Positions 1-64,000 of a stretch of 64,000 bases of DNA are shown here, one piece after another (positions within the stretch are counted from its first letter, which is position 1; the number at the start of each line of letters is the position of its first letter). The notes under the pieces are model-generated. The model had not been told where the DNA came from. It saw only the letters and a program-made list of their open reading frames with translations, and did no database searches. The translations under genes and the position numbers were made by a program. This DNA is from a virus. The stretch lies in UHGV virus genome UHGV-0311442, one strand, 5' to 3'.

Positions 1-500
1 TCTTTTTCCCACAATCTGCTTTCGGCGTCGTAAATCGAAAACCAGAAACCGACGAGGTTCTTTGTCCGTTTAACGTTCATTAAGTCGTTATAAATGGGGA
101 AGAGTGCTTTATTGAAACTTTCTAACATCTCTGGAGAGAGTAGAAAGTTCACGTAGTATTCTAGCCATTGATAAACGGCTTCCCAGACATCTTCAGAAGA
201 GAAATGCTCGAATACGGCGTCATCACAATCGTAGTTATCGAAGACCCCTGAGAGATCTATTATGACGTCGCGAAGGTCAAAGTTTCGGTTGGTATTGACA
301 GCCTCAATAACTTCGGAGATAAGACGAGTAAAGACGTTTGTGCAGGCAGTCTGTGCGGTATAAAAGAATTCTCCTTGTGCGGTTGACCACTTCGGGTCCT
401 TCAAATGTTCATTGAAGTATTGTGGCCAAATTTTATAAAAGATTCCCTCGAACAACGAGGGATTGATACGTTGTAATTGAGGGACATAAACTTTTAGCAT
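1..500 (-). CDS. hypothetical protein, 3' end truncated by window edge
   Basis: ATG at 500-498 (minus) preceded by GGAG; frame checked open down to position 1; absent from ORF track because its stop lies outside the window. Confidence 0.4.
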   Translation of the reverse strand, partial: MLKVYVPQLQRINPSLFEGIFYKIWPQYFNEHLKDPKWSTAQGEFFYTAQTACTNVFTRLISEVIEAVNTNRNFDLRDVIIDLSGVFDNYDCDDAVFEHFSSEDVWEAVYQWLEYYVNFLLSPEMLESFNKALFPIYNDLMNVKRTKNLVGFWFSIYDAESRLWEK

Positions 501-536
501 TTTAATAACTCCAATGGTGTTACACCTGGATAATAT

Positions 537-1205
537 CTATCTAAGAATATTTTTAGCGAAAAAAGGATCGACTGTAAACTCCTTCACCTGTGAGTCATAA
601 CCCGAATGTATTTGATCGCTACTGAGCAAATACTGGTCTAAATCGTGCGGAAGAATCCAAGAATCGCCTTGCTTAAAAATACCATAATCTGCTGTTCCTG
701 CGGAAAAAATGATTTCCTCTGGAAACGAATAGATGTGGCGTAAGGCAAGATCGGATGGCTTTAACACGATTAATCGAACGGGATGTTGACTGACTGCCTC
801 TTTAATAAACTGTTCACGATTAAACCAAATTATTTTTTCGGGGTAAGTTTCGAATTCAGCCCATGTCCGCGTGATAACTAATTTGGAAATCTTTCTCAAT
901 TCTTCAGAATGCTCTGCGTAGCCAATACACTCCTTGCGTACTTCATGATTTTCTACCGATGCTGTGAATTTTTGGAATAGGTGTTGTTGGAAAAAGCCGT
1001 TCTCCGGGATATCACAACCCGCGTTGTATAGTGCAATGATCTCCCACAACAACGAAAGAGAAAACACAAATGCTAACTTTTCCACCACTTCCCAATCTTC
1101 GGAGTAAGGGGCTTTAAAGCCCCAATACTGCCGTGCGTTATACATAAAGTGAGTTTGTAAAAACCGGGGGGCTTTTGACAAGACCTCACTATAAACGATC
1201 AGCAT
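537..1205 (-). CDS. hypothetical protein (222 aa)
   Basis: ORF track; ATG with AAGGAG upstream; 7-nt overlap with upstream gene suggests coupling. Confidence 0.55.
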   Translation of the reverse strand: MLIVYSEVLSKAPRFLQTHFMYNARQYWGFKAPYSEDWEVVEKLAFVFSLSLLWEIIALYNAGCDIPENGFFQQHLFQKFTASVENHEVRKECIGYAEHSEELRKISKLVITRTWAEFETYPEKIIWFNREQFIKEAVSQHPVRLIVLKPSDLALRHIYSFPEEIIFSAGTADYGIFKQGDSWILPHDLDQYLLSSDQIHSGYDSQVKEFTVDPFFAKNILR

Positions 1206-2719
1206 TCAAGCTCCTTATCCGTCAGTATTCGTTTGTTTGAATAATAGCCGCACCACAACCCATGATATTTTTCCCCGATATAAACCAACGCATATTCGAT
1301 ATACTGCCGTTCTGGACGCCGTACCGCCACGTAGAAACGCCCTTCTGGTTCTTTCATACGGTTGATTTCCGTACGCGTCGGTATGTCGATACCACGAGTA
1401 AGGATAGTTTTAACCTTGTTTTTGCTACCAGGGATATGGATAGTTACGTCAAAACCTTTATCTACATTACGATAAAAGTCTTTCTTCGGCTTACCCTTCT
1501 CATCGTAAAGCAGGTCAGTAATGTCGTTCATTACGACTGAGTTTTTCCCCTCCATGGCATCGCGTAACCAACCTGCAAGCTCATCACGAATCGTAATGCA
1601 GCGATAAGACAATAACGCGGGACGAAGAATTCGTGTAATCGAAAGATCTTCAAACATCCATAGGTTTTTGTCTTCGCTAAAATGCATCCGATCGACAGGA
1701 ATACCGTTAGCTGCGGCTTCTGCGAACTTCTTACGTTTTACGAATAAGTTAAAAACAACGGCGATGGGATCAAACTGACGTAAACGGGGCACCCCTTCCC
1801 ATGCTTTCGCAGAGTGGGTATTTACCAACTCGTATACGTTGTTCCATGGTTCTTTGGTAAACATTACGCAGAATTGTGCGTCTGGAATGTACTTACCAAC
1901 GAAGACGATATCGTCCTTCTGTTTTGCATGGTTCCCACCGAACATGTAATAAAGTTTATTACCGTTAACTGTAACCGTGGGATGCGGTTCGTTCACCATC
2001 GGGTAACAGAACTTCGTAACACAGATATCGGGAAAAGCAGACAAATTGACACCTTCACCAACAACTTCTGGTTGCTGTTCTTCCTCAGGCATCTCGTCTT
2101 TTGACCAATACGGTGTATAGTCTAGCCCCTCACCTCGAGCCGAGATACTTGAACCTTTCCGTGCTAACTCGTCGGCACGCTCGTTTCCATAACGCCCTGA
2201 GTGACCTTTAATTTTAAGGACACGAACGCCTTTCCCTTCTTTCTTTAACCGCTGTTTAACCTCCCACATCCGTTGGATTAATTCCAAATTCGCAATGGGT
2301 GTGCCGTCCGCACGACGCCAGCCGCGTGCTGCCCAACCATCAATCCAATCGTTATACGTGTTGACAACGTAAGATGCGTCGATATAGATAACATAGTTTT
2401 TGGCAACGAAAGGGGCGTGTTCGAAGACGGTCAGGAAAGCCACGAGTTCTGCAACGTCGGAGTGTGACATTTTTGGTACAGGCACAACACCGTCAATAAA
2501 CTCCACGGTTTCTGGTAAAGGTGGAAGTTTTTCATCCTTGTTTATCTGGCGGTATCCTGACGTCGTAATCCCCTCGGGAATAGAGGGATGGCGGTAAACC
2601 CGACCATCCTCAATCGTTTCACGATTAAATAAGTATCCATGAATCCCCGCTCCTGTACCGAGCGGGGAGGTCAAATGGCTACCATCCGTGTAAATTACTG
2701 CAACATCAACGTTCTTCAT
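1199..2719 (-). CDS. RNase H-like domain protein with ~300 aa C-terminal extension of unknown function
   Basis: N-terminal DGS... and KIKGHSGRYGNERADELARKG match the RNase HI active-site pattern (GHxGxxxNExAD). Confidence 0.6.
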   Translation of the reverse strand: MKNVDVAVIYTDGSHLTSPLGTGAGIHGYLFNRETIEDGRVYRHPSIPEGITTSGYRQINKDEKLPPLPETVEFIDGVVPVPKMSHSDVAELVAFLTVFEHAPFVAKNYVIYIDASYVVNTYNDWIDGWAARGWRRADGTPIANLELIQRMWEVKQRLKKEGKGVRVLKIKGHSGRYGNERADELARKGSSISARGEGLDYTPYWSKDEMPEEEQQPEVVGEGVNLSAFPDICVTKFCYPMVNEPHPTVTVNGNKLYYMFGGNHAKQKDDIVFVGKYIPDAQFCVMFTKEPWNNVYELVNTHSAKAWEGVPRLRQFDPIAVVFNLFVKRKKFAEAAANGIPVDRMHFSEDKNLWMFEDLSITRILRPALLSYRCITIRDELAGWLRDAMEGKNSVVMNDITDLLYDEKGKPKKDFYRNVDKGFDVTIHIPGSKNKVKTILTRGIDIPTRTEINRMKEPEGRFYVAVRRPERQYIEYALVYIGEKYHGLWCGYYSNKRILTDKELEC

Positions 2720-2721
2720 TC

Positions 2722-3456
2722 TTAATCCCTGGTTAATTGATCACGAATCTGCGGCGCAACATACTCGCCAGTTTTCAGTTCTTCGTGACAGGCTTTGGCG
2801 CGTTCAAACCCGTATTGGCGGGTGACCAAAGCGAGGTGATAAATACGTGCCGTAGTGTAGGCTTCTTTTGCTGCATCCCACATTGCGTGGTGCTCAAAAG
2901 CGGGCTTACCGCGCGTCCAATAAACTTGCTCTACCGTTAAGTCGGGTTCGAAACCAAACGCAAAAGCTAAACGCTCTGCGGTACGATCGCTATCTAACGC
3001 GCTAAATTTACGGAACTTCCCTGGCGGGATATCGCATTGTGCGAATGCGTTCATGAAAACCGGCGCATCGAAGTCGGGACCGCGCATGGTAATAACAAAC
3101 TCATGCTTTGCGGTGATCTCTCCGAGCCATTTTTGCATCGCCCACAGCGCGTCTGGCAATGCTGTTGTTCCACCCCAGGCTTCTTCATACGCTTCACGAG
3201 ATGGTGCGTATTCGGGTTCACCTTTACCTTCCCACCAACCAACGGTTTGTGGGTCTTCGTGGAAAATGGCTTTTGCTTTAGGATCGTTAGGATCAATACG
3301 GATGTATGAAGAACCGACCATTTTCAAGGTAGGGACGTCAAAAGCCACTAAACCTGCACTCAACAGATAAGCATCAGGACGTAACGATTTGGTTTCTGCA
3401 TCAGCACCAATAACCAGTGTCGGTGTGTACGGGGTGACAATTTTTGGGTAGGTCAT
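2722..3456 (-). CDS. DEDDh-type 3'-5' exonuclease (DexA/DnaQ-like)
   Basis: LVIGADAETKSL (D-x-E), PDFDAPVF, HHAMWDAAKEAY (H-x4-D) arrangement; AGGAG RBS. Confidence 0.5.
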   Translation of the reverse strand: MTYPKIVTPYTPTLVIGADAETKSLRPDAYLLSAGLVAFDVPTLKMVGSSYIRIDPNDPKAKAIFHEDPQTVGWWEGKGEPEYAPSREAYEEAWGGTTALPDALWAMQKWLGEITAKHEFVITMRGPDFDAPVFMNAFAQCDIPPGKFRKFSALDSDRTAERLAFAFGFEPDLTVEQVYWTRGKPAFEHHAMWDAAKEAYTTARIYHLALVTRQYGFERAKACHEELKTGEYVAPQIRDQLTRD

Positions 3457-3546
3457 GTTGAATTCTCCTGTTAGTCTACATTAAAATAGTCGTAAACGTT
3501 AAAAAGAAAGACCCTCCTGTACCACGAAAGGGTACAGGAGGGAGTG

Positions 3547-4002
3547 TCAGTACAAACACGATGTCAAGTATTGGTTATACGAATCGAGCAGTGTCTGACG
3601 GTCGGAACGGTAATTCCACAACAAATTATTGAGTTTACGCGATAAATCACGGCTAATCTCTTGGGGCGTTAAAGAACTTTCATCAAGAGATAAGCGTTCA
3701 GGTACAACATGTAACTTCGGTAACTCATAACGTTCACAAAGTGGAGCCAGCATTGGTGGGCTCCAGCCACGTTTAACGGCTTGTTGGTTTAAATTTCGGG
3801 TGTAGACATAAACGTAGTAAGCATAGGTGTTGACATCCGCAACATACTCACGCATTGCATTATTGTCAATTTTCCAATTCACCATTATTGGCGGTGTAGG
3901 AGGAAGTTCCAGTGGCCTATAAGCTGGACGTTTAACTTCGTCGCCGTAGCTATTACTCACCAACCCCACGAACACCATCATGATGAATAACAGCATTTTC
4001 AT
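3547..4002 (-). CDS. secreted protein (signal peptide), unknown function
   Basis: N-terminus MKMLLFIMMVFVGLVSNSYG; AAGGAG 6 nt upstream of ATG at 4002 (track start 4005 is TTG). Confidence 0.5.
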   Translation of the reverse strand: MKMLLFIMMVFVGLVSNSYGDEVKRPAYRPLELPPTPPIMVNWKIDNNAMREYVADVNTYAYYVYVYTRNLNQQAVKRGWSPPMLAPLCERYELPKLHVVPERLSLDESSLTPQEISRDLSRKLNNLLWNYRSDRQTLLDSYNQYLTSCLY

Positions 4003-4005
4003 CAA

Positions 4006-4509
4006 TCACTCCTTAGAAGACGTTAGCGTCTTTATGATCTCCTGTCGAAAACTGTTCGCATTTAAATTGCCAACAGGTCTCGCCGAAGCCTCTTTACGTT
4101 GTTCTGGTGTTGAAGCTGGATTAACAGGAGTTTCTGGTTTTGTCGAAGACAGATCCTTCGCCGTACCGCTCGCTTTCGATGAATTAAACGTGCTTTCATA
4201 TGGCGGTTTCTGGCCGAGGCAAACGAAGAGCCTGTCGTATAACTTCCCATTATCTTCTTTTAGTTTATCTCGATCTTGTTTCATCTCTTGGTAAGACTGC
4301 GACATATAAGTGTCATGAGACTGCACTGCAACGAGCGCGTGAAACTGTTGTACATAGGCGTAGGAGACGAAGCCAGAATACGACAACAAGATCGTGATGA
4401 TTAAAGTCATTATCTTGCTTGCTCTTGATACGTTTTCTCCTTCTCCTGGTTTAAATGCTTCCATTAACATCTGAAGGAAGAACGGAAGCACTTTAAAAAA
4501 TGAACCCAT
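4006..4509 (-). CDS. bitopic membrane protein with periplasmic coiled coil (i-spanin-like architecture)
   Basis: single hydrophobic helix IMTLIITILLSYSGFVSYAYV followed by charged coiled-coil-like segment; GAGGTGA RBS; stop overlaps RBS of next gene. Confidence 0.5.
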   Translation of the reverse strand: MGSFFKVLPFFLQMLMEAFKPGEGENVSRASKIMTLIITILLSYSGFVSYAYVQQFHALVAVQSHDTYMSQSYQEMKQDRDKLKEDNGKLYDRLFVCLGQKPPYESTFNSSKASGTAKDLSSTKPETPVNPASTPEQRKEASARPVGNLNANSFRQEIIKTLTSSKE

Positions 4510-4534
4510 TGCTCACCTCGGAGTATTTTTAATT

Positions 4535-5908
4535 ATGTTAGACTTACAAGGTTTTATTCAGATACCGGCACTGTTTGACAATCAGGACGGCGTCACCGCT
4601 CCGGTGGGCGAGCTGTCGGATTTGACACTCTCGTACGCGAAGAGTAAACAGACGTTTACTAAAACCAATTTGCAAGTTCAATTGGTGACTTTTACGTCTA
4701 AACGAGAAAAACAGACGGTTGTTGTGCCAGCCGAGTTTTCTGATCATATTCTAACCGTTTCTCAATGGATTTACCAGCAAGCCATCTTGGGGAATCTGAG
4801 AAATGACGAACTCGAATTCCAGCGCCTGTTATTAGGCCAATTCCAATCAACCATTTCTGGTGTTCAGTCTGGTGCGATGATACAGACGAACAGTAACTGG
4901 TTCCCACGTTGGGTGAGCTGGAAATATGAAGTAACGGCAGATCAAGTACAAGATGACACTGATGTAGATAATCAGATCATTGTTTGGTTCTCGGATGAAG
5001 ACTTCGATCAAGATTACACAGGGTTCGAAATCGAAGTACAGATGCCGATTTCACCAATCGACACATTTTTGTCGACCAAGTCAGTCGTTGAAAAGGCGAT
5101 GGAAGGGTTTAACCTTACCGAACACCATAAGAAAATCAATGAGTTAATGGCAGGGTTTCCTTACACCGCTATCCAAACCAACTACTATACTTGGCACGAT
5201 CAAGAAAACTACGAGTCCACCCTAGTTGTCCCAATGTCGGTTATTATTTACGGACGTGCGGGGAAAAACCCAACGAAAATAAAGCAGGCGTTGCGAGAAC
5301 ATATTCTCGCTAATTCCAGCTTTACTGTCCCTGTCGGGGTAAAAGTATTTCCCGAGATTTTCACTACCACGAAATTTACAATTGTTCCCGGATGGAAAAT
5401 TCGTGGAATACCCAATGAGGAAGATGTGGCGGCGCTTTATTCCCCCATCCTTCCATATGATTTCTGGGTCAAAGCTATCAGTCGGTTTGGAGAATGGGCA
5501 GACCTGACGGTAGCAGAAAGAAATACTAAAACGATCAGTAAACCTACAACAGACGTAACTGACTTACCAACAGTTTATAAATCATTAAACTGTGTTGTAA
5601 TCAGTGGGCCGGAAAACGATACACGGAAAGCGACCTTACACGAAACTATCCCGGATTATGCGTTAATTGCGACGACTAACCCTGATATTGCGCGTATGTC
5701 GAAAACAACGACCGAATGGTTGGCGTTATTCTTCCAGGCACTTATTGCTGCGGAAGAATACCACCCGTATCAAACCAGCTTAGATGTTGTAAAACTGGTC
5801 GATGAGGCCGACCCTGATAACTACTTCTGGGTGTTTGAATACGACAACGTAGAATATCGTATCCTGTCTCGGAAAGCGAAATGGTACACCGAGTTAGACG
5901 AGGAGTAA
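4535..5908 (+). CDS. hypothetical protein (457 aa)
   Basis: long ORF, GGAG upstream, followed 4 nt later by next gene. Confidence 0.5.
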   Translation: MLDLQGFIQIPALFDNQDGVTAPVGELSDLTLSYAKSKQTFTKTNLQVQLVTFTSKREKQTVVVPAEFSDHILTVSQWIYQQAILGNLRNDELEFQRLLLGQFQSTISGVQSGAMIQTNSNWFPRWVSWKYEVTADQVQDDTDVDNQIIVWFSDEDFDQDYTGFEIEVQMPISPIDTFLSTKSVVEKAMEGFNLTEHHKKINELMAGFPYTAIQTNYYTWHDQENYESTLVVPMSVIIYGRAGKNPTKIKQALREHILANSSFTVPVGVKVFPEIFTTTKFTIVPGWKIRGIPNEEDVAALYSPILPYDFWVKAISRFGEWADLTVAERNTKTISKPTTDVTDLPTVYKSLNCVVISGPENDTRKATLHETIPDYALIATTNPDIARMSKTTTEWLALFFQALIAAEEYHPYQTSLDVVKLVDEADPDNYFWVFEYDNVEYRILSRKAKWYTELDEE

Positions 5909-5911
5909 TGA

Positions 5912-6535
5912 ATGGCTACGCGTTTACCACTCCAGGTACCGGTCAACACCACGGGACTGTTCAAAGTAAAAACACCATTTACTTTGGCCGAGACGGTCAT
6001 TTATACGGTAGAAGCGTCACGTACCTTCCCAGATTTAGTACGTCAGAATATTGACGTTTATAACTCGTATTACCAGCCAGTAGGGCTAGGACGTGAAGAA
6101 TATTTAGCAGATGCGAATGTTAGTGCGTCGATTCTGACATTTAAATCTCGGGACGGTCAAGTTGTATATATACCTGACACCTACCTGGAATCATACCCAG
6201 GTTTATCCGGGATCACGTATCAACGAAATGTGTTAGTGGTAGATTTGGCACTGGTACCGGATTACGTGAAAGTGTCGTCTATAACAAAAGACGTTTCAGA
6301 TATTCTCACGCATACACTAGGGATTGAGCCGAAAGTTGAAATTACAACACTCGAGTATGAGGGGAAGGTAACGGAGGAACAACACTTGCAGATGGAAGCG
6401 GCACGAAAAAATAAAATTCGTGAATCTATTCCATTAGGTGAGAAAGTTGCTGCGTTGACAGAAGAGAACAAAAAATTAAAAGAGTTAAACAACCAAATGT
6501 TAGAGATTCTTAAAGCTAACGGGTTAGTTAATTAA
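5912..6535 (+). CDS. hypothetical protein with C-terminal coiled coil (207 aa)
   Basis: GAGGAG RBS; C-terminus KVAALTEENKKLKELNNQMLEILK; followed by terminator. Confidence 0.55.
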   Translation: MATRLPLQVPVNTTGLFKVKTPFTLAETVIYTVEASRTFPDLVRQNIDVYNSYYQPVGLGREEYLADANVSASILTFKSRDGQVVYIPDTYLESYPGLSGITYQRNVLVVDLALVPDYVKVSSITKDVSDILTHTLGIEPKVEITTLEYEGKVTEEQHLQMEAARKNKIRESIPLGEKVAALTEENKKLKELNNQMLEILKANGLVN

Positions 6536-6542
6536 AAAAGAT

Positions 6543-6577
6543 TACCCTACTCCTTCGGGAGTAGGGTAGCTTTTATT
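6543..6577. terminator. bidirectional rho-independent terminator
   Basis: hairpin TACCCTACTCC-ttcg-GGAGTAGGGTA flanked by A-run and T-run between convergent genes. Confidence 0.6.
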
Positions 6578-7129
6578 TTAAATGTCGACTTCTAGTTTAC
6601 GGTAATCGATGACGCCTTGAGCAATCATAGCAGCAACATCGTTCCAAGTACGAAAAATGAAGTAAACGGTATCCCCGTTTAAATAGATATTGGATTCTTT
6701 ATCCGGGAAATCATCTTCACTGAGGTAGTAGTAGGGTTTGTCGAATGGGAAGTCACGTTCATCAGAGGAACCAAGTACCGCATAACGATTGCCACAATCA
6801 AACAGAATCTTCCAACCAGACATTTCACTATTAGCGTCAATACGATCGTCGATTTCAACGGTAATAGGAGAATGATCAAGAAAGCTGATTGTAACCTCCC
6901 CGTTATGTTGTCGTTTGAATCGATGAATATCTGTAGGCACAATTTCAGATGCTGCTATAAGGGAATAAAGTTGCGTTACGGTGATCTTTTTGTAAACACT
7001 ATCGCCATCCCACAAACGATCAAATAAGAAATTAGCCAGGAAATTTATATCCTTTAAACGTGAACGGAAAACAGAGCCACGACGAATACCGTAAGCCAGA
7101 TGAGTTAAATATTCAGACGATGGAAACAT
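6578..7129 (-). CDS. hypothetical protein (183 aa)
   Basis: ORF track; AGGAG 8 nt upstream of ATG. Confidence 0.55.
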   Translation of the reverse strand: MFPSSEYLTHLAYGIRRGSVFRSRLKDINFLANFLFDRLWDGDSVYKKITVTQLYSLIAASEIVPTDIHRFKRQHNGEVTISFLDHSPITVEIDDRIDANSEMSGWKILFDCGNRYAVLGSSDERDFPFDKPYYYLSEDDFPDKESNIYLNGDTVYFIFRTWNDVAAMIAQGVIDYRKLEVDI

Positions 7130-7148
7130 TTTAATACTCCTAAGGTGG

Positions 7149-7184
7149 AAAAAAGAATTAACCCTACTCCCGGAGGAGTAGGGG
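7149..7184 (-). terminator. rho-independent terminator
   Basis: hairpin CCCTACTCC-cgga-GGAGTAGGG with T-run on minus strand, just downstream of 7192..8124. Confidence 0.55.
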
Positions 7185-7191
7185 ATTTAAA

Positions 7192-8124
7192 TTACTTTTT
7201 GGTTTGACCCAGGTTTTCAAGAACCAGCTCACGAATGTACTTCTGAGTACGTTTCTTCGGTGGTAAAGCCATAAGGGTGTCAACGATTCCCTGGCCGCCG
7301 ATAACCTTGCTGACGAGTTGTTGAACTTGGAAGAGTTCTGCTTCTTCGTCGCTAATTTCGTTAGCTTGGTCTTTCTGACACAATGCTTCTACCAGGTCAG
7401 CTACGGATATTTCATTTTCGTCACCAGGGAAATCCAGGTTTAACGATTCGAAAACATCACGCTTAACGAGCACAGATTTCAGATCATCGTAGTTTTCACA
7501 AACGGCGACTTCTGTGCCAGGTACCGTTTCTTCTTCGTCTTGATCTTCATTCTCAGCGGAGAGGTAACTTACTTCTGTTGCGTGGAATGTTGCGTCAGCT
7601 TTTCTCAGGACGTAGCTCACATGCGACCAATTGCTCAGGATGAAGTAGACAACACCCCCATTTAATCCGATATTGCCCTGGCGAAGTTCGAGAGCAATTT
7701 CCAGGCGGCGTGAAATCTGCCCCAAGTCAAAGAAAGACTCGTCGCGTGCCGCAACAACTTCGTACTGATTCACCCCTTGTTCTACAACAACGAACCAGTT
7801 ATCCGGGAGAGGATACGGGTTGCGCATGAAAGAAAGTTCGTTCCCTACGCCTGGGTCAACAGTAACGGATGTATGGCGCATTCCCATGGAGAAGTTGAAC
7901 GTATCCCCATTTAGAACCGCAATTGCACCGTCAATCGGAAGAATTTTGGTGGTACGATCAATAGAGAAAATCTCTTTCTGCGCAATTGAAGGCTGATTAC
8001 TGCCTAGGAAATGGTTACGCAGAAAAGCAGCGGTTGGGCCTAAGCTGGCTTGCAGTATATGGTAGTTATAACGACGACGCAGCGTGTTAGCCAGTTCGTA
8101 AATTACTTCAGATGGAAAAGTCAT
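7192..8124 (-). CDS. hypothetical protein (310 aa)
   Basis: ORF track; SD-like sequence upstream. Confidence 0.55.
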   Translation of the reverse strand: MTFPSEVIYELANTLRRRYNYHILQASLGPTAAFLRNHFLGSNQPSIAQKEIFSIDRTTKILPIDGAIAVLNGDTFNFSMGMRHTSVTVDPGVGNELSFMRNPYPLPDNWFVVVEQGVNQYEVVAARDESFFDLGQISRRLEIALELRQGNIGLNGGVVYFILSNWSHVSYVLRKADATFHATEVSYLSAENEDQDEEETVPGTEVAVCENYDDLKSVLVKRDVFESLNLDFPGDENEISVADLVEALCQKDQANEISDEEAELFQVQQLVSKVIGGQGIVDTLMALPPKKRTQKYIRELVLENLGQTKK

Positions 8125-8177
8125 TTTAATAGTCCTCTTTTAGGTTTGTTCAAATCAACTAAGGGTTATGTAAAAAG

Positions 8178-8657
8178 TTAAAATAATGGCAAGTTACGCC
8201 ATTGCCCTACCGAGTAAAAAGCTTTTGGATGTTTACGGATATACGCTTTCGCTTCTTCTGGCAACCAACGATCGCCTACCAGTTTTTGTTGTGCAACAAT
8301 TACCGCCATCAACAAATACGGATTTTTCGCACCGGGGAACTTTGCATTGGTTTCTAGCGCAATATCCAACATTGACGACCAGCCCAATAATTTATGTTGC
8401 GCCGGTAAACGTTCTTCAATATACATCAGCCATTTCATGATTTGTTTAGGCTTATACGGACAGGTATAATTCGCCCAACAGACCATGACGAACTTAATAG
8501 CCTTCGCAATCACCCATACAGGGACAGTCACGAAAAGGCAGAAAATGGCCAACTGCGAGGCGGGCGCTTCGACAAAAGTAATCGCCACAAGGACCATAAA
8601 CAATTCAAGTACCACAAACCAAAAACGCGTTGGATAACGCCAAATGAATTTTATCAT
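8178..8657 (-). CDS. integral membrane protein (2 predicted TM helices)
   Basis: hydrophobic segments FWFVVLELFMVLVAITFV and LAIFCLFVTVPVWVIAKAIKFV. Confidence 0.5.
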   Translation of the reverse strand: MIKFIWRYPTRFWFVVLELFMVLVAITFVEAPASQLAIFCLFVTVPVWVIAKAIKFVMVCWANYTCPYKPKQIMKWLMYIEERLPAQHKLLGWSSMLDIALETNAKFPGAKNPYLLMAVIVAQQKLVGDRWLPEEAKAYIRKHPKAFYSVGQWRNLPLF

Positions 8658-8679
8658 AACTCTGTTCCTTTAGGGAATG

Positions 8680-8717
8680 AAAATAAAAGTACCCCTTACT
8701 CCGTATAGGGTAAGGGG
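8680..8717 (-). terminator. rho-independent terminator
   Basis: hairpin CCCCTTAC...GTAAGGGG with T-run on minus strand. Confidence 0.45.
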
Positions 8718-8723
8718 TAGAGG

Positions 8724-9233
8724 TTAGAAGAACGGCTGGTTTGGAATGACAGCGTACTCTAAAATGAACATGTGTTCTGGGGCGTCTTCTTTACGCCAGA
8801 CTTTGTGCGTCGTCACAAGTTTTTCCAGAATCGTTAAAAAACTACGCTGGCAGTATGTGTTTTCACCAAGCAGTAGATTTTGAAGTTCTACAGTAGCGTC
8901 CATATACGCCTGTTTAAAGACTAAACTACGATTATACTGTCCGGTAAAATTCCAAAGCAAGACTTTCCCTTCTTCGGTTTCTTTTACCGTTGGCCGTAAA
9001 CCACAAATCCACAACAAGGCAAGGTTGACGTTCCAGTCAAACTCTAAACCTTCTTCTTCGTCATCACCGAATGCTGTGGGTAAAGCATCGTAAAATTCGT
9101 GTTTCTCTGCGAATTCTTCATCTGACTTAATCTCGTCTTCGATGCTGCTTCGGACGATACTGTAAACGTCTTTCGCGGTCAATTGTGCGGCTTTTGTAAT
9201 GCCTTTATACCAATCGGTTACTACGATGCTCAA
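8724..9233 (-). CDS. hypothetical protein (169 aa), probable TTG start
   Basis: no ATG near N-terminus; TTG at 9233 preceded by GAGGAG at ideal spacing; overlaps stop of upstream gene. Confidence 0.45.
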   Translation of the reverse strand: MSIVVTDWYKGITKAAQLTAKDVYSIVRSSIEDEIKSDEEFAEKHEFYDALPTAFGDDEEEGLEFDWNVNLALLWICGLRPTVKETEEGKVLLWNFTGQYNRSLVFKQAYMDATVELQNLLLGENTYCQRSFLTILEKLVTTHKVWRKEDAPEHMFILEYAVIPNQPFF

Positions 9234-9928
9234 AGGGTAACTCCTCTATTGATTGGAAAACTCGTGTTTATCGTATCCCAAATTTTACTAACTTCCGCCA
9301 ATTGAATCTGACGTGGTGTTTTCTTCGCAAACGCAAGCTGACGTGGGGCCGAGCCCACAACAACAGGCACATCGATTTTCGCGCTATAGAACGCGGCGTC
9401 TTTCATAAAGCCTGCCATTTCTCGTTGTGCTGCTCGAGATTTGCTTTTGATTCGCGTGTGAGCGCCACTTTCACCCCAGTGGTAAGCTAACGCAACTTCA
9501 GCCATGGTGGGCTTGCGTTTGAGTCGTTTGGTTAACCCCTTTTCAAGATGTTTAACATACGCGGCAGCCAGCAAAACAGCATTACGCGGATTATACAAAT
9601 CGGCGTTCTGACTAAGACCTAATTCTTTTCCATAAAGCCTTAGCAGATTACGCTTGGTACTTGGAAGCATCTGTACCAGGCTGTGTGCTCGTGAGCTTTT
9701 GTTGTAAGCCTTGGGATCAAAACGCGATTCACGATAAATCAGCGTAATCATCAGCTTAGGATCAACGCCTTGCTTTCGAGAGATTTCCACAATTAACGGG
9801 CTGACTTTTTCGAACCGATGTTGGATTTGTGTAAACTCACGCTGATGCTTAGATTGCGGCGTTGATGTTGACGCCTGTGCGTTAAACGCGAAAAGTGTTA
9901 CCAGTAAAAGAAAGAAGATACGAAACAT
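9230..9928 (-). CDS. secreted soluble lytic transglycosylase (SLT domain)
   Basis: signal peptide MFRIFFLLLVTLFAFNAQAS; SLT motifs ITLIYRESRFDP and SLVQMLPST; GGAG RBS before the second ATG (9928). Confidence 0.6.
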   Translation of the reverse strand: MFRIFFLLLVTLFAFNAQASTSTPQSKHQREFTQIQHRFEKVSPLIVEISRKQGVDPKLMITLIYRESRFDPKAYNKSSRAHSLVQMLPSTKRNLLRLYGKELGLSQNADLYNPRNAVLLAAAYVKHLEKGLTKRLKRKPTMAEVALAYHWGESGAHTRIKSKSRAAQREMAGFMKDAAFYSAKIDVPVVVGSAPRQLAFAKKTPRQIQLAEVSKIWDTINTSFPINRGVTL

Positions 9929-10028
9929 TTTGTTTCTCCAGTTGGATTTATACATTTCCGTATTCCGTAAGACGAAATGACGGCGCGGACAGCTAATACT
10001 CCTTTGTTGTGTGCCCTAATGATAATAT

Positions 10029-10526
10029 CTATTTAAAAGAGTTTGGAATTAATGACTCTGCTTCTCGGTACAGCTTATCGGGTAAGTATAACGTGTAGTG
10101 TTGTCTCCTCGGTTCAAGTTTTTTGTAAAGCCACAAAAAGATTTCTTGTCTTTCCCAGGAATCTAACCACCCATTTGCCATCCCCAGTGGAGGGATAGCA
10201 ACGCTGGTATCCAGTTCCTCAACACAATCTGCTAATGCGGTAATGCCCGCAGTAACATAAGAAACCTGGGACTTTAAACGCCAATGTGTTTTCGTTGGGA
10301 GCAAGATGCACTTTTCATCAGGGTAAACGTAAACGCTTCCAATCTTAATTTCGTCTTCGCGACACCGCTTACGGTAATCTTGATAAAGGTTGGGGTAGCG
10401 TTCACGGCACGCCAGTGCAATACCGCGACCCATCGCTCCTACGCAGTTAATGGTAACGACTTTATAGTCTTCGGGCGCATTAAAAAGATCGTTACCAATT
10501 TCAGATTCTTTACGTACCGTTAACAT
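10029..10526 (-). CDS. macro-domain-like protein (possible ADP-ribose-binding/processing)
   Basis: VVTINCVGAMGRGIALA and VAIPPLGMANGW resemble the macro-domain Gly-rich loop and second motif; start set to first ATG (track start is TTG); weak RBS. Confidence 0.4.
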   Translation of the reverse strand: MLTVRKESEIGNDLFNAPEDYKVVTINCVGAMGRGIALACRERYPNLYQDYRKRCREDEIKIGSVYVYPDEKCILLPTKTHWRLKSQVSYVTAGITALADCVEELDTSVAIPPLGMANGWLDSWERQEIFLWLYKKLEPRRQHYTLYLPDKLYREAESLIPNSFK

Positions 10527-10613
10527 AACGAAACGCCCGGAGTTGATGTGTAGTATTAAAACGTGTACCGCCGATTGATAACTCGACAAGTATAGCGATA
10601 TATGTTTTACCCA

Positions 10614-10982
10614 TTAGCGATTTTTCGTAATCCATTGTTTGACCGCCGCTTCTAAACCTTCGTGTTGTAAGCCCAGGCGTTGCATAGTCAGCGCCAAGTT
10701 GAGCGTGTGCACAACCTGTTCACGGAACTGATGATCGTTCATGCGGTCCCAGACCTTCTCTACCGAAATATTGTGTTTCCAGAGCAAATAAGCTTCGCGA
10801 CACGATGCGCGACGAACCAAGCTGGGTTTAACAAAAGGCAACTCGATTTCAGGCAAGTAACCTAAAAGCTTAACTAGCGGCGTTACCTGCGTCTTACCGA
10901 AGTCACCGCACTGATAACAAATTTGTAGAATATCAATTTCATTCAACGGTATACCGTAAATTGATGGGTTCTCTGTGAACAT
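10614..10982 (-). CDS. hypothetical protein (122 aa)
   Basis: strong GAGGAG RBS. Confidence 0.5.
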   Translation of the reverse strand: MFTENPSIYGIPLNEIDILQICYQCGDFGKTQVTPLVKLLGYLPEIELPFVKPSLVRRASCREAYLLWKHNISVEKVWDRMNDHQFREQVVHTLNLALTMQRLGLQHEGLEAAVKQWITKNR

Positions 10983-11184
10983 TCATATTCTCCTCAGGCT
11001 CGAAATGTGTTTCGGGTGGCAACGTCCCTAAAGCCCCTTGGATACAAGCTGTCAGCGTAGGTTTGCCGAAACAGACCTTACCTATTGTCCCCACATTGGG
11101 ATGCTGTAAGAACGCTTTTGCACGTTCGTATTCCTTCCAACAAATACTCGTATCCAAACCACCCACTCCGTACGATTTTAACAT
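10939..11184 (-). CDS. hypothetical protein (81 aa)
   Basis: ORF track; weak RBS; 44-nt overlap with next gene. Confidence 0.3.
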   Translation of the reverse strand: MLKSYGVGGLDTSICWKEYERAKAFLQHPNVGTIGKVCFGKPTLTACIQGALGTLPPETHFEPEENMNVHREPINLRYTVE

Positions 11185-11187
11185 AAT

Positions 11188-11250
11188 TAGCTCTCTTGAC
11201 GTAAATTTCTCACACTCATAGTGAGGTACGTCAAGAGAGCTTGATTGTTT
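11188..11250 (+). other. 15-bp perfect inverted repeat (AGCTCTCTTGACGTA / TACGTCAAGAGAGCT) with nested inner repeat, followed by T-run on plus strand
   Basis: read directly from sequence; terminator-like in plus orientation inside a minus-strand gene block. Confidence 0.5.
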
Positions 11251-11694
11251 TTAGAATGTTTTGCTAAAATCGACCCACTCACGATCGTGCGAGTAAACCG
11301 CCTGATAGCCGCGTCGGATGAAATACTCTTTTGCTTCTTTACATTTCGCATACATGCCAGTAACAATCTCGCCGAAAACTTCATCAGCTGCAATTGCTTT
11401 GAAAATCTCTTTCATTACACCCCGTTGACGGTAGTCTGGGAGCACGTATACTGAACGTATCTTAAGTGAACCGTTACGATTCCGATAACTACAGTATCCT
11501 ACCGCGACGTCATCCTGATACACCAGAACTATGCAGTTACCTTCGATCAGTTGCCGAGCTTTTAATTTCGGTACCGACGTTTTGATTTTCAGTAACGTGG
11601 CCTGGTGGTCTAAGTAACGGTAGTGCAGTTTGAGTAAATCGGCAGCTTGTCGCTCACCGACTTTAGAAGATGCGTTCAACAAATAAATTTCCAT
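11251..11694 (-). CDS. GNAT family N-acetyltransferase
   Basis: acetyl-CoA binding motif YRQRGVMKEIFKAI (R/Q-x-x-G-x-G/A pattern); start re-set to ATG at 11694. Confidence 0.6.
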   Translation of the reverse strand: MEIYLLNASSKVGERQAADLLKLHYRYLDHQATLLKIKTSVPKLKARQLIEGNCIVLVYQDDVAVGYCSYRNRNGSLKIRSVYVLPDYRQRGVMKEIFKAIAADEVFGEIVTGMYAKCKEAKEYFIRRGYQAVYSHDREWVDFSKTF

Positions 11695-11725
11695 TTGCAA
11701 ACCTTAGAGACGCAAAAAAGTAAAA

Positions 11726-11854
11726 TTAAAACCAACGCGCGATGACGAAAGCCGCAGCGGCTAATATGGCTGTGGTGATTATTAACCCACCCCATGAAAG
11801 TTCCGCGTCGTATAGTGCGGATATCGCTACATTCGTAGCGTTTATCGTGGTCAT
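11726..11854 (-). CDS. possible small membrane protein (42 aa)
   Basis: unlisted small ORF MTTINATNVAISALYDAELSWGGLIITTAILAAAAFVIARWF with GGAG RBS. Confidence 0.25.
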   Translation of the reverse strand: MTTINATNVAISALYDAELSWGGLIITTAILAAAAFVIARWF

Positions 11855-12020
11855 TTTCTGCTCCTATCAATACCCTCACACCGGAGGGTATCTTCTGGAT
11901 TATTTGGGTGGTTAATCTTCGAACGCCCAACGGTGTCGTTTAATCAGCCAGTTTAAACCTTTACCAATTAACCACAACGAGCCAAGTGTTAACAGAACCC
12001 CTACAACCATATTCCCTCTC

Positions 12021-12200
12021 CTAATTCCGCCATTCGCATTCGCGTTGACGCCAAATTGAACCCCACGATAGTTTAATCAGATAAGATGAAACTACCCATA
12101 AAATCATCACCACACAAAACATGACATAAAGAACCGCTAGAATGGACATGAAGCCAAACCCTGCCGCATCCACAATACGACGGAACCAATCAGTTTGCAT
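12021..12200 (-). CDS. possible small membrane protein (59 aa)
   Basis: hydrophobic core FGFMSILAVLYVMFCVVMILWVV; AAGGAG upstream; overlaps 3' end of ATPase gene. Confidence 0.35.
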   Translation of the reverse strand: MQTDWFRRIVDAAGFGFMSILAVLYVMFCVVMILWVVSSYLIKLSWGSIWRQRECEWRN

Positions 12201-14694
12201 AAACAATTTTTACTCCTTCGTTATACACCGCAGGCAATGTCACCCCTTCCGGTTCGATGACACAGTACGATGCTTCATTAAGTTTAGAATGAACCTCGGC
12301 TTCGTGGGAGACTACCAACAGTTGTGAAAATTCTCCTGAGTTTGCTAACGTTTTAATAAAGCCGACCAGGTTGTTACGGTGCTCCTCATCCATGCCCTCC
12401 GAAGGTTCATCCAAAAGCAACGGAAACTGATGCAACTTCAGCGCTTTGTACGCAGTCAGTCTGAACATCAGATTAAATATCGCACGCTGCGCCTTTGACC
12501 CTTTACGCACGTCAGGAACAGGCTCAGGATGCGTTTTTAGCTGGACAGGAAAAGTATAATCCAAATCGCCGTCAGTGAGATCACAAGGCATAACACGCAT
12601 GGGGTACGTCCAGACCTGTTCGATATAACGCGTCATTAACTCTGTGATTCTAACGATAGCGTTGTAAAAATACTTTCTAAGTACACCCTTTTCTGGCGAG
12701 AAGGCTTGAATCATCAGTTTGTTATTGAACTGCTGGGCTTGTAAGTCAGCAAGTTCGCGTTCCAAACTGTTGAGCTGGTTCAATTCATTTTCCATCTGAC
12801 GATAACGTTCGCGTGCGGTTGTAAAAGCATCCAGCTTCCCTTCTCGTGTACGTAAGAGTTCCTCGACGACCGTATTTGTCAACGTAACCTTAACGTCACT
12901 CTCTAACCGTTCGAATAACGCACTGAAATCATCTACAGCACGTTTAACATTCACTAGATAGGTAAGTGTCGTGTTAGCCAGTTCGTGCTCTCTACGACGC
13001 ATTGAGAGCATCTCTGTGGCTTTACCTAATCGCGACTGTTGGAAGGCGATCTTTTGTTGTAAAGCACCATCGACGTTACCAACGGCCGCTACGGCATCCT
13101 GCCATTCTTTTTCCGCCTTCACTAACCGTTGTCTGGTTTCATGGTACTCAATAGCAGAGTACAACTCACCGTCAAACGCTGCGCATAGACTCCCGAACTG
13201 CTCGCGAGACTCTGTGAAAACGTTACGTTCTTGCAAACGCTTAAAGAACATACTCAAAACAGGGTCCTTTGAATACGTCAGTACAATCTCACGAACCTGC
13301 CGCATATAAGTTACATCAGATTCTAATTCAACACGATCGCGTAATAAGGTCTCTAACTGCGTTTGCAGTTCCGTGCGCTGCTGTTGCTGTCCACGAATCG
13401 AAGACTCAAGTTCAGGCAAAGAACGCGTAACGCCTGGTCGAAACTTAAACCGACACTGCGGACAATCCACTTCCGCTGTTTCTAAGTAGTGGTTACGTTC
13501 GTGATTTAAATTCTGTAAAACGTTCTCCACTCGCTGGAGTCTATCCCGCAACCCGGCGGTTTTTTGATCCATCACCAGAAGCCGTTCTTCCAAAACATTG
13601 AGTTTTTCGGTCGAATGAATTGCGTCCAGCGTTGTTCCTAACCGTTGTCCCCAAACACGCGCGTCGGTAGCCGCACGAAGTTGGTCTAAATTGACGTTAT
13701 CGTTAAATAGACCCGGAAAGAGATGTTCAGTGTCCCATTTGGTAAGTAACTCACGTAAACGTGCCAGCGTATTCTTGAGACCTTCGTGATTCCGCATCAG
13801 GTAGTCCTGTCGTGTCGACTCATCCATCAATAACGACAAGTCTTTATTCAACATCGATACCTCTGTTTCAGTAGACACGACAGCTTCGCGGGCGGTCGCC
13901 TCGTTTTGTCGTGCGACCTGTATCTGTTCATCAGTAGGCAGACCACCACGATGTTGTAATATTGCGTCGATGGTTGGACCCAAGCTGTTTAATGACGCTT
14001 GGATTGTTTCGATGGTGACGCCGCGATTTAATCCTGGCAACTGTTCGATTTCTCGGTTCAGTTCACGTAAATCCGATTCCAAACCTTTTAATCTCGTCGC
14101 TAACTGCTGCCGTTCTTCCTCGTTCTCAATAACACGCGTCCGTAATTCGGCGATCTTACGGCTGGTGATTTCAATACCCCCATTTAAGGCAGTAAGGTTT
14201 TTACGTAAACGTTGATAAAACCCTAACGCGTAAGTGAGGTCAGAGGTGCTTAAACGGTAAAACCACTTGCGACGTAATTCGGTTCCCGCATCGGTTAACA
14301 AGACCTCACCATTTAATAGTTCTTTAATTTCTTTCGTAATACCCGTGATTTCTTCAACACGGGAGTTGTAGACTTTCGCATTACCTTGCTCGACGATCTT
14401 TGCCCCCGTGGTCAGGTTCTCAATATCACAAACCAAAGAGTTGCCTTTACGGGCAACTTTGAATCGATAGCGTTGATCGCCGACTAAACAGTAATTCGTG
14501 TAAGAACCGCCGTCCCTGAATTCAGTTTTAGCTGGTGCTAAGGGTAAGAACACAGACAGTAGACTGGTTTTCCCGCAGCCGTTCCCACCCAGGATAATTG
14601 TTGTTGGAGACTGGATAGTGAAATCGAAGGTTTCAATTTCATGTAACCCCATCCCCGTAAAACCTTTGAGTATAATGCGTTCAACTTTTAGCAT
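12190..14694 (-). CDS. Rad50/SbcC-like SMC-family ATPase with zinc hook
   Basis: Walker A ILGGNGCGKTSLL; long coiled-coil middle; CPQC hook motif mid-protein; Walker B/D-loop LLLDEPSEGMD; H-loop VSHE; start re-set to ATG at 14694 with GGAGGTG RBS. Confidence 0.7.
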   Translation of the reverse strand: MLKVERIILKGFTGMGLHEIETFDFTIQSPTTIILGGNGCGKTSLLSVFLPLAPAKTEFRDGGSYTNYCLVGDQRYRFKVARKGNSLVCDIENLTTGAKIVEQGNAKVYNSRVEEITGITKEIKELLNGEVLLTDAGTELRRKWFYRLSTSDLTYALGFYQRLRKNLTALNGGIEITSRKIAELRTRVIENEEERQQLATRLKGLESDLRELNREIEQLPGLNRGVTIETIQASLNSLGPTIDAILQHRGGLPTDEQIQVARQNEATAREAVVSTETEVSMLNKDLSLLMDESTRQDYLMRNHEGLKNTLARLRELLTKWDTEHLFPGLFNDNVNLDQLRAATDARVWGQRLGTTLDAIHSTEKLNVLEERLLVMDQKTAGLRDRLQRVENVLQNLNHERNHYLETAEVDCPQCRFKFRPGVTRSLPELESSIRGQQQQRTELQTQLETLLRDRVELESDVTYMRQVREIVLTYSKDPVLSMFFKRLQERNVFTESREQFGSLCAAFDGELYSAIEYHETRQRLVKAEKEWQDAVAAVGNVDGALQQKIAFQQSRLGKATEMLSMRRREHELANTTLTYLVNVKRAVDDFSALFERLESDVKVTLTNTVVEELLRTREGKLDAFTTARERYRQMENELNQLNSLERELADLQAQQFNNKLMIQAFSPEKGVLRKYFYNAIVRITELMTRYIEQVWTYPMRVMPCDLTDGDLDYTFPVQLKTHPEPVPDVRKGSKAQRAIFNLMFRLTAYKALKLHQFPLLLDEPSEGMDEEHRNNLVGFIKTLANSGEFSQLLVVSHEAEVHSKLNEASYCVIEPEGVTLPAVYNEGVKIVYAN

Positions 14695-14772
14695 ACCCAC
14701 CTCCATAAAGACGGAGTGTGGTGTAAAAAGAAAAAAATAAAGAAAGGGAGAACCCGAAGGTTCTCCCAAACG

Positions 14773-15381
14773 TTATTTGGTGTACAGGTGATAACCCATT
14801 GAAGTCCAATAATCGACGTTCTTCGTGTTTTCTACCCAAACCTGTCCCGCCTTTGTGGCTAAGACTTCCATTGTCAATGTACAGATCAGATTTGTTACCG
14901 GGATACAATTTCCAGGTGTAACATCATCCAGATAAACCGGATATAAAAACGGCGATTTAATGGATTGGTACGGGTAAGAATAGTGGCTACCGACCTTCCA
15001 CCCTTCTTCTACAGGACAGAGATTAAAAGTGCGTGTTTCAGGAACTGCGTTTTCAGAGATCCAGTTAACAACATCGGCTTTAATTCGATCGTGGTCGATA
15101 TAGTAGAACACAACACGTTGTGGGATACTTGTGGTACCAGCCGGGTCTAAAGCCTCCAACGCCTTAAAAGGCGACGTTAACAATGTTGTACTGTTCTCAA
15201 GCGCGTAAACCAACTTTTCGTAAGCAGTCGGTGTTTTACGTTTAAAATATTCCCGTAAGCGAGGGTATGCCAGGAAGCCCTCTACTTCTTCTTCCATTAA
15301 GTCAATGAATAAAGGCGTATGCGAAAAGCGTTCTGCATTTTGCATCGCTTCAAGAAAACGAACTAATGTAATTTCGTTCAT
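14773..15381 (-). CDS. hypothetical protein (202 aa)
   Basis: ORF track; AAGGAAAG RBS; no Mre11 phosphoesterase motifs. Confidence 0.55.
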   Translation of the reverse strand: MNEITLVRFLEAMQNAERFSHTPLFIDLMEEEVEGFLAYPRLREYFKRKTPTAYEKLVYALENSTTLLTSPFKALEALDPAGTTSIPQRVVFYYIDHDRIKADVVNWISENAVPETRTFNLCPVEEGWKVGSHYSYPYQSIKSPFLYPVYLDDVTPGNCIPVTNLICTLTMEVLATKAGQVWVENTKNVDYWTSMGYHLYTK

Positions 15382-15401
15382 CTGGTCTTTCCTTTTAGAT
15401 C

Positions 15402-15429
15402 AAAAAAAGAAGCCCCGAGTAAACGGGGC
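15402..15429 (-). terminator. rho-independent terminator
   Basis: hairpin GCCCCG-agtaaa-CGGGGC with T-run on minus strand. Confidence 0.5.
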
Positions 15430-15437
15430 CGGGCTAA

Positions 15438-15914
15438 TTACAGCCCTAAGTGCGTGAGTGATAAAATAGGTTGTGTTTCACCTTTAATCGTCGCGAAGGA
15501 ACGATACATTTCTGCGTTACTTGAAAAAACTTCGTTAGCAACGATACATTCACCCGTCTCTAAAGAAAGGAGATAAATGTAGTCGCTCCATACGCTTTGT
15601 ACCAACACCCACTCAAGTGCGGTATCATTTTCGCGTGTTGTTCGCAGGTGGTGAAAGTAAGGACGGATTGCATCAACTGCCGCATTAAAACGACGGTGAT
15701 AAATTCGGGTTAAATCAAAGGTCCAGATTGTTTCCAGGTCGACTGGATGTAGTGTGCGCACCGTTTCGATAATTGTCGACTGATCATTAAGGCGCGAGGC
15801 TTCGGCGATACGCAGCAGTTTCCAGGCCACCGTTAAGTTGTGGCGAATTTGTTCAGGTTTAGCCGACAGGTCATGATGAAATTGCGCAGCTTGGTAAACG
15901 TTAGATAATTGCAT
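15438..15914 (-). CDS. hypothetical protein (158 aa)
   Basis: ORF track; conserved TACCTAAAGGAGTATTAAA-ATG initiation context. Confidence 0.55.
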   Translation of the reverse strand: MQLSNVYQAAQFHHDLSAKPEQIRHNLTVAWKLLRIAEASRLNDQSTIIETVRTLHPVDLETIWTFDLTRIYHRRFNAAVDAIRPYFHHLRTTRENDTALEWVLVQSVWSDYIYLLSLETGECIVANEVFSSNAEMYRSFATIKGETQPILSLTHLGL

Positions 15915-15943
15915 TTTAATACTCCTTTAGGTAAACATGTCGT

Positions 15944-15969
15944 AAAAAGGACCCCGGACGTACCGGGGT
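15944..15969 (-). terminator. rho-independent terminator
   Basis: hairpin ACCCCGG-acgta-CCGGGGT with T-run on minus strand. Confidence 0.5.
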
Positions 15970-15980
15970 CAAGACTACAC

Positions 15981-16370
15981 TCAATGATCTAATTCAATAG
16001 CACCAGCCATCTTGCCCCGTTCTTCGATAACAATCAGATAACGGTCGCGAGATTTGCTTTTAGCGAGAGTTAAGACAACAGTAGGGTCGCATGTTTTCGT
16101 GGTGATAGGAAGAACCTCTCTTTCGACGGAATCGAGCAGAAAGTAATAACCTGCGGGACACATTGTGCCACCGTCAGCTTTTACCAGAATATAGCGCCCG
16201 TCTGCGCCGACTTCTTGGCAGATTGTTTCACCGACTTCGCAAACTTCAAACCCCGGAGGATTGTACTGATAATCGGTATTGTTGTTTGGGGTTAGCAGTA
16301 AATCGTTAACTTGAGTAGATGCTGCTACACTCAGGGAGAAGAAGAATGCTAAAACGCAGACGAGACGCAT
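15981..16370 (-). CDS. secreted protein 1 of 5 (signal peptide)
   Basis: MRLVCVLAFFFSLSVAAS; AAGGAG RBS. Confidence 0.55.
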   Translation of the reverse strand: MRLVCVLAFFFSLSVAASTQVNDLLLTPNNNTDYQYNPPGFEVCEVGETICQEVGADGRYILVKADGGTMCPAGYYFLLDSVEREVLPITTKTCDPTVVLTLAKSKSRDRYLIVIEERGKMAGAIELDH

Positions 16371-16380
16371 GAGTTACTCC

Positions 16381-16791
16381 TTAAATTTTAAGTTTATCCA
16401 TAGCTACAACGATAGGTTTTTCCGAAGTGTCTAATATCCCTACCATTGGCACACCATCTACGACTTCGAAGAATGGTTTGTTATTACCAGAGCATAGACG
16501 TTTGTCGTTGTATTCGAGACGTTGGGCCTTCCACGTTTCGAGGTTGAGTACAGACATTGGGCTGTCGTAGCACCAGGCACCACCTTGCTCAACGATGAAT
16601 ACGTATCTGCTACCTTTGTATTTAAACAGACTCTTCGCCTGACAGTACAACCCGTCAATTTCCGTACAATAGAAATCATCGGTGCTATTGACGTATTTAA
16701 TATTGTCTGGCAACTGAATCGTCTTTGCTGTAGCGTTGACAGAGAACAGAACAGCCATTGCAATGAGAAGAGTGTTGATGATAGTTTTCAT
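16381..16791 (-). CDS. secreted protein 2 of 5 (signal peptide)
   Basis: MKTIINTLLIAMAVLFSVNATA; AAGGA RBS. Confidence 0.55.
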   Translation of the reverse strand: MKTIINTLLIAMAVLFSVNATAKTIQLPDNIKYVNSTDDFYCTEIDGLYCQAKSLFKYKGSRYVFIVEQGGAWCYDSPMSVLNLETWKAQRLEYNDKRLCSGNNKPFFEVVDGVPMVGILDTSEKPIVVAMDKLKI

Positions 16792-16802
16792 GATAAAAGT
16801 CC

Positions 16803-17288
16803 TTAGTATTTAGATTGTTCTACGTATTTCTTAACCAGGTAAGCGAATTCAGCAACACCGATATCACCGAACCAAATCAGGTAACCGGGGTCGATGTTGT
16901 AGTAATAGCCGACGAGTTTCTTGGTGTGTGGGTTGTATAGCGTTACGATGTATTCCCAACCACAAGCGTTAGCTTTACAACCGCCGCTTTCAATCCAGAT
17001 TTTGTTGTTGATATTTACCGGATACATGTTACCGCCAGGGCCATCCATGTAACCTTTAGAGCCGAACATACCATCCAGTCCCACAGGGTCTAGTGTTTTA
17101 TCAACAACGGCTTTAAACGACTTATCGGTATCGTACAAGTCGTTGATGTTTGGGCACGCATTTGGCTGACCTTCCCAAGCGTTTCCATCGCAGGTAAGCA
17201 ATTCGTCTACGGAGGCCGCATCTACAGTTGGCGTGGCACCGATAAACAAGAAAACCAGAAAGAACATCAGTGTATGTAAACGTTTCAT
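16803..17288 (-). CDS. secreted Cys-containing protein 3 of 5 (signal peptide)
   Basis: MKRLHTLMFFLVFLFIGATPTVDAAS; AAGGAG RBS; several Cys in mature part. Confidence 0.55.
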   Translation of the reverse strand: MKRLHTLMFFLVFLFIGATPTVDAASVDELLTCDGNAWEGQPNACPNINDLYDTDKSFKAVVDKTLDPVGLDGMFGSKGYMDGPGGNMYPVNINNKIWIESGGCKANACGWEYIVTLYNPHTKKLVGYYYNIDPGYLIWFGDIGVAEFAYLVKKYVEQSKY

Positions 17289-17306
17289 TGTAACTACTCC
17301 TTTAGA

Positions 17307-17693
17307 TTATTCGGCAGGACGATTTAAGGTAACGCGTCCGATTAATTCGGCGTTGTGAAAGAAGTCCACAGCGGTATAATTACCAACGGATAATGGGTGA
17401 ATACTAACTGACATTACTTTCGGTTGTTCGCAAGCAATATCGGTTAGACGTTGGTAGACTTGCGCACGGGTGTCAGCAATGAGTAACCCCGTACACGCTT
17501 CACCACGCACTAAACGATAAACTTGCAGTTTACCGAAACTGCGCATTAACGTAGGCGTCTCATCCGGGTTGATAATCGGTGAGTCAGGAGCCGGTTCGTA
17601 ATAGCGGACATCCGAATCACCGAAAGCATAAGTGCCAGTAATTCCGACCGCACAGAAAATAATGATAGTATAAAGTATAGTTCTGATATTCAT
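17307..17693 (-). CDS. secreted protein 4 of 5 (signal peptide)
   Basis: MNIRTILYTIIIFCAVGITGTYAFG; start ambiguous (GTG 17699 or ATG 17693). Confidence 0.5.
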   Translation of the reverse strand: MNIRTILYTIIIFCAVGITGTYAFGDSDVRYYEPAPDSPIINPDETPTLMRSFGKLQVYRLVRGEACTGLLIADTRAQVYQRLTDIACEQPKVMSVSIHPLSVGNYTAVDFFHNAELIGRVTLNRPAE

Positions 17694-17721
17694 TTTCACG
17701 CACTCTAAAAAAGATTAATAG

Positions 17722-18183
17722 TTATTTGTTAGGACGGGTGTGCCCACAGTTTTGGAAGAAAGTTTCAGATAAACGATCGCCTTCTACGGTAAAGTTAGCG
17801 GCATCGTTACCATTGATACTCACACTGAAAGTTTTGGCATTACCGATAGCATTAACGAAAGCAACCCAAGCGTGTTCTGCCTTGTCACTACCGTCCACGG
17901 TAGGGATGTTATAGGTTTTGCCGTTTACGACAATATCCATCGTGTTATCTTCAGCGTTAGTTGCACCTACGGGTTCCCCGTAATACCAAACCATGCGACC
18001 GTAAAATTTGCGATTCGCAGTTTCAGTGTCACAGTTGATAGACAGTCCGTTTCCGGCGGTGTCTTCAATTTCGTAAACTGCCTGGCCAGGGTTTTGTATT
18101 TGTTCCCAGCTGTTGATAGCGGCGTGTGCAGTATTGAAACCGATTACGAAAAGGGCGATTAAAAAGGAAGTGAAGATTTTCAT
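17722..18183 (-). CDS. secreted protein 5 of 5 (signal peptide)
   Basis: MKIFTSFLIALFVIGFNTAHA; AAAGGAG RBS; first gene after promoter-like motif. Confidence 0.55.
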   Translation of the reverse strand: MKIFTSFLIALFVIGFNTAHAAINSWEQIQNPGQAVYEIEDTAGNGLSINCDTETANRKFYGRMVWYYGEPVGATNAEDNTMDIVVNGKTYNIPTVDGSDKAEHAWVAFVNAIGNAKTFSVSINGNDAANFTVEGDRLSETFFQNCGHTRPNK

Positions 18184-18230
18184 TGTTTTGCTCCTTTATG
18201 GCGTTAATGTATAAAGAGTTAATCGTAACT

Positions 18231-18267
18231 CTCACCTAAGTAATATATATCTGAAATTATTTTTAAT
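18231..18267 (-). promoter_or_regulatory. conserved promoter-like motif, copy 1
   Basis: minus-strand reading ATTTCAGATATATATTACTTAGGTGAG, then a 5'-UTR hairpin and RBS of 17722..18183. Confidence 0.45.
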
Positions 18268-18276
18268 ATTAACGAA

Positions 18277-18307
18277 CAAAAAATAAAAGGTGGGGGTAAA
18301 CCCCCAC
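18277..18307 (-). terminator. rho-independent terminator
   Basis: hairpin GTGGGGG-taaa-CCCCCAC with T-run on minus strand. Confidence 0.55.
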
Positions 18308-18312
18308 CGATG

Positions 18313-18891
18313 TTATACATCGAACCGGTACTGCCGGGAGTTAATGAGGAACTCGGTATTCAGCTCAATCCATTCGAGTAAATCACCCAACGGTAATCGG
18401 TTTGGGTTTTCTAACTCAATAGACGCTACCGGATAAGAGTTTACTAATTCCGTAATTGCCTCAATACCCTCTTGCGTTCCGTCGTCTTCTAAGGTGATTG
18501 TAAACGGCATATCGGTACGATCCGCATTAGGATTGTACAAACTGACTTTCGTTGCTTGGACAAACGCAGTCAGGTCGTCACGTATAATGCGTGTATCAGG
18601 CGCTAGAACTACCCAGAGATGTTGTCCTGGCTGGAGTTTACGTTTTGCGTAGTTTAAGAACGGGTTAGCCGGTAAGCTTTCCAAACCACTGCAAATGTTC
18701 CGTAAATGAATCCCTCGTGGGTCTTTATAGTCCACGCTGAAGATTCCTACCGGTTCCTTCGCTGCCTGTTTTATCAGAAAGACCAATACCGTGTCCGCTC
18801 TTTCTGGTAAGGAAAGCTCTATTCCCTCAAGCTCCCCATCGACGAGGTTTTCCAACCAAACGTCTTTTCGCATTTCTATTAATCGGTACAC
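18313..18891 (-). CDS. hypothetical protein (192 aa), GTG start
   Basis: GTG at 18891 preceded by GAGGTG at 5 nt. Confidence 0.5.
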   Translation of the reverse strand: MYRLIEMRKDVWLENLVDGELEGIELSLPERADTVLVFLIKQAAKEPVGIFSVDYKDPRGIHLRNICSGLESLPANPFLNYAKRKLQPGQHLWVVLAPDTRIIRDDLTAFVQATKVSLYNPNADRTDMPFTITLEDDGTQEGIEAITELVNSYPVASIELENPNRLPLGDLLEWIELNTEFLINSRQYRFDV

Positions 18892-18903
18892 GGTACCACC
18901 TCA

Positions 18904-19677
18904 CTATTGATTAAGTTTTACATCGGCAATAAACAGCAATTGTTTACCATGTTGCTGCACTTCTTTCCAACCTAGTTTCATAGCAGCGTCAACAACATCT
19001 AACATGCTGTAACGGGACATCAACGCGGTTGATTTTGTTCCTGACATTAAATAAAGCGGCTCATTAGGGCAACGGTCTCGAGCATCAGGAAGTTCTCGAA
19101 TAACCGCTGAGCCTTCGGGTGCGGTAACAACGTGAATCACGGTAAATGGTCTCTTATGCGTTAAATAGATACGAAATCCAACGTGTTCAGATTCATGAAA
19201 GATTTTCTTCACAACCACATCTTTTAGTGTTGTCTGAACATCATCCCCAGGTAATATCGTGGATTCACGAGAAACGAAACAACGACTATTTTCAATCGTG
19301 GAGAAATAATTACGTATCGGCAAACTGGCGTTATGATCGCGCAGTTTTTTGCTCAATAGATCGAAGTTCAGTTCTTTAACTTTTTCTAACCACTCTTTGG
19401 CTTGTTGAATGTAATAACTACCAACAGCGCGATAAGTTAATACCTTACCTGTGCTCACTTTCCAAAGCTTGATGCTTAGTGAATTTGGCTTATAGCGACG
19501 ATACTCACCCTGCGTATGGTTGATGCGCTCGTAACGCTCTACATCATCAACTGGTGCAGATTCGACCGATTGTAATTGCAGCGTACGATCTAATCTATCG
19601 GCAAATAGTAGTGATGATAGCGGGCCTTCGATCATATACGGTTCGGTTTTAAAGATATCGTCTAAATGGACTTTCAT
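18904..19677 (-). CDS. GW...QLLF-motif paralog family member (257 aa)
   Basis: C-terminus AMKLGWKEVQQHGKQLLFIADV shared with three neighbours. Confidence 0.55.
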   Translation of the reverse strand: MKVHLDDIFKTEPYMIEGPLSSLLFADRLDRTLQLQSVESAPVDDVERYERINHTQGEYRRYKPNSLSIKLWKVSTGKVLTYRAVGSYYIQQAKEWLEKVKELNFDLLSKKLRDHNASLPIRNYFSTIENSRCFVSRESTILPGDDVQTTLKDVVVKKIFHESEHVGFRIYLTHKRPFTVIHVVTAPEGSAVIRELPDARDRCPNEPLYLMSGTKSTALMSRYSMLDVVDAAMKLGWKEVQQHGKQLLFIADVKLNQ

Positions 19678-19744
19678 TTCTATTTCCTTCTTAACAAAAG
19701 CCGCGACTAAAGCGCGGCAGTTAGAGAAAGTGTAGTTTCACTTA

Positions 19745-20896
19745 TTAAAGGTCAGCAACAAACAGCAGCTGACTGCCGTACGGTTCGACAGATTTCCAAC
19801 CGTAATCTTTACCGATCGTCGTTAGATGGCCGGTATTTAACTTTTTGTCAACCATCCGCAGACGCATCATTAGCGTATTGGATTCTGCCGCATCGAGTAA
19901 CAACGCAGGTTCTTTTTCAGTGCGGTCATCCGCTTTCGGGAAGAAACTGTAATACTGACTTTTGGGCAGTTCGATTGTCAACGTATAGTTTTTCTTTGTA
20001 ATGAATAACGCCATCCCTTCGAAATTACAATCGAAACGATATTCCCAACCCGCCTCGGCTAAAACGTCTTTTAGCATTTCCATGACTTTAAGCTGGTTAA
20101 CGCTAGGCAGTCGGTAAGCTGCAAGGTTACTTGGAAATATGCGTATACCGTCGACGACACTATCGGTGGTTTCGTCAATAAGTTCAGGATAACGTTGCGA
20201 GAAAATATGATCGCTCTTGCTTTTCTCTTCGATGTCACGAATGAATTGGGCTATTTCGTCTCTTAAGCCAGACACTTGATTTTCTCCTTCGACTTCAATA
20301 ATCTGGTGGGGTTCGCCGCTAATTAAAATGTGGTAAACGATGTCGTCGGTAGAACGGTAAGTGAGTTTGATAGCTTTATCACTTAACATTTCGTAGCGGA
20401 AGAAACTTTCGTACCAAGTTGACCCGAAATCGTTTCGTGTAAGTTCCTGCTCAACTTTGATGGTTTTTGCTTCAAAACCAATTAACCCACTTAATAACGC
20501 GTGTTCTGGTTTAGTTAAAATGTTCGCACCGTGAAAGGGCACTTTCTCAAGCTGAAAACATAAATTACTGACTTTACCACTTGGGAAGACCTTAAACATA
20601 ATCTTCCGGCTGCTACTCTTTTCCCTAACAACGAGTTTACGGTAATTTAGTCCACAATTTGTGTAAACCGCGAACTTGTAACCTTCAATTTCTTCATCGT
20701 AAGTACAGACATCGACAGGTGCGATAATCTCATTGTATTCAGTAAGTACACAGCAGCCCAAGTTATAACCAAACAACTCACGTTGTAATGAAGATTCGAT
20801 GGTTAAGCTTGGTAGTGACCAAGTCCGATTATAGCATCTGTCCATCAGTTCTTTTAGGATCTTGGCATGTCCTGGCTTAGAAATAATATTTCGCAT
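19745..20896 (-). CDS. GW...QLLF-motif paralog family member (383 aa)
   Basis: C-terminus GKDYGWKSVEPYGSQLLFVADL. Confidence 0.55.
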   Translation of the reverse strand: MRNIISKPGHAKILKELMDRCYNRTWSLPSLTIESSLQRELFGYNLGCCVLTEYNEIIAPVDVCTYDEEIEGYKFAVYTNCGLNYRKLVVREKSSSRKIMFKVFPSGKVSNLCFQLEKVPFHGANILTKPEHALLSGLIGFEAKTIKVEQELTRNDFGSTWYESFFRYEMLSDKAIKLTYRSTDDIVYHILISGEPHQIIEVEGENQVSGLRDEIAQFIRDIEEKSKSDHIFSQRYPELIDETTDSVVDGIRIFPSNLAAYRLPSVNQLKVMEMLKDVLAEAGWEYRFDCNFEGMALFITKKNYTLTIELPKSQYYSFFPKADDRTEKEPALLLDAAESNTLMMRLRMVDKKLNTGHLTTIGKDYGWKSVEPYGSQLLFVADL

Positions 20897-20926
20897 TTTT
20901 ACTCTCCTTTAGGGTTTTTTTGTTAC

Positions 20927-21481
20927 TTAAGCAGGGTAAGCTAAAAACAACAACTGCTGGCCGAGTTTACGTACAGTATACCAACCGTGGGCTTTAGCGA
21001 CCGCGATCAACGTTTCCCAGTCATCAACATCACACTGCTCATTCCGAAGTCTTGTAAAGAGTGCCTCGGCTTCGCTTTGGTTTAATAACTTACCTGGGTT
21101 GTCTGGGGTGCAGTCAGTAGGGGTTGGAAAGAAAGTATACTGACGCGCTAGGAGAAAATCGACCAGATACTTGGTATTTTCTTTATAAACCAGCGTGGAA
21201 GACTTTCCTTCGTGGAAGAAGCTGCCTGTTTTCCAAGCGCTATCCCCCAGTAAGCTCTGAAGGTAATCTGTAAAGCCCGTTCTGAAAGGGATATGGTTTT
21301 TACGTGTGATGTTACGACGCAGCGGGGTTTCCTCTACAGCTTGTACACCCACCCCTACTATCATCGCACCTGGCTGAATAATGCTATTGGTCAGTACGGT
21401 ATAAGGACGGACAAAGAAATGTTCGCCTACGCCTTTTTCAAGGGTTTGGATAATTTCATTTTTCAGTTCAGTTTGAAACAT
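20927..21481 (-). CDS. GW...QLLF-motif paralog family member (184 aa)
   Basis: C-terminus AKAHGWYTVRKLGQQLLFLAYPA. Confidence 0.55.
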   Translation of the reverse strand: MFQTELKNEIIQTLEKGVGEHFFVRPYTVLTNSIIQPGAMIVGVGVQAVEETPLRRNITRKNHIPFRTGFTDYLQSLLGDSAWKTGSFFHEGKSSTLVYKENTKYLVDFLLARQYTFFPTPTDCTPDNPGKLLNQSEAEALFTRLRNEQCDVDDWETLIAVAKAHGWYTVRKLGQQLLFLAYPA

Positions 21482-21510
21482 GGTATATTCTCCTTTTTCG
21501 GTTTTCTTAA

Positions 21511-22248
21511 TTACGCGGTTTTAATTAACAGCAGATAGTCCTTCGTAATCTCAGCACAACCCCACCCTCTCATCGCGGCGATTTTACGAAGATCAATTTT
21601 CTCGTGATATCTCAATAAGGGATCGCCTGAGTTAATCTCAACCAGGTGTGTGGCTTTAGAAATCGTTTCTACATCAGGGATCTGTTTTGCTAAGTCGGAT
21701 GCAATTAACTCGATGATACGGTATCCCTCTAACACAGAAACATAGATGCGCAAACCATATAGCGTGCCTTCGTCTTCTAATGGACAAAGATCGATGCCGG
21801 GTCCAAGCAGTGATAACTCGACGTTATCGGGAAGGTTTTCTGCATTTCGGAGTAACCCTATCCCATTTCTAAACAGAGGGAAGTAAGAGAATAGTGGTGG
21901 TAAAGCCCAACCGTTCCCAATAAGCACATCAGCGATACTCGTAGGTGTGTTCGCAAGAAGACGAATGTGGTCAGCCACAACTTCAAGTTCGGCGTCACTG
22001 ATCAACTTATAGATTAACATGACACTGGTTTCGGTATTAATAACAAAGAAGACGCGGTTGGCGTAACTGCCTATCACGTATTCGTCAATCATACAGTCGA
22101 TAACGTCACTGTCTGGATAATCTTCAGGTTTAATTGTTCCAGCATCGATTAACTTAGCAGGTTGCGATTGTTTTATTAGTTCGTTAACCACCGTAGAAGA
22201 AAGTTCTAAACTGGTGTTGGTAAAGATATCGTCTAATAATTCTTTCAT
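21511..22248 (-). CDS. GW...LL-motif paralog family member, divergent (245 aa)
   Basis: C-terminus AAMRGWGCAEITKDYLLLIKTA. Confidence 0.5.
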   Translation of the reverse strand: MKELLDDIFTNTSLELSSTVVNELIKQSQPAKLIDAGTIKPEDYPDSDVIDCMIDEYVIGSYANRVFFVINTETSVMLIYKLISDAELEVVADHIRLLANTPTSIADVLIGNGWALPPLFSYFPLFRNGIGLLRNAENLPDNVELSLLGPGIDLCPLEDEGTLYGLRIYVSVLEGYRIIELIASDLAKQIPDVETISKATHLVEINSGDPLLRYHEKIDLRKIAAMRGWGCAEITKDYLLLIKTA

Positions 22249-22516
22249 GATTTACTCGCTAATCCCAATGAAGGGAAGGCTATTATTATGGATTGTAAAA
22301 GAGGTATAAGGAAGTCACTACGTTCCTCTGGGAAGAGTATGTCGGTATACTCCGTATACCTCCGCTATTTATATCCGTATACATAATGCCCCCTACCCCC
22401 TACCGGTATCCCGAGTAGCAGAATAAAGGGACATAATGTAATTTTTAGTAACCTTTAACGAAAGGTACTAAAAGGGTAACGTGTCCGTAGGGACTGAACT
22501 GGTACTTCAGTCCCTA

Positions 22517-22548
22517 TTCACTTAAGTAAAATATATCTGAAATCAATT
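22517..22548 (-). promoter_or_regulatory. conserved promoter-like motif, copy 2 (variant)
   Basis: minus-strand reading GATTTCAGATATATTTTACTTAAGTGAA followed by a hairpin; lies about 265 nt upstream of 21511..22248. Confidence 0.4.
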
Positions 22549-22568
22549 CCGATCTAAGGAACGTCCCG

Positions 22569-23534
22569 ATGGAGAAATCCAGTGTTGATTTTTTCTCAAT
22601 TGGTATCGTCGCGGAAGACAAACCCCGTGGTACAGATCGGGTAAAAGTGATACCAATTGAAACTAACTTTGCTAACCCTACCGTGGTGCAATCTGTTTCT
22701 TCAGCAACTGAAAAGACGCATGAAACGTCTGGTGCAACAGATAACCTAACCATTAAGACGGGTAACACGATAACAGCAAAGTGGTGGAAGTTTAACTCCA
22801 ACCGAATTAATTCCCCTGACGTTAAACGAGAAGACTACGTTATCTTGTTACGTTTGGGGAAAACCGATATTTATTTTTGGATTGATCTGAACTTCGCTAA
22901 CGTTAAGCGATTAGAAGATGCGGTTTATGCGTGGTCGGCTGACCCTGAAAACCAAATGGCGGATGACTTGTCCAATGCGTATGTGTTGAACGTTTCGACG
23001 ATTGACAAACATATCACGCTAAGAACAAGTATGGTGAATGGCGAGAAAGCGGCGTGGTTGTTTCAGTTTGATAATGCAAACGGTACGTGGCAGTGCGTTG
23101 ACCATAAAGGAAACAAGTATTACATTAACTCGGTTGAAGATGATCTCGGGTTTGAGAATGCGATGCTTTCAAAAGTGAACATCAACAAAGAAGATGCGTT
23201 CATTTATTCAAAGCGTTCTATTAACCTGGAAACGAAAACGATTAATGAAAAATGCGAAGTTCGCAATACAGAAGCAGCGAAATCCGTTACGTTTAAAACA
23301 CAAACCTGGTTAACGGAAGCGGGAAGTTCGACAACGTTTAAAACGCCGAACTTTAAACAAGAAGGGAAGGAAGCGATGTTCACCGGTAATTTGGAAATCG
23401 CTAAGAACTTCAAATACGGTGGTACGGGTGAAGGTGTGGGTGTCTTTACGGTTAAAGATGCTGTTATTTCCGGTATTACCTTTAGCGTTCACATTCACCA
23501 AGGTAAACATGGTCCGACATCACCTCCGCAATAA
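22569..23534 (+). CDS. hypothetical protein (321 aa), possibly virion-associated
   Basis: ORF track; AAGGA RBS; plus-strand gene isolated between minus-strand blocks. Confidence 0.5.
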   Translation: MEKSSVDFFSIGIVAEDKPRGTDRVKVIPIETNFANPTVVQSVSSATEKTHETSGATDNLTIKTGNTITAKWWKFNSNRINSPDVKREDYVILLRLGKTDIYFWIDLNFANVKRLEDAVYAWSADPENQMADDLSNAYVLNVSTIDKHITLRTSMVNGEKAAWLFQFDNANGTWQCVDHKGNKYYINSVEDDLGFENAMLSKVNINKEDAFIYSKRSINLETKTINEKCEVRNTEAAKSVTFKTQTWLTEAGSSTTFKTPNFKQEGKEAMFTGNLEIAKNFKYGGTGEGVGVFTVKDAVISGITFSVHIHQGKHGPTSPPQ

Positions 23535-23740
23535 TTCCCCTTTTTCTTACGTTGTTTTTATATATTGTGACCTGACGTTGGTAAAACTTTTTATCAACAC
23601 TTTTCTTAAACCCATCGTTTAGTTAAGCAGGCCACTTTTTTCGCGCACTCTACTCCTCCCTACGGGGAGGAGCTATCTTATGCTTCGGTTGTAACACACG
23701 TCGGTCTTAGACCACCTTCCTTTTGAAATGGAGAGCTGTT

Positions 23741-23950
23741 ATGTCTATTAAAGAGTTCTCTTCTGCTGAGCATATTCCAGAAGAGTTTAAGAAAATCGGT
23801 AACGTTAGCGCCTTCGGCGATACCGTTGATCATGTAACTGGTAAGCTGGCTGCTGAAGCCGAAAAAATTGGCGGCGACGCATTCAAAGTTATCGGTATTT
23901 CCGGCAACAACAAACTGCACGGTAACGCGATTGTCTACAAAAAAGACTAA
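23741..23950 (+). CDS. DUF1471 (BhsA/YhcN-family)-like small protein without signal peptide
   Basis: GDTVDHVTGKLAAEAEKIGGDAFKVIGISGNNKLHGNAIVYK matches the DUF1471 domain pattern; GGAG RBS; flanked by hairpins. Confidence 0.55.
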   Translation: MSIKEFSSAEHIPEEFKKIGNVSAFGDTVDHVTGKLAAEAEKIGGDAFKVIGISGNNKLHGNAIVYKKD

Positions 23951-23952
23951 GC

Positions 23953-24010
23953 GAAAAAAAAACGTGCTACTCCTACCCTCTAAGAGGGTAGGAGGTTACT
24001 TTATTTTTTT
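23953..24010. terminator. bidirectional rho-independent terminator
   Basis: hairpin CTCCTACCCTC-taag-AGGGTAGGAG flanked by A8 and T-run between convergent genes. Confidence 0.6.
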
Positions 24011-25263
24011 CGTGCTCTAAAGCGATGCATTTCTAAATACACTTTTTCCCAGGGACCGAATGGACCAACGATTGCTTGAGCATCGTTAATCTTCTTCTGA
24101 TTATACCACCGGGCTTCACGAAAGACGTAGTTTTGACTGTCGAATTCGGTGGTGTTAAATACCCACTCACCTTCCTCCCACGTAGGCCAATAACCTACCG
24201 TCTTACCAAATCGATTATTTAAGTACCCTAATGGTTTTTCAGAATCAGGATCGTTAGGGTCCTTGAGATAACAACGTCCCCAAACTGCGTTATGGGATAC
24301 ACCCACAACCTCTTCTTCTAAATACGGATTATCTACCGTAAAGATAAAAGAGGATTCGTGGAGTAAAAGTGCCTTTAATGTTTCGGGGTTGCGAATACGT
24401 TGGACATTAGTAGGTGTTGATAAATCCCCCACACCGATGGCGTCCCAGTCGTAATAGCGACGGGTTTCCAGAACGGTCCGTGCAAGATCAAAATTCGGTA
24501 AAGAAATCATGATAGCACGGTCGGAGAAATAACCGCCCGGGGGCAACCAACGTAACATCCCGCCTATGACGAAACCCACGGTTTTTCCCGTAATAGATTC
24601 GGGCAGCGATATCATTAACGTAGAGTAATAGTCGCGTGTAGTGTCGAGCTTGTTTAGGGTAAGGTTGGCAATGGGGTAAGTTTTAACATTCCCTAACTGA
24701 CCAAAAACCATACAACCAATATCTGGCGTACAGGCTCTCCGTACGATTTTACCGGCCCCGGGTAATCGCACACCTACGGTATCCGTCTGGTGTGGTACCC
24801 ACTGACCGTTGATGTTGTAGAGCACACTATTACGGTATTTGTCCTTCCACTTGTCCTCACAAACGACGACAACGTCATCAGCATCGTCTAAGCTGAAATC
24901 TTGACTGTGATGGTACCCCGGCGGACACAGATATGTCTCGACAGGCACATCGGCATTAATTGATTGGTAGTGTGCCCAACTGAATTCCAGTTTCGGCAAT
25001 CCGGCCTTTAGAGTGGGGATGACGTTTCCGGCTTTTTCATTTAACCAATCTTGTAAAGTGTCTGTTCGGTTTTGTAGTTCGGCAAGATGGTATTGACTGA
25101 CTAACGTATAGTCTTTACCAAGTGCACTTAAACCGATCTCAAAGGTGTGGTAGTCTGAACACAACGTATTTAAGGGTTGCGTGACATCGATGGCTCCCCA
25201 GGTACGGGACTCTCGAGAGAAGCCAAAAGCGCTGTCGGGCCGCACTTGATAAGCAGTAGTCAC
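24001..25263 (-). CDS. hypothetical protein (420 aa), GTG start
   Basis: GTG at 25263 with GAGGAA upstream; divergent from tail-fibre operon. Confidence 0.5.
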   Translation of the reverse strand: MTTAYQVRPDSAFGFSRESRTWGAIDVTQPLNTLCSDYHTFEIGLSALGKDYTLVSQYHLAELQNRTDTLQDWLNEKAGNVIPTLKAGLPKLEFSWAHYQSINADVPVETYLCPPGYHHSQDFSLDDADDVVVVCEDKWKDKYRNSVLYNINGQWVPHQTDTVGVRLPGAGKIVRRACTPDIGCMVFGQLGNVKTYPIANLTLNKLDTTRDYYSTLMISLPESITGKTVGFVIGGMLRWLPPGGYFSDRAIMISLPNFDLARTVLETRRYYDWDAIGVGDLSTPTNVQRIRNPETLKALLLHESSFIFTVDNPYLEEEVVGVSHNAVWGRCYLKDPNDPDSEKPLGYLNNRFGKTVGYWPTWEEGEWVFNTTEFDSQNYVFREARWYNQKKINDAQAIVGPFGPWEKVYLEMHRFRARKK

Positions 25264-25331
25264 AGCTCTTTTCCTCTATAGATTCAAGTCATAGTATGAA
25301 CTTCGACGCCCACGGACTATAGGAGTAGAGA

Positions 25332-28300
25332 ATGGCTGTCGTCCTAGACCCACACTTCAAAAAACCGGGGAATAAAATAACCGGTGAAGCGGTCGCCGTC
25401 TTTGGTACGAAATACCGAATGTTGGTACCTGCCCACGCCCCTTTTTTCACCACATCCCTGGTGGTCAAGAGCGGCGGCAAAACACTGACCATAGGCGACG
25501 ATTACGTTATTACGCACCCGTACGAGACCGGTATGTTGCGCACAGCCTATCTCATTCACGGGATGATTTGGATTGTTAATGACAAATACAAATCGAATTT
25601 TACGGTAGATTACCACGCCGTTGGTTGTGGTCAGGCTACCCAACAACAGATTACCGCAGAACGCGAACTCAATAAAGATAAATACCCGTCTGCGTGTCAG
25701 TGGGACACCGTCATCGGGGACGTTTACTTTCCACCGGTCGATATCCAGTTCGATTGGGAGAATTGGAAAGGTGAACTGGAATTAATGCAGGCTATTGCTG
25801 GATTAGGCGATTCGTTAGGGGAAGTCGTGAGTCGGCTTAACCCCATCGCACGCAATACCCTGGATTTAGAATACCGTGCTAATAGCAAGGTTATCACTTC
25901 CGAGCAGTATGCCGTATACGACAATAAAGGTGGCTTCACCTACAACACTGCCCGTCATCGTTATAGCTTGAGTTATAAAACTGCAACCTTTAACGACTAC
26001 GCCCTGTCAGTGAAACACAGAATTCCTGCTATTCTGCCAGACATGACGAAATTGAATCCAAACGAACAGATCGATTGGATGCTCTGTTATGCTAACGGCG
26101 GTGCAAGTATTCTACGGCTGCAGCTAAAACAGCGCAAAATCTCACTGGTCTTAACGGTCGCTATTGGTAGCGGTTCAACAAACTACGATTATACGTTAAT
26201 CAACGGCTTAACTGACGATGAGTTAAAAAACGATATCGATTTTAGTGTAACCCGACAACCCGGAAACGGTGTTTACGTCATCGTAGTAAAAACAAATAAA
26301 CAGACCATGGATTACACATTCAATGTCGATACGCCGCCTGATGAGTTCTCGGCAGGGTATTCGAAAACGGATGTTGCTAAATGGTTGAAGTTTAAAACGA
26401 ACATTAATTTAAACTGGTATGCGGCCGAAAACGATTATATTCAAATTCGTTCTTTACCCGGCGCACCAGAACCTGACATCGATAACGATGTTTACCAGTT
26501 AATAGTCAAATACCATCAGTTAGTTGAGCAGCTGTATCGTAACGCGCCTGCACACGAACACGTTACACGTAAGGACAACCCGCACACCGATACGTGGGGT
26601 CCGATCCGTGCGTTAGAGCTGAATGGTATTGCGACAGATGCCGCGTTAGCTTACGGGAAGACGAAACAGCAGTTAACGGATTATGTTAATGCTAAGTACC
26701 CAACACAAGCAACGTTAACCGCACAGAAAAAACTGCTTCGTGAATCGCCGAGCAAGAACGTTAACGGCACGATTACCACACTTCCGGGTTTTACTTCGTT
26801 CACGACGGAAGTTGATCCGGTCTCGATGTCGAAATACGTGAGTCCTTATTTTAGCGAAAGCTATGTTAGTAGTGGTCACAGATATCACGGCGCGCTTCGT
26901 TATACAGGAGCGAAAAGCGGTTTCAGTGCTAACTTTAATGCAGTGCCTGCCAACCTGCAAGATATTGACTTTATTGTTACTGGACGTAAAACAGCGTCTG
27001 GTAATGAAGCGGTCGGTAGGGTTGGTTTACGTTTCTACGAAAATCCTGGTAGTAACTCCGGTAAGTACGTAGAGATTACCGGTGAAGTCTGGTCCGGTAC
27101 TCTTACTATCGAACTGGCGTTGCACGGTTACGGTAGTCCGGTACCGGCAGTTCGGTATATTTCACAAGCTCCTAACCCGGCAATACCGGATGGGGATTTT
27201 ACGCTACGTTTTCAACTGAAGCGTACAGGGAATGTGTTTGACGTCGTTATTACCGTAAACAGTAAAACGTATAGCGGTAGGATTAACTTCAATAACATGG
27301 ACGCTGCGTTAGAAGCATTAGAGAATCAGCACCACTTTAAATCGCTGATCAATAATGTTGCCGACGCCGTTACCATTAGTTCGCAAAACAAAGGTAACAC
27401 GGTTACCATTAAGAAAGCACCGGATGTTGTTGACGAGACACGTTTAGGTGCCCAGTTTGTTGTTGATCCGAAATCCATCAAGTTTATTGGCCAAGGTTCA
27501 ACTGATGTTAACGTGGCTAACAACCCCGTAACGTTCCAAGCAGGTACTAACCAGCTTGTGCTATACCCCGATGACCGAGGATTGTTGTGGCGTGGTAAAA
27601 AACTCTTAGACCCCACCACCGTAGCCCCGTATCTGCCAGGCAATACCGCAGGTGGCACAGGTTTATTCTACGCAAGTTCGACAACAACGGTTACGATCAC
27701 CGGTAGCGGGATAAAAGCCTCGCCGTTCGTAGCGACCTTTATTCTTCCTACCGCGACCGATACAACAGCTCTGGCAGCTTGGCAGTTGACCGATGAGTTC
27801 GGTACCGCTGAAAACCTTGCAGCAACGCCAGCACTGATTGAAAAACTCGATGCGGAGTTCACCGGTAAGTTAGTTGCAGTTAAATCGTACATTAACGACA
27901 TGCAACTTACCAGCTCGGTTACTATCGATAAGATTACCTTTGGTTTAGGTAACGTTGCGAATACGCCTGATGTCGATTTACCGATTTCTACAGCACAACG
28001 TGCGGAGTTAGATAAATACTCGCCTAAAGTTCACCAACACCCGTTTACCGCTTTTGGTACAGGGAACGCAACCACAGCGCAACGTGGTCTGATTAAATTT
28101 GGTCTGGATGTGGATGATGCGACTTTAGCACTCGATGGGAGTGTGGTAATGGCGCAGACTTCCCAGATTGAAAAATTGGAGCGCGCTGTCAGCGGTGTTG
28201 ACTCGGAGGCACGTCTTGACATTATACGTTTTGGTGAGTCTGGTAACGACTTAATAGACGTTACGGTCAAAGACAAAATTCTGGTCACGCTTCCAGCTTC

Positions 28301-29654
28301 AACGTATTTTATCGGTGGTGAAACATACGACGTTCCGTTGATGACGATTAACGTCAGTGAACGTTTTCCGAAATTGAATACAGAAATCTACGCAGGGATT
28401 TTTGTTGATATTGTTGACAACAAAGCGAAGTATATTGTCCACGACAGCTACAGTCAGGCTGAAACGGATACCATGACGCGTGTAGGGTTGATTGGTGTTA
28501 ACGACATTTCTGAGGTGTTCGTTACGGAGATGCGTAATGTCACACGGTTGGGCGATTTCCGTGAACTGAAAGATCATAAAGCCGATGACAACGCACACAT
28601 TCAACGCTCCGCGTCACGTGCAGCGCTTGGGTTAGCTAACTTAACCGTAGGTGCGCCTTGCTGGGCTTCTGGACTCCAGGCAGTAGTACGCGGTGAAGCA
28701 GATTGGCGTTATGTTGTCGATGGGCAGTATAAAGCCTTAGACGGGGTGAAATACGACCAGCTCGCATCCAAGTGGATTTTTGACGCGAAAGGGGTAAGCG
28801 ATAACCTGCACGGGTTTATCCACAGCATGTTCCCAGCTTTTAAGAACGCAGGAATGCGGGTAAGTTGGGAAACAGAAAGTAACGCAAAAACCGGTACGGT
28901 GCTAGAAACTGTTTTAGGATGCTGGAAAAACACCGACGGCGAGTTTATGCGGTTGTCGTTACTTATCACTCGTGGTTATCGTTTAACTGACAGCAACGGT
29001 GAATATTGTTACGCAGGGTTCGGTTTGAACTTCGGTAGCGGGAAATCGGTAGTGTTAGGTTTCACACCAACGAAGCGTGTTACGCCTGCACCGTGGAATA
29101 CGTTACAACCTGACGTAACGTTTACCCACACCCGTGCTGCAAATAACGCAATAACGTTTAACGCAACATTGACCTTAGCGGGCACTACGTATACCATCGT
29201 GGTGTTTTTATCTGCGACTGATAAATACGTAAGTTGCACGGCAGCAGGGGGAGCTACGCAGAAAATCCCTCTAACTGACCGTTTAACTGGGTTCAATATC
29301 GCACCTATCGTTAACGATCCGTATACCCCTATTTACTACGGTTTAGGGGGACTTTATGAGGATGAAGTTCGTGCCAACATCCGTTCTACGGCAGATAGCG
29401 CAACCGCGAATAAAGTCTATGGTACGTTGTTAGACTATATTAGCAACTATTCCTCATTAAATCGTGTGCGCGTTATGGAATTGACCGGTGTCAGTTCAGA
29501 CCCCGAAACGCTTAATGCGTTAGTGGCAACTGAATTTAATAACAACCTGGCGGATTACGCTGCGTTACCGATACCTCCTTATCTTAACAAGGAGCGCGTA
29601 ATGTCGTTTATCGACACCAACAATAAAGTGCAGGCGGTAATCATTCGCGATTAA
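25332..29654 (+). CDS. tail fibre protein (1440 aa)
   Basis: AGGAG RBS; tail-fibre-type repeat motifs (GNVANTPDVDLPISTAQRAEL; GNATTAQRGLIKFG); N-terminal PFF module shared with the next three genes. Confidence 0.65.
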   Translation: MAVVLDPHFKKPGNKITGEAVAVFGTKYRMLVPAHAPFFTTSLVVKSGGKTLTIGDDYVITHPYETGMLRTAYLIHGMIWIVNDKYKSNFTVDYHAVGCGQATQQQITAERELNKDKYPSACQWDTVIGDVYFPPVDIQFDWENWKGELELMQAIAGLGDSLGEVVSRLNPIARNTLDLEYRANSKVITSEQYAVYDNKGGFTYNTARHRYSLSYKTATFNDYALSVKHRIPAILPDMTKLNPNEQIDWMLCYANGGASILRLQLKQRKISLVLTVAIGSGSTNYDYTLINGLTDDELKNDIDFSVTRQPGNGVYVIVVKTNKQTMDYTFNVDTPPDEFSAGYSKTDVAKWLKFKTNINLNWYAAENDYIQIRSLPGAPEPDIDNDVYQLIVKYHQLVEQLYRNAPAHEHVTRKDNPHTDTWGPIRALELNGIATDAALAYGKTKQQLTDYVNAKYPTQATLTAQKKLLRESPSKNVNGTITTLPGFTSFTTEVDPVSMSKYVSPYFSESYVSSGHRYHGALRYTGAKSGFSANFNAVPANLQDIDFIVTGRKTASGNEAVGRVGLRFYENPGSNSGKYVEITGEVWSGTLTIELALHGYGSPVPAVRYISQAPNPAIPDGDFTLRFQLKRTGNVFDVVITVNSKTYSGRINFNNMDAALEALENQHHFKSLINNVADAVTISSQNKGNTVTIKKAPDVVDETRLGAQFVVDPKSIKFIGQGSTDVNVANNPVTFQAGTNQLVLYPDDRGLLWRGKKLLDPTTVAPYLPGNTAGGTGLFYASSTTTVTITGSGIKASPFVATFILPTATDTTALAAWQLTDEFGTAENLAATPALIEKLDAEFTGKLVAVKSYINDMQLTSSVTIDKITFGLGNVANTPDVDLPISTAQRAELDKYSPKVHQHPFTAFGTGNATTAQRGLIKFGLDVDDATLALDGSVVMAQTSQIEKLERAVSGVDSEARLDIIRFGESGNDLIDVTVKDKILVTLPASTYFIGGETYDVPLMTINVSERFPKLNTEIYAGIFVDIVDNKAKYIVHDSYSQAETDTMTRVGLIGVNDISEVFVTEMRNVTRLGDFRELKDHKADDNAHIQRSASRAALGLANLTVGAPCWASGLQAVVRGEADWRYVVDGQYKALDGVKYDQLASKWIFDAKGVSDNLHGFIHSMFPAFKNAGMRVSWETESNAKTGTVLETVLGCWKNTDGEFMRLSLLITRGYRLTDSNGEYCYAGFGLNFGSGKSVVLGFTPTKRVTPAPWNTLQPDVTFTHTRAANNAITFNATLTLAGTTYTIVVFLSATDKYVSCTAAGGATQKIPLTDRLTGFNIAPIVNDPYTPIYYGLGGLYEDEVRANIRSTADSATANKVYGTLLDYISNYSSLNRVRVMELTGVSSDPETLNALVATEFNNNLADYAALPIPPYLNKERVMSFIDTNNKVQAVIIRD

Positions 29655-29667
29655 GGAGATTTTTTTG

Positions 29668-32600
29668 ATGAAAGCGTATCCTTACGATCCTCGGGGGACG
29701 AAAGCCGAGAATCACTTCTTAGAGGAGCGTATCATCGGGTCAGAAAATAACAACGATCGGGTGGTGATTTTAGACCATCGCCCGTTCTTTGAAGATTTAG
29801 TCGTCAGACAACCAGGTTCAACCACCCCACTGAGTCGTGGGGTGGACTACGAACTGCAATATCAGCTGACGGAACTGGATGACTCGGTAGCAGCCAACGT
29901 GTATTGTGGGGTACACCTTATCAACCCATCCATCAAAGGCATCGTAACCTTTGAAGGGCAAATGCTCGGCGGTACGTTCTACGACCCGTTTGTTGATATT
30001 CTCGATGAACTGGTGAAATATTTGAATAACCCAGTCAGTGCTGACTGGCTGTTATTAGACGGTAGACCATCGTTATATCCAGCGACGCCAGCAGCAACGT
30101 CCTGGGCGGATTTGCTGAACAAAAAATATTTAGCGTCGGCAGTTCACGATATTGAATTGAAAACCGACGACGCTAACCAGCTAATTAAAGACAAATTAGC
30201 TGAAGTTAAAGCGTTAGTGACTGCGTTGGGTAAAGAAATCGAAGCATTTAACTACCCGGCACATATCGCAGCGAAGAACCCGCACGAAACCACATCCGCG
30301 CAGATTAACGCGCATCCTGTTAACTTGAAAACACCCGACACCTTTATGGCGTACGGGTTAAAGTTGAAAGCACTGACGGATGAGCTGAAAGCGTTTCGTT
30401 TACCGCAGTCGGTTATCGATACGTATATCTCTCACTGGATTTCTTCGGAAGTGCGGGGCGTGTTTAACTGTACGGTGTCAGGAAACCGCGCACAGTTCCG
30501 TTCGAAAAACGGTGAGTCCGAAATCATTTTTGCCAACGATGGTTTTACGTTAAAATCCAACGGTTCTGTGGTGTTAGCGGTAGGGCATCTGGAAGGCACA
30601 GGTGCAGGACGCTATATCAACTGGCGTGCCGGTAAAAACACATTACGCATCGAGTCAACAGGCGATGCTTTAGGGATGAACAAACTCACCCTGAACGGTA
30701 ACCCGTTACTGACTACCACGGCGTTGATGGAATACCAACAAGATCCAGATGCGGGTTCTGGTGGCGGTGGCGACCCTGATGACTCGAAGGTGTACATTGA
30801 AGGTCGTAATGGGATTAGCTTTACCGGTAAAGGTTCTCGCGCCGACCCTATCGTGGGGACTATCGACCCAACAAAAGCGACAACCGCCGAAAAAGGCGTC
30901 GCTAAACTTAAAACAGGTAAAGGTACAGAAACGACTGGGGTTGCTGCAACACCGGCTTCGTTAGCACCATACTCGACCGACCTATCGGGGTATGTGGCTA
31001 AAACGACCATGATTAACGGTAAGCCGATGAACGACGGCTCCAGGACAATCACGAAAGCTGATCTGGGGTTAGGGCGAGCGGATAACACCGCAGACGTTGA
31101 CAAGCCGTTGTCTACCGAGTTAAATACGGCGCTTAGTGGTTTAGCGGATGCAGGTCACCACCACGATTGGTCGGAACTAGGCATTTATAAAGCCTCGCAA
31201 ACCGTTTACGGTATCGGTCGTTACGCAACTAACCAGAACGGTTTGGTTGAAAACCGTGCAGTGGTGCCGAACGTCTTAAAAGAACTTTCGGCGCGTTTAG
31301 ATGTGGTCGCCGCGGCGATTGCAAACGCGAAAGAAGGGTCGGTAACAGATTTCGCTGCGGTAAAAGGCGCAGACTGGCGCTTTAATAGCCAGGGTACGGC
31401 AATCTCCGTTCAAGATTTGAAATATTTCTATTTGCTGAACGGTGCGAAAGCTGATAGCGCCGTTACAGGTTCGATTGACCTGCAAACTACGCCGATGTTT
31501 AACTGGTTCTCACCGAACAACCAAATTGAGACGACCTGGCCTACGGGGAAAGTGAGTGCTGGTAAGGGCATTAGCTGGACAGGTATTGAAGAACCACCAC
31601 TAATGGGTTTCCAATCTGTTCCGGTAGGTAAAACTGCCTCACAGATGGGCGACCAGTCAGTTGTTACTGTGTTGGCCAAAACGCGGGTAAGAGCACGCCA
31701 GCCGAAGCTTTGGGTTTATGCCGCTGGAGGTGGCCCGGTTACAGTTTACATTAACGGTATCCAGGCAGCCACAGGCCAGTCTCCGCTCGTTGCAGTGTAC
31801 GAAACATCAGCGGACGTTGAAAACTACACCGTAGCGGTTAAAGCTGAGTGTAGCGACACGGCTAAATCCGCAGCGGTGCAATTCGAAATTTACGACGGTG
31901 ACTACCCCGTTTATTTCAGTGGCCCTGAAACGCACGTAGAGCTTCTCCAAGAGTTTGTTACAACACACGTAGGCATTCGTCATTATCTGTACGTTAACAT
32001 GCTCACAGGCTCTCTGTATTCGCGTACTGAGCCAATTCAGAGTATTGCAGTTGACCCTGAGCGCGGTTATATCGGCTACGTTGATATTGTTGCCGGTGAA
32101 TCTTACTCGAATAAAACCGTGAGTTTTGAAACCACGTTTGATTTCGGGAAAAGTACCGAGGTTAGTGAGCACATCGACGCTCGTAAAGCACACGGACTCA
32201 GTTCTGTAGACTGGACGTTAACGGATAACCCACGGTTGCCGTTATTAAATCGTGCGATTGCTGAACCGAGAACGTGTATTTTTAGAAAAGCGTTAACGGC
32301 CGGTACTGGTGATGTTTTTCATCTGGTAAGTCGTGGTCTTTATACCTACGCACACAACCAAAACGTGAAGTCCAGTCTTCAATACGTTGTGATACCTGAG
32401 GGTGCTACACCGTATTGCTGGTTTACACCGTTTAACCCGAAAGAAAACAACGCGCCGACGTTCGAAGGTTCGTTTGCGTTCGACGTTGACGATGTCGGTG
32501 GAACACAAGCACTCACGGCTGCACCGGATTTGGTGCTGTGTACGTCAACACAAGGTAGCAGCGTTAAACGTCGTTACGTACGTATTGACCTAACTGCCAA

Positions 32601-33849
32601 AGCGTGTAAGCTGGGGATTGGTTCTCGTTCAGATTCTGCTGTTACGGATATCCCGTTAGTGATGGAGGAATCTGGGGAAACGGCGGTGGTGGCAACGTTT
32701 AAGGATGTGTTGTTCAACGGCGAGGAAACCAACGCAGCGATACTCGACTTGATAGGCTGGGGTCCAAATAAAGACAAAATCTCTGCAAACCATGCGCCAC
32801 GTGGTATGATTCGTTATCGTTACAACGTAAACACTCGGGTATTACGTTTAGCACTCTCATTCTCACAGTTCGGAACGACAACAGTTAAGCAACGTCAGTT
32901 GGAAATTCAATTCCCGTTTGATTTAGTGGATTACTTCACCGGTGACGGTGTAGGGTTGTCGTTTAAAGAACTGTCTGCGAAATGCCGTGTAACGATTAGC
33001 CACGCACTGATTGATCCGGTCACGACTAAAATCGATATTGATAAGTACCATTACTTACGCTCGTTATTTGAGTCGTATTTGGACGCATCTGTTGGTTATT
33101 TGGCTGATACCAAAGACGTCGACTTTAGTCAGTCTGTGATTGACCCAGCGACTTATGAGATTAGTCAGAAATACCGCGTTACCGAAAGCATTGCGCTGCC
33201 GACCGGCCAGGGAAGTGTTGCTGTTTCCCATGACGGCCAGTTACCTGCGCAGTTCTTTGACCGTAAGCTTTCTCGTGGTGCTTTGATGGCCAAGAAAGGT
33301 GAACTTCATGCCTCCTGGAACAATGAGTGGAGTACATCCAAAGCTGCCGCAAACCGGTATCGGCATAAACTCATTCTACGCTTTGCGCAAGGTGCTGATA
33401 AACAGCAGTACCGTGTTGCAAAAGTGGCAGGAACGGTGAAGTGTAACTGGCCGGGTAAGGTGATTATCGGCGATGCTGGGAAGGACGCGTATGTATCAGC
33501 TATTGATAGCGTGCCGTTTGCGCTTTCGACCAGCGCGGACACAGGTAAAGCAGTTACCCTTACGCCAAAGGATCTACGTGTAGGGCAGGATATTTATATT
33601 GTCTTAGAACCACCGGGTAATAATCCTGAAGGCTACGAGCTTAACTTTACCTGTTCGTTAGATGTCACTGACGAGAACGGTGTTCGTCAAGACCAACTCA
33701 ATGCGCAGAGCTTCGAACTCCGTAGCGGCGAAAGTCAATTCTTAATGGAGAAACGCAATCCGTACCACATCACGAGTAAAGCGTGGAAGTGGATTTTGGC
33801 TGTACTGAAACGAGAACTTAACGGGAAGCAGTTAGGGAATCGTACTTAG
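29668..33849 (+). CDS. tail fibre protein (1393 aa)
   Basis: AAGGAGA RBS; classical fibre motifs KATTAEKGVAKLKTGKGTETTGVAATPASL and ADLGLGRADNTADVDKPLSTELNTALSG. Confidence 0.7.
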   Translation: MKAYPYDPRGTKAENHFLEERIIGSENNNDRVVILDHRPFFEDLVVRQPGSTTPLSRGVDYELQYQLTELDDSVAANVYCGVHLINPSIKGIVTFEGQMLGGTFYDPFVDILDELVKYLNNPVSADWLLLDGRPSLYPATPAATSWADLLNKKYLASAVHDIELKTDDANQLIKDKLAEVKALVTALGKEIEAFNYPAHIAAKNPHETTSAQINAHPVNLKTPDTFMAYGLKLKALTDELKAFRLPQSVIDTYISHWISSEVRGVFNCTVSGNRAQFRSKNGESEIIFANDGFTLKSNGSVVLAVGHLEGTGAGRYINWRAGKNTLRIESTGDALGMNKLTLNGNPLLTTTALMEYQQDPDAGSGGGGDPDDSKVYIEGRNGISFTGKGSRADPIVGTIDPTKATTAEKGVAKLKTGKGTETTGVAATPASLAPYSTDLSGYVAKTTMINGKPMNDGSRTITKADLGLGRADNTADVDKPLSTELNTALSGLADAGHHHDWSELGIYKASQTVYGIGRYATNQNGLVENRAVVPNVLKELSARLDVVAAAIANAKEGSVTDFAAVKGADWRFNSQGTAISVQDLKYFYLLNGAKADSAVTGSIDLQTTPMFNWFSPNNQIETTWPTGKVSAGKGISWTGIEEPPLMGFQSVPVGKTASQMGDQSVVTVLAKTRVRARQPKLWVYAAGGGPVTVYINGIQAATGQSPLVAVYETSADVENYTVAVKAECSDTAKSAAVQFEIYDGDYPVYFSGPETHVELLQEFVTTHVGIRHYLYVNMLTGSLYSRTEPIQSIAVDPERGYIGYVDIVAGESYSNKTVSFETTFDFGKSTEVSEHIDARKAHGLSSVDWTLTDNPRLPLLNRAIAEPRTCIFRKALTAGTGDVFHLVSRGLYTYAHNQNVKSSLQYVVIPEGATPYCWFTPFNPKENNAPTFEGSFAFDVDDVGGTQALTAAPDLVLCTSTQGSSVKRRYVRIDLTAKACKLGIGSRSDSAVTDIPLVMEESGETAVVATFKDVLFNGEETNAAILDLIGWGPNKDKISANHAPRGMIRYRYNVNTRVLRLALSFSQFGTTTVKQRQLEIQFPFDLVDYFTGDGVGLSFKELSAKCRVTISHALIDPVTTKIDIDKYHYLRSLFESYLDASVGYLADTKDVDFSQSVIDPATYEISQKYRVTESIALPTGQGSVAVSHDGQLPAQFFDRKLSRGALMAKKGELHASWNNEWSTSKAAANRYRHKLILRFAQGADKQQYRVAKVAGTVKCNWPGKVIIGDAGKDAYVSAIDSVPFALSTSADTGKAVTLTPKDLRVGQDIYIVLEPPGNNPEGYELNFTCSLDVTDENGVRQDQLNAQSFELRSGESQFLMEKRNPYHITSKAWKWILAVLKRELNGKQLGNRT

Positions 33850-33887
33850 GACAGGCTGCCTGCGGGCAGTTGTGTGTCCGTAGGTAA

Positions 33888-33924
33888 CCCCTCCCTGTAA
33901 TGGGGAGGGGTATCCATTTTATTT
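33888..33924 (+). terminator. rho-independent terminator
   Basis: hairpin CCCCTCCC-tgtaa-TGGGGAGGGG followed by TATCCATTTTATTT. Confidence 0.55.
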
Positions 33925-33943
33925 AAAAGTAGGAGTCTTTACG

Positions 33944-36900
33944 ATGCCGAGAGAAGACGCGGCGCAGTTTAACGGTACGCTAAGCACAGCGACGTACCCT
34001 AACCGATTTAACGTGGTCATTCCGCCTGAAGGACCTTTTTATCGTATCGGATTAAAACTCACAGTAGCCGACGATACCGCGCCTAACGGACGTCGTACTC
34101 TGATTGAGGGGTTGGACTACTATTTAGGCTATTACTTTAAAGAACTCGCAGAAGCTGAGCAAGATCAGATTTACGGCGGGTTCATGTTGCTGACCGCAAC
34201 AGAAATCGAATATGAGATTTTAGGGGTAGCACGCCAGTATCGTGTACCACAATCTGAAATCGGAAAGTTCTTAGTTCGTACTGACCTGAAAGACCCACGT
34301 AACGTGGACTGGTCAGAGTTAATGGCGTATGCGCCAGTTATTCAACCCATCGATCCTCCTGCTAACTTAGAAGAAGCTATTCTGAGGGATGAGGTTGTTA
34401 AAGCGTTAAACGATATCCGTAAGAAAATCGTTCAACGTTCAACAGAGTTAGATGCAGCGTTTACCGAAGTCACTAACCTGATTTACGAGAACGGTAAAAA
34501 GGTTTTCGACGAGGAGTTATACCAACACCACCTTAATCCTAACGCACACCAGTATACGACCACTGATGTTGGTGCCCTTCCGGTTTTGGGACGTGCTGTC
34601 GACGCTACAAAAGCGTTTGGACTGACGATTGACGAATTGGCTACGCTGATGGGTTCGGCGGGTATTGAGCAATCAGACGTTGATCAGTTAATGGGTGAAG
34701 CCCTTGGTACCGTTTACGGTCGTTGGGGTAGCACAAACGGTAACGAGCTGACGTTTAAAACCGCAGGCGGACACATCATCAGTATCCGTGGTGATAAGTG
34801 GTTAATTACCTCACCGCAACCGTTGGTGATTAAAGCAGACCAGGACAACAACGAATCGGGTTTGGCGGTTGAATTTAGTGCGGGACTGAATACGCTTTGG
34901 GTGCACTCTGGGACAGAACAGGATGTATTAGCGCCGGTTTACAACTCTGTGTATTTGGTTACACCAGAAATGGTGAACATGTACCTGACGTCTGTAACGT
35001 TACTTGAAGCAAATGCCTATTTCAAACCATCAGACAGCGTAAAACCATACGGTACAGCGAAGCAGTCTAATCCGCTAACGTTGAACGCGAATATTCCCAC
35101 AGCAACCGAGTCGGTTTATGGGGTGTTTTCGATTACGAATATCGCAACCTCCGTAGCACTAGGCACTGCTATTTCCCAAAAGGCGGTGACCGAATTAAAA
35201 GACCGGTTAGACTTGTACGTTGACGATGACTACACGGTTAACGGTAAAGGGTTTGTTAAGACAGGCGATAAAATGGTGTTAACCTTAACGAAAACCGATT
35301 TCGGTATCGATAAGATGGATAACACCATGCCGATCGCTAAACCGGTAACAAAAGCGTTAGCGAATGTGCTGAAAAATAAAAGTGTGAAGGAGCACACGCA
35401 CACTACCGCCGATTTGGATAATGTCCCGATTGGTAGTGCGACTGTAGATGGTATTTTACAGTTGTGGGATGCGATTGATGCCACGAATGATAAAGCCGTC
35501 ACGTCTCGTCAAGGGTGGTTGTTCGCAAAAGAGATCAAGAAGGTTTCCGATAAACTGAATACCATCTTACCTGCGTGGACTGTCGGTGGGGCGAAGTTCG
35601 GTAACAAAAACTTCTTACCCATTCCGGCACTCGGTAATTATTCAGGTTTTACAAAGAACCAGTCCTATCAGAAAGGCGTTGTAGGATATCAACAAGGTAA
35701 AGTTTATTCGTTACGTAATGCTTCTAATGGTGTACCTGGTACAGAGGCTATTTATTACGGTTATGCTGATATCAATACGTCGAATGCATTTGAGAACCCT
35801 CAGCAAACTTCGGTGAAATACCATCCTGCTGGGATGAGTAAATATCCTGGAGTGACCTTAAAAGCTATTTTGATCGGTGGTCAGGAAGCGATTATTTGTC
35901 TGGGTTCTGACAATAACCGTTATCTGGTCTTGTTCAATGGCTCGATGGACCACAGTAAGCACACAGTGGTGTGCCGTGTTACAATGCCGAATTATCGCGA
36001 TAATAGTCCCACTGGTTCAAACGAGATTCCGTGGAATCCTCGGCCAGAATCTGACGATGTTGTTCTGGTTGACGACCACGTTTACCTTCTTCGCTCCACG
36101 GTAAATAACGCTGCTTATGCCGTGGCGGCATGGCGTTTACGTAAAGCCGATTTGTCTACTAATGTTGCGTTAGAATTTGAACGTGTAACGTTAAATGGTG
36201 AAATGGGACAATTCGGAGATAACCTCTGCCTAAGAATTGGCCAGAAGACCGAAGAGTCGCAGACTGGTCAATTCTTCACGTATTACCCACCCGAGGCACG
36301 GGCTAAATGGACAATCGGTCACAACTTTGTCCATGGTCCAGAATGTAACCATGCTTGTGCGGTGCGTGACAGTGTGATTCGTGTGAATCATGTACCCACT
36401 GTGTGGTTTGCGGCTGCCGACGGTTCGACGATTAATTTCCGTCAATGGTCAACAAGTTTCACAATCGATACGTTAACGGGTAGAGTTACGTTGGAGGGTG
36501 CCGAACGTTTCCCCATTAAGGCTGATACTACCACACTGACGTTCGCGGATGGTTCAACTGTAGAAACCAGTCGTAAGTGGGGCGGTGGTCAAGCAAACAA
36601 TCGTTGTTTTGCAACGTATGCTAAACCTAACGGCACCGGAATGATGCTTTCCTGTTGGCAGGTTAACGATGCGGACCAGATGCCGAATGTTTCTATTAAA
36701 GGAACGCAAGGCAAAGAGTTTTTCGATTATTTGCGTTACGATAACCCGAACAATACCTCAGGCGAAGGAACGTTTACTTGGGATAAAGGCCGTGGTTCTA
36801 TCTATACCATCGGTCTTTCTCATCCTGTCGGTATCGGTGGTTCGAATAAGGTTTGGCTATCCAATCCACGCAACCGTTATACGATCGAAGTAGAAGTTGA

Positions 36901-39127
36901 CCCAAGTAAACCTTATGACGTTCCTGGATATAGCGGTTATGGCCCGAACAACAACCGTCGAGAAGTTGATGCAACCCTTTACGAACAGTTAAGCTGTATG
37001 GCTGCTTGCATGACTCCAGAGGAGCGTCACGGCCAGTTAAACGGTTGGTATTTGACGAAAGCGGAAACCTTCCCATATCGAAACATCTACGGTAACTTTG
37101 CCCTGTCATCAGAACGGCTGACGTTAGAGGAAGCGGATCGCCAGAAGATGATTAGGATGATTGTCGATGGTGCACCATCTGGTCAGGCAAACGGTTACGC
37201 GAACGAGCGCATCAGCGCAGCACACCAAAGCGGTAACGCGTTGTTTGCGCTCTGGTTGCTAGGCATTAACACTGTTTGTGAGTTCGACTTATTACAAGTC
37301 TCATGCATGAAAATCTTGAGTAACGGACGTCGAGTTCTCGACATCTATTATTTCATGGTGAGTCCGACTAAAGAAAACGGTTATCTACGTTTTAACTCGG
37401 CTACTTTCAAACTCGTTGATTGGTTCTTAGACCTTGATTACGGCTTAAGTTATCAGTCTCTGAGGGAAGAAGCGGGTAATAAAACGCGACGTGTAGGCCA
37501 GCCAATTTTTGCTTCTGCCGACGGTGTAAACTTCGGTCTATGGCTACCTTATACGCTGACAATACGGAATATCGGGGACCTAAATGCTTTGGGTTACGCT
37601 GCGAAGTATACCTTCGACCCTGGGTCGGGTTGGACTCGCGTTCCCGGTAAGTCACAATTGCGTCGGATGGCCCCTGCTCATAATCCCGAAACAGGCTGCT
37701 ACATGGGTGCGGGTAATTGGGACAAGATGGCACTAATTTTCTCTAAAGCAGATCGTGTCTTCTGTTCAGGTAACGCATATACAGCCGAAGAGTTCGTTAA
37801 TGACACCAGATTCACAACTGGGGGACAGGCGGTTATTATCGCTGGTGTGGAAACTGCCGAAGGTTGGATTCTATATTTGACGGAAGAGGTCAGGTTAGAT
37901 TTCGGTAGTAATAGCTATACATTACCGACGTGGTTGGTGGATTTAAGCAATGAATTCCCAGAAAACCATGCTAACCAGACGTTCTATGTTCATGCTGCTC
38001 TTGTAGGTTCGAAAGCTCAATATCAGATCGGTCTGGAAAAGCTGCCGGATACGAGTTCGCGATTATTTGTTGGTACAGTTACAACCGATAAAAAGCGCAT
38101 AGTTGCTATTAACATCGATAAAGTGAAACGGTTAGGCAGGGTTCGTGAATTAGAAGAACACGCTGCTGTTAGAGATCAGCACGACGTTGCAGCGGCGTAC
38201 GATCGAAAAACGGGTCCACTCCAAACCTTGGTTAACCAACCGCTGAAAGCCCCCACGGCATCTGCGGGCAAGGGTGCAGGGTATGCCGATGGTCAGAGAT
38301 GGAATGCGTTGACCGGGATCACAACACGTCCCAAACTGCCGATACAGGAAACCTACGCAGGTTATAAAAGTATCGGTAGAGTAGCGTATGAGAACTGCGC
38401 TGATCAGTTCTGGCAGAAAGCGGTCGCTGCAAACGTTGCAGCGGCTACTGCGTCTGAGAACAGTCAAGCGGCAGCCGCGAACATGAAGTGGTTGGGCGCG
38501 TATACGAAACCGACTACAGGTGCGAATGCATATCTGGCGCTGAGTCTGCGTGTTAAAGTGCCTGGTAATCCCGGCACCGCTAATCGTAGACTAAAAATCA
38601 GGCTTGCGGCTCCGACAGGTATAACCCAAGTTCGTTACGGGTTAAACCAGTCTGGTGGCACGATGACTGAACAGACAGTAACGTTAACTGCTAACAGTTA
38701 TCTGGAAAAAGAACACGCCGGATTTAAGCCAGCCGAAGAAGTCCGTGTACATGCTACGTTTGTCATTCCAAAAAATGAATACGATAGCTACCGTACGAAG
38801 TTCGGTGCTGTTCAGCTGATTGACGTTGAGTCGAACACTGTCATTAAACAGACAGATATCGACACACCGTTTATCGTGTATACCGACACGGAGTTAGCAG
38901 CGCAATCTGGTTTGGTGTATAAAGCGGTTAAGGGTCAGTTCCATCAACTCCCGTCTCAACCTGTCGTCATTGTAACTGATGGACAGACAGGGACTACGCC
39001 ACCGGTGAAAACCTCGTTTGCTGACGGGACATTAACGGTCTACGTGGCAACCACGTACGATGCGGTTAACCCAGCACAAACCCGCGATATCGATAAGCTC
39101 CAGTTCAATCTTATGTTTACATCTTAA
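33944..39127 (+). CDS. tail fibre / receptor-binding protein (1727 aa)
   Basis: shares N-terminal GPFY...DYxLxY module; largest ORF of the operon. Confidence 0.6.
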   Translation: MPREDAAQFNGTLSTATYPNRFNVVIPPEGPFYRIGLKLTVADDTAPNGRRTLIEGLDYYLGYYFKELAEAEQDQIYGGFMLLTATEIEYEILGVARQYRVPQSEIGKFLVRTDLKDPRNVDWSELMAYAPVIQPIDPPANLEEAILRDEVVKALNDIRKKIVQRSTELDAAFTEVTNLIYENGKKVFDEELYQHHLNPNAHQYTTTDVGALPVLGRAVDATKAFGLTIDELATLMGSAGIEQSDVDQLMGEALGTVYGRWGSTNGNELTFKTAGGHIISIRGDKWLITSPQPLVIKADQDNNESGLAVEFSAGLNTLWVHSGTEQDVLAPVYNSVYLVTPEMVNMYLTSVTLLEANAYFKPSDSVKPYGTAKQSNPLTLNANIPTATESVYGVFSITNIATSVALGTAISQKAVTELKDRLDLYVDDDYTVNGKGFVKTGDKMVLTLTKTDFGIDKMDNTMPIAKPVTKALANVLKNKSVKEHTHTTADLDNVPIGSATVDGILQLWDAIDATNDKAVTSRQGWLFAKEIKKVSDKLNTILPAWTVGGAKFGNKNFLPIPALGNYSGFTKNQSYQKGVVGYQQGKVYSLRNASNGVPGTEAIYYGYADINTSNAFENPQQTSVKYHPAGMSKYPGVTLKAILIGGQEAIICLGSDNNRYLVLFNGSMDHSKHTVVCRVTMPNYRDNSPTGSNEIPWNPRPESDDVVLVDDHVYLLRSTVNNAAYAVAAWRLRKADLSTNVALEFERVTLNGEMGQFGDNLCLRIGQKTEESQTGQFFTYYPPEARAKWTIGHNFVHGPECNHACAVRDSVIRVNHVPTVWFAAADGSTINFRQWSTSFTIDTLTGRVTLEGAERFPIKADTTTLTFADGSTVETSRKWGGGQANNRCFATYAKPNGTGMMLSCWQVNDADQMPNVSIKGTQGKEFFDYLRYDNPNNTSGEGTFTWDKGRGSIYTIGLSHPVGIGGSNKVWLSNPRNRYTIEVEVDPSKPYDVPGYSGYGPNNNRREVDATLYEQLSCMAACMTPEERHGQLNGWYLTKAETFPYRNIYGNFALSSERLTLEEADRQKMIRMIVDGAPSGQANGYANERISAAHQSGNALFALWLLGINTVCEFDLLQVSCMKILSNGRRVLDIYYFMVSPTKENGYLRFNSATFKLVDWFLDLDYGLSYQSLREEAGNKTRRVGQPIFASADGVNFGLWLPYTLTIRNIGDLNALGYAAKYTFDPGSGWTRVPGKSQLRRMAPAHNPETGCYMGAGNWDKMALIFSKADRVFCSGNAYTAEEFVNDTRFTTGGQAVIIAGVETAEGWILYLTEEVRLDFGSNSYTLPTWLVDLSNEFPENHANQTFYVHAALVGSKAQYQIGLEKLPDTSSRLFVGTVTTDKKRIVAINIDKVKRLGRVRELEEHAAVRDQHDVAAAYDRKTGPLQTLVNQPLKAPTASAGKGAGYADGQRWNALTGITTRPKLPIQETYAGYKSIGRVAYENCADQFWQKAVAANVAAATASENSQAAAANMKWLGAYTKPTTGANAYLALSLRVKVPGNPGTANRRLKIRLAAPTGITQVRYGLNQSGGTMTEQTVTLTANSYLEKEHAGFKPAEEVRVHATFVIPKNEYDSYRTKFGAVQLIDVESNTVIKQTDIDTPFIVYTDTELAAQSGLVYKAVKGQFHQLPSQPVVIVTDGQTGTTPPVKTSFADGTLTVYVATTYDAVNPAQTRDIDKLQFNLMFTS

Positions 39128-39167
39128 CGCCACGAGACAAGGACGTCTCGGATTAAGGAGAGTGGCC

Positions 39168-40367
39168 ATGGCCTCCATTGTATATCAGTACCCTTTAGAT
39201 TTAACGGGAACCCTAACCTCTAACGCCGTGGAGCGTCAGGTTACGTTAGGTACAGGTAAAGTTAACCGTGCGTTTGCTTTTCCTGACGGACCGTTTTATG
39301 CTGATACGTTCCGCTTGCGGGTTGCCAATCGACCCGACGCGACGTATGAACGCGGAACGGACTATGAGTTGATTTTTGCACACCCGGGTTACGAGAAATT
39401 GACGAAGAACCGGGAAGTGGTAATGGCGGTTGTTGTAACGAACACCGCGATTCCGACCGATATCACGGTATCGGCGCAAGTAGTCGGTGGTCCGCAGTCT
39501 GCAAACGTGACTGCGATAGAACAGGCGATTGCCGAGTTGAATCTCGATAATCGAACTGTTGGCTTTAAAGACTTGCGAAATGTGCCGGACACGTTTCCTT
39601 CGGCACCAACGTATAAAGACGTCGGCGATATTTACGGCTTCGAATATATCATTACAGTGCTCGCTGGCATCAAAGATGCGATAACGGCGGGTGATGCTGT
39701 ACAGCTTGAGAACATCAAAGCGATTCTCGAAAGCCTGAAAAACGATTTCCTGGACGCGCTGAACGCGCACATTAACGCCACGGGTAATGTCCACCATCTG
39801 GATATTCATCAGGTTAACGGGTTAACAGAAACGGAGATCCGTGCACTTATCCGTGACGTACAATCTGCCATCGATGCAACCATTACTGATATTAATGCGT
39901 TGAAGAAAGCAGACGAAGCGTTAGGAAAACGTATTGATGCTGTTGTCAAATCTTTGGAAGCGTGGAACGACCAACTTAACATCGTTGCCCAAAACTACCA
40001 GAAGATGGCATTGGCATTGGCGAACCTAAATTCGCTAGTGTTACAGTTACAGAAAAATATCAACGATCTGAACACCAAACTCAACCAAGCGATTCAGCGC
40101 ATTGCTGCGTTAGAACAACGGGGTAATGAGTCCGATCAGAAAATTGATAATCTGCAACAAAACCTGGATGCGCTTAAACAACAGGTTGCGAATAACACGA
40201 ACGCAATCAGTCAGGCGAATCAGAACCTACAAAACCATATTGCGGCGGATAACCCGCACACAGGTTATCTCCACAAGAAATACGGCGGTGTGGTTCAGGC
40301 TCCAGTGCACGTTAACGCTAACTTGACGTCCCGTGATGACGTTCAGGCAGAAGCGGGTACGAAATAA
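39168..40367 (+). CDS. tail fibre-associated protein with C-terminal coiled coil (400 aa)
   Basis: start re-set to ATG 39168 with AAGGAGAG RBS; N-terminal FPDGPFY...DYELIF module; heptad-like Q/N/L-rich C-terminus. Confidence 0.55.
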   Translation: MASIVYQYPLDLTGTLTSNAVERQVTLGTGKVNRAFAFPDGPFYADTFRLRVANRPDATYERGTDYELIFAHPGYEKLTKNREVVMAVVVTNTAIPTDITVSAQVVGGPQSANVTAIEQAIAELNLDNRTVGFKDLRNVPDTFPSAPTYKDVGDIYGFEYIITVLAGIKDAITAGDAVQLENIKAILESLKNDFLDALNAHINATGNVHHLDIHQVNGLTETEIRALIRDVQSAIDATITDINALKKADEALGKRIDAVVKSLEAWNDQLNIVAQNYQKMALALANLNSLVLQLQKNINDLNTKLNQAIQRIAALEQRGNESDQKIDNLQQNLDALKQQVANNTNAISQANQNLQNHIAADNPHTGYLHKKYGGVVQAPVHVNANLTSRDDVQAEAGTK

Positions 40368-40376
40368 CTTTATTAC

Positions 40377-40423
40377 AGGAGGAACTATGCTTATGGGCGT
40401 AGTCCTCCATTCTTTTTTATTTT
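40377..40423 (+). terminator. rho-independent terminator (likely partial)
   Basis: stem AGGAGG...CCTCC followed by ATTCTTTTTTATTTT. Confidence 0.5.
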
Positions 40424-40434
40424 AAGGATACGTG

Positions 40435-40830
40435 ATGGCGATCAGTGTTAAAAATGTACGTGACCGAATCACCAACGTAGAGAACCAAATGGCAACTGGC
40501 CCACGTGTTGATCCGCAAGTTGCGTCGAAAGCACATAATGCCGCCGACACTTTTTCGGGTTGGACGCCAAGTCGGTTAGACTGCGGGGGAAGCTGTAGCT
40601 GGACGTGCTCAAACGGTTGTACGCATGGCTGTACGAGTTGTTCGGGCACCTGTACGTCGGTGTGTGTAGGTAGCTGCTCCTCTGCGTGCGGTAACCAGTG
40701 TACTGGATGTAGTTCAACGTGTTCTGGTGGCTGTTCAGGTTGCAGTGGGACCTGTGGAGGTGCTTGCTCGGGCCGTTGTTCTACGGGTTGTTCTGGTGCT
40801 TGCTCCGGTGGCTGTTCTGGCCCAACCTAA
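40435..40830 (+). CDS. Cys-rich repeat peptide precursor A (leader + (C-x3)n core, ~21 Cys)
   Basis: AAGGA RBS; N-terminal ~50 aa ordinary sequence then DCGGSCSWTCSNGCTHGCTSCSGTC... of only C/S/G/T/N/A/V. Confidence 0.6.
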   Translation: MAISVKNVRDRITNVENQMATGPRVDPQVASKAHNAADTFSGWTPSRLDCGGSCSWTCSNGCTHGCTSCSGTCTSVCVGSCSSACGNQCTGCSSTCSGGCSGCSGTCGGACSGRCSTGCSGACSGGCSGPT

Positions 40831-40840
40831 GAGGTGAAAA

Positions 40841-41239
40841 ATGGCAATTGGATTACCTGCGCTACAAGCGCGGCTAAATAACATTGACAACACTGCATTG
40901 AAGAATACGGGTGCAGTACAAAACTATATTCGTGGGAAAGCGACGAACAACGCAGACCTATTCGGTGGGCAAGCTCGCAACCACTATGACTGCGGGGGAA
41001 GCTGTAGCTGGACCTGTTCGAGCTGTTCTGGTGGTTGTACAGGGAACGCATCAGGCGGCTGTGGCTCTTCCTGTTCTGCAAACTGTGTATCAGGTTGTAG
41101 CGCGGGCTGTAGTGGATGTTCGAATACCTGTTCTGGTGGCTGCTCAGGAAGCTGTACGGGGAGTTGTTCTAACTCGTGTGTAGGAAACTGTTCTGCAGGC
41201 TGCTCTGGTGCTTGCTCCGGTGGCTGTTCTGGGAGGTAA
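40841..41239 (+). CDS. Cys-rich repeat peptide precursor B
   Basis: AGAGGTGA RBS; leader shares NADLFGG and YDCGGSCSWTCS junction with A; CxxxC repeats. Confidence 0.6.
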   Translation: MAIGLPALQARLNNIDNTALKNTGAVQNYIRGKATNNADLFGGQARNHYDCGGSCSWTCSSCSGGCTGNASGGCGSSCSANCVSGCSAGCSGCSNTCSGGCSGSCTGSCSNSCVGNCSAGCSGACSGGCSGR

Positions 41240-41241
41240 TT

Positions 41242-41448
41242 GTGATTAGCCTTAAGAACCTTCGTGATCGGTTAGTAACAGCGGAAGGGTATATTACGAC
41301 CGCTAACGCAAACAACTATATTGCAAACCAGGGCACCGTGTCTTCAACCAATAACCTTGCCGGTTTACCTTTAAGCCATTATAACTGTAACGGCGGATGT
41401 AGCTGGTCGTGCAGTGGTAGCTGTAGTAAAGGTGCGGGGGGAAGGTAA
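41242..41448 (+). CDS. Cys-rich peptide precursor C (short core), GTG start
   Basis: GGGAGG 5 nt before GTG at 41242; ISLKNLRDRL leader resembling A; core YNCNGGCSWSCSGSCSKGAGGR. Confidence 0.5.
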   Translation: MISLKNLRDRLVTAEGYITTANANNYIANQGTVSSTNNLAGLPLSHYNCNGGCSWSCSGSCSKGAGGR

Positions 41449-41597
41449 CTAAGCCCTCCAGTGGTAGTATGTCTATTACGCAATAACCGAGTTAATCGTA
41501 CGGGTTTACTACTGAGTTTCAAGTTACCGGTAGGCAATGGTGCGGTGGTTTCTATACCCTGAATGTCCGTTTGACCGTGAAATAATTGGAGCAATCA

Positions 41598-42485
41598 ATG
41601 AAGAATGATTTACATTTAGCGTACAAAACAATTTTCAATCATCCACTTCACATTTCTTCCCCTGATTCCGTACGTGCACACTTAGCAGATGAAGTTCGTC
41701 TGTTGACTCAGTTGCCGGGCGAATGGCCTAAAGTGCGCGGACGTTTCTTTACCGATCGTAAAAACTATCGTGTGGAAAATACGTTTAAGATTCGTGATCT
41801 GACGGCAGAAAGTGTAGTGGTCTTTACCGGTGACTCCGAGTTGCGTGGTAAACTGGTTGCGGGTAAATATTTCTTTAGTGACGGGATTTTGAATAACTCC
41901 GTAGATATGGAATTGTTCTTTACCCCATTTGAAGAAATGGGCGCAAAACCAGTTGCCCGTCGTTGGTGGTCGCCGGATTACTTAGGCTCGTTCCCGTATT
42001 TCTTTACCCTGGTAACACCAGAAACGAAGAACTATTTCGATACGGAATCGTATATCGAAATTGAAGGGTACGAAGCGTTAGGGATTAATTGCTTAGCGGA
42101 TTTAATGGCGTATAGCTATAAGTTCGTGTGGGATCGTGAACGTTCCGTGTGGGTTGCCCTGACGGATGAACACGAAATTACAAAACGCATCCGTAAGCCT
42201 TGGATGCAGCATTTGATTCAAACGCGTATTGGCGAGCATCCGTCAACAGAAGCGGATCTGGCAAAACTCGTTAGTTTCTTAATGACGAAAGTCACGTTAA
42301 CTGACGAAGAGAAAGCAGCAGTGTCGGCGGTGTTGGACCGTAACGTAACGTTAGCGGATTTAGAACGTTTAAATGTCCGTTATAAAGACCTTAATCGTAT
42401 TTTGGAAGCGTATAACTCTCCATTCTTGTTAACCCCTGGTGCTAACGTAGACGACGATCCTTTGTTCGCCATTGATTATATTTAA
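41598..42485 (+). CDS. hypothetical protein (295 aa), cassette accessory
   Basis: GGAG RBS before ATG 41598; sits between precursor genes and radical SAM genes. Confidence 0.5.
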   Translation: MKNDLHLAYKTIFNHPLHISSPDSVRAHLADEVRLLTQLPGEWPKVRGRFFTDRKNYRVENTFKIRDLTAESVVVFTGDSELRGKLVAGKYFFSDGILNNSVDMELFFTPFEEMGAKPVARRWWSPDYLGSFPYFFTLVTPETKNYFDTESYIEIEGYEALGINCLADLMAYSYKFVWDRERSVWVALTDEHEITKRIRKPWMQHLIQTRIGEHPSTEADLAKLVSFLMTKVTLTDEEKAAVSAVLDRNVTLADLERLNVRYKDLNRILEAYNSPFLLTPGANVDDDPLFAIDYI

Positions 42486-42506
42486 AAACGACCGGAGTCA
42501 CCTGCA

Positions 42507-43430
42507 ATGACAACCAATGCAGAACCAAGGTTATCGAATCGTTTATACGATAAACCCACCGTATTGTCCGTAGTCGCTACGTCCAAGTGTAACCTGGATT
42601 GTAGCTTCTGCGGTGGAGCCTATTACATGAATCGTGAAGATTCTCCGCGAGAGTTTCAACGTGAGCGAATTTTGGAAGCGCTGGAAGCTAATCCAACCAT
42701 TACCGAAATTCAGTGGACGGGTGGTGAGCCATTACTGGCAACCCGTAAAATTGAGGCGTTTGTTGACGAATTAAAAGTGATTCGTCCAGAACTCAAACAC
42801 CAGTTGTATACCAATGGCTTAAAGATGCGTAAATCGCATCTCCCGTTGCTAAAACAGTTTGACAATGTCTACGTTAGCATCGATGGGTTTAAGTCGTCTG
42901 AGCGCCCGTTTATGCGCTTTATTGACGAAGGCTGTTACGAAGCACTGGAAACGATCTACGAGCTGGATAATGTCCAGACTTGGGGTGTCCTGACACGGGA
43001 CCGTTTAGGGGACAAACGCTGGCACGAAGATATTATTCAGCTGCACAGCGCGATTTACCATTACGGTTTCCGTGCAATGACGTTACTCTTAGATGCGAAA
43101 ATGCCAAAACCTTTATCGCCTGACCACGTCATGAACTTTATTTACGGCTACTATCAGGTTCAGGACAACATTGAACGTCTGAATGTAGTAAATGGACGTG
43201 AATGTGGCTTTACGGTAAGTAAAGTGTTTGAAGAAGGGTGTAACGTTTGCAGCGAAAGTCTTTGGATTAATGCAGACGGTGGTGAGCACCAACTCCAGAA
43301 TGCACCTAACGTTCTGGAATCGGGATGTAACCAACTGGCCTTCTCTATCGGTGTAGAGGCGTACGAATATATTCGTCGCGTAGTGATGGCAGGACGTAAT
43401 AGAGGGGCGGCAAATGAGCCAAGCAAATGA
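42507..43430 (+). CDS. radical SAM enzyme (307 aa)
   Basis: CNLDCSFCGG (CxxxCxxC) and GGEPLL SAM-binding motif; extra C-terminal Cys (CNVCSE...GCNQ). Confidence 0.7.
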   Translation: MTTNAEPRLSNRLYDKPTVLSVVATSKCNLDCSFCGGAYYMNREDSPREFQRERILEALEANPTITEIQWTGGEPLLATRKIEAFVDELKVIRPELKHQLYTNGLKMRKSHLPLLKQFDNVYVSIDGFKSSERPFMRFIDEGCYEALETIYELDNVQTWGVLTRDRLGDKRWHEDIIQLHSAIYHYGFRAMTLLLDAKMPKPLSPDHVMNFIYGYYQVQDNIERLNVVNGRECGFTVSKVFEEGCNVCSESLWINADGGEHQLQNAPNVLESGCNQLAFSIGVEAYEYIRRVVMAGRNRGAANEPSK

Positions 43431-44736
43431 ATTCCCTAAGCAGTTAACGTATCAGATCGTAACCAACCTTTCGTGTAACCTGGACTGCGAATATTGTTAC
43501 GAACGTAAGTACCCGCGTAACAACAAAGCGGCCGACATTGTTGATTTCTTACACGCCTGTTTTGAACGTGATAAAAACGAACCGAATGTTGAAGTTATTA
43601 TCGACATTATCGGCGGTGAACCGTTCATGCAGCCTAAGTTGCTGCTGGCAGCGTTTGAAACCGCAGAGCAGTTGTGTAAAGAACACAACCGTCCGTTTAT
43701 GTTTAGTATCTCCACGAACGGGACCTTGTTAGATCGTCCGTTGAACCGTGAGATTGTAGAACGTTGGAAAGACAAACTTTCGGTTGGGGTTTCGATTGAT
43801 GGCTTGCCTGAGTCCCATGACCGTTATCGTATCTTCACAACAACGCGCCAGGGTTCTTACGAAGCCGCAGTACGTGGCTATAATTACTTAAAAGAGGTTG
43901 GCATTGCAGAACTCGGCGTAAAAGCGACCTTTACGTTAGAAACACTGCCGTTCTATGCTGCAGGGATGAAGTCATTAATTGACATTACTGGCGGTGGGAC
44001 AATTTCTGGGAACGTAACCTTCGAAGACGTTATGCCACGTAGCATGGCGACGTCAATCGCTTTACAGATGATGGATGTGATAGATTATTGGGTTGAGAAA
44101 GGATTACACACCAACCCACGTAATATCTTATCGCACATCATTCCAGAAGGGTTGGATTTCGATACGATTTGGGAACCGAACTGGCGTGACCAGTTACTGT
44201 ATAATGACACCGTACGGTTGAACCCAGAACGTTTACGTCCGTTCTGTGGGACGTTAACGCACATGACGTGCTTAGGATTTGACCGTAAGATCTTTGGCTG
44301 TAACCGCTTTATGTCAACGGTAACGTCGCGTTCTGCGGTGTTTGAGTTGGTAGGTCGGGAATTCGTCAGTCTGGACAACGGTAAATTGTTAGAAGAGATT
44401 CAAACGCAATATACCAACTACCCAGAGACCTGTTTAGGTTGTCCGATGAAACACGCTTGTGGTAGCTGTGCGGCGGCTTCTTACGAGAACGGGGAAGGAA
44501 CGTTAGAAGACCGTAAAGCGTATCACGCTGAACGTCGTCAGTGTGGCTGGACGACAGCGAAACTGATGGTGGCGGAATACTGGAAACAGAAGATGGGTAC
44601 GACGTCAGCAAAAGCGTTCCACGACACGAGCATGTGTTATTGCCCACGCTGTGTTCGTGAACGTGCCCAAAAGGAAAAATTATTAAGAGAAGCCAAAGAT
44701 GAAACCAATTCTGATCAACAATATTACGAAGCGTAG
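43414..44736 (+). CDS. radical SAM enzyme with SPASM-like C-terminal domain (440 aa)
   Basis: CNLDCEYCYE and GGEPF motifs; C-terminal CLGCPMKHACGSC cluster typical of SPASM/twitch auxiliary Fe-S domains; 17-nt overlap with upstream gene. Confidence 0.7.
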   Translation: MSQANEFPKQLTYQIVTNLSCNLDCEYCYERKYPRNNKAADIVDFLHACFERDKNEPNVEVIIDIIGGEPFMQPKLLLAAFETAEQLCKEHNRPFMFSISTNGTLLDRPLNREIVERWKDKLSVGVSIDGLPESHDRYRIFTTTRQGSYEAAVRGYNYLKEVGIAELGVKATFTLETLPFYAAGMKSLIDITGGGTISGNVTFEDVMPRSMATSIALQMMDVIDYWVEKGLHTNPRNILSHIIPEGLDFDTIWEPNWRDQLLYNDTVRLNPERLRPFCGTLTHMTCLGFDRKIFGCNRFMSTVTSRSAVFELVGREFVSLDNGKLLEEIQTQYTNYPETCLGCPMKHACGSCAAASYENGEGTLEDRKAYHAERRQCGWTTAKLMVAEYWKQKMGTTSAKAFHDTSMCYCPRCVRERAQKEKLLREAKDETNSDQQYYEA

Positions 44737-45271
44737 AATTCGACTTCTGGATAAGTTTCTGGAAAACAGTAAGCTATTCGGTTGTTATGTGGTGATTAAC
44801 GGTGAAGATTTTACCGATGACGTAAAACGCTTACTGATTCGTCACGGTGTGACTGTAATCATCCCAATGTACTGCACCGAACTTACTGACCTGTCGGTCG
44901 CGGAAATTGAAAAACGTAACCCAGGGTTTGAAGAACGGGTATTGGATTTCCCACGTCACAAAATTGCGTTTCTACGCCGCTCTTTAAGCGAACCCAGCGC
45001 AGAATCTATCACTGTGTTGGCATTGTCCTTCCCCGGCATTACTATCTTCGCAACACGTAACCCGAACTCACCGATTGATGGGTTTTACGATGAGCGAGAG
45101 AAATTTAATACCGTGATTTTTCCTGAGCTAACGCCAGAAGAATGCCAGGGTATCCGTATCGATTGGGAATCGGACTTCGACACAAGATTCCGTCATATCG
45201 ATTTTGAACTGTTAATCGAATTAGGGTTGATTAAAGGAGACGATGAATGTCTGCTACTGGTGAAGGCTTAA
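44699..45271 (+). CDS. hypothetical protein (190 aa), cassette accessory
   Basis: ORF track; overlaps preceding gene by 38 nt. Confidence 0.45.
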   Translation: MKPILINNITKRRIRLLDKFLENSKLFGCYVVINGEDFTDDVKRLLIRHGVTVIIPMYCTELTDLSVAEIEKRNPGFEERVLDFPRHKIAFLRRSLSEPSAESITVLALSFPGITIFATRNPNSPIDGFYDEREKFNTVIFPELTPEECQGIRIDWESDFDTRFRHIDFELLIELGLIKGDDECLLLVKA

Positions 45272-45918
45272 CGAAAGAAGAAATCCGTCGCCGTTATTTT
45301 GCGCACGATTTACCGATTGACCGTCATGGTAACTACATGGAGAAAATCGGTAGTGAAGATCACGGCCGTACAGGGTTTTGTGCGTTACTGCACTATAAGT
45401 TGATTGATGGGATGTCTGATCGCGAAGCATTGGAACAAATGCGTAACTACGACATGTCTGAAATCGAAGCACGGTTTACGCTACAGAAAGCGAAAGACTT
45501 TGTTAACGACACGTTGGGGATTGACCTGGAAGAAATTCGTGCAGGTTTACGTTCCACGGTGCGGTACATCTTTACCGATGTTCAGAAAATTCTAAGCGCT
45601 CTGGAATTCCGTTATCAGGATGCGCGCTATGCTGAGATTCAGGTAGGTGATTTCACTTTCCAGGCAGATGAGAAGTCACAGGTAGCACTGAGTCGTTATA
45701 TCCAGTCAGAAACTGCGCCAGCGTATTGGTTAACGGCTAACAACACCCGTATCGAACCGTTTACGTTAGAACAGTGCAAGACGTTGCTGGCAGCAATCGT
45801 TGAGCGCGATCAAAGACTACACCACGCAATGTCTGAGCAGAAAAGAGAAGTCAGAGCTTGGGCTGAAGCACGTGATTACGATTCAATTAAAGCGTTTGCG
45901 TTAGAGCAAGGGCTGTAA
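45247..45918 (+). CDS. hypothetical protein (223 aa), cassette accessory
   Basis: GGAG RBS; last gene before bidirectional terminator. Confidence 0.5.
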   Translation: MSATGEGLTKEEIRRRYFAHDLPIDRHGNYMEKIGSEDHGRTGFCALLHYKLIDGMSDREALEQMRNYDMSEIEARFTLQKAKDFVNDTLGIDLEEIRAGLRSTVRYIFTDVQKILSALEFRYQDARYAEIQVGDFTFQADEKSQVALSRYIQSETAPAYWLTANNTRIEPFTLEQCKTLLAAIVERDQRLHHAMSEQKREVRAWAEARDYDSIKAFALEQGL

Positions 45919-45926
45919 TCGACAGC

Positions 45927-45982
45927 GAAAAAAAATAGTATACCTACCTCCTATTACGGGAGGTAGGTATTTTTATTTTTTC
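45927..45982. terminator. bidirectional rho-independent terminator
   Basis: hairpin TACCTACCTCC-tattacg-GGAGGTAGGTA flanked by A8 and TTTTTATTTTTT. Confidence 0.65.
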
Positions 45983-46513
45983 TTAGGACGTAAAACCGTC
46001 CAGCTCACCGTTGGTGGTGGCCAGGTCAATACGATTATCAACAACTTTCGGCGTAATTACGAAAGTTGCCATTACACCTGGTTTATAACGGAGGTTCTTT
46101 TCAGTAACGGTGCACGTTACCGTACGCAGAGTGACGTTTTCATGTTCGTCTTTCTGGTCTTCGGTGTTGTACACAACGTCGCCTGGTGCGATAGCATCGT
46201 TCGGTTTAACTTTATTGATGTAATATTGTAACCAAGCGCGCAGTTCATTTTCTTGAACCCAGCGAGACAGATCGTCAGTTAGTTCAATACGGCCTACAAC
46301 ACCCGGTTCCAGACGATCGTAATGCAGTTCGATTGCACCTTTGAAATTCTCAGAACCTGGTAGTGCAGTCATGGTAACTTTGGTATTCTTACCTTCGCCT
46401 TCCAGCGCAGTAGGGAGACCAAAGGACACTTCTTTATCAGTTACCTGATGTGGTAGCTCAGTGTTAGCAGCATTATAAAGCGCGACCAACATCATCTGGT
46501 TAGTAGCGGCCAT
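45983..46513 (-). CDS. five-member paralog family protein (176 aa)
   Basis: shares N-terminal pattern and ENFKG...HYxRL core with 46579..47109; similar to 49774, 50264, 61107. Confidence 0.55.
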   Translation of the reverse strand: MAATNQMMLVALYNAANTELPHQVTDKEVSFGLPTALEGEGKNTKVTMTALPGSENFKGAIELHYDRLEPGVVGRIELTDDLSRWVQENELRAWLQYYINKVKPNDAIAPGDVVYNTEDQKDEHENVTLRTVTCTVTEKNLRYKPGVMATFVITPKVVDNRIDLATTNGELDGFTS

Positions 46514-46561
46514 TATCTTAAATCCTCAATAGTACGAGTTAAAGAAATATCGGGGAGGTTA

Positions 46562-46571
46562 CCCCCCCCCC
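46562..46571. repeat. C10/G10 homopolymer tract in intergenic hairpin
   Basis: ten consecutive C on plus strand. Confidence 0.8.
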
Positions 46572-46578
46572 GATTTAA

Positions 46579-47109
46579 TTATTCTTTAGGAGACGGTGCG
46601 GTGAAGCCATCCAGTTCACCTTCCAAACCGCTCAGTGCTACTTTCTCAGGAGCCGGAGGAGTAACTTTATACGTCGCGACAGTACCAGGCAGGAACTTCA
46701 AGTGGCCAGCCACAACCGTTACCACGTAAATGGTTTTGCCTTCTTCTTCACGAGAAATAGTTTGCAGGTCGTTTTCACCGAACTCGTCATCGGTGTACCC
46801 TTTCTCAGCCATGGCTGCGTTAACTTTCGCCAGGATCTTCGTTGGTGAATCGAAATCGGTAGTAGGTGCAGTTACTTCAACTTCACCAACGATGTCGCAG
46901 GAAAGACGAGTATAGTGGAATTCTTTCTCGCCTTTGAAGTTCTGGCTTTCTGCCTTGGCGGTCAGAGTAATTTTAGTGTTGCGGCCAGCTTCTCCGGTGA
47001 ACTCAGCGACAGCACTAAAATTAACATCATTTACAGTCAACTTAGAAGCAGTTTGGTTGTTTTTAGCAATTACAATCTCGATAAGCTGCTGTTGAAAAGT
47101 TTTAGCCAT
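46579..47109 (-). CDS. five-member paralog family protein (176 aa)
   Basis: TKITLTAKAESQNFKGEKEFHYTRL aligns with TKVTMTALPGSENFKGAIELHYDRL in neighbour. Confidence 0.55.
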   Translation of the reverse strand: MAKTFQQQLIEIVIAKNNQTASKLTVNDVNFSAVAEFTGEAGRNTKITLTAKAESQNFKGEKEFHYTRLSCDIVGEVEVTAPTTDFDSPTKILAKVNAAMAEKGYTDDEFGENDLQTISREEEGKTIYVVTVVAGHLKFLPGTVATYKVTPPAPEKVALSGLEGELDGFTAPSPKE

Positions 47110-47248
47110 TGTTTTACCTCGTAAGTAGTATGGGTGGTTTGCATAGTATTGTTCGGATTATAGAAGTGTTGTTAATAGTTATGACAGACAGCAGTAAGGG
47201 TTGTCTGTAAAATTATTATTTTTTAACTTTTTATAGAAGGGTGAAAAC

Positions 47249-47728
47249 ATGCTAAAACGTTTTCTACTTGTTGTAACTGCAGCACTTTCGTTGGCAAGCT
47301 GTGCCCTACAACCCACCGCTAACGGTCAATTCTCGACTGTACCCGTAGAGCCACACGACATGGTTATTTACACCTGTATGGGTGTTGAGCAAGATTTTGC
47401 AAATTACAAACCTGTCGTCAGTTCGACTAACCTAATGTTAGGTTCAGTAACTGTAGTCGATACTGGTGCTAACTGGGTAGCCACTTGGCCAAACGGTAAG
47501 ATTGAATCACCACAACTTTATAAAGATCTATTAGGTAAAGTTAATGGGAATATCGATCCTATCACGGGACAACGTTACTACCGTGTAAATGGACTACTTT
47601 CAAAAACGCCAACATTTGCGTATTCTACTTTAGAATATAAAACGGGCGATGGTAAAGGCATTACTTTCTTCCACTGTAAGGAAGGTGTAGCTCCTGACAG
47701 TGGAACAATGCTCCATCCTGCGGAATAA
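47249..47728 (+). CDS. lipoprotein (159 aa)
   Basis: signal peptide with lipobox LASC (MLKRFLLVVTAALSLASC); own terminator; opposite strand to neighbours. Confidence 0.6.
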   Translation: MLKRFLLVVTAALSLASCALQPTANGQFSTVPVEPHDMVIYTCMGVEQDFANYKPVVSSTNLMLGSVTVVDTGANWVATWPNGKIESPQLYKDLLGKVNGNIDPITGQRYYRVNGLLSKTPTFAYSTLEYKTGDGKGITFFHCKEGVAPDSGTMLHPAE

Positions 47729-47735
47729 TAAAAAC

Positions 47736-47773
47736 TACCCTACTCCCGATAAGGAGTAGGGTATATTGATTTT
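47736..47773 (+). terminator. rho-independent terminator
   Basis: hairpin TACCCTACTCC-cgataa-GGAGTAGGGTA followed by TATTGATTTT. Confidence 0.6.
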
Positions 47774-47846
47774 AACCGTCAAATCGTGCGTAAAACGCAT
47801 TCTAAGCGTCTTTATACAAAATAAGGTATAAACGCCTTAGAAATAG

Positions 47847-48362
47847 TTAAATCTCGACTAAAGCGCTCCAATCGATTGGTTTTTGCTTAACCACTTTCAC
47901 AGTACCACGATTTGGTGACCAGAAAGTAATGTTAGGTTGATTACGAACGTCGATGTGTAACCAGCTGATGTCACATTCAATAAAGTGAATGAACGGAAAC
48001 TCATCAGGGTTAGCAGCGATATAGTCGTGAACCTGTTTTACGGTGCTATCCAACAACGTTGCATCAATTGCGTTACCGAATTTGTGTTGACTTCCTGAAT
48101 CGGCGTAAAGCTGTAACGCACGTTGTTTATAACTACCGCCCTTAGGCTTTTCTTGATTAATAAAGAAATCTAAAGTTCTTAGTCCGCGTTGTTGCGCAGC
48201 GGTTGAGTTAATCACCATTCTACCGAAACGGTTACGAATCTGTTGCAGTGAAATCATTAGCAACGGGTTCATAAACCGGATTGCAGAATCGCCGTATTTG
48301 GCAATATAAGACTGTGGTACTAACTCTCTGAGTTTAAAATTACTCGGATTTGGATGAAACAT
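47847..48362 (-). CDS. peptidase M15-family cell-wall peptidase
   Basis: SGSQHKFGNAIDA and WLHIDVR motifs (zinc ligands of M15 D,D-/L,D-peptidases); GGGAGGGAAG RBS. Confidence 0.6.
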   Translation of the reverse strand: MFHPNPSNFKLRELVPQSYIAKYGDSAIRFMNPLLMISLQQIRNRFGRMVINSTAAQQRGLRTLDFFINQEKPKGGSYKQRALQLYADSGSQHKFGNAIDATLLDSTVKQVHDYIAANPDEFPFIHFIECDISWLHIDVRNQPNITFWSPNRGTVKVVKQKPIDWSALVEI

Positions 48363-49005
48363 CTTCCCTCCCAGACAGAAAAGCGCGTTTGATGTTCAGG
48401 TATTTGACATTAACGGGCTGATCTGTGGTGATATCAATACGTTCGTGGTCAGGGATTGCAGGTTCCTTAAACTCGCGAACGAATAAATAGTTTCGATTAT
48501 AATCTAACGTACGAAACGCGTTAGTGTTGTAGGATGGCTTTGCATTAGGATCTACGTAGGAATCCCAGCCGAATTCAACGACGGCCTTATAAAATGTTTG
48601 GCAGATATAAGGTGAGATTTCCAACGACTGCATAATACGCAGGAACGTTAAATCAGAGAACTCTTTATCGATAATACGCGAAACGTTACCACCCGGTGTC
48701 ATGGGATAGCTACGCTCCGTGTTACATTTTTGATAGAGTAGGTCGTGAATGCAGGCCGCAGGTGCCCACGGTCCGTCAGGATGGAAAATTCCCTGGAGGT
48801 GTTCAGGAATTGACGCTAAATCGGTAACGAACCCTTTCGGTGCTGTTAACCACAGTTGCGTGTCAGGCAATACACCCGTTAAATAAACCGCACGGTCTAA
48901 GTGTACGTGGTCGTGATAAATCTCACGTAACGTAAACGGATAATGGTAATCCTCCGTTAATACAAACCACTTATTGTCTAAACGTTTATATTGAAACTTC
49001 TCCAT
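48340..49005 (-). CDS. DUF1353-like protein
   Basis: TDLASIPEHLQGIFHPDGPWAPAACIHDLLY resembles the DUF1353 D-x-AS-x-P...HD pattern; start re-set to ATG 49005. Confidence 0.4.
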   Translation of the reverse strand: MEKFQYKRLDNKWFVLTEDYHYPFTLREIYHDHVHLDRAVYLTGVLPDTQLWLTAPKGFVTDLASIPEHLQGIFHPDGPWAPAACIHDLLYQKCNTERSYPMTPGGNVSRIIDKEFSDLTFLRIMQSLEISPYICQTFYKAVVEFGWDSYVDPNAKPSYNTNAFRTLDYNRNYLFVREFKEPAIPDHERIDITTDQPVNVKYLNIKRAFLSGREDVSSKSE

Positions 49006-49121
49006 TACCCACACCTTCCCTTATAGAAACCAGAAAAATTCGCATCCACGCTTTTCGTCTTTACGTTTTCGTCCAGACGTTAACGCTTTCCACAATAGTG
49101 CTAAGAGTTTAGCAAACCAGT

Positions 49122-49712
49122 TCATTTTACTAACCCCGCCTTCACTACATAATCCGGCATTTCCCTGAACACACGTGCGTACCAGCCGTAAGCGAATTTT
49201 TCATTCTTCTTACGCTTTTCGGAGATTTCTGTGTAGTAGGTTACCTGGTGTGAGATTAACGCAAAGATTAAGATGCCTAACCCCTCGTCTTTACGGTAAT
49301 TCAGATAAGCATTCAGGGCACCTAGCGTTTTAGGTCCCATACCGCCGTCGGTGTCAATATCTGCGTAAAGTTTCCCTTCGTTATTTAAAACGTTCAGAAT
49401 ACGTTGTAACGATTTCACACAGTTAACGCGGCCAGAGTTAATAGCAAAATCAAACATCCGGTCTGCGAGTAAGGGTGAAATAGCTAAAATCTCATCGAGT
49501 TTAAGTTTCTTCCACCAACCGCGATCGTAAATATCAAACGCCTGCGCACGGGTCAGATCCTTCATTTTTCCTTTATACCCGTATTCGCGTGCAGTTGTTA
49601 GTGTTACACCGTGACAGGTTTCCCCACCTTTATCGTCAGGGTCGTTTACGTACCCGCCTTCTAAATCTGTTTTCGAAGCAATAATACCTTCTTTAGTCCA
49701 ACGTTCGGCCAT
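49122..49712 (-). CDS. GH108-type muramidase with peptidoglycan-binding domain (endolysin candidate)
   Basis: N-terminal DLEGGYVNDPDDKGGETCHGVT (EGGY catalytic motif of GH108) plus C-terminal PG-binding-like region; GAGGAG RBS. Confidence 0.7.
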   Translation of the reverse strand: MAERWTKEGIIASKTDLEGGYVNDPDDKGGETCHGVTLTTAREYGYKGKMKDLTRAQAFDIYDRGWWKKLKLDEILAISPLLADRMFDFAINSGRVNCVKSLQRILNVLNNEGKLYADIDTDGGMGPKTLGALNAYLNYRKDEGLGILIFALISHQVTYYTEISEKRKKNEKFAYGWYARVFREMPDYVVKAGLVK

Positions 49713-49734
49713 TTTGTTTAACTCCTCTTTTACA

Positions 49735-49769
49735 CAAAAAAAGAAAAGAGGGTGGGATTACCCCACCCT
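49735..49769 (-). terminator. rho-independent terminator
   Basis: hairpin AGGGTGGG-atta-CCCACCCT with T-run on minus strand. Confidence 0.55.
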
Positions 49770-49773
49770 GTCG

Positions 49774-50250
49774 TTATTTCTTCTTAGCGCGTGATGGCTT
49801 AGCTGGCGGTGTTTCAACAGTCGGTTTACGCGCAACGCGCACTGTAAAACCACCGACCCAGGTTAGGCACTCAGGACGGAAGAAAATGCCGTGCTCGATT
49901 GCACTGCCGCCCAGCGGTAACTCACCAACCTGCTCTACCCATACGTCGTCTTCAGTAAGGGTTAAGCCATACTGTTCGTTAATTACAGGCAACAGGTCCG
50001 CAGTCGTGGTGGCTGTTTCAACTAACAGTTTCGGCAATACGTTGAGGAAATACAAACCGGCATCGATGCGGTTATACTGGAACGTTTGCTTATTAGCATA
50101 ACCGAGATTCTTAACCGCCACAACCGTAATTTCGGTATTGTACGCACCGGTACTTACGACGGGCTCACCCAATGTAACTTTGGCGGTGTCGAACTCAGCG
50201 TCTGGGTTAGCCTTTTTAATAAGGTCGAAGATAGTTTCTTGACTGGTCAT
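49774..50250 (-). CDS. five-member paralog family protein (158 aa)
   Basis: N-terminal pattern and DLLPVINEQYGLTLTEDDV shared with 50264 and 61107. Confidence 0.55.
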   Translation of the reverse strand: MTSQETIFDLIKKANPDAEFDTAKVTLGEPVVSTGAYNTEITVVAVKNLGYANKQTFQYNRIDAGLYFLNVLPKLLVETATTTADLLPVINEQYGLTLTEDDVWVEQVGELPLGGSAIEHGIFFRPECLTWVGGFTVRVARKPTVETPPAKPSRAKKK

Positions 50251-50263
50251 TACTGTAATCCTC

Positions 50264-51112
50264 TTAATCTAAGAATCCCGGTAAGACCGAATTAGTTTTA
50301 GCTAATTCAATCTTCGACTTCGGACGATCGGTACCGTTAAAGTGGATTAACAGATTACCGGTCAGGTTAGCACACAGTCCACTGAGTGCGAGTACCAGCA
50401 CACGTGTGTACTTTGTGTTTGCGCCTTCGTAACCTGCGGTAGGCCCATCGTAGATAACCTTAGCACCGTAGAGGTTATTAGCAGCGTTCTTAGGTACGCT
50501 TACCCATATCTCATCAACGACGTTAGTCAGTTTAGTGGCTAACTCAGCCAGGTCGACGGTGTCGTTAATGGTAATCGGATCAAGGTAATCTTTTTCTGCT
50601 GTGAAATCAATTGGATAAGAATAAACCGCAGCGTTACCTTTCTTAGTGGACGGATACTCTACCAGGTTTTCTAATTGAGTAACAGGTAACAGTTTAGCCA
50701 GATCAATAGGATCGCGTAGCGTAAGTGTTACTTCGCCACACCACTCGTAGGATTTCTCGTTAGCGGTAAGCTGATGGGTTTCACCTTCAACTTTCGCATC
50801 AACGATATCCGACGGCAGAATATTTAAATCGTATTTTGCATTGATTGCATTAAGCAAATCTGCAGCGGTTACAACACCGTCGTTACCAAACACCAACTCA
50901 CCTGTTAGGTATTCGGGCAAATTACGACGATGGTAAGTCACAGTTAAAGTAGTAGACTCATCGCCTTTGAGTTTAGAAGTCAGAACCACCTGGGTATCAA
51001 CCCCAGTACCAGTAGGTTCGCCGATATCAACATCACTGAAGGTCAATGGCGGAACAATATTGTTTTCAGTGTTGATGAGTTTTAGCAGTTTCTGTTTTGA
51101 CGTAAGAGACAT
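50264..51112 (-). CDS. five-member paralog family protein, extended (282 aa)
   Basis: N-terminal KLINTENN...TFSDVDIG...LTVTYHRR and DLLNAINAKYDL. Confidence 0.55.
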   Translation of the reverse strand: MSLTSKQKLLKLINTENNIVPPLTFSDVDIGEPTGTGVDTQVVLTSKLKGDESTTLTVTYHRRNLPEYLTGELVFGNDGVVTAADLLNAINAKYDLNILPSDIVDAKVEGETHQLTANEKSYEWCGEVTLTLRDPIDLAKLLPVTQLENLVEYPSTKKGNAAVYSYPIDFTAEKDYLDPITINDTVDLAELATKLTNVVDEIWVSVPKNAANNLYGAKVIYDGPTAGYEGANTKYTRVLVLALSGLCANLTGNLLIHFNGTDRPKSKIELAKTNSVLPGFLD

Positions 51113-51234
51113 CGCGTTAACTCACAATAAGTAAAAAGGTTTAAGAGGTCGTTTTACATCCCTCAGCCAGCATAGGAATAGTCGAGTAGAGGGTAAGCAA
51201 AGTAGTGTCGAAATAACAAAAAAGAAAAGGGAAA

Positions 51235-51271
51235 GAAAATTAATTCCGCTATAGACCGAAGCCTATAGCGG
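51235..51271 (-). terminator. possible terminator hairpin
   Basis: CCGCTATAG-accgaagc-CTATAGCGG downstream of 51279..51710. Confidence 0.35.
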
Positions 51272-51278
51272 AGAGAGG

Positions 51279-51710
51279 TTAGCGAACGTTATGTGCTAAG
51301 TACATCAGAGAACGAGTGTCGGTGTCACGATAAGTTTGTGACATCTGGCTCAGTAACTTGTTGGCGGTAGGATCGCTATAAAGACGTTTTAACCATTCGT
51401 CAACCATTTCTGGTACAGTGTCGACCAGCAGTGGATAGTTAAGATTTTCCAGTGTGTATTCAACGAATTCGTGCATCAGATTCTGGTCACGATGCATGGT
51501 GTCACCTAACTCACCTGCGGGATACTCTTCACGAGGACGTTTACCCCAGCTGCAAATCTCCATATAGGCCGTGTTTACAATCTCTTTGTATTCCTCTAAC
51601 TTAAGTAAATCGAAGCCAGCATTCGGGCGGCAGAAACCTACTAAAACGCTCAGAGCAATAGGGTTGTTACGAACGTAGTTACGGATTTCATCATTTAATA
51701 CGAAAAACAT
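51279..51710 (-). CDS. hypothetical protein (143 aa), paralog of 52914..53342
   Basis: aligned N-termini (NDEIRNYVRNNPIALSVL vs NSDLRDYIRQYPASIPVL) and shared W-x-R-L...DP motif. Confidence 0.55.
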   Translation of the reverse strand: MFFVLNDEIRNYVRNNPIALSVLVGFCRPNAGFDLLKLEEYKEIVNTAYMEICSWGKRPREEYPAGELGDTMHRDQNLMHEFVEYTLENLNYPLLVDTVPEMVDEWLKRLYSDPTANKLLSQMSQTYRDTDTRSLMYLAHNVR

Positions 51711-51742
51711 TTTAATACTCCTTTAGGTAAATACAATAATGG

Positions 51743-51762
51743 AGGGGTGGTTTACCACCCCT
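51743..51762 (-). terminator. possible terminator hairpin
   Basis: GGGGTGG-ttta-CCACCCC after stop of 51780..52892; weak T-run. Confidence 0.35.
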
Positions 51763-51779
51763 TGTACGATTTTAGTTAA

Positions 51780-52892
51780 TTAACGAAATTTTTGACAAGC
51801 AGGGCAATCGCAGCCTATGCCAGATGATATTTCTCTAAAGATCGCGTCGATCGAGTGCTCATTATTCTTAAGAAAACGAGCTCCCGCCAAGTCACGCAGA
51901 TGAGTTTTTAACTTTCCGATAATACCGGGTTCATAGTTGAGTAGAATGGTAAGTGTATTGTCTGTGTAAGTCCACTGACGGACTTTCTCAGGAAACCAAC
52001 GAGCGATATCACGCATAAACTTATCGGCATCTTCTTTCCCAATAGTAGTGATTGTCAGAAGACGTAGACGATTGTCAACAATCTCATTAATGAGGTTGCT
52101 AATTTCTTCGTCAAGAGCAGCGTCCCACCATTTCCATTTAATGATGAGTTTTTCGCCCTCGAGTTTAGTCTCTACTTTGGTAGGATAGAAAGCTGTCAAG
52201 GTATCATTAATCGCTTCGGCCTCTGGGCCAGTGTAAGTAAAGGAATACGGTTCTTCGAACCATTTAATAACGTCAGGATCATTATCAACAAGCACGGTTA
52301 GCGTGCCGTCGACATAATTAGACCCACGAATTTTCTCCTTGTATTCGTGAACAGCACTACGCATGAGTTCATCAGCGGTATCTTTTCCGATACCATGAAT
52401 CGAAATAAGTCGAACGGCATCGTTATCGATCAGCTCAGCGATAGAACTAATTTCTTCCATGAGATTACGATCGTCTTTCTTCAATCGAACGACGATCTTA
52501 TCGTTATCCGAATAAATGCCTAAATCGTCGGGATAGAGGGTCTCTAACGCTTCTTTAATTTCCTTAATCTTCTTACCTTCGTACCAGAGGACGTGTGGTT
52601 CGTCTTTCTGCTGTTCTTCTACTTTCGGTTGTTCAGTCTCGGTCGTTTCCACCCGAGTGTTCGTGGTACCTTCTGCTGGGTTGAGTAACTCACCGATTTC
52701 TTTCGCGATAGTGTCGCAAAGATAATCGTTGCAGTGAGTCCAGTAGAATACGATGCTTTCATCGTTGACCTGCTCTACACGGAAATGTACACCTTTATCC
52801 AGGAATATGCGATAAAGTTGATCAAGTAACTGTGCTTCAGGAACCGGACGGATTTCAGTTTTAACGAGCGGGGTAATTTCGATATTAAACAT
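51780..52892 (-). CDS. hypothetical protein with internal duplication and C-terminal Cys cluster (370 aa)
   Basis: two ~65-aa repeats; C-terminal CDCPACQKF. Confidence 0.55.
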   Translation of the reverse strand: MFNIEITPLVKTEIRPVPEAQLLDQLYRIFLDKGVHFRVEQVNDESIVFYWTHCNDYLCDTIAKEIGELLNPAEGTTNTRVETTETEQPKVEEQQKDEPHVLWYEGKKIKEIKEALETLYPDDLGIYSDNDKIVVRLKKDDRNLMEEISSIAELIDNDAVRLISIHGIGKDTADELMRSAVHEYKEKIRGSNYVDGTLTVLVDNDPDVIKWFEEPYSFTYTGPEAEAINDTLTAFYPTKVETKLEGEKLIIKWKWWDAALDEEISNLINEIVDNRLRLLTITTIGKEDADKFMRDIARWFPEKVRQWTYTDNTLTILLNYEPGIIGKLKTHLRDLAGARFLKNNEHSIDAIFREISSGIGCDCPACQKFR

Positions 52893-52913
52893 GTCATTTT
52901 TCCTTTTGGTAAA

Positions 52914-53342
52914 TTAGCTGTAATTGTGCTTAAAGAACTCTAAAGCACGCTGGTCGTTTGTAATCGCCGTTGTGGACATTCGTTTTAACGCCTGGCGGCA
53001 GTAAGGGTCGTTCAGAATACGTTGCTGCCAAGCGTTGACTATTTCCGTCACTGTTTCCCCTTCTACAGCAGTGTTAAGTTTATCGAGGCAGTGCCGTCCT
53101 AACAGAAACGCAACTGCGTAATCGGTAAACATCTCGGTGCCGAAATCCCCGTCGGGATAATCGCAACGTTTACGTACCGACGTTGCGGTAATGGAGTTAT
53201 AAGCGGTTTTTATTATCTCGTGGAACTGTTCCACCGTTAAGATGTTAACGTCAGTACCTGAAAGCGTAAGCGATGCCAGTACAGGAATACTGGCTGGGTA
53301 CTGACGGATGTAATCACGCAAATCTGAATTGAGCGTTTTCAT
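52914..53342 (-). CDS. hypothetical protein (142 aa), paralog of 51279..51710
   Basis: see 51279..51710. Confidence 0.55.
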   Translation of the reverse strand: MKTLNSDLRDYIRQYPASIPVLASLTLSGTDVNILTVEQFHEIIKTAYNSITATSVRKRCDYPDGDFGTEMFTDYAVAFLLGRHCLDKLNTAVEGETVTEIVNAWQQRILNDPYCRQALKRMSTTAITNDQRALEFFKHNYS

Positions 53343-54090
53343 TCATGAACCCTTTTGTTTTTATCCAATATAAGCAATTTGCACCAACCTGAACTGGCTC
53401 GATCCTATCAAGTTCTTCCATCAGAGCCAGATAAGTTTGCCAAACGGTTTGACGTTCGAAGAAAAATGATGTTGTGCCATTAGACCTAAGACATGCACGT
53501 ACTAAGTGCTCGGTTTGTGAAAACTGTATATTAACGTTGTTCAGGACACGTTGTATAGTATCAGAGTCGTAATGCGCGAAACGATCTTTGTGTACCAGAA
53601 CCATCTCTATAGGCGAGGAATCGTCATTGACTGAAAAAGGTTCGTCAATGCGAATAAGGTTATTCCGGTGAGGTACCCCATCGTAACCGAGCGTATAGAC
53701 ATCCATACCTTCCCCCGGGTTACAGTCGAAATACTCCAGAATTTTATCAGCGTTTTTCTCCGCCGAACGTTTAAAGTAAACAATATAAACGGTATGACTA
53801 ATCTTCTCAACTTCGTATACTTTTTCGGAGAACGATCTGAAAATTGCCATGACGTTTAATCTTCCTTTGTCTTTAGCAACGTAACTTGCAACTAAACACG
53901 TTGCTTCACCACGAAGAACATCGTCAATGAACTCTTTTGCTCGTTTTAATTCATCCTCGTTAAAACCACCGATAGTGAGCTCATTCCCATAAATCTGATA
54001 AGCAAGATGTGGAGTAACGTTTTTCAGGAAACTCGTAATGATGTGCGTGTATGCCCAAAGACTACTATTCTTAAACTCGATAGTTTTCAT
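53314..54090 (-). CDS. hypothetical protein (258 aa)
   Basis: ORF track. Confidence 0.5.
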   Translation of the reverse strand: MKTIEFKNSSLWAYTHIITSFLKNVTPHLAYQIYGNELTIGGFNEDELKRAKEFIDDVLRGEATCLVASYVAKDKGRLNVMAIFRSFSEKVYEVEKISHTVYIVYFKRSAEKNADKILEYFDCNPGEGMDVYTLGYDGVPHRNNLIRIDEPFSVNDDSSPIEMVLVHKDRFAHYDSDTIQRVLNNVNIQFSQTEHLVRACLRSNGTTSFFFERQTVWQTYLALMEELDRIEPVQVGANCLYWIKTKGFMNENAQFRFA

Positions 54091-54134
54091 TTTATTTTCC
54101 TTTTGGTTTTACAAGCTGAAACGTTAATTTACGC

Positions 54135-54629
54135 TTAGAGGTGTTTTCCGATAACTTCCGAAACTAATTCGTAAAGGTCATCGTCACTGCACACGTCTAC
54201 GCTAATTCCGATATCGATACTACGACTGCGGAACCCTACTTTGAGCGTTTTACCGAATTCGGTTTGTAGGGCTTTATAGAGTCTATTCTTATCTTCTTTA
54301 AAGAGAGGAACAGGTAGTCTAACAGTGAACTTGTAATGTTCTTTCGAAACAAGTTCGTTAGAATAATTAAAACGTTTAGCCACACGGGTTCCGACAATCT
54401 GTGTTATCAGCTTAAACATTTCTTCGTCACTATACGGAGTTGCGCCATAACCGATATCAATAGAATTTCTACGGAATCCTGCGCAGAATAATGCACCGAA
54501 TTGCTCACGGAATTCTTTGTATAGAACATCTTTTTCTACATCCCACAGCCCGTAACCCAAGTCAACAGTGAATTTGTATTTTTCTTTGTCAACTAATTCG
54601 TTAGTGTAATCAAGTCTAGTGAAGTTCAT
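54135..54629 (-). CDS. tandem-duplicated ~80-aa domain protein (164 aa)
   Basis: two repeats sharing NELV-KE-YKFTV...LYK...FG...GFR-SIDIG...CSD..L. Confidence 0.55.
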   Translation of the reverse strand: MNFTRLDYTNELVDKEKYKFTVDLGYGLWDVEKDVLYKEFREQFGALFCAGFRRNSIDIGYGATPYSDEEMFKLITQIVGTRVAKRFNYSNELVSKEHYKFTVRLPVPLFKEDKNRLYKALQTEFGKTLKVGFRSRSIDIGISVDVCSDDDLYELVSEVIGKHL

Positions 54630-54676
54630 GGTATATTCTCCTAAAATGGTTTTCGTTAAGTGAGAGCTTTTGTACT

Positions 54677-54710
54677 CTCACCTAAGTAATATATATCTGA
54701 AATTATTTTT
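54677..54710 (-). promoter_or_regulatory. conserved promoter-like motif, copy 3
   Basis: minus-strand reading AATAATTTCAGATATATATTACTTAGGTGAGAG, then hairpin and RBS of 54135..54629. Confidence 0.45.
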
Positions 54711-54711
54711 A

Positions 54712-54993
54712 TTAAAAACCCGCAATAAAACTGCCTAGCGAGACACGTTGCAAGTATTTTGGTTTGCGTGCCAGGTAACAGTTCTTAGGATTACCTATTG
54801 CCATCTGTGCAACTGCACGTTCTAAACGCGGCGCTTCTAAGATGGCACGATAGTTCCCTTCGTAGTGCATCAACCACGCACACTCTTCAACAAAACGTTT
54901 TGCTTCTCGGTATTCTAACGTACGAATTAACTTCTTGCCCCGGTATTGTTTTACATCACCGTTTTGACAAAATACAATAGTTTCACGCTTCAT
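54712..54993 (-). CDS. hypothetical protein (93 aa)
   Basis: ORF track. Confidence 0.45.
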   Translation of the reverse strand: MKRETIVFCQNGDVKQYRGKKLIRTLEYREAKRFVEECAWLMHYEGNYRAILEAPRLERAVAQMAIGNPKNCYLARKPKYLQRVSLGSFIAGF

Positions 54994-55294
54994 TGATAAT
55001 CTCCCAGTTCGCTCTTATAATCTCACGTTTACAGTCTTCAATATCTTTACGGTAAAACGTCGTTTTTTCTTTTAATAGCTTTAATATCTCCTCTTTAGGC
55101 AATTTCCCCTCACAACCCAATTCAGCAATAGCACAAACGAGAACAGTCAAATATTCTACTGAACCGGTTTTCGCACGATATTCAGAGATAAGTTCTTGTT
55201 GTGTTTCAACGGTTTCTTCTAATAACTTGATATATTCTTCGTGCTTTGCGCACGCTTTGCATTTTCCGAAACCTAGCAATTTAAAAACCACTAT
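54983..55294 (-). CDS. hypothetical protein with CxxC (103 aa), GTG start
   Basis: AAGGAGG 5 nt before GTG at 55294; the track ATG at 55330 lacks an RBS. Confidence 0.45.
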   Translation of the reverse strand: MVVFKLLGFGKCKACAKHEEYIKLLEETVETQQELISEYRAKTGSVEYLTVLVCAIAELGCEGKLPKEEILKLLKEKTTFYRKDIEDCKREIIRANWEIINEA

Positions 55295-55592
55295 TACCTC
55301 CTTTGGCAATCCAGGTCGCCACACGCACATGAGCGTCTTGAAAAGACGATATGAGCAAGATCACACCGCCTAACGTACGAGGGACGCGTAAGGCTTCGTA
55401 ACGACGGCAGTAAGAACGTACGCAATACTCGGAACCTAAGATAACGATTTCGCAGTATTCTGAACGAATAGGTAGTAGTTGAGAAACGAGTTTATCGCAC
55501 GTTTCTTTATTGTCTTCTAACAACCCACCACGGAGAATATAGTTGACAATGTTCTCAGGTACCGATGTGTTTGTGATTTTACTTTCCATCAT
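55281..55592 (-). CDS. hypothetical Cys-containing protein (103 aa)
   Basis: AGGAG RBS. Confidence 0.5.
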   Translation of the reverse strand: MMESKITNTSVPENIVNYILRGGLLEDNKETCDKLVSQLLPIRSEYCEIVILGSEYCVRSYCRRYEALRVPRTLGGVILLISSFQDAHVRVATWIAKGGNSGF

Positions 55593-55978
55593 TAAACTCC
55601 TATAGTGATCTCCGTAATGTGCATTCTTCGCATCTCACGGGTCATTCTGTCTATTGCTCGTTGACACTCGAATAAATTGTCGTAGTATTTCTGGGCGGTA
55701 ACGTTGAATATAATCCGACCTTCTTTCAATTGTTTAGCAACGACTTTTGTAGTTTCCGATTCAAACAGCAAACCACCTTCCCTGCCGATCTTAACTAAAA
55801 CGTCACGAATGATAACGTTTATAAGCTCACCATTTGGGGAAACCACGATTTCCGTATACCAATCGCCCTCGCTAACGATACGTTGTACCCTTTCACCGCA
55901 TAGCCAGTTTTTAACTTTCCCGTTAACATACAGTTGGGCTTTCAGTAACAAACGTCTTTTAATGTAAGATAAACGCAT
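55592..55978 (-). CDS. hypothetical protein (128 aa), paralog of 55982..56356
   Basis: shared GDWYTEI...IGREGG...F...TAQ core. Confidence 0.55.
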   Translation of the reverse strand: MRLSYIKRRLLLKAQLYVNGKVKNWLCGERVQRIVSEGDWYTEIVVSPNGELINVIIRDVLVKIGREGGLLFESETTKVVAKQLKEGRIIFNVTAQKYYDNLFECQRAIDRMTREMRRMHITEITIGV

Positions 55979-55981
55979 CTT

Positions 55982-56356
55982 TTAAACCTCCACCGTAGTT
56001 CGTTCAGTTTCTTTAATAAACTTACTAAGCGATTCATTTAAACGTTTTACTCTTTCACCAAACTTAACTACTGTATCGTAAAGGCATTGTGCTGTACCGT
56101 TAAATAAAATCGGACCGTTTTTTAACTCCAGGGCAGAAACTTGATAGTATTCAGAGTTGAAGATTGCTCCTCCCTCGCGTCCTATTCTAACAACTACGTT
56201 ACGAACTTGTATGTTTTGTAACCCACCGTTTGCTAACGTAATAATCTCTGTATACCAGTCACCCGATTTAACTACCGTTGTGACATTCTTGCCGCAAGCC
56301 CAGGTTTTAAACGAAGTGTCTAGCCAACATCTGAATTTGTATAACAGTAATGACAT
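55982..56356 (-). CDS. hypothetical protein (124 aa), paralog of 55592..55978
   Basis: GGAGGAG RBS; see above. Confidence 0.55.
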   Translation of the reverse strand: MSLLLYKFRCWLDTSFKTWACGKNVTTVVKSGDWYTEIITLANGGLQNIQVRNVVVRIGREGGAIFNSEYYQVSALELKNGPILFNGTAQCLYDTVVKFGERVKRLNESLSKFIKETERTTVEV

Positions 56357-56398
56357 ATCGTTACTCCTCCCTCTCAGGATTTCCTGAGAGGGGTTATA

Positions 56399-56680
56399 TC
56401 ACAGTTTCTCTTCTATTGTATCTAATCGAACTAACGCATCGTGACTGACTTTCCGTGCGTGTCCGATTGTCCCACCGAGGGCTTTTGTTGTTGGGTCTAA
56501 GGTATTCAGACGGTGATACTGATAATCGATATCACGTATACAACGCGCCTGTTGTTTTACCATCCGAATTAATAGTCGTTTGGTTTGACGATTGTTACTA
56601 AGCTCCTGCCGTAATCGCGTGTTTTCTTTATAAAGCTCCTGTTGACGTGAGTTAATTAAACCCAACAACCAATCTAACAT
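56399..56680 (-). CDS. hypothetical coiled-coil protein (93 aa)
   Basis: ORF track. Confidence 0.45.
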   Translation of the reverse strand: MLDWLLGLINSRQQELYKENTRLRQELSNNRQTKRLLIRMVKQQARCIRDIDYQYHRLNTLDPTTKALGGTIGHARKVSHDALVRLDTIEEKL

Positions 56681-56682
56681 TT

Positions 56683-57198
56683 TTACCCCCGGTGCAAGAA
56701 AATACGGTTAGTGTTTTCGAATTTCGGTTCTGTCCACTCTAGTTCCCAGTAAGCCTGGTTAATATCGCGAGACGTGAGTTTCAAATTCGAAACACCGGGG
56801 ATATCGATCTGCTGCAGTAAATTAATAATCGTCACCAGCTCTTTACGAGGACGGTTCCAGATAACTTCAAGATACTCTTTCAGACGCTCCGGATAAGCGA
56901 CAGGTCGAATATAAACTAGTCCAGCGGGATACTCAATTGCTGAGGGTGTTCTAGGCACTAACCAAACCCAGTCTTTTAATAACGGTCCTGGGTGATAGTT
57001 AGAGAGTTGAGTAAGCGCGTTTGCGACCGAACAACAACGGAAGTAGGTGATATCCCAATCGTGTTCATGGCAATTTCGCGCAACGATAACTTTTAAACGG
57101 TCAATAGGTTTACCGTCGATGGTCGTAACACCAGGTTGATTCGCCAGAATCTGACGTTCACGTTTAGTGTAAAGATTCATGTTAATATTTACTGACAT
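56683..57198 (-). CDS. hypothetical protein (171 aa)
   Basis: ORF track; conserved initiation context. Confidence 0.5.
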   Translation of the reverse strand: MSVNINMNLYTKRERQILANQPGVTTIDGKPIDRLKVIVARNCHEHDWDITYFRCCSVANALTQLSNYHPGPLLKDWVWLVPRTPSAIEYPAGLVYIRPVAYPERLKEYLEVIWNRPRKELVTIINLLQQIDIPGVSNLKLTSRDINQAYWELEWTEPKFENTNRIFLHRG

Positions 57199-57244
57199 TT
57201 AATGCTCCTTTAGGTAAATGGTGGGGTAATTAAGCTACGGTTCC

Positions 57245-57688
57245 TTAAATCATGCCTGGGAATTCGAAATCGATTTTATCTAAAAGTTTGTAGTCGTCTT
57301 TTAGCTGAAGCATTAGCGTATTCTTAAACAGTTCAAGCGAACCGATAAAGTAAGCCGTATAGCAGCTACCACGAACAGAAGAGGAAAGACCCAAGTCTCT
57401 TAAACACTGTTTCAAGATTTCATGTTCTTCAGCGGTACCGAAAAGTTGGAAATTGATAACGGTAATCTGTTTATTAATGATTGCCGATAACCATTCTTTA
57501 ATTCTTCTCGTGGTTATTCTTTCTTTGAAATCACTAGCTTCTGGCAGCCAGGTAATGTGAACAAACGGTGCATCGTAATCCACGAGAACTTTCTGCTGCC
57601 AACGTACTTGCATCAAACCACGAATACGGTTTGCTAACGTTTCAGAATCACAAAGTAGCATAATGCCGTTGGTAGTATTTGGTTTCAT
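57245..57688 (-). CDS. hypothetical protein (147 aa)
   Basis: AAGGAAGGG RBS. Confidence 0.5.
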   Translation of the reverse strand: MKPNTTNGIMLLCDSETLANRIRGLMQVRWQQKVLVDYDAPFVHITWLPEASDFKERITTRRIKEWLSAIINKQITVINFQLFGTAEEHEILKQCLRDLGLSSSVRGSCYTAYFIGSLELFKNTLMLQLKDDYKLLDKIDFEFPGMI

Positions 57689-58536
57689 AATTGCCCTTCC
57701 TTCTTAATGTAATCTTCAACCAACTTATCAAACACGATTTTTATCTTCTCGCGTTCTTCTTCGCCCAATTCACCGGAACAGGTTAGTCCGTTTATCTTTC
57801 CGTACCGTAATTCCAACACATACTTCAACCGATGACGTAAGGCTTGTTCAAAATGCGTTGGAATATAAATTGGTTCGAAGTTGTGCAATAAAATAAAATC
57901 GTCTTCGGTGTGTTTAGGAGGTTCGAATTTTACTCTATCTAAGATAGTAAGCCAGCGTTGTCTGTCGACTAGCCGATCGTCCCAATAAACAGGTTTTGTC
58001 TTAGAGGGGGTAAGTGTATTGTAGTCACTGGAATCGGAGATACGGAAATTTGCTGTGACGTAAGTCTTCGAGAGTAACGAGAGAAGACAAATCGTGCCTT
58101 CTTTAGGGTAGCTTAAAAGCTCTCCGAGTACGTCTTTAGCTTTCTTGAAGTAGTCTCTAATATAGTCTTCAGCAATTGGTTGAATTTCTACTTCCATACA
58201 GCTAATTTGGGGCCCGTCTATCCGTAAAGGAATTTTTAGTTCAGCAATATACTGCCTATCAGATGTATAAGCTCGCGTAATAATAGGGTACGTAACAGGC
58301 TTGGCCAAATGACGATATTCATCATTTCTAATGACTGAGTAACGTCCAAACCCGCCTTTATTCGATTTTGAAAAAGCGTAAAGGTCTTTTAGATACTCTA
58401 GATACTGGTCATCGGTCATTTCGTCGGTATTAAATTCACGAATGTAAAGTCGTTCAACAAATCCCTTTGTTTGTTCGTAGTAATAACTGGGGTCCCTATT
58501 TGCTAGAATGTGCGGGAGATAATACGGGTGTGACAT
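57685..58536 (-). CDS. hypothetical protein (283 aa)
   Basis: AAAGGAGGA RBS; first gene after promoter-like motif. Confidence 0.55.
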   Translation of the reverse strand: MSHPYYLPHILANRDPSYYYEQTKGFVERLYIREFNTDEMTDDQYLEYLKDLYAFSKSNKGGFGRYSVIRNDEYRHLAKPVTYPIITRAYTSDRQYIAELKIPLRIDGPQISCMEVEIQPIAEDYIRDYFKKAKDVLGELLSYPKEGTICLLSLLSKTYVTANFRISDSSDYNTLTPSKTKPVYWDDRLVDRQRWLTILDRVKFEPPKHTEDDFILLHNFEPIYIPTHFEQALRHRLKYVLELRYGKINGLTCSGELGEEEREKIKIVFDKLVEDYIKKEGQL

Positions 58537-58584
58537 CTAATCCTCCTTTCGGCTATAACTAATGGAGTGAACGTAAATTTCACT

Positions 58585-58616
58585 CTCCCCTAGGTAATAT
58601 ATATCTGAGAAAAAAT
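58585..58616 (-). promoter_or_regulatory. conserved promoter-like motif, copy 4
   Basis: minus-strand reading TTCTCAGATATATATTACCTAGGGGAGAG then hairpin GAGTGAA...TTCACTC and RBS. Confidence 0.45.
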
Positions 58617-58653
58617 ATAAAAACCGTAGGATGGACTTAGTCCATCCTACGGT
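58617..58653 (-). terminator. rho-independent terminator
   Basis: hairpin CCGTAGGATGGAC-tta-GTCCATCCTACGG flanked by A/T runs. Confidence 0.6.
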
Positions 58654-58658
58654 TTAAA

Positions 58659-60785
58659 TTAAATAACTACCCAGCTTTTACCATCGGAGCCAACTTGCAT
58701 TAGCGTAATACTTTCAGTGGTCTCAATGGGTTTGGCAAGACCTTCCGTCCCACCCTTTGGAGTGATGAGAACGTTCGAATTTTGCGGTTTAACGGTGATC
58801 GAACCAGCCTTATTTGCCACGATCTGTATATTTCTACCCACGCTATATTCTAGATCAGGAATAGTAAGTTGGCCGCCACGGTTGGTGGCTGGGAAATACA
58901 CATAAGACGATACATCTTCCTCAGATAACACTATACTACCAGAATCACGATTGACCGAGATCTCAAACTTAGAAATATCGATATCGTAGGCAGTAACTTT
59001 CGTAATATCTGTCAGAACCAATTCGTTCAAATTGGTCTTAGCTGTACTGTTCGCCAGATCAAATGGAGTGCCATTCTTGCCGTCAAGCACAGGCGTGACT
59101 TTGATTTTATTGTCACCCGGATAAATGATTTCAAACGTATGCCAGTTATTATCGTACGCACCAAAAGTTCCTAATTGCACATTCTGCTTTTTATGATGCA
59201 TCAGATAAAGATTCGTACCGTCGGTCTGTAAGAAAAAAGACATTAAGTACGGGTTCGTATCAGCCACACCAGCGTCAGCAAGTGTAGTACCAGAAGGTAG
59301 GTCGGACGCGGAAATACGCCAATAAAGTCCTAATCCGAAACGATCTGCTGCTAAATCACCTTTTAGTCTAAAAGTAACGGTCAGACGTCCACCGTAACGT
59401 ATCATGTCCGCAGCAGATGTCATTGACTTAGTTACATTCCAAGGTTTCATCGTTACAGCCTTTCTTAATTCGACGAAATGCCCGTTTCCATCCTCAGAAT
59501 CTTGCACGGTTACGTTACAATCAACGATATTGTTCCAACCCTGCCCTTTCAGGGAACCATCTCCACGACGTCCGTTATAACCCACAGACTCTACTAATGG
59601 GGTATAGCTTCTTACCACATTCATATTGTCTTTGAGCTCTTTAGTGTCGTTCTTCGTCAGGAGCATTGCACCATTCGCTGTTCTTGATAATATCTCAGCA
59701 GCTATTCTCTCTGAGATAATACCGCGTCGTGCCCAAGAACTGAAATGGCTATTCCTTGTTTCAGACGTCCAGTTTTTATTACTACGGGTGGCAGCACCGT
59801 AGTAGGCAGCACCAGCGATATCAGGATCGTCAGTGGGATCATTAGTCGGTACACGTTGGCCATTATCGTCGTACATGAATGGAACAAAAAAGATATTTTT
59901 TTGTTCATTGTTACGATAATTACCGTATATGGTTTCATATTGAACAGGATATTTTTCCTTCCAATAGTAGGTAGTGTCCCCGCAGATCCATGGTACTTCG
60001 GCGGTGTCGTACTCGGGCATCTGAGAGAGATGGTCAGAGAGATCAGTTCGGAAACGCTCTACCATTGCCATAAATAACGCTGGTTGTTGTGCGTAACCTA
60101 CTTTAGTCAGATCATACTCCCCCTGCATCCACACTACAGCCAAGAGTTTATTTTTAGGATTAACGTCCAGAGCTTTTTTGGTCCGGCTAACTAAATCTTT
60201 ATAAAGAGGTTTTTCCACCCCCCATACCGATGACGTCGCAGAGGCTCCTGTGGCTTCATCGAAGGTACCTTCTGCACCACCCGTGAAAGCAGAACCGCCG
60301 CGTGCGCAGGGTACTAGTAAGATACCAGCGTTGCTAGGAATATACGGGAGAAGACGCTTCGCGATGTGTAGACCTTGACCCACACATCCGTATTCACCTT
60401 TGTCCAAATTGGCTTTGGGGTGCGAGAATACGGACATATCTTGCACGTCGTGCAGACAGTGATCCGCTGGAATGACGTCGTTATACTTACAATCAGCACC
60501 ATTAGGCGTTACCTTCGCACGGCGCGCCATTTGTTTAATCCGCGGATCGGGAGCGTCCAACGTCGCTGGTAAAGGCAATCCTTCACCATAACTCATCGCA
60601 TTAGATTGCCCGGCTATAGGGATCACGAAGTAATAATCCGGTTCCGTCACCCCCCCCCCTTGAAGTTCTGCAATATCAATTTTATATTCTTTTTCTTCCT
60701 TAGAAAGGAGAACTACCGCACCTTTGAGATCGCCAGAGAAATTGTCGAGTTCATGGATACGTTTCTTTCCAATTGGTTGAACCAT
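58659..60785 (-). CDS. tail-associated SASA/SGNH-type carbohydrate O-acetylesterase with C-terminal beta-rich domain (708 aa)
   Basis: N-terminal FVIPIAGQSNAMSYGEG (GQSN motif); GGAGGT RBS before ATG 60785; adjacent to fibre genes. Confidence 0.6.
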   Translation of the reverse strand: MVQPIGKKRIHELDNFSGDLKGAVVLLSKEEKEYKIDIAELQGGGVTEPDYYFVIPIAGQSNAMSYGEGLPLPATLDAPDPRIKQMARRAKVTPNGADCKYNDVIPADHCLHDVQDMSVFSHPKANLDKGEYGCVGQGLHIAKRLLPYIPSNAGILLVPCARGGSAFTGGAEGTFDEATGASATSSVWGVEKPLYKDLVSRTKKALDVNPKNKLLAVVWMQGEYDLTKVGYAQQPALFMAMVERFRTDLSDHLSQMPEYDTAEVPWICGDTTYYWKEKYPVQYETIYGNYRNNEQKNIFFVPFMYDDNGQRVPTNDPTDDPDIAGAAYYGAATRSNKNWTSETRNSHFSSWARRGIISERIAAEILSRTANGAMLLTKNDTKELKDNMNVVRSYTPLVESVGYNGRRGDGSLKGQGWNNIVDCNVTVQDSEDGNGHFVELRKAVTMKPWNVTKSMTSAADMIRYGGRLTVTFRLKGDLAADRFGLGLYWRISASDLPSGTTLADAGVADTNPYLMSFFLQTDGTNLYLMHHKKQNVQLGTFGAYDNNWHTFEIIYPGDNKIKVTPVLDGKNGTPFDLANSTAKTNLNELVLTDITKVTAYDIDISKFEISVNRDSGSIVLSEEDVSSYVYFPATNRGGQLTIPDLEYSVGRNIQIVANKAGSITVKPQNSNVLITPKGGTEGLAKPIETTESITLMQVGSDGKSWVVI
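60650..60659 (-). repeat. G10 homopolymer tract inside the esterase coding sequence (codons for GGGV)
   Basis: ten consecutive C on plus strand; in frame as given. Confidence 0.85.
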
Positions 60786-61106
60786 TGTAACCTCCAATTT
60801 TTAAACCAATACTCTTCCGGTTAGCGCGACATGCCGTTCTGTGATAAGGCAGTACTAACGATAAGTTTAACCGGGGTTTGTTCTTCCGTAATAGGGATTT
60901 CATCGAGATTGTTGATATCAATAGTAACATCATGGACTTTAGGCATTGTTACCAAGATAGTCAACATTACCACCGATGCTTTTGTGGAAGTATCCGCAAC
61001 GTAATATTTAACGTCCAGTAATTCGTTACTTTCAGATAAGTAGAGTATTTGCGGATAGATTGTTATCAATGTAAAAAAAATACCAACGCCATTTAAGTTT
61101 TAGCCA

Positions 61107-61622
61107 TTAATGATCTCCGAAGGTTAATGCACAATTATCTGCGGTAACGATTAAATCGTCGTCTTTTGTTACTGCGGCTTCTTCACTGTTACCGAAAACC
61201 AGAACAGAGAATTGACCTTTATAACCTAATGAATTAGGTGATACCTGTAACGTTACCGCGTCTTTTCCTACAGTGAAAGAATCATCTGTTAGATCTTCAG
61301 CTTGTAAGTTACTGCCACAAGCTGCGTTAATCGCTTCGATTAAATCGTGTGTGGTAAACCCTTCCCCGGCTACTTTTACCAGAATAGGTTGCTGGTTTAA
61401 CCACCGCTCTGCGGTTAAACGGTTGTAATAGATCTGCAACGTTCTGTTTCCAGGACGCTTAATCTTTACAACGGCAGTGGTATCACGATTCATTTCTTCA
61501 GTAGGATTTACGTTGCTGAACTCAACCTCGTTTTCTTGCAGATCGAGCTGAAGGTCGTAGTTGATCAGCGATATAACCATGTTAGTTGAAGTTAATGATA
61601 AATCTGGTGTGAATTGCCCCAT
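61107..61622 (-). CDS. five-member paralog family protein (171 aa)
   Basis: start re-set to ATG 61622 with GGAGGT RBS; LINYDL...HDLIEAINAACG pattern. Confidence 0.5.
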   Translation of the reverse strand: MGQFTPDLSLTSTNMVISLINYDLQLDLQENEVEFSNVNPTEEMNRDTTAVVKIKRPGNRTLQIYYNRLTAERWLNQQPILVKVAGEGFTTHDLIEAINAACGSNLQAEDLTDDSFTVGKDAVTLQVSPNSLGYKGQFSVLVFGNSEEAAVTKDDDLIVTADNCALTFGDH

Positions 61623-61720
61623 AAAGTTTACCTCCAACGGTTAGGGGAGTCATAAAATGTTGGCTAAAACATTTCACCCCTCCCCCGATTATGTTTTCAG
61701 GCACTATGACTTGAAAATAA

Positions 61721-62224
61721 TTAACTAATTCTCAAATCACGTAGTGCGCCTGTTGACTTCATCACGTTTTGGAACGCAGCGCTGATGTTATTAGTCCAGT
61801 AGTAATGCTGTCCGTTAATAACCTGCTGATAGGCCAGCGCGCAGGTGTTGCCACCTAAATTTACGGTAATGTTAGAGGCTCTGCCTCCTTGTAAGTAAAC
61901 CGCTAAAGTAGGCTTTGCGTTGGTAAATATCGTCGTTAGCATTAACTCGATACCTATTAAAGTCCCCACCCCGCAGTTACCCGCGTTTTGAATGGTCCCC
62001 TGATTTTTCTGGTTTAACGGCCAGCTTGGTCCTACTGCGCCCCATTTATTACCTAAAGAATCGCTATATGCAGCGGTTGCAATTTTACAGCCCATAGATC
62101 GTCCCACCATTTGACTCATCATAAAAGGTCTACCCAATCCTAATTTACTACCCGCAGCGCTCATCCATTGTTGGCCAGTTTCATTCTTAGCTGAAGATCC
62201 GTCCCATCCTGACGCTACCCCCAT
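61721..62224 (-). CDS. Gly-rich putative tail fibre accessory protein (167 aa)
   Basis: AAGGAGGG RBS; N-terminal GWDGSSAKNETGQQWMSAAG shared with 62241..63032. Confidence 0.5.
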   Translation of the reverse strand: MGVASGWDGSSAKNETGQQWMSAAGSKLGLGRPFMMSQMVGRSMGCKIATAAYSDSLGNKWGAVGPSWPLNQKNQGTIQNAGNCGVGTLIGIELMLTTIFTNAKPTLAVYLQGGRASNITVNLGGNTCALAYQQVINGQHYYWTNNISAAFQNVMKSTGALRDLRIS

Positions 62225-62240
62225 CTACCCTCCTTTTTAA

Positions 62241-63032
62241 TTAAACACGTGAACCGTATATTGCACCTACTGCGTCCCATCTTGGCGCATTACCAGTAAC
62301 AGCTGCACCAGCTGCTCCGCCGTTATATTCTGTACCGTTACCTTGAGTATTACATCTTCCTCCACCAGCACCGACATTACCACCCGAACCGCCTGTATAT
62401 GCACTAAGAGACCCCTCACCAACAGATCCTCTACCAGGAGCGGAAATAGTACCAGCAGCCGCACCGGAACTCATATGAGAGGAAGACCCACCAGCACCGA
62501 ATGGGCGACCACCGCCACCACCAAATATTAGTCTACCCCTGTTACCGCCGCCACCGCCGCCACCGCCTCCGGCAATAGCGCCACGGTTGGTTATACGCAG
62601 TCTGTTTCCTATTCCGTTCTGTACTGCGGTTCCACCTGCACCGCCTGGCGAGTTAGAACCACCGTTGCCTCCTCTGCCGTATACTGTAACCCCAGGATTG
62701 ATGATGAGTGTAATATACGAATTTGGAAGATTGCTAGGGAATTCTAAACAAGGAACCCCGCTACTATAAGACACTAAATCCCCTGTAATGGTCACAACGA
62801 CAGCAGTAGAGCCTAAAGAACGTAAATAGTTAATAAGCGTATCTTTATTGTAATTGTGATTAGCTCCGATCGAATACTGAACCTCTTTTGATTTTCCCGC
62901 CAATTGCGACATCCAGCCTGGAACCGGCACACCGAGTGTGCGCATCGCGCCAGACATCCAACCATTACCAGCTTCAGCTTTTGCTGAAGAACCAATCCAT
63001 CCGGGAGTCGCTGATACAGACAAAATAACCAC
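62241..63032 (-). CDS. Gly-rich protein with poly-Gly tracts (263 aa), start uncertain
   Basis: GGGGGGGGGNRG tract; N-terminal GWIGSSAKAEAGNGWMSGA; GTG start without clear RBS, preceded by a perfect hairpin. Confidence 0.45.
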   Translation of the reverse strand: MVILSVSATPGWIGSSAKAEAGNGWMSGAMRTLGVPVPGWMSQLAGKSKEVQYSIGANHNYNKDTLINYLRSLGSTAVVVTITGDLVSYSSGVPCLEFPSNLPNSYITLIINPGVTVYGRGGNGGSNSPGGAGGTAVQNGIGNRLRITNRGAIAGGGGGGGGGNRGRLIFGGGGGRPFGAGGSSSHMSSGAAAGTISAPGRGSVGEGSLSAYTGGSGGNVGAGGGRCNTQGNGTEYNGGAAGAAVTGNAPRWDAVGAIYGSRV

Positions 63033-63078
63033 CTTATAACGTACTTGTGAGTCAGTGAGGGGAACCCCTCACTGATAA

Positions 63079-64000
63079 TTATAACTTGTTCTCGATTATC
63101 TCCGCCAACTCCTTTATTGCCTCAATAAGTAGAGCTATTTGGGCAGAGTTAGAGACCGTTAAAACGTCCTCACCATTAGCGTCTTTATAAGTAGAAACTG
63201 CTTCAGGTAACACTTTTTGTAAGGTCTGTGCTACAACGCCAGCCTCACGATGAACATTAGTGGATTTAAAGTTCTCCTTTTTGTCGTATATTAAACCTGA
63301 CAATTCCTTTACCTTCTCCAATGCATTAGTTATTGGAGAGAAATTACTTTTCAGCCGGGCGTCAGATCGTATATAAACGTCGTTAAAGTTACCGTTCCCA
63401 CCACAAACCCAAGTACCGTCGTTTTGCAAATAAGCATTGGCATCGGTGCCATTATCAGTACGTGAGTTGTTTATCATGTAAAAGCCGAATTGATAGTTAC
63501 CTAAACCACCAACAAAAAATTTCCTATCAGCATGGTCTTGTCTTAACAATGCCTGAGCAGAACTGGTTCCTACCGGATTAAGACCAAAAATAACGTTATG
63601 GTCTCTCATGCTAATCCAAGAACCTGAGTTGCTGTTAATAGAATATCTATTTGCATAAACCCAAGTATTGGTTCTTATATCTCCGGTAACGTTGAGAGGT
63701 TTATTGCTTTGAACAGCCCCACTCGTAAAGCGTAAAACATGAGCATTATTGGCGTAAACATCTAGAACGCCATCCCCGTTCTGCTTAAAGCCGGTGTCAT
63801 TATCCCCTAAAACTATGGAGTTCCCACCTAAAGCATTGGCGGTTCCAATACCCAATGCTCCATTCAATTGACCGCCAGATAATGGCAACGCCCCAACGTC
63901 GGCAGCAGTTGGCTTGTTTCTCGTATTGTACACGCGACGCCAACCTGGTGAGTAAGTATCGCCGTTAAATACGTAGATAAACTCCGCATTAGTGAGTGCG
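63079..64000 (-). CDS. tail fibre protein C-terminal portion with S74-type intramolecular chaperone domain (5' part beyond window)
   Basis: PTAADVGALPLSGGQLNG fibre motif; SDARLK autoprocessing motif followed by coiled coil; ORF runs off window end. Confidence 0.65.
   Translation of the reverse strand, partial: ALTNAEFIYVFNGDTYSPGWRRVYNTRNKPTAADVGALPLSGGQLNGALGIGTANALGGNSIVLGDNDTGFKQNGDGVLDVYANNAHVLRFTSGAVQSNKPLNVTGDIRTNTWVYANRYSINSNSGSWISMRDHNVIFGLNPVGTSSAQALLRQDHADRKFFVGGLGNYQFGFYMINNSRTDNGTDANAYLQNDGTWVCGGNGNFNDVYIRSDARLKSNFSPITNALEKVKELSGLIYDKKENFKSTNVHREAGVVAQTLQKVLPEAVSTYKDANGEDVLTVSNSAQIALLIEAIKELAEIIENKL

Follow-up and report, generated by a model that had tools for sequence, protein, structure and literature searches.

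A predicted NanS-p-type esterase with a length-variable poly-G hinge at the end of a jumbo-phage tail-fibre cluster

The esterase gene and its neighbourhood

The analysed window is a 64,000-nt stretch of the viral genome UHGV-0311442, and the esterase gene considered here is the last gene of the tail-fibre cluster of an SPN3US/phiEaH2-like jumbo phage. The features of this region are listed in window coordinates, together with the evidence for their assignment.

46562-46571, minus strand: second G10 run, intergenic, in a terminator stem
58621..58655, minus strand: intrinsic terminator at the end of the fibre/esterase transcription unit (16-pair stem, then a run of T)
58659..60785, minus strand: NanS-p-type esterase gene, 708 aa including the putative anchor, in frame here and thus in the ON state (ORF and translation)
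58662..58949, minus strand: extra C-terminal beta domain, residues 613-708 (beta strands in the structural model, pLDDT 70-91)
58950..59582, minus strand: lectin-like jelly-roll domain, residues 402-612, DUF6645 (phmmer and Foldseek to 6YP6)
59688..60653, minus strand: NanS-like SGNH type II catalytic domain, residues 45-366 (phmmer and Foldseek to 3PT5)
60650..60659, minus strand: G10 homopolymer (GGG GGG GGG G/TG) encoding the Gly hinge, a hypermutable tract as judged from its allelic length series
60660..60785, minus strand: 42-aa N-terminal module, codons 1-42, a putative virion or tail anchor (homologous N-termini in proteins of the same slot)
60821..61069, minus strand: 82-aa remnant, the C-terminal domain of an alternative cassette protein of the 206/731-aa type (alignment)
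61107..61622, minus strand: DUF7941 virion structural protein (Pfam DUF7941; PHROG "virion structural protein")
61721..63933, minus strand: upstream tail-fibre module, made up of the following three genes
61721-62224, minus strand: Gp38_N protein
62241-63032, minus strand: Gp38 adhesin
63079-63933, minus strand: gp37-like fibre C-terminus with S74 chaperone, running off the window

The esterase gene begins with an ATG at 60785, with GGAGG just 5' of it, and ends at 58659. The first-pass annotation had described a 708-aa ORF at 58659-60785 with ten consecutive G at plus-strand positions 60650-60659; both are confirmed by the ORF translation and the sequence, and only the codons assigned to the tract have to be corrected from 42-45 to 43-46, a slip of one codon. 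On the coding strand the context is CAA GGG GGG GGG GTG, with codons 43-46 encoding Gly43-Gly44-Gly45-Val46. At the composition of the window, about 0.03 runs of ten or more G or C are expected per 64 kb; exactly two were found, both of them G10 runs with the G on the minus strand, and the longest of the remaining G/C runs has 6. The esterase gene contains a G run of at least 7 inside its coding sequence, one of the properties by which a phage polyG contingency locus is recognized.

The DUF7941 gene is always immediately upstream of the position occupied here by the esterase gene (hereafter, the cassette slot), as seen from the synteny in 27 related loci (L001-L027) and in phage SPFM16. Full-length fibres in relatives, corresponding to the truncated gp37-like gene, are 1475-1533 aa long. 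The 82-aa remnant aligns with the end of the 206-aa protein of L006 and L008 (...LSQNGMK) and represents positions 759-841 of the 842 positions of phrog_33169. The earlier statement that the esterase gene lies among fibre genes holds for its upstream side, where it closes the fibre cluster; it does not hold downstream, since the genes beyond the terminator have no fibre or tail match, most of them match no family and none carries a functional assignment.

Megablast of the esterase locus against GenBank phages gave no match, and nothing was found for this locus by scanning IMG/VR, either by protein pattern or by DNA pattern, or the GTDB genome contigs. Exact look-ups of the window's esterase, its 283-aa neighbour and the DUF7941 protein found none on record; among the window proteins, only a 147-aa one is identical across relatives. 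Among the GenBank phages, the esterase gene is carried by no cultured relative. A 706-aa copy is present in a Shigella sonnei assembly. A scan for sigma-70-type promoters returned fewer matches than in shuffled sequence and is hence uninformative.

Domain composition and predicted function

The gene product is predicted from its domains, fold and conserved catalytic residues to be a sialate O-acetylesterase of the NanS/NanS-p family. The N-terminal SASA/SGNH-like esterase domain with a GQSN motif proposed in the first-pass annotation is borne out by the Pfam SASA model (PF03629; 42.4 bits, gathering cut-off 24.8) and by the motif itself at residues 59-62, and the assignment is sharpened to NanS/NanS-p by comparison with E. 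coli NanS (PDB 3PT5). The catalytic domain matches this protein with a phmmer E-value of 1.2e-121 and a Foldseek TM-score of 0.88 (target-normalized) at 57% identity. Residues Q60, S61 and H347 align with Gln18, Ser19 and His301 of NanS, of which Ser19 and His301 are catalytic and Gln18 belongs to the oxyanion hole (PMC9063846), and all three are invariant in 64 homologues.

The beta-rich region noted earlier downstream of the catalytic domain extends in the model from about residue 390 to 708 and includes two domains. The lectin-like domain (DUF6645, PF20350; 102 bits) is closest to the C-terminal domain of NanS-p (6YP6; phmmer E-value 5.5e-37, Foldseek TM-score 0.90) and is also similar to the sialic-acid-binding module of the V. 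cholerae sialidase (2W68, TM-score about 0.7). The extra C-terminal beta domain is missing from the NanS-p proteins of phage 434 and Stx phages and is present in Salmonella prophage homologues. Overall, the esterase is about 50% identical to the Stx-phage and phage 434 NanS-p proteins, and its match to phrog_143 spans residues 44-615. The nearest characterized enzymes have 9-O-acetylated sialic acid as their substrate, the mucin-bound form among others; the substrate of the esterase would presumably likewise be sialic acid, either in mucus or in a sialylated, O-acetylated capsule or O-antigen.

The N-terminal module and the cassette slot

An N-terminus of about 42 aa is common to the esterase, to the 206-aa and 731-aa proteins found in its slot in related phages, and to a 157-aa "tail fiber protein" of SPFM16 (phrog_9017). 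One N-terminal module is thus shared by alternative distal domains at the same locus, as in modular tail fibres and tailspikes. The slot proteins with this N-terminus are encoded downstream of the gp37/gp38 fibre genes in related SPN3US-like phages of about 225 kb, invariably after the fibre, gp38 and DUF7941 genes, and in many relatives the slot is filled by unrelated cassettes. Membership of the esterase N-terminus in DUF1737 was considered and rejected, as there is no PF08410 match at any E-value up to 1; the phage 434 protein, in comparison, reaches 56.7 bits, and the alignment between the N-termini of these two proteins is meaningless. In the AF2 model, pLDDT over the N-terminal module is below 50, so that the model carries no information on the anchor.

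The shared module appears to be the common head of interchangeable proteins at the end of the operon, and the enzyme is therefore most likely virion-borne, with the tail or its fibres as the probable site. A precedent is gp84 of phage phi24B, a NanS-p enzyme that is attached to the virion via its N-terminal domain, which differs from the module seen here. The tail association suggested by the first-pass annotation is plausible from the gene context and the shared module, the attachment itself being deduced from synteny and the database annotations of homologues.

The Gly hinge that follows the module is found at the same place in the SPFM16 protein. In most relatives it is encoded by interrupted Gly codons (GGC; GGG GGT GGT; or GGC GGT GGT GGG), and the sister allele has CAG GGC GTG/ACG at this site, i.e., a single Gly. 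By these codon comparisons, the pure G tract belongs to one allele lineage and not to the whole family.

Length variation of the G tract

Independent metagenome assemblies of the same allele contain tracts of four lengths, all within the identical context CAA-Gn-TGACGG. Two of them are in frame, namely G7 (L009) and the G10 of the window, whereas G9 (L020, L022-L025) and G11 (L026, L027) are frameshifted. The sequence records behind these loci are ERR7738532 for L020 and L022, ERR2368357 for L023, ERR2367902 for L024, ERR14760501 for L026, ERR2368003 for L027 and ERZ27246429 for L009. The 224-kb contig L021 breaks off within the tract, a hint of length heterogeneity inside one population. The length differences occur on nearly uniform backgrounds: the 680-nt flanks of L024 (G9) and L026 (G11) are identical, and the window (G10) differs from L023 (G9) at 2 of 680 positions. 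When the predicted frameshift peptide was used as a query to retrieve short ORFs together with their DNA, these ORFs were found in the protein database, with at least 8 contigs carrying the 45-aa ORF and 2 carrying the 61-aa one. All four full-length frameshifted loci have an intact esterase body of 663 codons (1,989 nt), which fits recent or reversible shifts and not old pseudogenes.

This natural length series in the same allele points to a real hypermutable homopolymer with naturally occurring ON and OFF states. The proposal that the tract is prone to slippage and that expression could be switched by it gains support from the comparison, given the four lengths and the two that break the frame. 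The combination named in the first-pass annotation as refuting it, an invariant tract together with relatives that interrupt the codons, is not what is observed: such relatives exist (CAG GGC, one Gly), but tract length varies within the tract-bearing allele.

Proposed mechanism

We suggest that the esterase is a NanS-p-type enzyme with an exchanged anchor, carried on the virion and turned ON and OFF by slippage in its poly-G hinge; to this explanation as a whole we assign a probability of roughly 0.6. The hinge between module and enzyme is a short poly-glycine, for which one allele lineage uses an uninterrupted run of G, and slipped-strand mispairing during replication is the presumed cause of the changes in run length. 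Lengths of 3n+1 (G7 and G10) would yield the full fusion with two or three glycines, i.e., the ON state. With G9, the anchor ORF would stop at the TGA directly after the run, leaving the esterase body with an overlapping GTG start (GTGA), and with G11 it would end in a 61-aa dead end. In both cases the tethered enzyme would be lost (the OFF state), so that phage populations are expected to be mixtures in which some virions have the tethered esterase and others lack it.

Such switching may in addition be of benefit to the phage. In its strongest form, the hinge would be a true phase switch between a tail-tethered (G7, G10) and an untethered esterase, by which the population hedges; we regard this form as unlikely. 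The GTGA overlap of the G9 allele could then allow termination-reinitiation, producing a free 663-aa enzyme along with a bare 45-aa anchor. Some virions would remove O-acetyl groups from sialoglycans where they make contact and others would not, in keeping with hosts or mucus that vary in the O-acetylation of their sialic acid.

Alternative explanations

The best-surviving alternative, possible although doubtful in our view, accepts the tract as real and mutable and denies the switch: the tract would be a recent hot spot in a weakly selected accessory gene, with G9 and G11 representing decaying loss-of-function mutants and heterogeneity bringing no advantage. Since unrelated cassettes occupy the slot in many other phages, the slot is dispensable, and the OFF alleles may be mere tolerated losses. 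The confinement of the pure G run to one lineage points in the same direction, as does the about equal frequency of ON and OFF contigs in the sample seen; moreover, codon differences are split about 1:1 between synonymous and non-synonymous ones, indicating only moderate purifying selection on the esterase. Against this, the 1,989-nt body is uninterrupted in each of the four full-length OFF loci, the length changes are recurrent on closely related or identical backgrounds, and the tract has been kept across alleles that are 2-4% apart, while deleterious hot spots are usually interrupted fast, as seen in the sister lineage.

An esterase that is not tail-borne at all, but either decorates the capsid or is freed in soluble form at lysis, would make the adjacency to fibre genes incidental. 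The characterized homologue phi24B gp84 does bind the capsid and is then cleaved off, and prophage NanS-p enzymes have been discussed as lysogen fitness factors. The esterase, however, lacks the capsid-binding domain DUF1737, and the module that replaces it is common to tail-fibre-family proteins of the same slot; the adjoining DUF7941 gene can carry a 464-aa extension of the tail-fibre type; and a jumbo phage of virulent type would presumably have no lysogen to benefit. On balance, a location off the tail seems improbable.

That the tract has one fixed biological length, and that the differences arose as errors during sequencing, in library PCR or on assembly, is very unlikely. Long G runs are miscounted by +/-1 both in library PCR and in Illumina chemistry, homopolymers of about 10 G being error-prone, and some of the G9, G10 and G11 calls may thus be technical. 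Several contigs deserve caution: L025 is short and of low coverage (2.3), the 224-kb contig L021 ends inside the tract, and L018 is an error-prone assembly with 10 single-base indels in 5.3 kb, so that its G10 carries little weight. Yet G7 is 3-4 bases away from G10 and G11, G9 is present in at least five assemblies produced by three different pipelines (among them a 224,967-bp contig that NCBI, ENA and Logan all list), and G11 was seen twice. The second G10 of the window serves as an internal reference: it comes out as ten G in 7 of the 11 genomes compared, and the deviations follow the loop haplotype, so that generic miscalling of G10 is not rampant in these assemblies. The sequencing-error alternative raised in the first-pass annotation is weakened accordingly, although the +/-1 differences could still be partly technical.

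Finally, a programmed recoding site that makes two products by ribosomal frameshifting or transcriptional slippage, by analogy with tail assembly chaperones, was rejected as extremely improbable: the G run is formally slippery and a +1 shift in the G10 allele meets a TGA at once, giving an anchor-only peptide, but the fold of the 141-nt surroundings reveals no significant downstream RNA structure (z -1.44), the tract is missing in most relatives, where the gene codes for one unbroken protein, its length varies in the DNA itself, and known bacterial recoding works poorly on G runs.

Comparison with known systems

The esterase resembles the NanS-p proteins (NanS-p of 933W and phi24B gp84/vb_24B_21) and E. 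coli NanS (YjhS) in its Ser/His/Gln active-site residues. With the NanS-p proteins it further shares the lectin-like C-terminal domain (DUF6645, 6YP6) and the overall order of three parts, a phage-specific N-terminal attachment domain, an enzyme and a carbohydrate-binding module. It differs from the NanS-p of Stx phages in having the 42-aa module of tail-fibre-slot proteins in place of DUF1737, an additional C-terminal beta domain of about 95 aa, and the poly-G hinge. The genomic positions are also different: the gene analysed here ends the tail-fibre operon of an SPN3US-like phage of about 225 kb, whereas nanS-p lies between Q/stx and the lysis genes of lambdoid phages. The locus thus appears to offer a natural example of an attachment-module swap, from DUF1737 to a tail-fibre anchor, on the same enzyme.

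Campylobacter phages of the genus Fletchervirus are known for hypermutable polyG tracts that switch the frame of receptor-binding protein genes and give rise to mixed populations (Sorensen et al., 2021). The likeness lies in a homopolymer of 7-11 G in the gene of a (here putative) virion surface protein, whose length variants shift the frame, out-of-frame variants being found among otherwise near-identical genomes. The differences are that our phage belongs to another family with hosts in the Enterobacteriaceae, whose genomes are generally without polyG switching; that the affected protein is a predicted glycan-modifying enzyme and not a receptor-binding protein proper; and that the variation is known here from genome comparison. 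Unlike the Fletchervirus tracts, the tract is located exactly at a domain hinge, and in-frame changes of its length would therefore be tolerated. Contingency loci with homopolymer slippage and reversible frameshifts were also described in the coliphages T2 and T4 (Gomez, Barrick and Waters, bioRxiv 10.1101/2025.10.21.683753); the tract analysed here is similarly a site of homopolymer-length frameshifts in a phage, being a 10-mer in a fibre module.

The locus joins three subjects that have been studied separately: NanS-p esterases, best known as cargo of Shiga-toxin E. coli prophages and, from a recent report, as enzymes located on a phage capsid; the modular machinery by which jumbo phages bind receptors; and phage homopolymer contingency loci. 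If the switching is real, an uncultured phage found in many metagenome assemblies would vary the display of a sialic-acid deacetylase on its virions. Phase variation that acts on the decoration of host glycans or capsules could then be tested directly in a phage of enterobacteria, with a bearing on phage passage through mucus or access to sialylated hosts. For annotation, the split ORFs of 45 or 61 aa and 663 aa in many assemblies are to be read as tract-length states and not as separate genes.

SPFM16_00113 of a Seoulvirus (phrog_9017, annotated as Phi92_gp140) has the same genomic position: it likewise follows the DUF7941 gene, and it has the homologous N-terminal 42 aa or so. Its GGGG hinge after the N-terminus is encoded by mixed Gly codons, in contrast to the pure G run of the esterase gene, and its C-terminal part is an unrelated fibre tip of 110 aa.

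The esterase gene and its G tract

The minus-strand esterase gene contains a run of ten G near its 5' end, and a second run of the same length is located elsewhere in the window:

58659-60785, minus strand: esterase ORF, 708 aa, with ATG at 60785, its end at 58659, and GGAGG six bases before ATG
60650-60659, minus (coding) strand: G10 homopolymer in the esterase gene, in the frame CAA GGG GGG GGG GTG
46562-46571, minus strand: second G10, in the intergenic region separating two DUF7941-like paralogues

The tract in the gene occupies codons 43-46 and encodes Gly-Gly-Gly-Val; the first-pass annotation had placed it at the correct position but numbered the codons one too low (42-45). These two are the only G/C runs of at least 10 nt in the window (versus approximately 0.03 expected at its composition), both being G10 on the minus strand, and the longest G/C run after them is 6 nt. 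The gene also contains an A7 run (59896-59902, coding strand), which is kept in all loci other than the error-prone contig L018, where A6 would break the frame.

Enzyme identity and domain structure

The product is a predicted NanS-p-type sialate O-acetylesterase, an assignment based on domain matches, solved structures, model fit, catalytic residues, and tblastn. Pfam SASA (42.4 bits, cut-off 24.8) and DUF6645 (102 bits) were detected, and the phrog_143 match spans residues 44-615. In comparison with the sequences of solved structures, residues 45-366 correspond to E. coli NanS/YjhS (3PT5, E 1.2e-121) and residues 402-612 to the C-terminal domain of NanS-p (6YP6, E 5.5e-37). An AlphaFold model, built from 64 homologues, can be superposed on these two structures (TM 0.88 for 3PT5, 0.90 for 6YP6), its lectin-like domain being also similar to the sialic-acid-binding module of the V. 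cholerae sialidase. The reported catalytic residues Ser19 and His301 and the oxyanion residue Gln18 of NanS (PMC9063846) align with S61, H347, and Q60, all invariant across the 64-sequence alignment. SASA-family esterases of phage 434 and many Stx-converting phages are approximately 50% identical; unlike these, the window protein has an extra C-terminal beta domain (residues 613-708), common to Salmonella prophage homologues. The SASA/SGNH-like esterase proposed at first pass was thus recovered by the HMM search and the 3PT5 match, although the sequence-based assignment is more specific than the O-antigen or capsule deacetylase originally suggested.

Genomic context and the cassette slot

The phage behind the window is an uncultured jumbo phage, and contigs related to it measure 222-228 kb. 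One conserved virion protein shares 84% identity with that of Erwinia phage phiEaH2 and 78% with that of Salmonella phage SPN3US, and the radical-SAM genes resemble those of SPFM Seoulviruses. At the DNA level, the radical-SAM cluster (41586-44736, plus strand; ~72.6% identical to Salmonella SPFM/Seoulvirus phages) is the strongest among the cultured-phage matches listed in a search covering 40000-64000. Four successive large paralogous virion-protein genes (25332-40367, plus strand; 1440, 1394, 1727, and 435 aa) have phrog_2163/7449/7557/8078 matches in common, as in SPN3US-like phages.

Upstream of the esterase gene, same (minus) strand: gp37-like fibre with S74 chaperone, Gp38 adhesin, second Gp38_N protein, DUF7941 "virion structural protein", 82-aa ORF
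60821-61069, minus strand: the 82-aa ORF, a remnant of the 206/731-aa-type C-terminal domain (phrog_33169, positions 759-841 of 842)
Downstream of the esterase gene: terminator with a 16-bp stem

Thus, the esterase gene, placed among fibre genes at first pass, is the last gene of the fibre operon rather than lying amid it. The tandem adhesin-type genes after the long fibre (61721-63032, minus strand) encode a full Gp38 (263 aa, Gp38_N and GP38 domains) and then a 167-aa Gp38_N-only protein; other combinations in relatives (180/181, 167/175, 124 and 76 aa) suggest that the adhesin set at this position is variable.

Among 17 related genomes, the slot following the DUF7941 gene is occupied by the esterase (706-708 aa) or by a protein of 206 or 731 aa. 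Each type opens with the same N-terminal module (M..P[IV]GK.R[IV]HEL ... SKE..EY.[IL].I..L), after which comes a Gly or Ser hinge. The cassette site was examined in contigs L006-L017 (e.g., L008 6479-9033 and L016 6837-9032). The 731-aa protein combines the head and tail of the 206-aa protein with an insert of ~520 aa, and the product of the DUF7941 gene before the slot is either ~171 aa long or, where it has an N-terminal extension of the tail-fibre type, 644 aa. A 464-aa extension of this gene in some relatives matches tail-fibre PHROGs. Counterparts of the 82-aa ORF, a scar left by cassette exchange, are called as genes of 75-89 aa in relatives. Seoulvirus SPFM16 has the same arrangement, its DUF7941 homologue being followed by a 157-aa protein of phrog_9017 ("tail fiber protein", annotated Phi92_gp140), residues 1-42 of which align with the esterase module, with GGGG next.

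According to a 2026 preprint, the NanS-p enzyme gp84 of phage phi24B has a DUF1737 domain that binds the capsid as a decoration; therefore, NanS-p enzymes can ride on virions via an N-terminal domain. In contrast to gp84, the module of the window esterase is of the tail-fibre-slot type, and synteny, modularity, and annotations suggest that a NanS-p-type enzyme was grafted onto a putative tail-fibre-type anchor. The AlphaFold model has low confidence for residues 1-45. DUF1737 was rejected as the identity of the first ~42 residues (no Pfam match), and the apparent continuation of the tblastn alignment into the N-terminus of the phage 434 protein was noise.

Tract length in related genomes

The closest proteins are 89-93% identical to the window esterase, whose exact sequence belongs to a 90% cluster of 84 sequences. 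Members of 706, 707, and 708 aa have one, two, and three hinge glycines, respectively, and one 663-aa member begins at the GTG right after the tract. At the DNA level, two hinge alleles were found, interrupted and tract-bearing.

Hinge alleles in the window and related contigs (L handles)
Interrupted: CAG GGC GTG or CAG GGC ACG, one Gly; L001-L005, L010, L012, L013
Tract-bearing: CAA-Gn-TGACGG, n variable
G7: L009; in frame
G9: L020, L022, L023, L024, L025; frameshifted
G10: window; in frame
G11: L026, L027; frameshifted

Out-of-frame alleles were located by protein-database search with the predicted frameshift peptide, which yielded a 45-aa ORF (...ELQGGG, then stop) in at least 8 contigs, including one of 224,967 bp, a 61-aa ORF in 2 contigs, and a variant 45-aa ORF on an MSQP background. 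In G9, the TGA directly after the run ends the anchor ORF, and the call for the esterase body starts at a GTG with a four-base overlap; in G11, the overlap between anchor and body ORFs is 50 bases. The 680-nt flanks of L024 (G9) and L026 (G11) are identical, and those of the window (G10) and L023 (G9) differ at 2 of 680 positions. The first-pass suggestion of a tract switchable by frameshifts agrees with these lengths. Interrupted codons, which it had named together with invariant length as evidence to the contrary, do exist in relatives (CAG GGC), but the length is not invariant in the tract-bearing allele.

Interpretation of the length variation

The best reading is slippage at the Gly hinge. 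Slipped-strand mispairing would alter the length of the G run between anchor and enzyme; the hinge would accept one to three glycines, and lengths of 3n+1 would represent ON, and others OFF, alleles of a virion-tethered esterase. Homopolymer contingency loci, as proposed here, are described for T2/T4. In Campylobacter Fletchervirus phages, polyG tracts of 7-11 G are described in receptor-binding protein genes, whereas the G7-G11 series found here lies in an esterase gene, at the hinge. NanS-p enzymes themselves are well described; new are the combination of one with a putatively hypermutable polyG tract, the position of this tract precisely at the hinge between anchor and enzyme, the natural ON/OFF length series recovered from metagenomes, and, as predicted from sequence, a tail-fibre-slot anchor in place of DUF1737 in a jumbo phage.

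The main rival reading keeps the mechanism and changes the significance: the tract would be a neutral hot spot, and the cassette gene around it dispensable. The 663-codon esterase body is uninterrupted in all four full-length OFF loci; between tract-bearing alleles it differs by 2-4%, and about as many of the codon changes are synonymous as non-synonymous. A Gly-rich hinge is present in every cassette type, mostly encoded by mixed codons (GGG GGT GGT in the 206-aa type, GGC GGT GGT GGG in SPFM16), which makes the pure G run a state specific to one lineage. Cassettes are exchanged at the Gly-codon junction, and recombination there may have produced the run as a by-product.

The length differences may in part be technical, since counts of long G runs are prone to +/-1 errors and some contigs are short or thin. 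Against a purely technical origin, G7 and G11 differ by several bases, G9 was seen repeatedly in assemblies from three pipelines, and the second G10, an internal control, deviates along with loop haplotypes rather than on identical backgrounds. The sole JGI-collection match, L018 (CYGL01000001.1, 228,572 bp), was discounted as tract-length evidence: this public contig matches the window at 97% identity but has ten single-base indels within 5.3 kb, several of them outside homopolymers, and looks like an uncorrected error-prone assembly. Another contig, L021 (ERZ28628744 scaffold_14, 224,230 bp), ends within the esterase tract (last 10 bases, at least 10 G), which fits an assembly break where the run is heterogeneous in length or poorly read. 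Programmed recoding at the tract is unlikely, given a non-significant fold around it (z -1.44), the lack of the tract in most relatives, and the variable length of the DNA itself.

The second G10 serves as the 5' arm in the hairpin of an intrinsic terminator (CGGGGGGGGGG TAA CCTCCCCG with a U-rich tail after it; -20.3 kcal/mol, z -2.7). G10 is present in 7 of 11 genomes, the ten relatives having G10 (6), G9 (2), G7 (1), and GGGGAGGGGG (1), and the three deviating forms occur with distinct loop haplotypes. The interrupted form is fully complementary to the 3' arm, so the G10 run is probably the result of an A-to-G change that left a tolerated G-U pair.

Follow-up and report, generated by a model that had tools for sequence, protein, structure and literature searches.

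The closest described counterparts of this locus are the gp38 adhesins of phages T2, T6 and S16 (PDB 6F45; Pfam PF05268 and PF21721), the genes of which follow that of a fibre with a self-cleaving chaperone domain. The gp37 tips pair with the gp38 N-termini in a lock-and-key manner, and the T4 protein also named gp38 is unrelated to these T2/S16-type adhesins (Trojet et al., PMC3157838). Dependence on OmpA has been described for PaulHMueller/Bas45 (PMC8594841) and FL18 (PMC12032242), and one loop substitution, Q206L in RB68, has been reported to switch the receptor (bioRxiv 10.64898/2026.04.02.716166). Small adhesins with a Gp38_N domain are grouped in PHROG 1121, which is found in Stx2 phages (P13374, phi191, 75/02 Stx), SSU5-like phage-plasmids, Kanagawavirus and Edwardsiella PEi20; these proteins are annotated there as "tail fiber adhesin / receptor recognizing protein Gp38". 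As for the sequences between genes, Tuerk et al. are said to have described, in 1988, stable C(UUCG)G-type stem-loops in T-even phages.

The window, that is, the whole 64,000-nt stretch of DNA analysed here, belongs to a ~225-kb Goslar/SPN3US-like jumbo phage, outside the Straboviridae. Two adjoining minus-strand ORFs, 62241..63032 (ORF A, as numbered from an upstream GTG) and 61721..62224 (ORF B), lie directly 3' of a fibre gene ending in an S74 intramolecular chaperone domain (Table 1). This fibre-adhesin order is the canonical g37-g38 layout, with a gap of 55 nt between the fibre gene and ORF A (TTG start, see below) and of 16 nt between the ORF A stop and ORF B. A first, sequence-only reading had proposed fibre tip or assembly components, and the family matches together with the post-fibre position indeed identify both products as predicted gp38-type tail-fibre tip adhesins, each from a known family. 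The region is probably the receptor-recognition end of a minus-strand long tail-fibre operon. Goslar has a Caudo_TAP gene after its fibre, whereas the fibre of the window is followed by gp38-type adhesins instead; no Pfam or PHROG match to Caudo_TAP, Tfa or T4-gp38-type chaperone families was obtained for ORF A or ORF B. The novelty is modest and lies in the finding of a gp38 cassette in such a jumbo phage and in its tandem of two alternative adhesins; literature searches returned no description of tandem or dual gp38 adhesins, or of gp38 in jumbo phages. Further RBP-like genes with a common N-terminal anchor motif are carried by this phage, for example the SASA esterase at 58659-60797. An Rfam search of 60500-64000 gave a sub-threshold mir-15 match alone, on an imperfect palindrome past the ORF B stop, which was discarded as chance (21.9 bits for a cut-off of 57.3).

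Table 1. Features of the fibre-adhesin region and their coordinates in the window
Feature	Position	Strand	Basis or remark
Long tail-fibre gene, 3' part	63079..64000	-	Frame open to window end; PHROG tail-fibre families
Exchanged distal cassette (fibre tip, S74, hairpin, SD, first 7 ORF A codons)	63003..63900	-	Homology breaks
Peptidase_S74 intramolecular chaperone domain	63082..63366	-	Pfam PF13884, 1.4e-15
Perfect 11-bp GC-rich stem-loop	63052..63075	-	3 nt past fibre stop, 16 nt before ORF A SD
ORF A Shine-Dalgarno (SD), AAGGTGG	63029..63035	-	Anti-SD duplex -8.5 kcal/mol
ORF A, 260 aa from TTG 63023	62241-63023	-	Pfam GP38, PHROG 2056 and PDB matches
ORF B Shine-Dalgarno, AAGGAGGG	62227..62234	-	Anti-SD duplex -12.1 kcal/mol; within gap after ORF A stop
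ORF B, 167 aa, ATG 62224	61721..62224	-	Gp38_N and PHROG 1121

The fibre gene runs past the window end, and its full-length homologues in the relatives L001, L003, L010 and L026 count 1493-1541 residues. Its 3' part encodes a mosaic distal shaft, homologous to Mu S, P1 S and P2 H, then the tip and the C-terminal chaperone domain; matches in the PDB include the Mu tail fibre protein S (5YVQ, 8e-37) and S16 gp37 (6F45_A, 3.8e-11). A predicted self-cleavage motif, S-D-A-R-L-K (63349-63366), opens the S74 domain, and this SDxRxK motif and the tip align to S16 gp37 ("SSDRRIKKD"). From what is known of S74 domains, self-cleavage is predicted at the Ser of ...IRS/DARLK, and the mature tip would then end in ...GNGNFNDVYIRS (...NDVYIRS). 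The tip motif GNGxFNDVxIRS is common to fibres with A-type and with B-type adhesins.

By its family matches, ORF A is assigned as a classical tail-fibre adhesin of the T2/S16 gp38 type. Pfam GP38 (PF05268) covers it over 1-218/218 (5.8e-69), PHROG 2056 matches at 4.5e-91, the S16 gp38 crystal chain 6F45_D is matched over residues 8-258 (7e-50), the alignment spanning 6F45_D residues 6-247, and PDB 9V85 is matched at 2.2e-38; at the DNA level, 80-90% identity is seen with gp38 of RB49, JSE, PaulHMueller and FL18. The Gp38_N docking domain (about 62900-63002) is followed by a beta-helix, then by glycine-rich motifs alternating with variable loops, the latter specificity domain and the beta-helix being recognized by sequence match to PF05268 and 6F45_D. 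The poly-Gly runs previously noticed in this larger protein are present, with a nine-Gly run GGGGGGGGG at 62544-62570; they coincide in the alignment with the Gly-rich motifs of Bas45, FL18 and JSE, and they are recognizable as the glycine-rich motifs of the gp38 family. The variable loops of ORF A (HVS2-4 in the family nomenclature; e.g., SSSHMSSGAAAGTISAPGRGSVGEGSLSAYT, RCNTQGNGTEYN) have near-identical counterparts in PaulHMueller/Bas45 and FL18. Since these phages depend on OmpA, OmpA is the predicted receptor of ORF A, although the single substitution reported to switch the receptor in RB68 argues against a firm call.

Both proteins had been described as beginning with the same motif, GW-x-GSSAK-x-E-x-G-xx-WMS, which is found at 62952-63002 in ORF A and at 62159-62209 in ORF B. 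Over this common stretch, 21/38 residues are identical (E=1e-8), which makes the N-domains 55% identical, and no other part aligns. Pfam Gp38_N (PF21721) matches both proteins above its 25-bit cut-off (9.9e-12 for ORF A, 1e-18 for ORF B), and the shared N-terminus would thus be a fibre-docking domain of ~40 residues. Their joint description as Gly-rich suits ORF A (25% Gly) and is a stretch for ORF B (13.8%). In ORF B, the docking domain (62224 to about 62072) precedes a beta-rich C-terminal domain of ~120-125 aa. PHROG 1121 aligns to residues 1-160 over profile positions 1-173 of 181 (6.7e-44), ORF B is about 60% identical to Stx-phage and CMS-2020a proteins, and its homologues in Stx phages are annotated as adhesins. 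It was filed under PHROG 1121 rather than with the T2-type gp38 proteins because PF05268 gives no match, because it does not align to ORF A past residue 43, and because its AF2 model shows a small beta domain unlike the T2-type specificity domain; Foldseek matches it to small adhesins of Proteus phages. No PDB sequence is matched by ORF B at E up to 1, and its C-domain has no solved structural relative, the small PHROG 1121 class being itself devoid of a solved structure or known receptor. The exact ORF B sequence had no match in the assembly collection; its C-domain allele is common only to the closest jumbo relatives.

Comparison with these relatives reveals sharp recombination edges at conserved motifs. 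Homology between the window and L026 is seen at 64000-63890 and at 63002-62072 and is lost between, and homology with L001 and L010 is seen from 63900 on; the left edge of the exchanged cassette falls in KPTAADVGALP and its right edge at the GW motif. Close relatives also differ by a cassette exchange of the ORF B C-domain, with a breakpoint precisely at the Gp38_N boundary. The A+B tandem is kept in five loci (the window, L001, L003, L010 and L026), with a 48-aa deletion in ORF A of L003, and L002 has no ORF A. In L002 and in the phage-plasmid CP054387, the fibre gene is followed by an ORF B-type gene alone; CP053388, the sibling of this plasmid, carries an A-type gp38 at the same locus.

The perfect 11-bp hairpin reported upstream of ORF A, TCAGTGAGGGG-aa-CCCCTCACTGA, was recovered 1-2 nt from its first placement, and it does not immediately precede the start, as had been stated, since it ends well ahead of the SD without overlap. 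Its stem is seen in both the MFE and the centroid structures, the centroid consisting of the hairpin alone, at about -18 kcal/mol; stems of at least 11 bp arose in 4/20 shuffles of the whole 64 kb. Its conservation is partial: L001 has kept it and L010/L042 have kept it with loop GAA for TT, whereas L003, L026 and L002 are hairpin-less, with overlapping stop and start codons. SSU5-like phage-plasmids have a hairpin at the same position with three compensatory pair changes (TGAATGGTGAGGG/CCCTCACCATTCA for TCAGTGAGGGG/CCCCTCACTGA) and L056 has an unrelated stem at the equivalent position (GGAGAGGC/GCCTCTCC), a comparison of few distinct sequences in which L056 is unalignable inside the stem. Equivalent hairpins also occur in Stx phages and in the T-evens Bas45, FL18 and L062. 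Fibre-adhesin hairpins are a common intercistronic feature in unrelated phages, and perfect hairpins in general are routine punctuation in this genome, since the window has 20 of them and 14 lie between genes. The present one probably travels with the fibre-tip cassette. A role in SD sequestration was ruled out, given the 16-nt gap and a stem in which no SD base takes part; the MFE does contain a weak second helix that touches the SD, but the centroid lacks it. Cleavage by RNase III was also dismissed, 11 bp being too short for such a site.

The start of ORF A and the role of this hairpin had been tied together. A GTG without SD (63032-63030) had been held to be the only plausible start, dependent on the hairpin or on coupling to fibre-gene termination. 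It is indeed the first in-frame start codon past the upstream stop, and the hairpin is real and non-random. However, its pairing with the 16S 3' end is next to none (-0.3 kcal/mol), its distance of 46 nt from the fibre stop is more than classical coupling allows, and it is itself part of AAGGTGG, the SD of an in-frame TTG (63023-63021) located three codons, or 9 nt, downstream and 5 nt 3' of that SD. The duplex for TTG, at -8.5 kcal/mol, may be set beside a mean of -5.8 kcal/mol for a crude reference set of 28 large ORFs, each taken at its first start codon. TTG is a rare start codon. Homologues nevertheless begin with ATG or GTG at the equivalent codon, 7 residues ahead of GW, in codon-for-codon agreement with the GTG of L056/L044 and the ATG of L026 and Bas45. 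In L056, which has a homologous GGTTATT-GTG, this GTG is the first standard start codon (ATG, GTG or TTG) past the upstream in-frame stop. In the PHROG 2056 match, profile position 3 corresponds to residue 6 counted from the GTG, which places position 1 on the TTG codon. The hairpin-less relatives encode the same protein from their overlapping stop/start. Initiation at the GTG is thus very improbable, and the claim of a coupled or structure-dependent mechanism is not supported: no exotic initiation is needed, as the SD-less GTG, a trap for annotation, belongs to the ribosome-binding site of the TTG, from which ORF A is likely to be translated conventionally. The N-terminal peptides implied are (M)SVSATPGWIGSSAK from TTG and MVILSVSATPGW ((M)VILSVSATPGW) from GTG. 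A sequencing frameshift hiding an upstream ATG was ruled out by the identical junction in three independent contigs (L001, L010/L042 and the window). Another possibility is that the hairpin acts as a genuine terminator of the fibre transcript, the adhesin genes having their own promoter. The GC-rich and stable stem just past the stop codon would fit, most other intergenic hairpins of the window look like terminators, and a U5 run follows the equivalent hairpin in T-even relatives. No U-tract is present beside the stem on either strand, however (3' sequence CTCACAAGTACG / CTCACAAGTACGTTA), unlike the other terminators of the window, and termination there would therefore be weak at best. A terminator consensus scan did not call this hairpin, the other hairpins of the window having T-runs; the 16 nt that precede the SD contain no promoter-like site, and a consensus scan, which does not cover phiKZ-like promoters, gave no more promoter-like sites than shuffles. 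This reading seems unlikely. The hairpin would most likely be an mRNA 3'-end/decay barrier or a weak transcription attenuator, setting fibre output above adhesin output.

The explanation that we consider probable as a whole combines these elements. The fibre protein would trimerise with the aid of its S74 domain, which would then cut itself off, and the exposed tip would carry as its cap a single adhesin monomer, the product of a separate gene, docked via Gp38_N. In ORF A, the poly-Gly runs would be the motifs that build the polyglycine-II sandwich core in S16 gp38, and the variable loops between them would contact an outer-membrane protein, predicted to be OmpA. ORF B would present a different small beta-rich recognition domain on the same docking domain and would most likely compete for the same fibre tips, conferring a second receptor specificity. 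Each adhesin would be translated from its own start behind its own SD (TTG 63023 and ATG 62224). The hairpin would play no part in initiation and, in what is the least certain step, would keep the fibre above the adhesin, three fibre chains being needed per adhesin.

Two other views of ORF B have to be considered. It could be a fibre assembly factor or chaperone, with ORF A alone recognizing the host: several database records name its homologues "assembly catalyst" or "tail fiber assembly protein", and a legacy annotation reads "distal long tail fiber assembly catalyst". This name is inherited from the unrelated T4 gp38 (PMC3157838), and ORF B has Gp38_N without Caudo_TAP or any other chaperone domain, behind a fibre that already has its own S74 chaperone domain. 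Cassette exchange of its C-domain between close relatives is what a specificity determinant would show, and genes of the ORF B type can be the only ones after the fibre, as in L002 and CP054387. An assembly role looks quite improbable, somewhat more so than the possibility that the two adhesins serve separate fibres, ORF B capping another fibre or spike, or one being used and the other a recently acquired passenger. The further RBP-like genes of the phage would be compatible with such a division, as would the variation among relatives (ORF A absent from L002, shortened in L003). ORF B may also prefer another partner, given that its N-domain is just 55% identical to that of ORF A and that pairing is lock-and-key (PMC3157838). 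On the other hand, Pfam gave no other S74 match in the two ORFs scanned at 58000-61720, 3' of ORF B, the rest of the genome lying beyond the window; the tandem is maintained in five loci, and both genes are intact with strong SDs (-8.5 and -12.1 kcal/mol). Separate fibres are therefore unlikely, and two adhesins docking on the same fibre remain the preferred explanation. A more speculative extension, to which we give somewhat less than even chances, is that the jumbo phage captured a tip, S74 and gp38 cassette and that its two unrelated adhesins compete for the same tips, so that each virion would carry OmpA-type and second-receptor tips in a random mixture. This would be a host-range bet-hedging at the level of assembly, without DNA switch and possibly tuned by the hairpin.

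These findings do not overturn the current understanding. They extend the range of a portable gp38 system, whose tip and adhesin cassette is found in T-evens, SSU5-like phage-plasmids, Stx prophages and now a jumbo phage. The loop identity provides a testable prediction, OmpA, for the receptor of a jumbo phage that is either uncultured or poorly known, and the tandem second adhesin offers a natural template for engineering dual-specificity fibres. Like the gp38 of T2, T6 and S16, ORF A matches the family over its full length and follows a fibre with a self-cleaving chaperone, and its loops are near-identical to those of Bas45, FL18 and FL20, whose adhesins bind OmpA. The locus differs from the T2/S16 systems by its jumbo-phage genome, its TTG start and the second, different adhesin gene downstream. 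ORF B has the two-domain layout and length of the PHROG 1121 adhesins, but it follows a full-length gp38 and not the fibre gene itself; a tandem is also seen in Klebsiella phage KLB31, made there of two small Gp38_N adhesin genes. In Bas45, FL18 and L062, as in the window, a GC-rich stem-loop separates the fibre stop from the adhesin SD. The stem in the window is longer (11 bp), with a GUUC/UU loop instead of UUCG, and it stands 16 nt from the SD without U run, whereas the T-even hairpins abut the SD and are followed by a U run. Lastly, two alternative specificity modules for one fibre scaffold evoke, as a functional analogy, the invertible G segment of Mu and C segment of P1 (S/S', U/U'). The window contains neither invertible segment nor recombinase; its adhesin genes are co-oriented and presumably co-expressed, and any mixing would take place at assembly rather than through a DNA switch.

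ORF A and ORF B are adjacent on the minus strand, which carries every gene in this part of the window. As the sequence-only reading had noted, both contain the motif GW-x-GSSAK-x-E-x-G-xx-WMS, ORF A has a long glycine run, and a perfect hairpin lies upstream; these observations hold, and the start codon of ORF A is a separate matter. The two proteins are similar over a stretch of about 38 residues only, with 21/38 identities (E=1e-8), no further alignment being found between their remaining parts. The glycine content is 25% in ORF A and 13.8% in ORF B.

Features of the fibre-adhesin locus and corresponding elements in relatives
Feature	Position	Strand	Remark
Distal part of long tail fibre	63079 to beyond 64000	minus	upstream of ORF A
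Hairpin TCAGTGAGGGG-aa-CCCCTCACTGA, perfect stem	63052-63075	minus	3 nt past fibre stop, 16 nt ahead of SD
Shine-Dalgarno (SD) AAGGTGG of ORF A	63035-63029	minus	
GTG of the sequence-only reading	63032-63030	minus	final part of SD AAGGTGG
In-frame TTG	63023-63021	minus	5 nt past SD AAGGTGG
ORF A	62241..63032	minus	263 aa counted from first start codon
GW motif in ORF A	62952-63002	minus	
Gly9 run of ORF A	62544-62570	minus	
ORF B	61721..62224	minus	167 aa
GW motif in ORF B	62159-62209	minus	
N-terminus MAVVGVGGW			L026 (ATG), L003 (GTG)
N-terminus MPIVGVPGW			CMS-2020a (GTG)
N-terminus MAIVGVPGW			PaulHMueller (ATG)
Fibre-adhesin stem-loop			SSU5-like phage-plasmids, TGAATGGTGAGGG-gcca-CCCTCACCATTCA
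Fibre-adhesin stem-loop			L056, GGAGAGGC-taaa-GCCTCTCC
Fibre-adhesin stem-loop			Stx phages, GTGGGGTGA-cac-TCACCCCAC
Fibre-adhesin stem-loop			T-even Bas45, AGAGGG-cttcgt-CCCTCT
Fibre-adhesin stem-loop			T-even FL18, GAGGGGC-ttca-GCCCCTC
Fibre-adhesin stem-loop			T-even L062, AGGGCC-ttcg-GGCCCT

ORF A is a predicted tail-fibre adhesin of the T2/S16 gp38 type. It matches Pfam GP38 over its whole length (5.8e-69), as well as Gp38_N, PHROG 2056 'tail fiber protein; host specificity' (4.5e-91), the S16 gp38 crystal-structure chain 6F45_D (7e-50, residues 8-258) and PP01 gp38 (9V85, 2.2e-38). Gp38 is made of an N-terminal attachment domain, which binds the gp37 tip, a beta-helix and a polyglycine-II sandwich formed by five motifs rich in glycine; the four hypervariable loops that extend from these motifs touch the receptor (PMC3157838; PMC12032242). 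Since such motifs build the sandwich, the poly-Gly runs of ORF A are the structural hallmark of this family and no oddity. Its DNA is 80-90% identical to gp38 of Krischvirus (RB49, JSE), Mosigvirus (FL18) and Tequatrovirus (PaulHMueller). OmpA is the predicted receptor, because the loop segments of the protein are near-identical to those of PaulHMueller/Bas45 and FL18, which both require OmpA (PMC8594841; PMC12032242). A single loop substitution has been reported to switch the gp38 receptor (bioRxiv 10.64898/2026.04.02.716166). In the gp38 orthologue of L003, a relative of about 225 kb (5340-5978), an in-frame deletion of 48 residues between two Gly-rich motifs leaves 212 aa versus 260, consistent with recombination between GGY-codon repeats.

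The fibre encoded upstream ends in a Peptidase_S74 intramolecular chaperone domain (Pfam), and matches the Mu S fibre 5YVQ (8e-37) and S16 gp37 6F45_A (3.8e-11). S74 domains use a Ser/Lys dyad and are cleaved at the Ser; the fibre motif IRS-DARLK lines up with SS-DRRIK of S16. The chaperone domain would self-cleave, leaving a fibre tip that ends ...GNGNFNDVYIRS. The fibre and ORF A form the canonical T2-type g37-g38 arrangement.

In ORF B, Pfam detects Gp38_N (1e-18) and no GP38 specificity domain, and PHROG 1121 'tail fiber adhesin' is matched at 6.7e-44. Homologues about 60% identical are found in the Stx2 phages P13374, phi191 and 75/02 Stx, where they are annotated as tail-fibre adhesins, and in an SSU5-like phage-plasmid; remoter ones occur in Kanagawavirus, Edwardsiella PEi20 and others. 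AlphaFold2 models residues ~50-167 confidently (pLDDT 80-94) as a small beta-rich domain, and the docking domain with low confidence, as would be expected if this segment folds on its partner. Homologues P0002 and P0004 come from Salmonella enterica assemblies, where one of them lies on a contig of 224,826 bp. This points to jumbo phages of this kind being assembled along with Salmonella isolates or persisting in them, and gives a hint of the host.

Mosaic edges were mapped by local BLAST of the window against its relatives. Homology to the relative L026 is seen at 64000-63890 and 63002-62072 with none between; a cassette of about 890 bp has been swapped as one unit. From the KPTAADVGALP motif at one edge to the GW motif at the other, it comprises the fibre tip and S74 domain, then hairpin and SD, and the seven initial codons of ORF A. 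It shares about 70-74% identity with its counterparts in CMS-2020a and L056, both SSU5-like phage-plasmids. The second breakpoint, 62072, is the exact end of the ORF B docking domain. Beyond it, one allele of the C-domain is found in the window, L001, L002 and L003, and another in L010, L026, CP054387 and Stx phages. The order A then B is observed in the window, L001, L003, L010 and L026; L002 has B only, directly behind the fibre, and sibling phage-plasmids (CP053388, CP054387) carry either A or B at a shared fibre-adhesin-holin-endolysin locus. The tip motif GNGxFNDVxIRS is common to fibres with either adhesin class. ORF B is thus read as a putative adhesin, the second one for tips of this kind, and not as a chaperone, mainly because this pattern of alleles and gene content is typical of specificity determinants. 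The earlier suggestion of fibre tip components fits well with a gp38-type adhesin and a small Gp38_N-type adhesin, both predicted, 3' of a fibre ending in a self-cleaving chaperone domain.

The sequence-only reading had taken a GTG without SD as the sole plausible start of ORF A, and had proposed a structure-dependent initiation. The mRNA-strand junction, TAA-tta-(hairpin)-CTCACAAGTACGTTAT-AAGGTGG-TTATT-TTG-TCT-GTA..., leads to another view. The predicted duplex with the 16S rRNA 3' end reaches -8.5 kcal/mol for the TTG versus -0.3 kcal/mol for the GTG, the mean being -5.8 over a crude set of large ORFs (n=28, first start codon used). Initiation at the TTG yields MSVSATPGW..., in which seven residues precede the GW motif, a length identical in every homologue compared. 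The most telling relative is L056, where the fibre has the same type of C-terminus. Its junction ...GAGAGGGTTATT-GTG-TCA-ATT... matches ...AAGGTGGTTATT-TTG-TCT-GTA... of the window column for column, and no further ATG/GTG/TTG is found between the upstream in-frame stop and this GTG. Position 3 of the PHROG 2056 profile corresponds to residue 6 of GTG-numbered ORF A, so that position 1 projects onto the TTG codon. A sequencing error masking an ATG is unlikely, because the junction is the same in three independent assemblies (window, L001, L010/L042). Taken together, these data indicate that ORF A translation is ordinary, the TTG codon being its sole mildly unusual feature; the GTG claim does not stand, and structure-dependent initiation is unsupported, the translation signals being conventional.

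The hairpin itself is not a chance feature, since just 4 of 20 shuffles of the complete 64-kb sequence contain a perfect stem of at least 11 bp, and this one falls within a 55-nt intergenic gap. RNA folding keeps it in both MFE and centroid structures; its stem leaves the SD bases unpaired, and a weak second MFE helix touching the SD is missing from the centroid. Hairpins are routine punctuation of this genome: 14 of the 20 perfect stems of at least 9 bp are intergenic, with non-coding sequence making up only 9% of the window. A stem-loop between fibre stop and adhesin SD also occurs in unrelated phages, the intercistronic type being common. Compared with the SSU5-like stem, three base pairs are changed on both sides with pairing preserved, and L010 differs only in the loop. 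The hairpin is absent from relatives that have the other type of cassette, in which fibre stop and adhesin start overlap. Because of these paired changes and the recurrent position, set against the hairpin-less relatives, the stem is under selection, yet dispensable for adhesin expression. It is possible that the hairpin is a terminator, with the adhesin genes under a separate promoter; T-runs follow most other intergenic hairpins of the window, this one has no U-tract on either strand, and a terminator scan makes no call. As a best guess, it protects an mRNA 3' end or acts as a barrier to decay, or is a weak attenuator, and may help fibre output exceed adhesin output, each adhesin monomer serving a fibre of three chains.

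Immediately behind the stop codon of ORF B, a long imperfect palindrome (GGGGGAGGGGTGAAATGTTTTAGCCAACATTTTATGACTCCCC, 61650-61720, minus) is possibly the operon terminator or a further intercistronic hairpin; its Rfam mir-15 match is sub-threshold and surely spurious. Two further intergenic hairpins without T-runs lie at 56369-56392 and 51743-51762 (both minus). The former directly adjoins an AGGAG SD and the ATG of ORF 55982-56356, and is identical in layout (hairpin, SD, start) to T-even g37-g38 junctions. Directly 3' of ORF B lies a DUF7941 'virion structural protein' gene (61107-61637, minus). The TTG given as its start lacks an SD (+0.7 kcal/mol); ATG 61622 stands behind GGAGG (-10.6 kcal/mol) and agrees with the relatives' starts MGQF.../MEQF.... 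Its homologue in L001 forms the C-terminal end of a protein of 644 aa. Farther on, a protein of 712 aa that carries DUF6645 besides its SASA/SGNH esterase domain (58659-60797, minus) begins ...KKRIHELDNFSGDLKGAVVLLSKEEKEYK, closely like the N-terminus KKIRLHDLRPYTGDIGEGVLLFSKDEKDYK of the relatives' long fibre (L001 148-4770). A 206-aa L003 protein (7115-7735) has a similar N-terminus, which looks like a virion-anchor motif common to several receptor-binding proteins; because of this shared motif, the esterase is probably a second receptor-binding protein.

The window as a whole belongs to a jumbo phage of about 225 kb, Goslar/SPN3US-like, with IMG/VR contigs of about 221-225 kb as close relatives. 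The radical-SAM cluster at 41586-44736 (plus) shows about 72% DNA identity to Seoulvirus (Salmonella SPFM/SPN3US-like) and Proteus phage 7, its genes being 72% identical to those of the SPFM phages; among the matches listed for 40000-64000, it is the longest DNA match to isolated phages. Outside these listed matches, three phage records are at least 99% identical to some, presumably short, piece of that stretch. At 25332-39127 (plus), three virion proteins of giant size are encoded one after the other, 1440, 1394 and 1727 aa long; their PHROGs, 7557, 8078 and 7449, cross-match, and such a paralogous trio is typical of SPN3US/phiKZ-like jumbo phages. The window has other genes of this kind as well.

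The ORF A/ORF B system is real but ordinary in kind. What is modestly new is the presence of gp38-type adhesins in a Goslar/SPN3US-like jumbo phage of about 225 kb, the tandem pairing of adhesins that differ in class but share one docking domain, and the concrete prediction of OmpA as the receptor of ORF A. In the searchable literature, no account was found of a PHROG-1121 adhesin behind a full gp38, or of any jumbo phage with gp38; small gp38-like genes as a tandem pair are already present in Klebsiella phage KLB31. The nearest fibre from an isolate is that of jumbo phage Goslar (52% aa), in which the fibre is followed by a Caudo_TAP assembly protein, whereas gp38 takes this place in the window.

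Follow-up and report, generated by a model that had tools for sequence, protein, structure and literature searches.

A cleavable fibre tip of the T2/S16 type with two tandem Gp38-family adhesins, predicted for an uncultured giant phage distantly related to SPN3US

At the end of a 64,000-nucleotide stretch of the viral genome UHGV-0311442 (the window), the minus strand encodes the C-terminal part of a tail fibre that closes with a Peptidase_S74 intramolecular chaperone (IMC), and two Gp38-family adhesin genes, one long and one short, follow it on the same strand. Taken as a whole, the arrangement probably functions as a cleavable fibre tip of the type known from phages T2 and S16, supplied here with two alternative adhesins and carried by a giant phage related to SPN3US. 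The identification of the chaperone is held with more confidence than the mechanism as a whole, and the use of both adhesins with less.

In the mechanism predicted from S16 and the T2-like phages, three fibre chains would associate after translation and the IMC would nucleate folding of the trimeric distal domain that precedes it. Ser212, activated by Lys217, would then cut between Arg211 and Ser212, the chaperone would be discarded, and the new C-terminus, ...NGNFNDVYIR, would form a blunt fibre tip. One Gp38-family adhesin would dock on this tip, using its N-terminal domain, which has two Trp residues, in the manner of the solved complex of Salmonella phage S16.

The source, judging from its sequence, is a giant myovirus-like phage whose backbone is only distantly related to that of Seoulvirus (SPN3US/SPFM): the radical-SAM genes share 72.6% nucleotide identity, and beyond them there is little similarity at the DNA level. 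Its close relatives are uncultured: one, L003, is a 224,826-bp contig within a Salmonella Typhimurium assembly, and others from IMG/VR (L004-L006 and L012) are contigs of 150-225 kb. The gene order fibre, long Gp38, short Gp38 and DUF7941 is kept in five related contigs of 150-225 kb.

The C-terminal intramolecular chaperone

The 3′ part of the fibre ORF occupies 63079 to beyond 64000 on the minus strand, where 306 codons are visible and no stop interrupts the frame before the window edge; residues are numbered here within this fragment. Its TAA stop codon (63079-63081, minus strand) comes right after the S74 domain, which is thus the extreme C-terminus, while the part upstream of it matches tail-fibre PHROGs and the Mu and S16 fibre structures. 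The chaperone itself comprises 95 amino acids (63082-63366, minus strand) and is delimited by Pfam, by alignment of its catalytic dyad and by AlphaFold2 and Foldseek, its last part being a long C-terminal helix. A self-cleaving S74-type domain had been proposed from the string YIRSDARLKSNF, which is present in the minus-strand fibre ORF, and from what was taken for a coiled-coil tail behind it. Profile match, dyad and fold now agree on that proposal, with the cleavage itself still a prediction.

The search with Pfam PF13884 (Peptidase_S74, ‘chaperone of endosialidase’) that had been suggested as a check places residues 212-268 on model positions 1-57 of 58, with a score of 57.6 bits (E 1.5e-15) where the gathering cutoff is 22, so that the match is far beyond chance. 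The predicted catalytic Ser212 (codon 63364-63366) and Lys217 (codon 63349-63351, both on the minus strand) lie in the motif S212-D-A-R-L-K217, with the Lys five residues after the Ser. The Ser-Lys dyad, whose absence on alignment would have spoken against an S74 domain, is conserved among 67 aligned relatives collected with the last 110 amino acids of the fibre as query: Ser in 63/67, the Asp next to it in 63/67 and Lys in 66/67, the exceptions being N-terminally truncated gene calls. In the HMMER alignment the dyad of the window is matched by SSDRRIK of S16 gp37 (6f45_A), SDERLK of the tail fibre 8jov and DLRAK of the MyRF ICA 7dc3.

Since an AlphaFold2 monomer model of the whole 306-residue fragment was too poor for use (pLDDT 52.6), a second model was restricted to the last 110 amino acids and built on a deeper alignment. 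It is confident (pLDDT 86.7, pTM 0.74) and has two beta-hairpins followed by a 22-residue terminal helix (residues 88-109 of the model), which is what the supposed coiled-coil tail turns out to be. A long terminal helix is typical of IMC domains. When this 110-residue model was compared with the PDB by Foldseek, ranks 1-11 were all IMC or ICA domains (7dc3, 3gw6 and 3gud), with MyRF 7dc3 at the top (E 1e-5, TM 0.69); across these matches the TM-score to the query is 0.5-0.7 and the probability 0.94-1.0, at a sequence identity of 12-26%. The fibre C-terminus is an S74-type intramolecular chaperone.

The position of the predicted cut comes from comparison with characterized fibres. After trimerization S16 gp37 is autocleaved at DLNVS^SDRRIKK, by which a 113-residue IMC is released and the docking surface for Gp38 is exposed, and the equivalent site of the T2-like fPS phages is DVYIR^SDGRLKI (PMC7917993). 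The window has the nearly identical DVYIR^SDARLKS, and cleavage between Arg211 and Ser212 (DVYIR^SDARLK) would accordingly be expected to free a peptide of 95 amino acids. That this release is autoproteolytic and follows trimerization is predicted from S16 and K1F. What is visible of the mature distal tail fibre would then be residues 1-211 (63367-64000, minus strand), for which there are PDB and PHROG matches, and the gene extends past the edge.

Two adhesins in tandem

The long adhesin gene (62241-63023, minus strand) has a TTG start at 63023, supported by an ATG at the equivalent position of the homologue in L006, and is separated from the fibre stop codon by a 55-nt intergenic gap. Its 260-residue product combines a Gp38_N domain with two Trp residues (Pfam Gp38_N, 9.9e-12) and a polyglycine-rich receptor-binding domain (Pfam GP38, 5.8e-69). 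It is homologous along its length, polyglycine-rich domain included, to S16 gp38 (6f45_D, E 7.5e-50) and has 66-80% identity with the gp38 proteins of Krischvirus, of Tequatrovirus (T-even) and of the phage-plasmid CMS-2020a (80%), with nucleotide identity to gp38 reaching 90% over parts of the gene. The original prediction had noticed a ‘Gly-rich’ gene and placed it with the fibre; the gene exists and does belong to the fibre module, and what had been missed is its identity as a Gp38, the second adhesin gene beside it and with these the T2/S16-type nature of the system.

That second gene (61721-62224, minus strand) encodes a short Gp38-family adhesin of 167 amino acids, in which Gp38_N (Pfam, 1e-18) is joined to a different C-terminal domain that is not Gly-rich. 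The protein matches phrog_1121, ‘tail fiber adhesin’ (6.7e-44), and shares about 60% identity with the adhesin annotated in the Stx phages P13374 and 75/02 and 62% with that of a CMS-2020a isolate; SSU5_022 and Karamvirus-like adhesins are more distant kin, and a sequence search of the PDB gave no match. Exact-protein look-ups with both adhesins, and with the gene call P0001 described below, found no record.

Whether long or short, the adhesins compared (window, L003 and SSU5) have without variation the docking motif GW.GSSA....G..WMS with its two Trp residues. A role has been described for the Trp residues of the Gp38 docking domain (PMC7917993). Since both adhesins share the docking domain, the same fibre could carry either. 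The long one is the polyglycine-rich adhesin of the T2/S16 type, and the short one belongs to a type that Stx phages have in common with SSU5-like phage-plasmids and T4-like phages. Adhesins of the polyglycine-rich T2/S16 type bind outer-membrane proteins in known phages.

The tandem of long and short genes, kept in the lineage, is the sole mildly novel feature of the module. It occurs in the window and in 5/5 related giant-phage contigs, and in 2/77 other loci of a sample limited to the 80 best matches in IMG/VR, which is not free of bias; our literature search found nothing relevant that links SPN3US or SSU5 with gp38 or that deals with two adhesins. The rarity of tandem Gp38_N genes among the other sampled loci would fit a phage of single specificity in which just one adhesin works, the other being a duplicate in decay or a spare cassette. 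This is unlikely, as both ORFs are intact and have kept the docking motif, and as the order persists in the five related contigs, although these show 80-97% nucleotide divergence and the sequence around the genes has been replaced in mosaic fashion. More tentatively, and at somewhat less than even confidence, we propose that in this giant-phage lineage the tip accepts either of the two structurally different adhesins, so that one virion, bearing several fibres with mixed tips, might address two receptors, for instance an outer-membrane protein and another, without having two fibres, and that the NGxFNDVYIR tail and Gp38_N may constitute a universal plug and socket that moves among T-even phages, Stx podophages, phage-plasmids and giant phages.

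A mosaic fibre with a constant tail

The fibre reads as a mosaic, its Mu S-like distal domain leading into an IMC that can be swapped. Residues 2-64 resemble the collar of Mu S/S′ (8ju3_A residues 294-361), residues 55-113 are a GDNDTG segment resembling S16 gp37 (6f45_A residues 21-79), and residues 89-211 form the Mu S-like distal domain, the match covering residues 89-217 and, in the Mu tail fibre S (5yvq_A), residues 320-447 (E 8.4e-37). This domain has about 60-65% identity with its Mu S counterpart and shares with the Mu/P1 tail fibre S (5YVQ, 8JU3) the pattern ALLRQDHADRKFFVGGLGN.QFGFYMINNSRT.NGTD...W.CG. Homology to Mu S stops at its residue 447 of 504, which is the IMC junction: Mu-type fibres run past ‘YVRDVRLG’ into a tip of their own, whereas the window starts its IMC at the corresponding ‘YIRSDARLK’.

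Comparison of nucleotide sequences locates several such breaks. Similarity to SSU5/CMS-2020a (73-74%) ends at 63361, at the codon of the Ser212 cleavage site, and the IMC of these phage-plasmids is another variant, SDRRSKRNIRK.... Upstream, the closest relatives, L004 and L005 (96.7% at the nucleotide level), diverge beyond 63900 and L003 beyond 63854, while L006 matches at 92% at the window edge (64000-63890) and then continues with another, shorter distal domain and an IMC that also differs. These breaks show exchange of distal domain, IMC and adhesin as separate cassettes.

What does not vary with them is the stretch just before the cut. In a survey of 82 loci retrieved by means of the Gp38_N motif (a sample confined to the 80 best matches in IMG/VR), 83 with the window, an ORF ending in S74 lies directly upstream of the adhesin gene in 70/83 and one small gene away in a further 12/83, which leaves 1/83 without any. 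The tail NG[SN]FNDV[YQ]IR^SD is found in nearly all the fibres adjoining Gp38_N genes, the domains upstream of it and the IMC variants downstream differing widely, and NGNFNDVYIR of the window is a case of it. Conservation of these ten pre-cleavage residues would be as expected of a docking surface. Pairing of S74 with Gp38_N occurs also in T-even-like phage genomes and SSU5-like phage-plasmids, which makes the window module a known kind of system, and homologues of the short adhesin are present in Stx phages.

These observations bear on the idea that the fibre binds its receptor itself by the Mu S-like domain, with the IMC as a folding aid only (cf. T5 pb1 and K1F) and the Gp38 proteins serving another fibre or acting transiently. 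S74 is widespread and many fibres that end in it have no Gp38 partner, and the strength of the match over residues 89-217 is in its favor: the distal domain is close enough to that of Mu S, which in Mu precedes the receptor-binding tip, that the fibre body might add binding of its own. Yet the Mu-type receptor-binding tip is gone, with the IMC in its place; Gp38 genes lie directly downstream on the same strand; and S74 is coupled to Gp38_N in 82 of the 83 sampled loci, with the pre-cleavage tail conserved. Binding by the fibre itself is for these reasons distinctly improbable.

Lower still stands the possibility that the Gp38-family proteins are assembly chaperones, like the T4 gp38 ‘distal long tail fiber assembly catalyst’, instead of adhesins of the virion. 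Several database records do name homologues ‘assembly catalyst’ or ‘tail fiber assembly protein’, but the ‘catalyst’ labels are legacy annotation inherited from T4. The homology of the long protein to the solved S16 adhesin throughout, polyglycine-rich domain included, speaks against such a role, and a separate folding chaperone is less necessary as the fibre has its own IMC. We regard it as very improbable, and continue with the Gp38 proteins as adhesins that would dock on a cleaved tip.

Extent of the fibre gene

As the window cuts the fibre gene, its intactness and its N-terminal anchor have to be judged from relatives. Among PHROG profiles the fragment matches tail-fibre families, best phrog_22609 (E 9e-76) at profile positions 878-1170 of 1184, and in the relatives L003 and L006 homologous C-termini belong to intact fibre ORFs of 1,555 and about 1,480 amino acids. 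Both of these start with MAKAVKKIRLH..., followed by a coiled-coil stretch and then by repeated GNQxTTGNAATATKLQTAR units. The extension of the contig that had been advised for recovery of the N-terminus was not achieved, as an exact 54-mer scan of viral, genome and metagenome contig collections returned no copy of the window edge. A Logan gene call of 343 amino acids, P0001, is 100% identical to the window fragment and adds 37 residues, and the sequence thus extended matches the L006 fibre at 70/76 residues. If the remainder is like that of L006, the window fibre would have about 1,560 amino acids in total, and on the model of L003 and L006 it is likely to be intact and to have their N-terminal anchor. 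That the ORF is instead a truncated or pseudogenized remnant, as the 306 visible codons and the short gene calls for close homologues (343, 269 and 176 amino acids) might suggest, is scarcely credible given that the frame stays open up to the end of the window, that the homologous C-termini lie in the intact ORFs of L003 and L006, and that the 37 residues of P0001 continue into a sequence so like the L006 fibre.

Comparison with known systems

At the level of sequence every defining feature of the T2/S16 gp37-gp38 tip is present. As in S16 gp37-gp38 (PDB 6F45) and in the T2-like Yersinia phages fPS-2, fPS-65 as well as fPS-90, there is an S74 IMC with an S-D-x-R-x-K site, and downstream a gp38 gene with Gp38_N and a polyglycine-rich domain; the IMC of the window also aligns to that of S16 gp37. 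The differences are in the setting. The phage of the window is an SPN3US-related giant and not a member of the Straboviridae; its relatives have what is apparently a single fibre of about 1,500 amino acids with its own N-terminal anchor instead of a gp34-gp37 chain; it has two Gp38 genes in tandem instead of one; and its distal domain is Mu S-like. In addition, the pre-cleavage tip of S16, GGGAIYCRDLNVS, differs from that of the window, and S16 is the only solved complex. Because backbone and fibre architecture differ, the module is not a Straboviridae long tail fibre, whose gp34-gp35-gp36-gp37 organization the window does not have.

The best matches to the fibre tip among cultured phages (64-68% at the amino acid level, 73-74% at the nucleotide level) are in the SSU5-like phage-plasmids. 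In Salmonella phage SSU5 the fibre SSU5_021 (1,260 amino acids) is followed by a short adhesin, and isolates of Escherichia phage CMS-2020a have either a long (80% identical) or a short (62% identical) one. Each of them thus has a single adhesin, in contrast to the two of the window, together with the other IMC variant.

With the K1F endosialidase (3GW6), the GA-1 neck appendage (3GUD) and the MyRF ICA (7DC3), the window shares Pfam family, dyad, fold and a C-terminal site, but the prediction for its tip after cleavage is that it takes up a separate adhesin and is not itself the final binding or enzymatic surface. The Mu S fibre has the Tfa chaperone U, whereas the window lacks the Mu-type tip after ‘YVRDVRLG’ and has the IMC and Gp38 instead. 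By Pfam no Tfa-family gene lies downstream of the window fibre, where the neighbours are Gp38-family and DUF7941 genes, and so the pairing of a Mu-type tip with a downstream Tfa gene that marks a Mu S, Tfa-dependent fibre is absent.

We considered whether Seoulvirus already holds the same module, since SPFM19_00097, from a related backbone, likewise has a polyglycine-rich domain of the GP38 type and a DUF7941 domain. In that protein of 725 amino acids, however, DUF7941 (N-terminal) is fused to GP38; there is no Gp38_N, the annotated neighbours include no S74 fibre as a partner, and BLASTP finds negligible similarity to the window Gp38. The suggestion was rejected.

The wider minus-strand module

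Further genes follow the adhesins. A stand-alone DUF7941 gene (61107-61622, minus strand; ATG at 61622) encodes a virion protein of 171 amino acids (Pfam 4.9e-17; PHROG ‘virion structural protein’). Beyond an 82-residue ORF without family match (60821-61069), there is a 709-residue protein (58659-60785, minus strand) with a SASA-type carbohydrate esterase domain (Pfam SASA 8.4e-11) and DUF6645 (3e-29). The first 41 amino acids of the esterase match the N-terminus of the long L003 fibre (E 3e-7), and by tblastn the esterase N-terminus matches three L003 genes, namely the long fibre and two others. This homology suggests that a common N-terminal anchor joins several receptor-binding proteins to the virion, and the esterase probably serves this module as its second receptor-binding protein, an enzymatic one.

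On the 3′ side of the esterase an intrinsic-terminator-like hairpin with a 16-bp stem and a following T-run (58621-58655, minus strand) closes the minus-strand module, and is the only strong terminator-like site that the terminator scan found on this strand (58655-58621). With a shared anchor and a terminator after the esterase, the earlier proposal that the Gly-rich and esterase genes form part of a second fibre module is reasonable, and the Gp38 identity of the Gly-rich gene adds to it. The ‘plus-strand fibre operon’ with which that module had been contrasted was not confirmed: the four paralogous plus-strand genes at 25332-40367 match PHROG ‘virion structural protein’ families only, and no Pfam fibre domain was detected in them.

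The interval from the fibre stop to the Gp38 start contains a second, GC-rich hairpin of 10 bp without a T-run (63052-63075, minus strand), with a centroid fold of -18 kcal/mol and z = -2.1 for the 76-nt stretch, and it is kept in L003 with one extra C. As it lacks a T-run and was missed by the terminator scan, it was rejected as a terminator. It could be an element for RNA stability or processing.

Significance

Our understanding of S74 chaperones and Gp38 adhesins is unchanged by this case, as the T2/S16-type module is already well known. What is gained is a firm annotation of the host-recognition module in a giant phage that is uncultured and related to SPN3US, with a predicted cleavage site and its host-range parts. 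Its modularity is instructive, in that distal domain, chaperone and adhesin are swapped at sharp boundaries, one of them exactly at the codon of the cleavage site, while the ten-residue tail and the docking domain of the adhesins stay constant across the swaps, a plug-and-socket logic that would be useful in host-range engineering. For the phages themselves, the long and short adhesins in tandem suggest a cheap route to dual specificity.

Nucleotide similarity between the window fibre and the fibres of the phage-plasmids SSU5 and CMS-2020a stops at 63361 (region 63361-63366, minus strand), right at the codon for Ser212, the predicted cleavage-site residue; the intramolecular chaperone is thus a cassette, and its exchange takes place at the DVYIR/SD junction, which is conserved. 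At this junction 'YVRDVRLG' of Mu S aligns to 'YIRSDARLK' of the window, and the Mu sequence is possibly a relic of it. In a related contig from a Salmonella Typhimurium assembly (L003) the fibre ORF is intact and encodes 1,555 aa (6143-10810), while the NCBI assembly records a 269-aa product only; the short records for fibre homologues (P0003, P0004) are probably incomplete calls of the gene.

The intergenic stretch that separates the fibre stop from the Gp38 start holds a perfect 10-bp, GC-rich hairpin (63052-63075, minus strand), which is without a T-run and is kept in L003 with one extra C. Beyond it are two tandem adhesin genes bearing the Gp38_N docking domain, the first long and polyglycine-rich, the second short (window 61721-63023, minus strand; L003 10867-12182; the related IMG/VR contig L006, 6001-7356). 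Their long/short order is kept in five giant-phage contigs related to the window; elsewhere, within a sample of the best 80 IMG/VR matches, tandem Gp38_N genes were found at two of 77 other loci (L028 and L031).

Four consecutive large paralogues of 1440, 1394, 1727 and 435 aa (25332-40367, plus strand) have a common phrog_2163-type N-terminal region and are syntenic with SPFM19_00081-84 of Seoulvirus, and in these genes no Pfam domains were detected except for weak coiled-coil-type matches in the last. In the window, long similarity at the DNA level (72.6%) to Seoulvirus, Proteus phage 7 and related giant phages is confined to a radical-SAM gene pair with its neighbours (41586-44736, plus strand). 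Two adjoining small genes of 128 and 124 aa (55592-56356, minus strand) are visibly paralogous, both having GDWYTEI...R[DN]V.V+IGREGG.

DUF7941 is encoded in the window by a separate gene of 171 aa (61107-61622, minus strand). In Seoulvirus the domain forms the N-terminal part of SPFM19_00097 (L083 27833-30010, minus strand), a protein of 725 aa in which it is fused to a Gly-rich domain of GP38 type. Twice in L003 a DUF7941-like gene comes before a gene with a 41-aa N-terminal motif, K+.R[IL]H.L....G.....V.L.SK..K.Y+, that is common to the window esterase (60663-60785, minus strand) and three different L003 genes, the long fibre among them (2597-2719, 6143-6265 and 12798-12920). The motif is probably a common virion-attachment anchor of several receptor-binding proteins. 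Neither the esterase gene nor the 82-aa ORF lying upstream (58659-61069, minus strand) is present in L003 or L006, where a 206-aa anchor-motif gene occupies their position (L003 12798-13418); this amounts to the exchange of a receptor-binding protein cassette.
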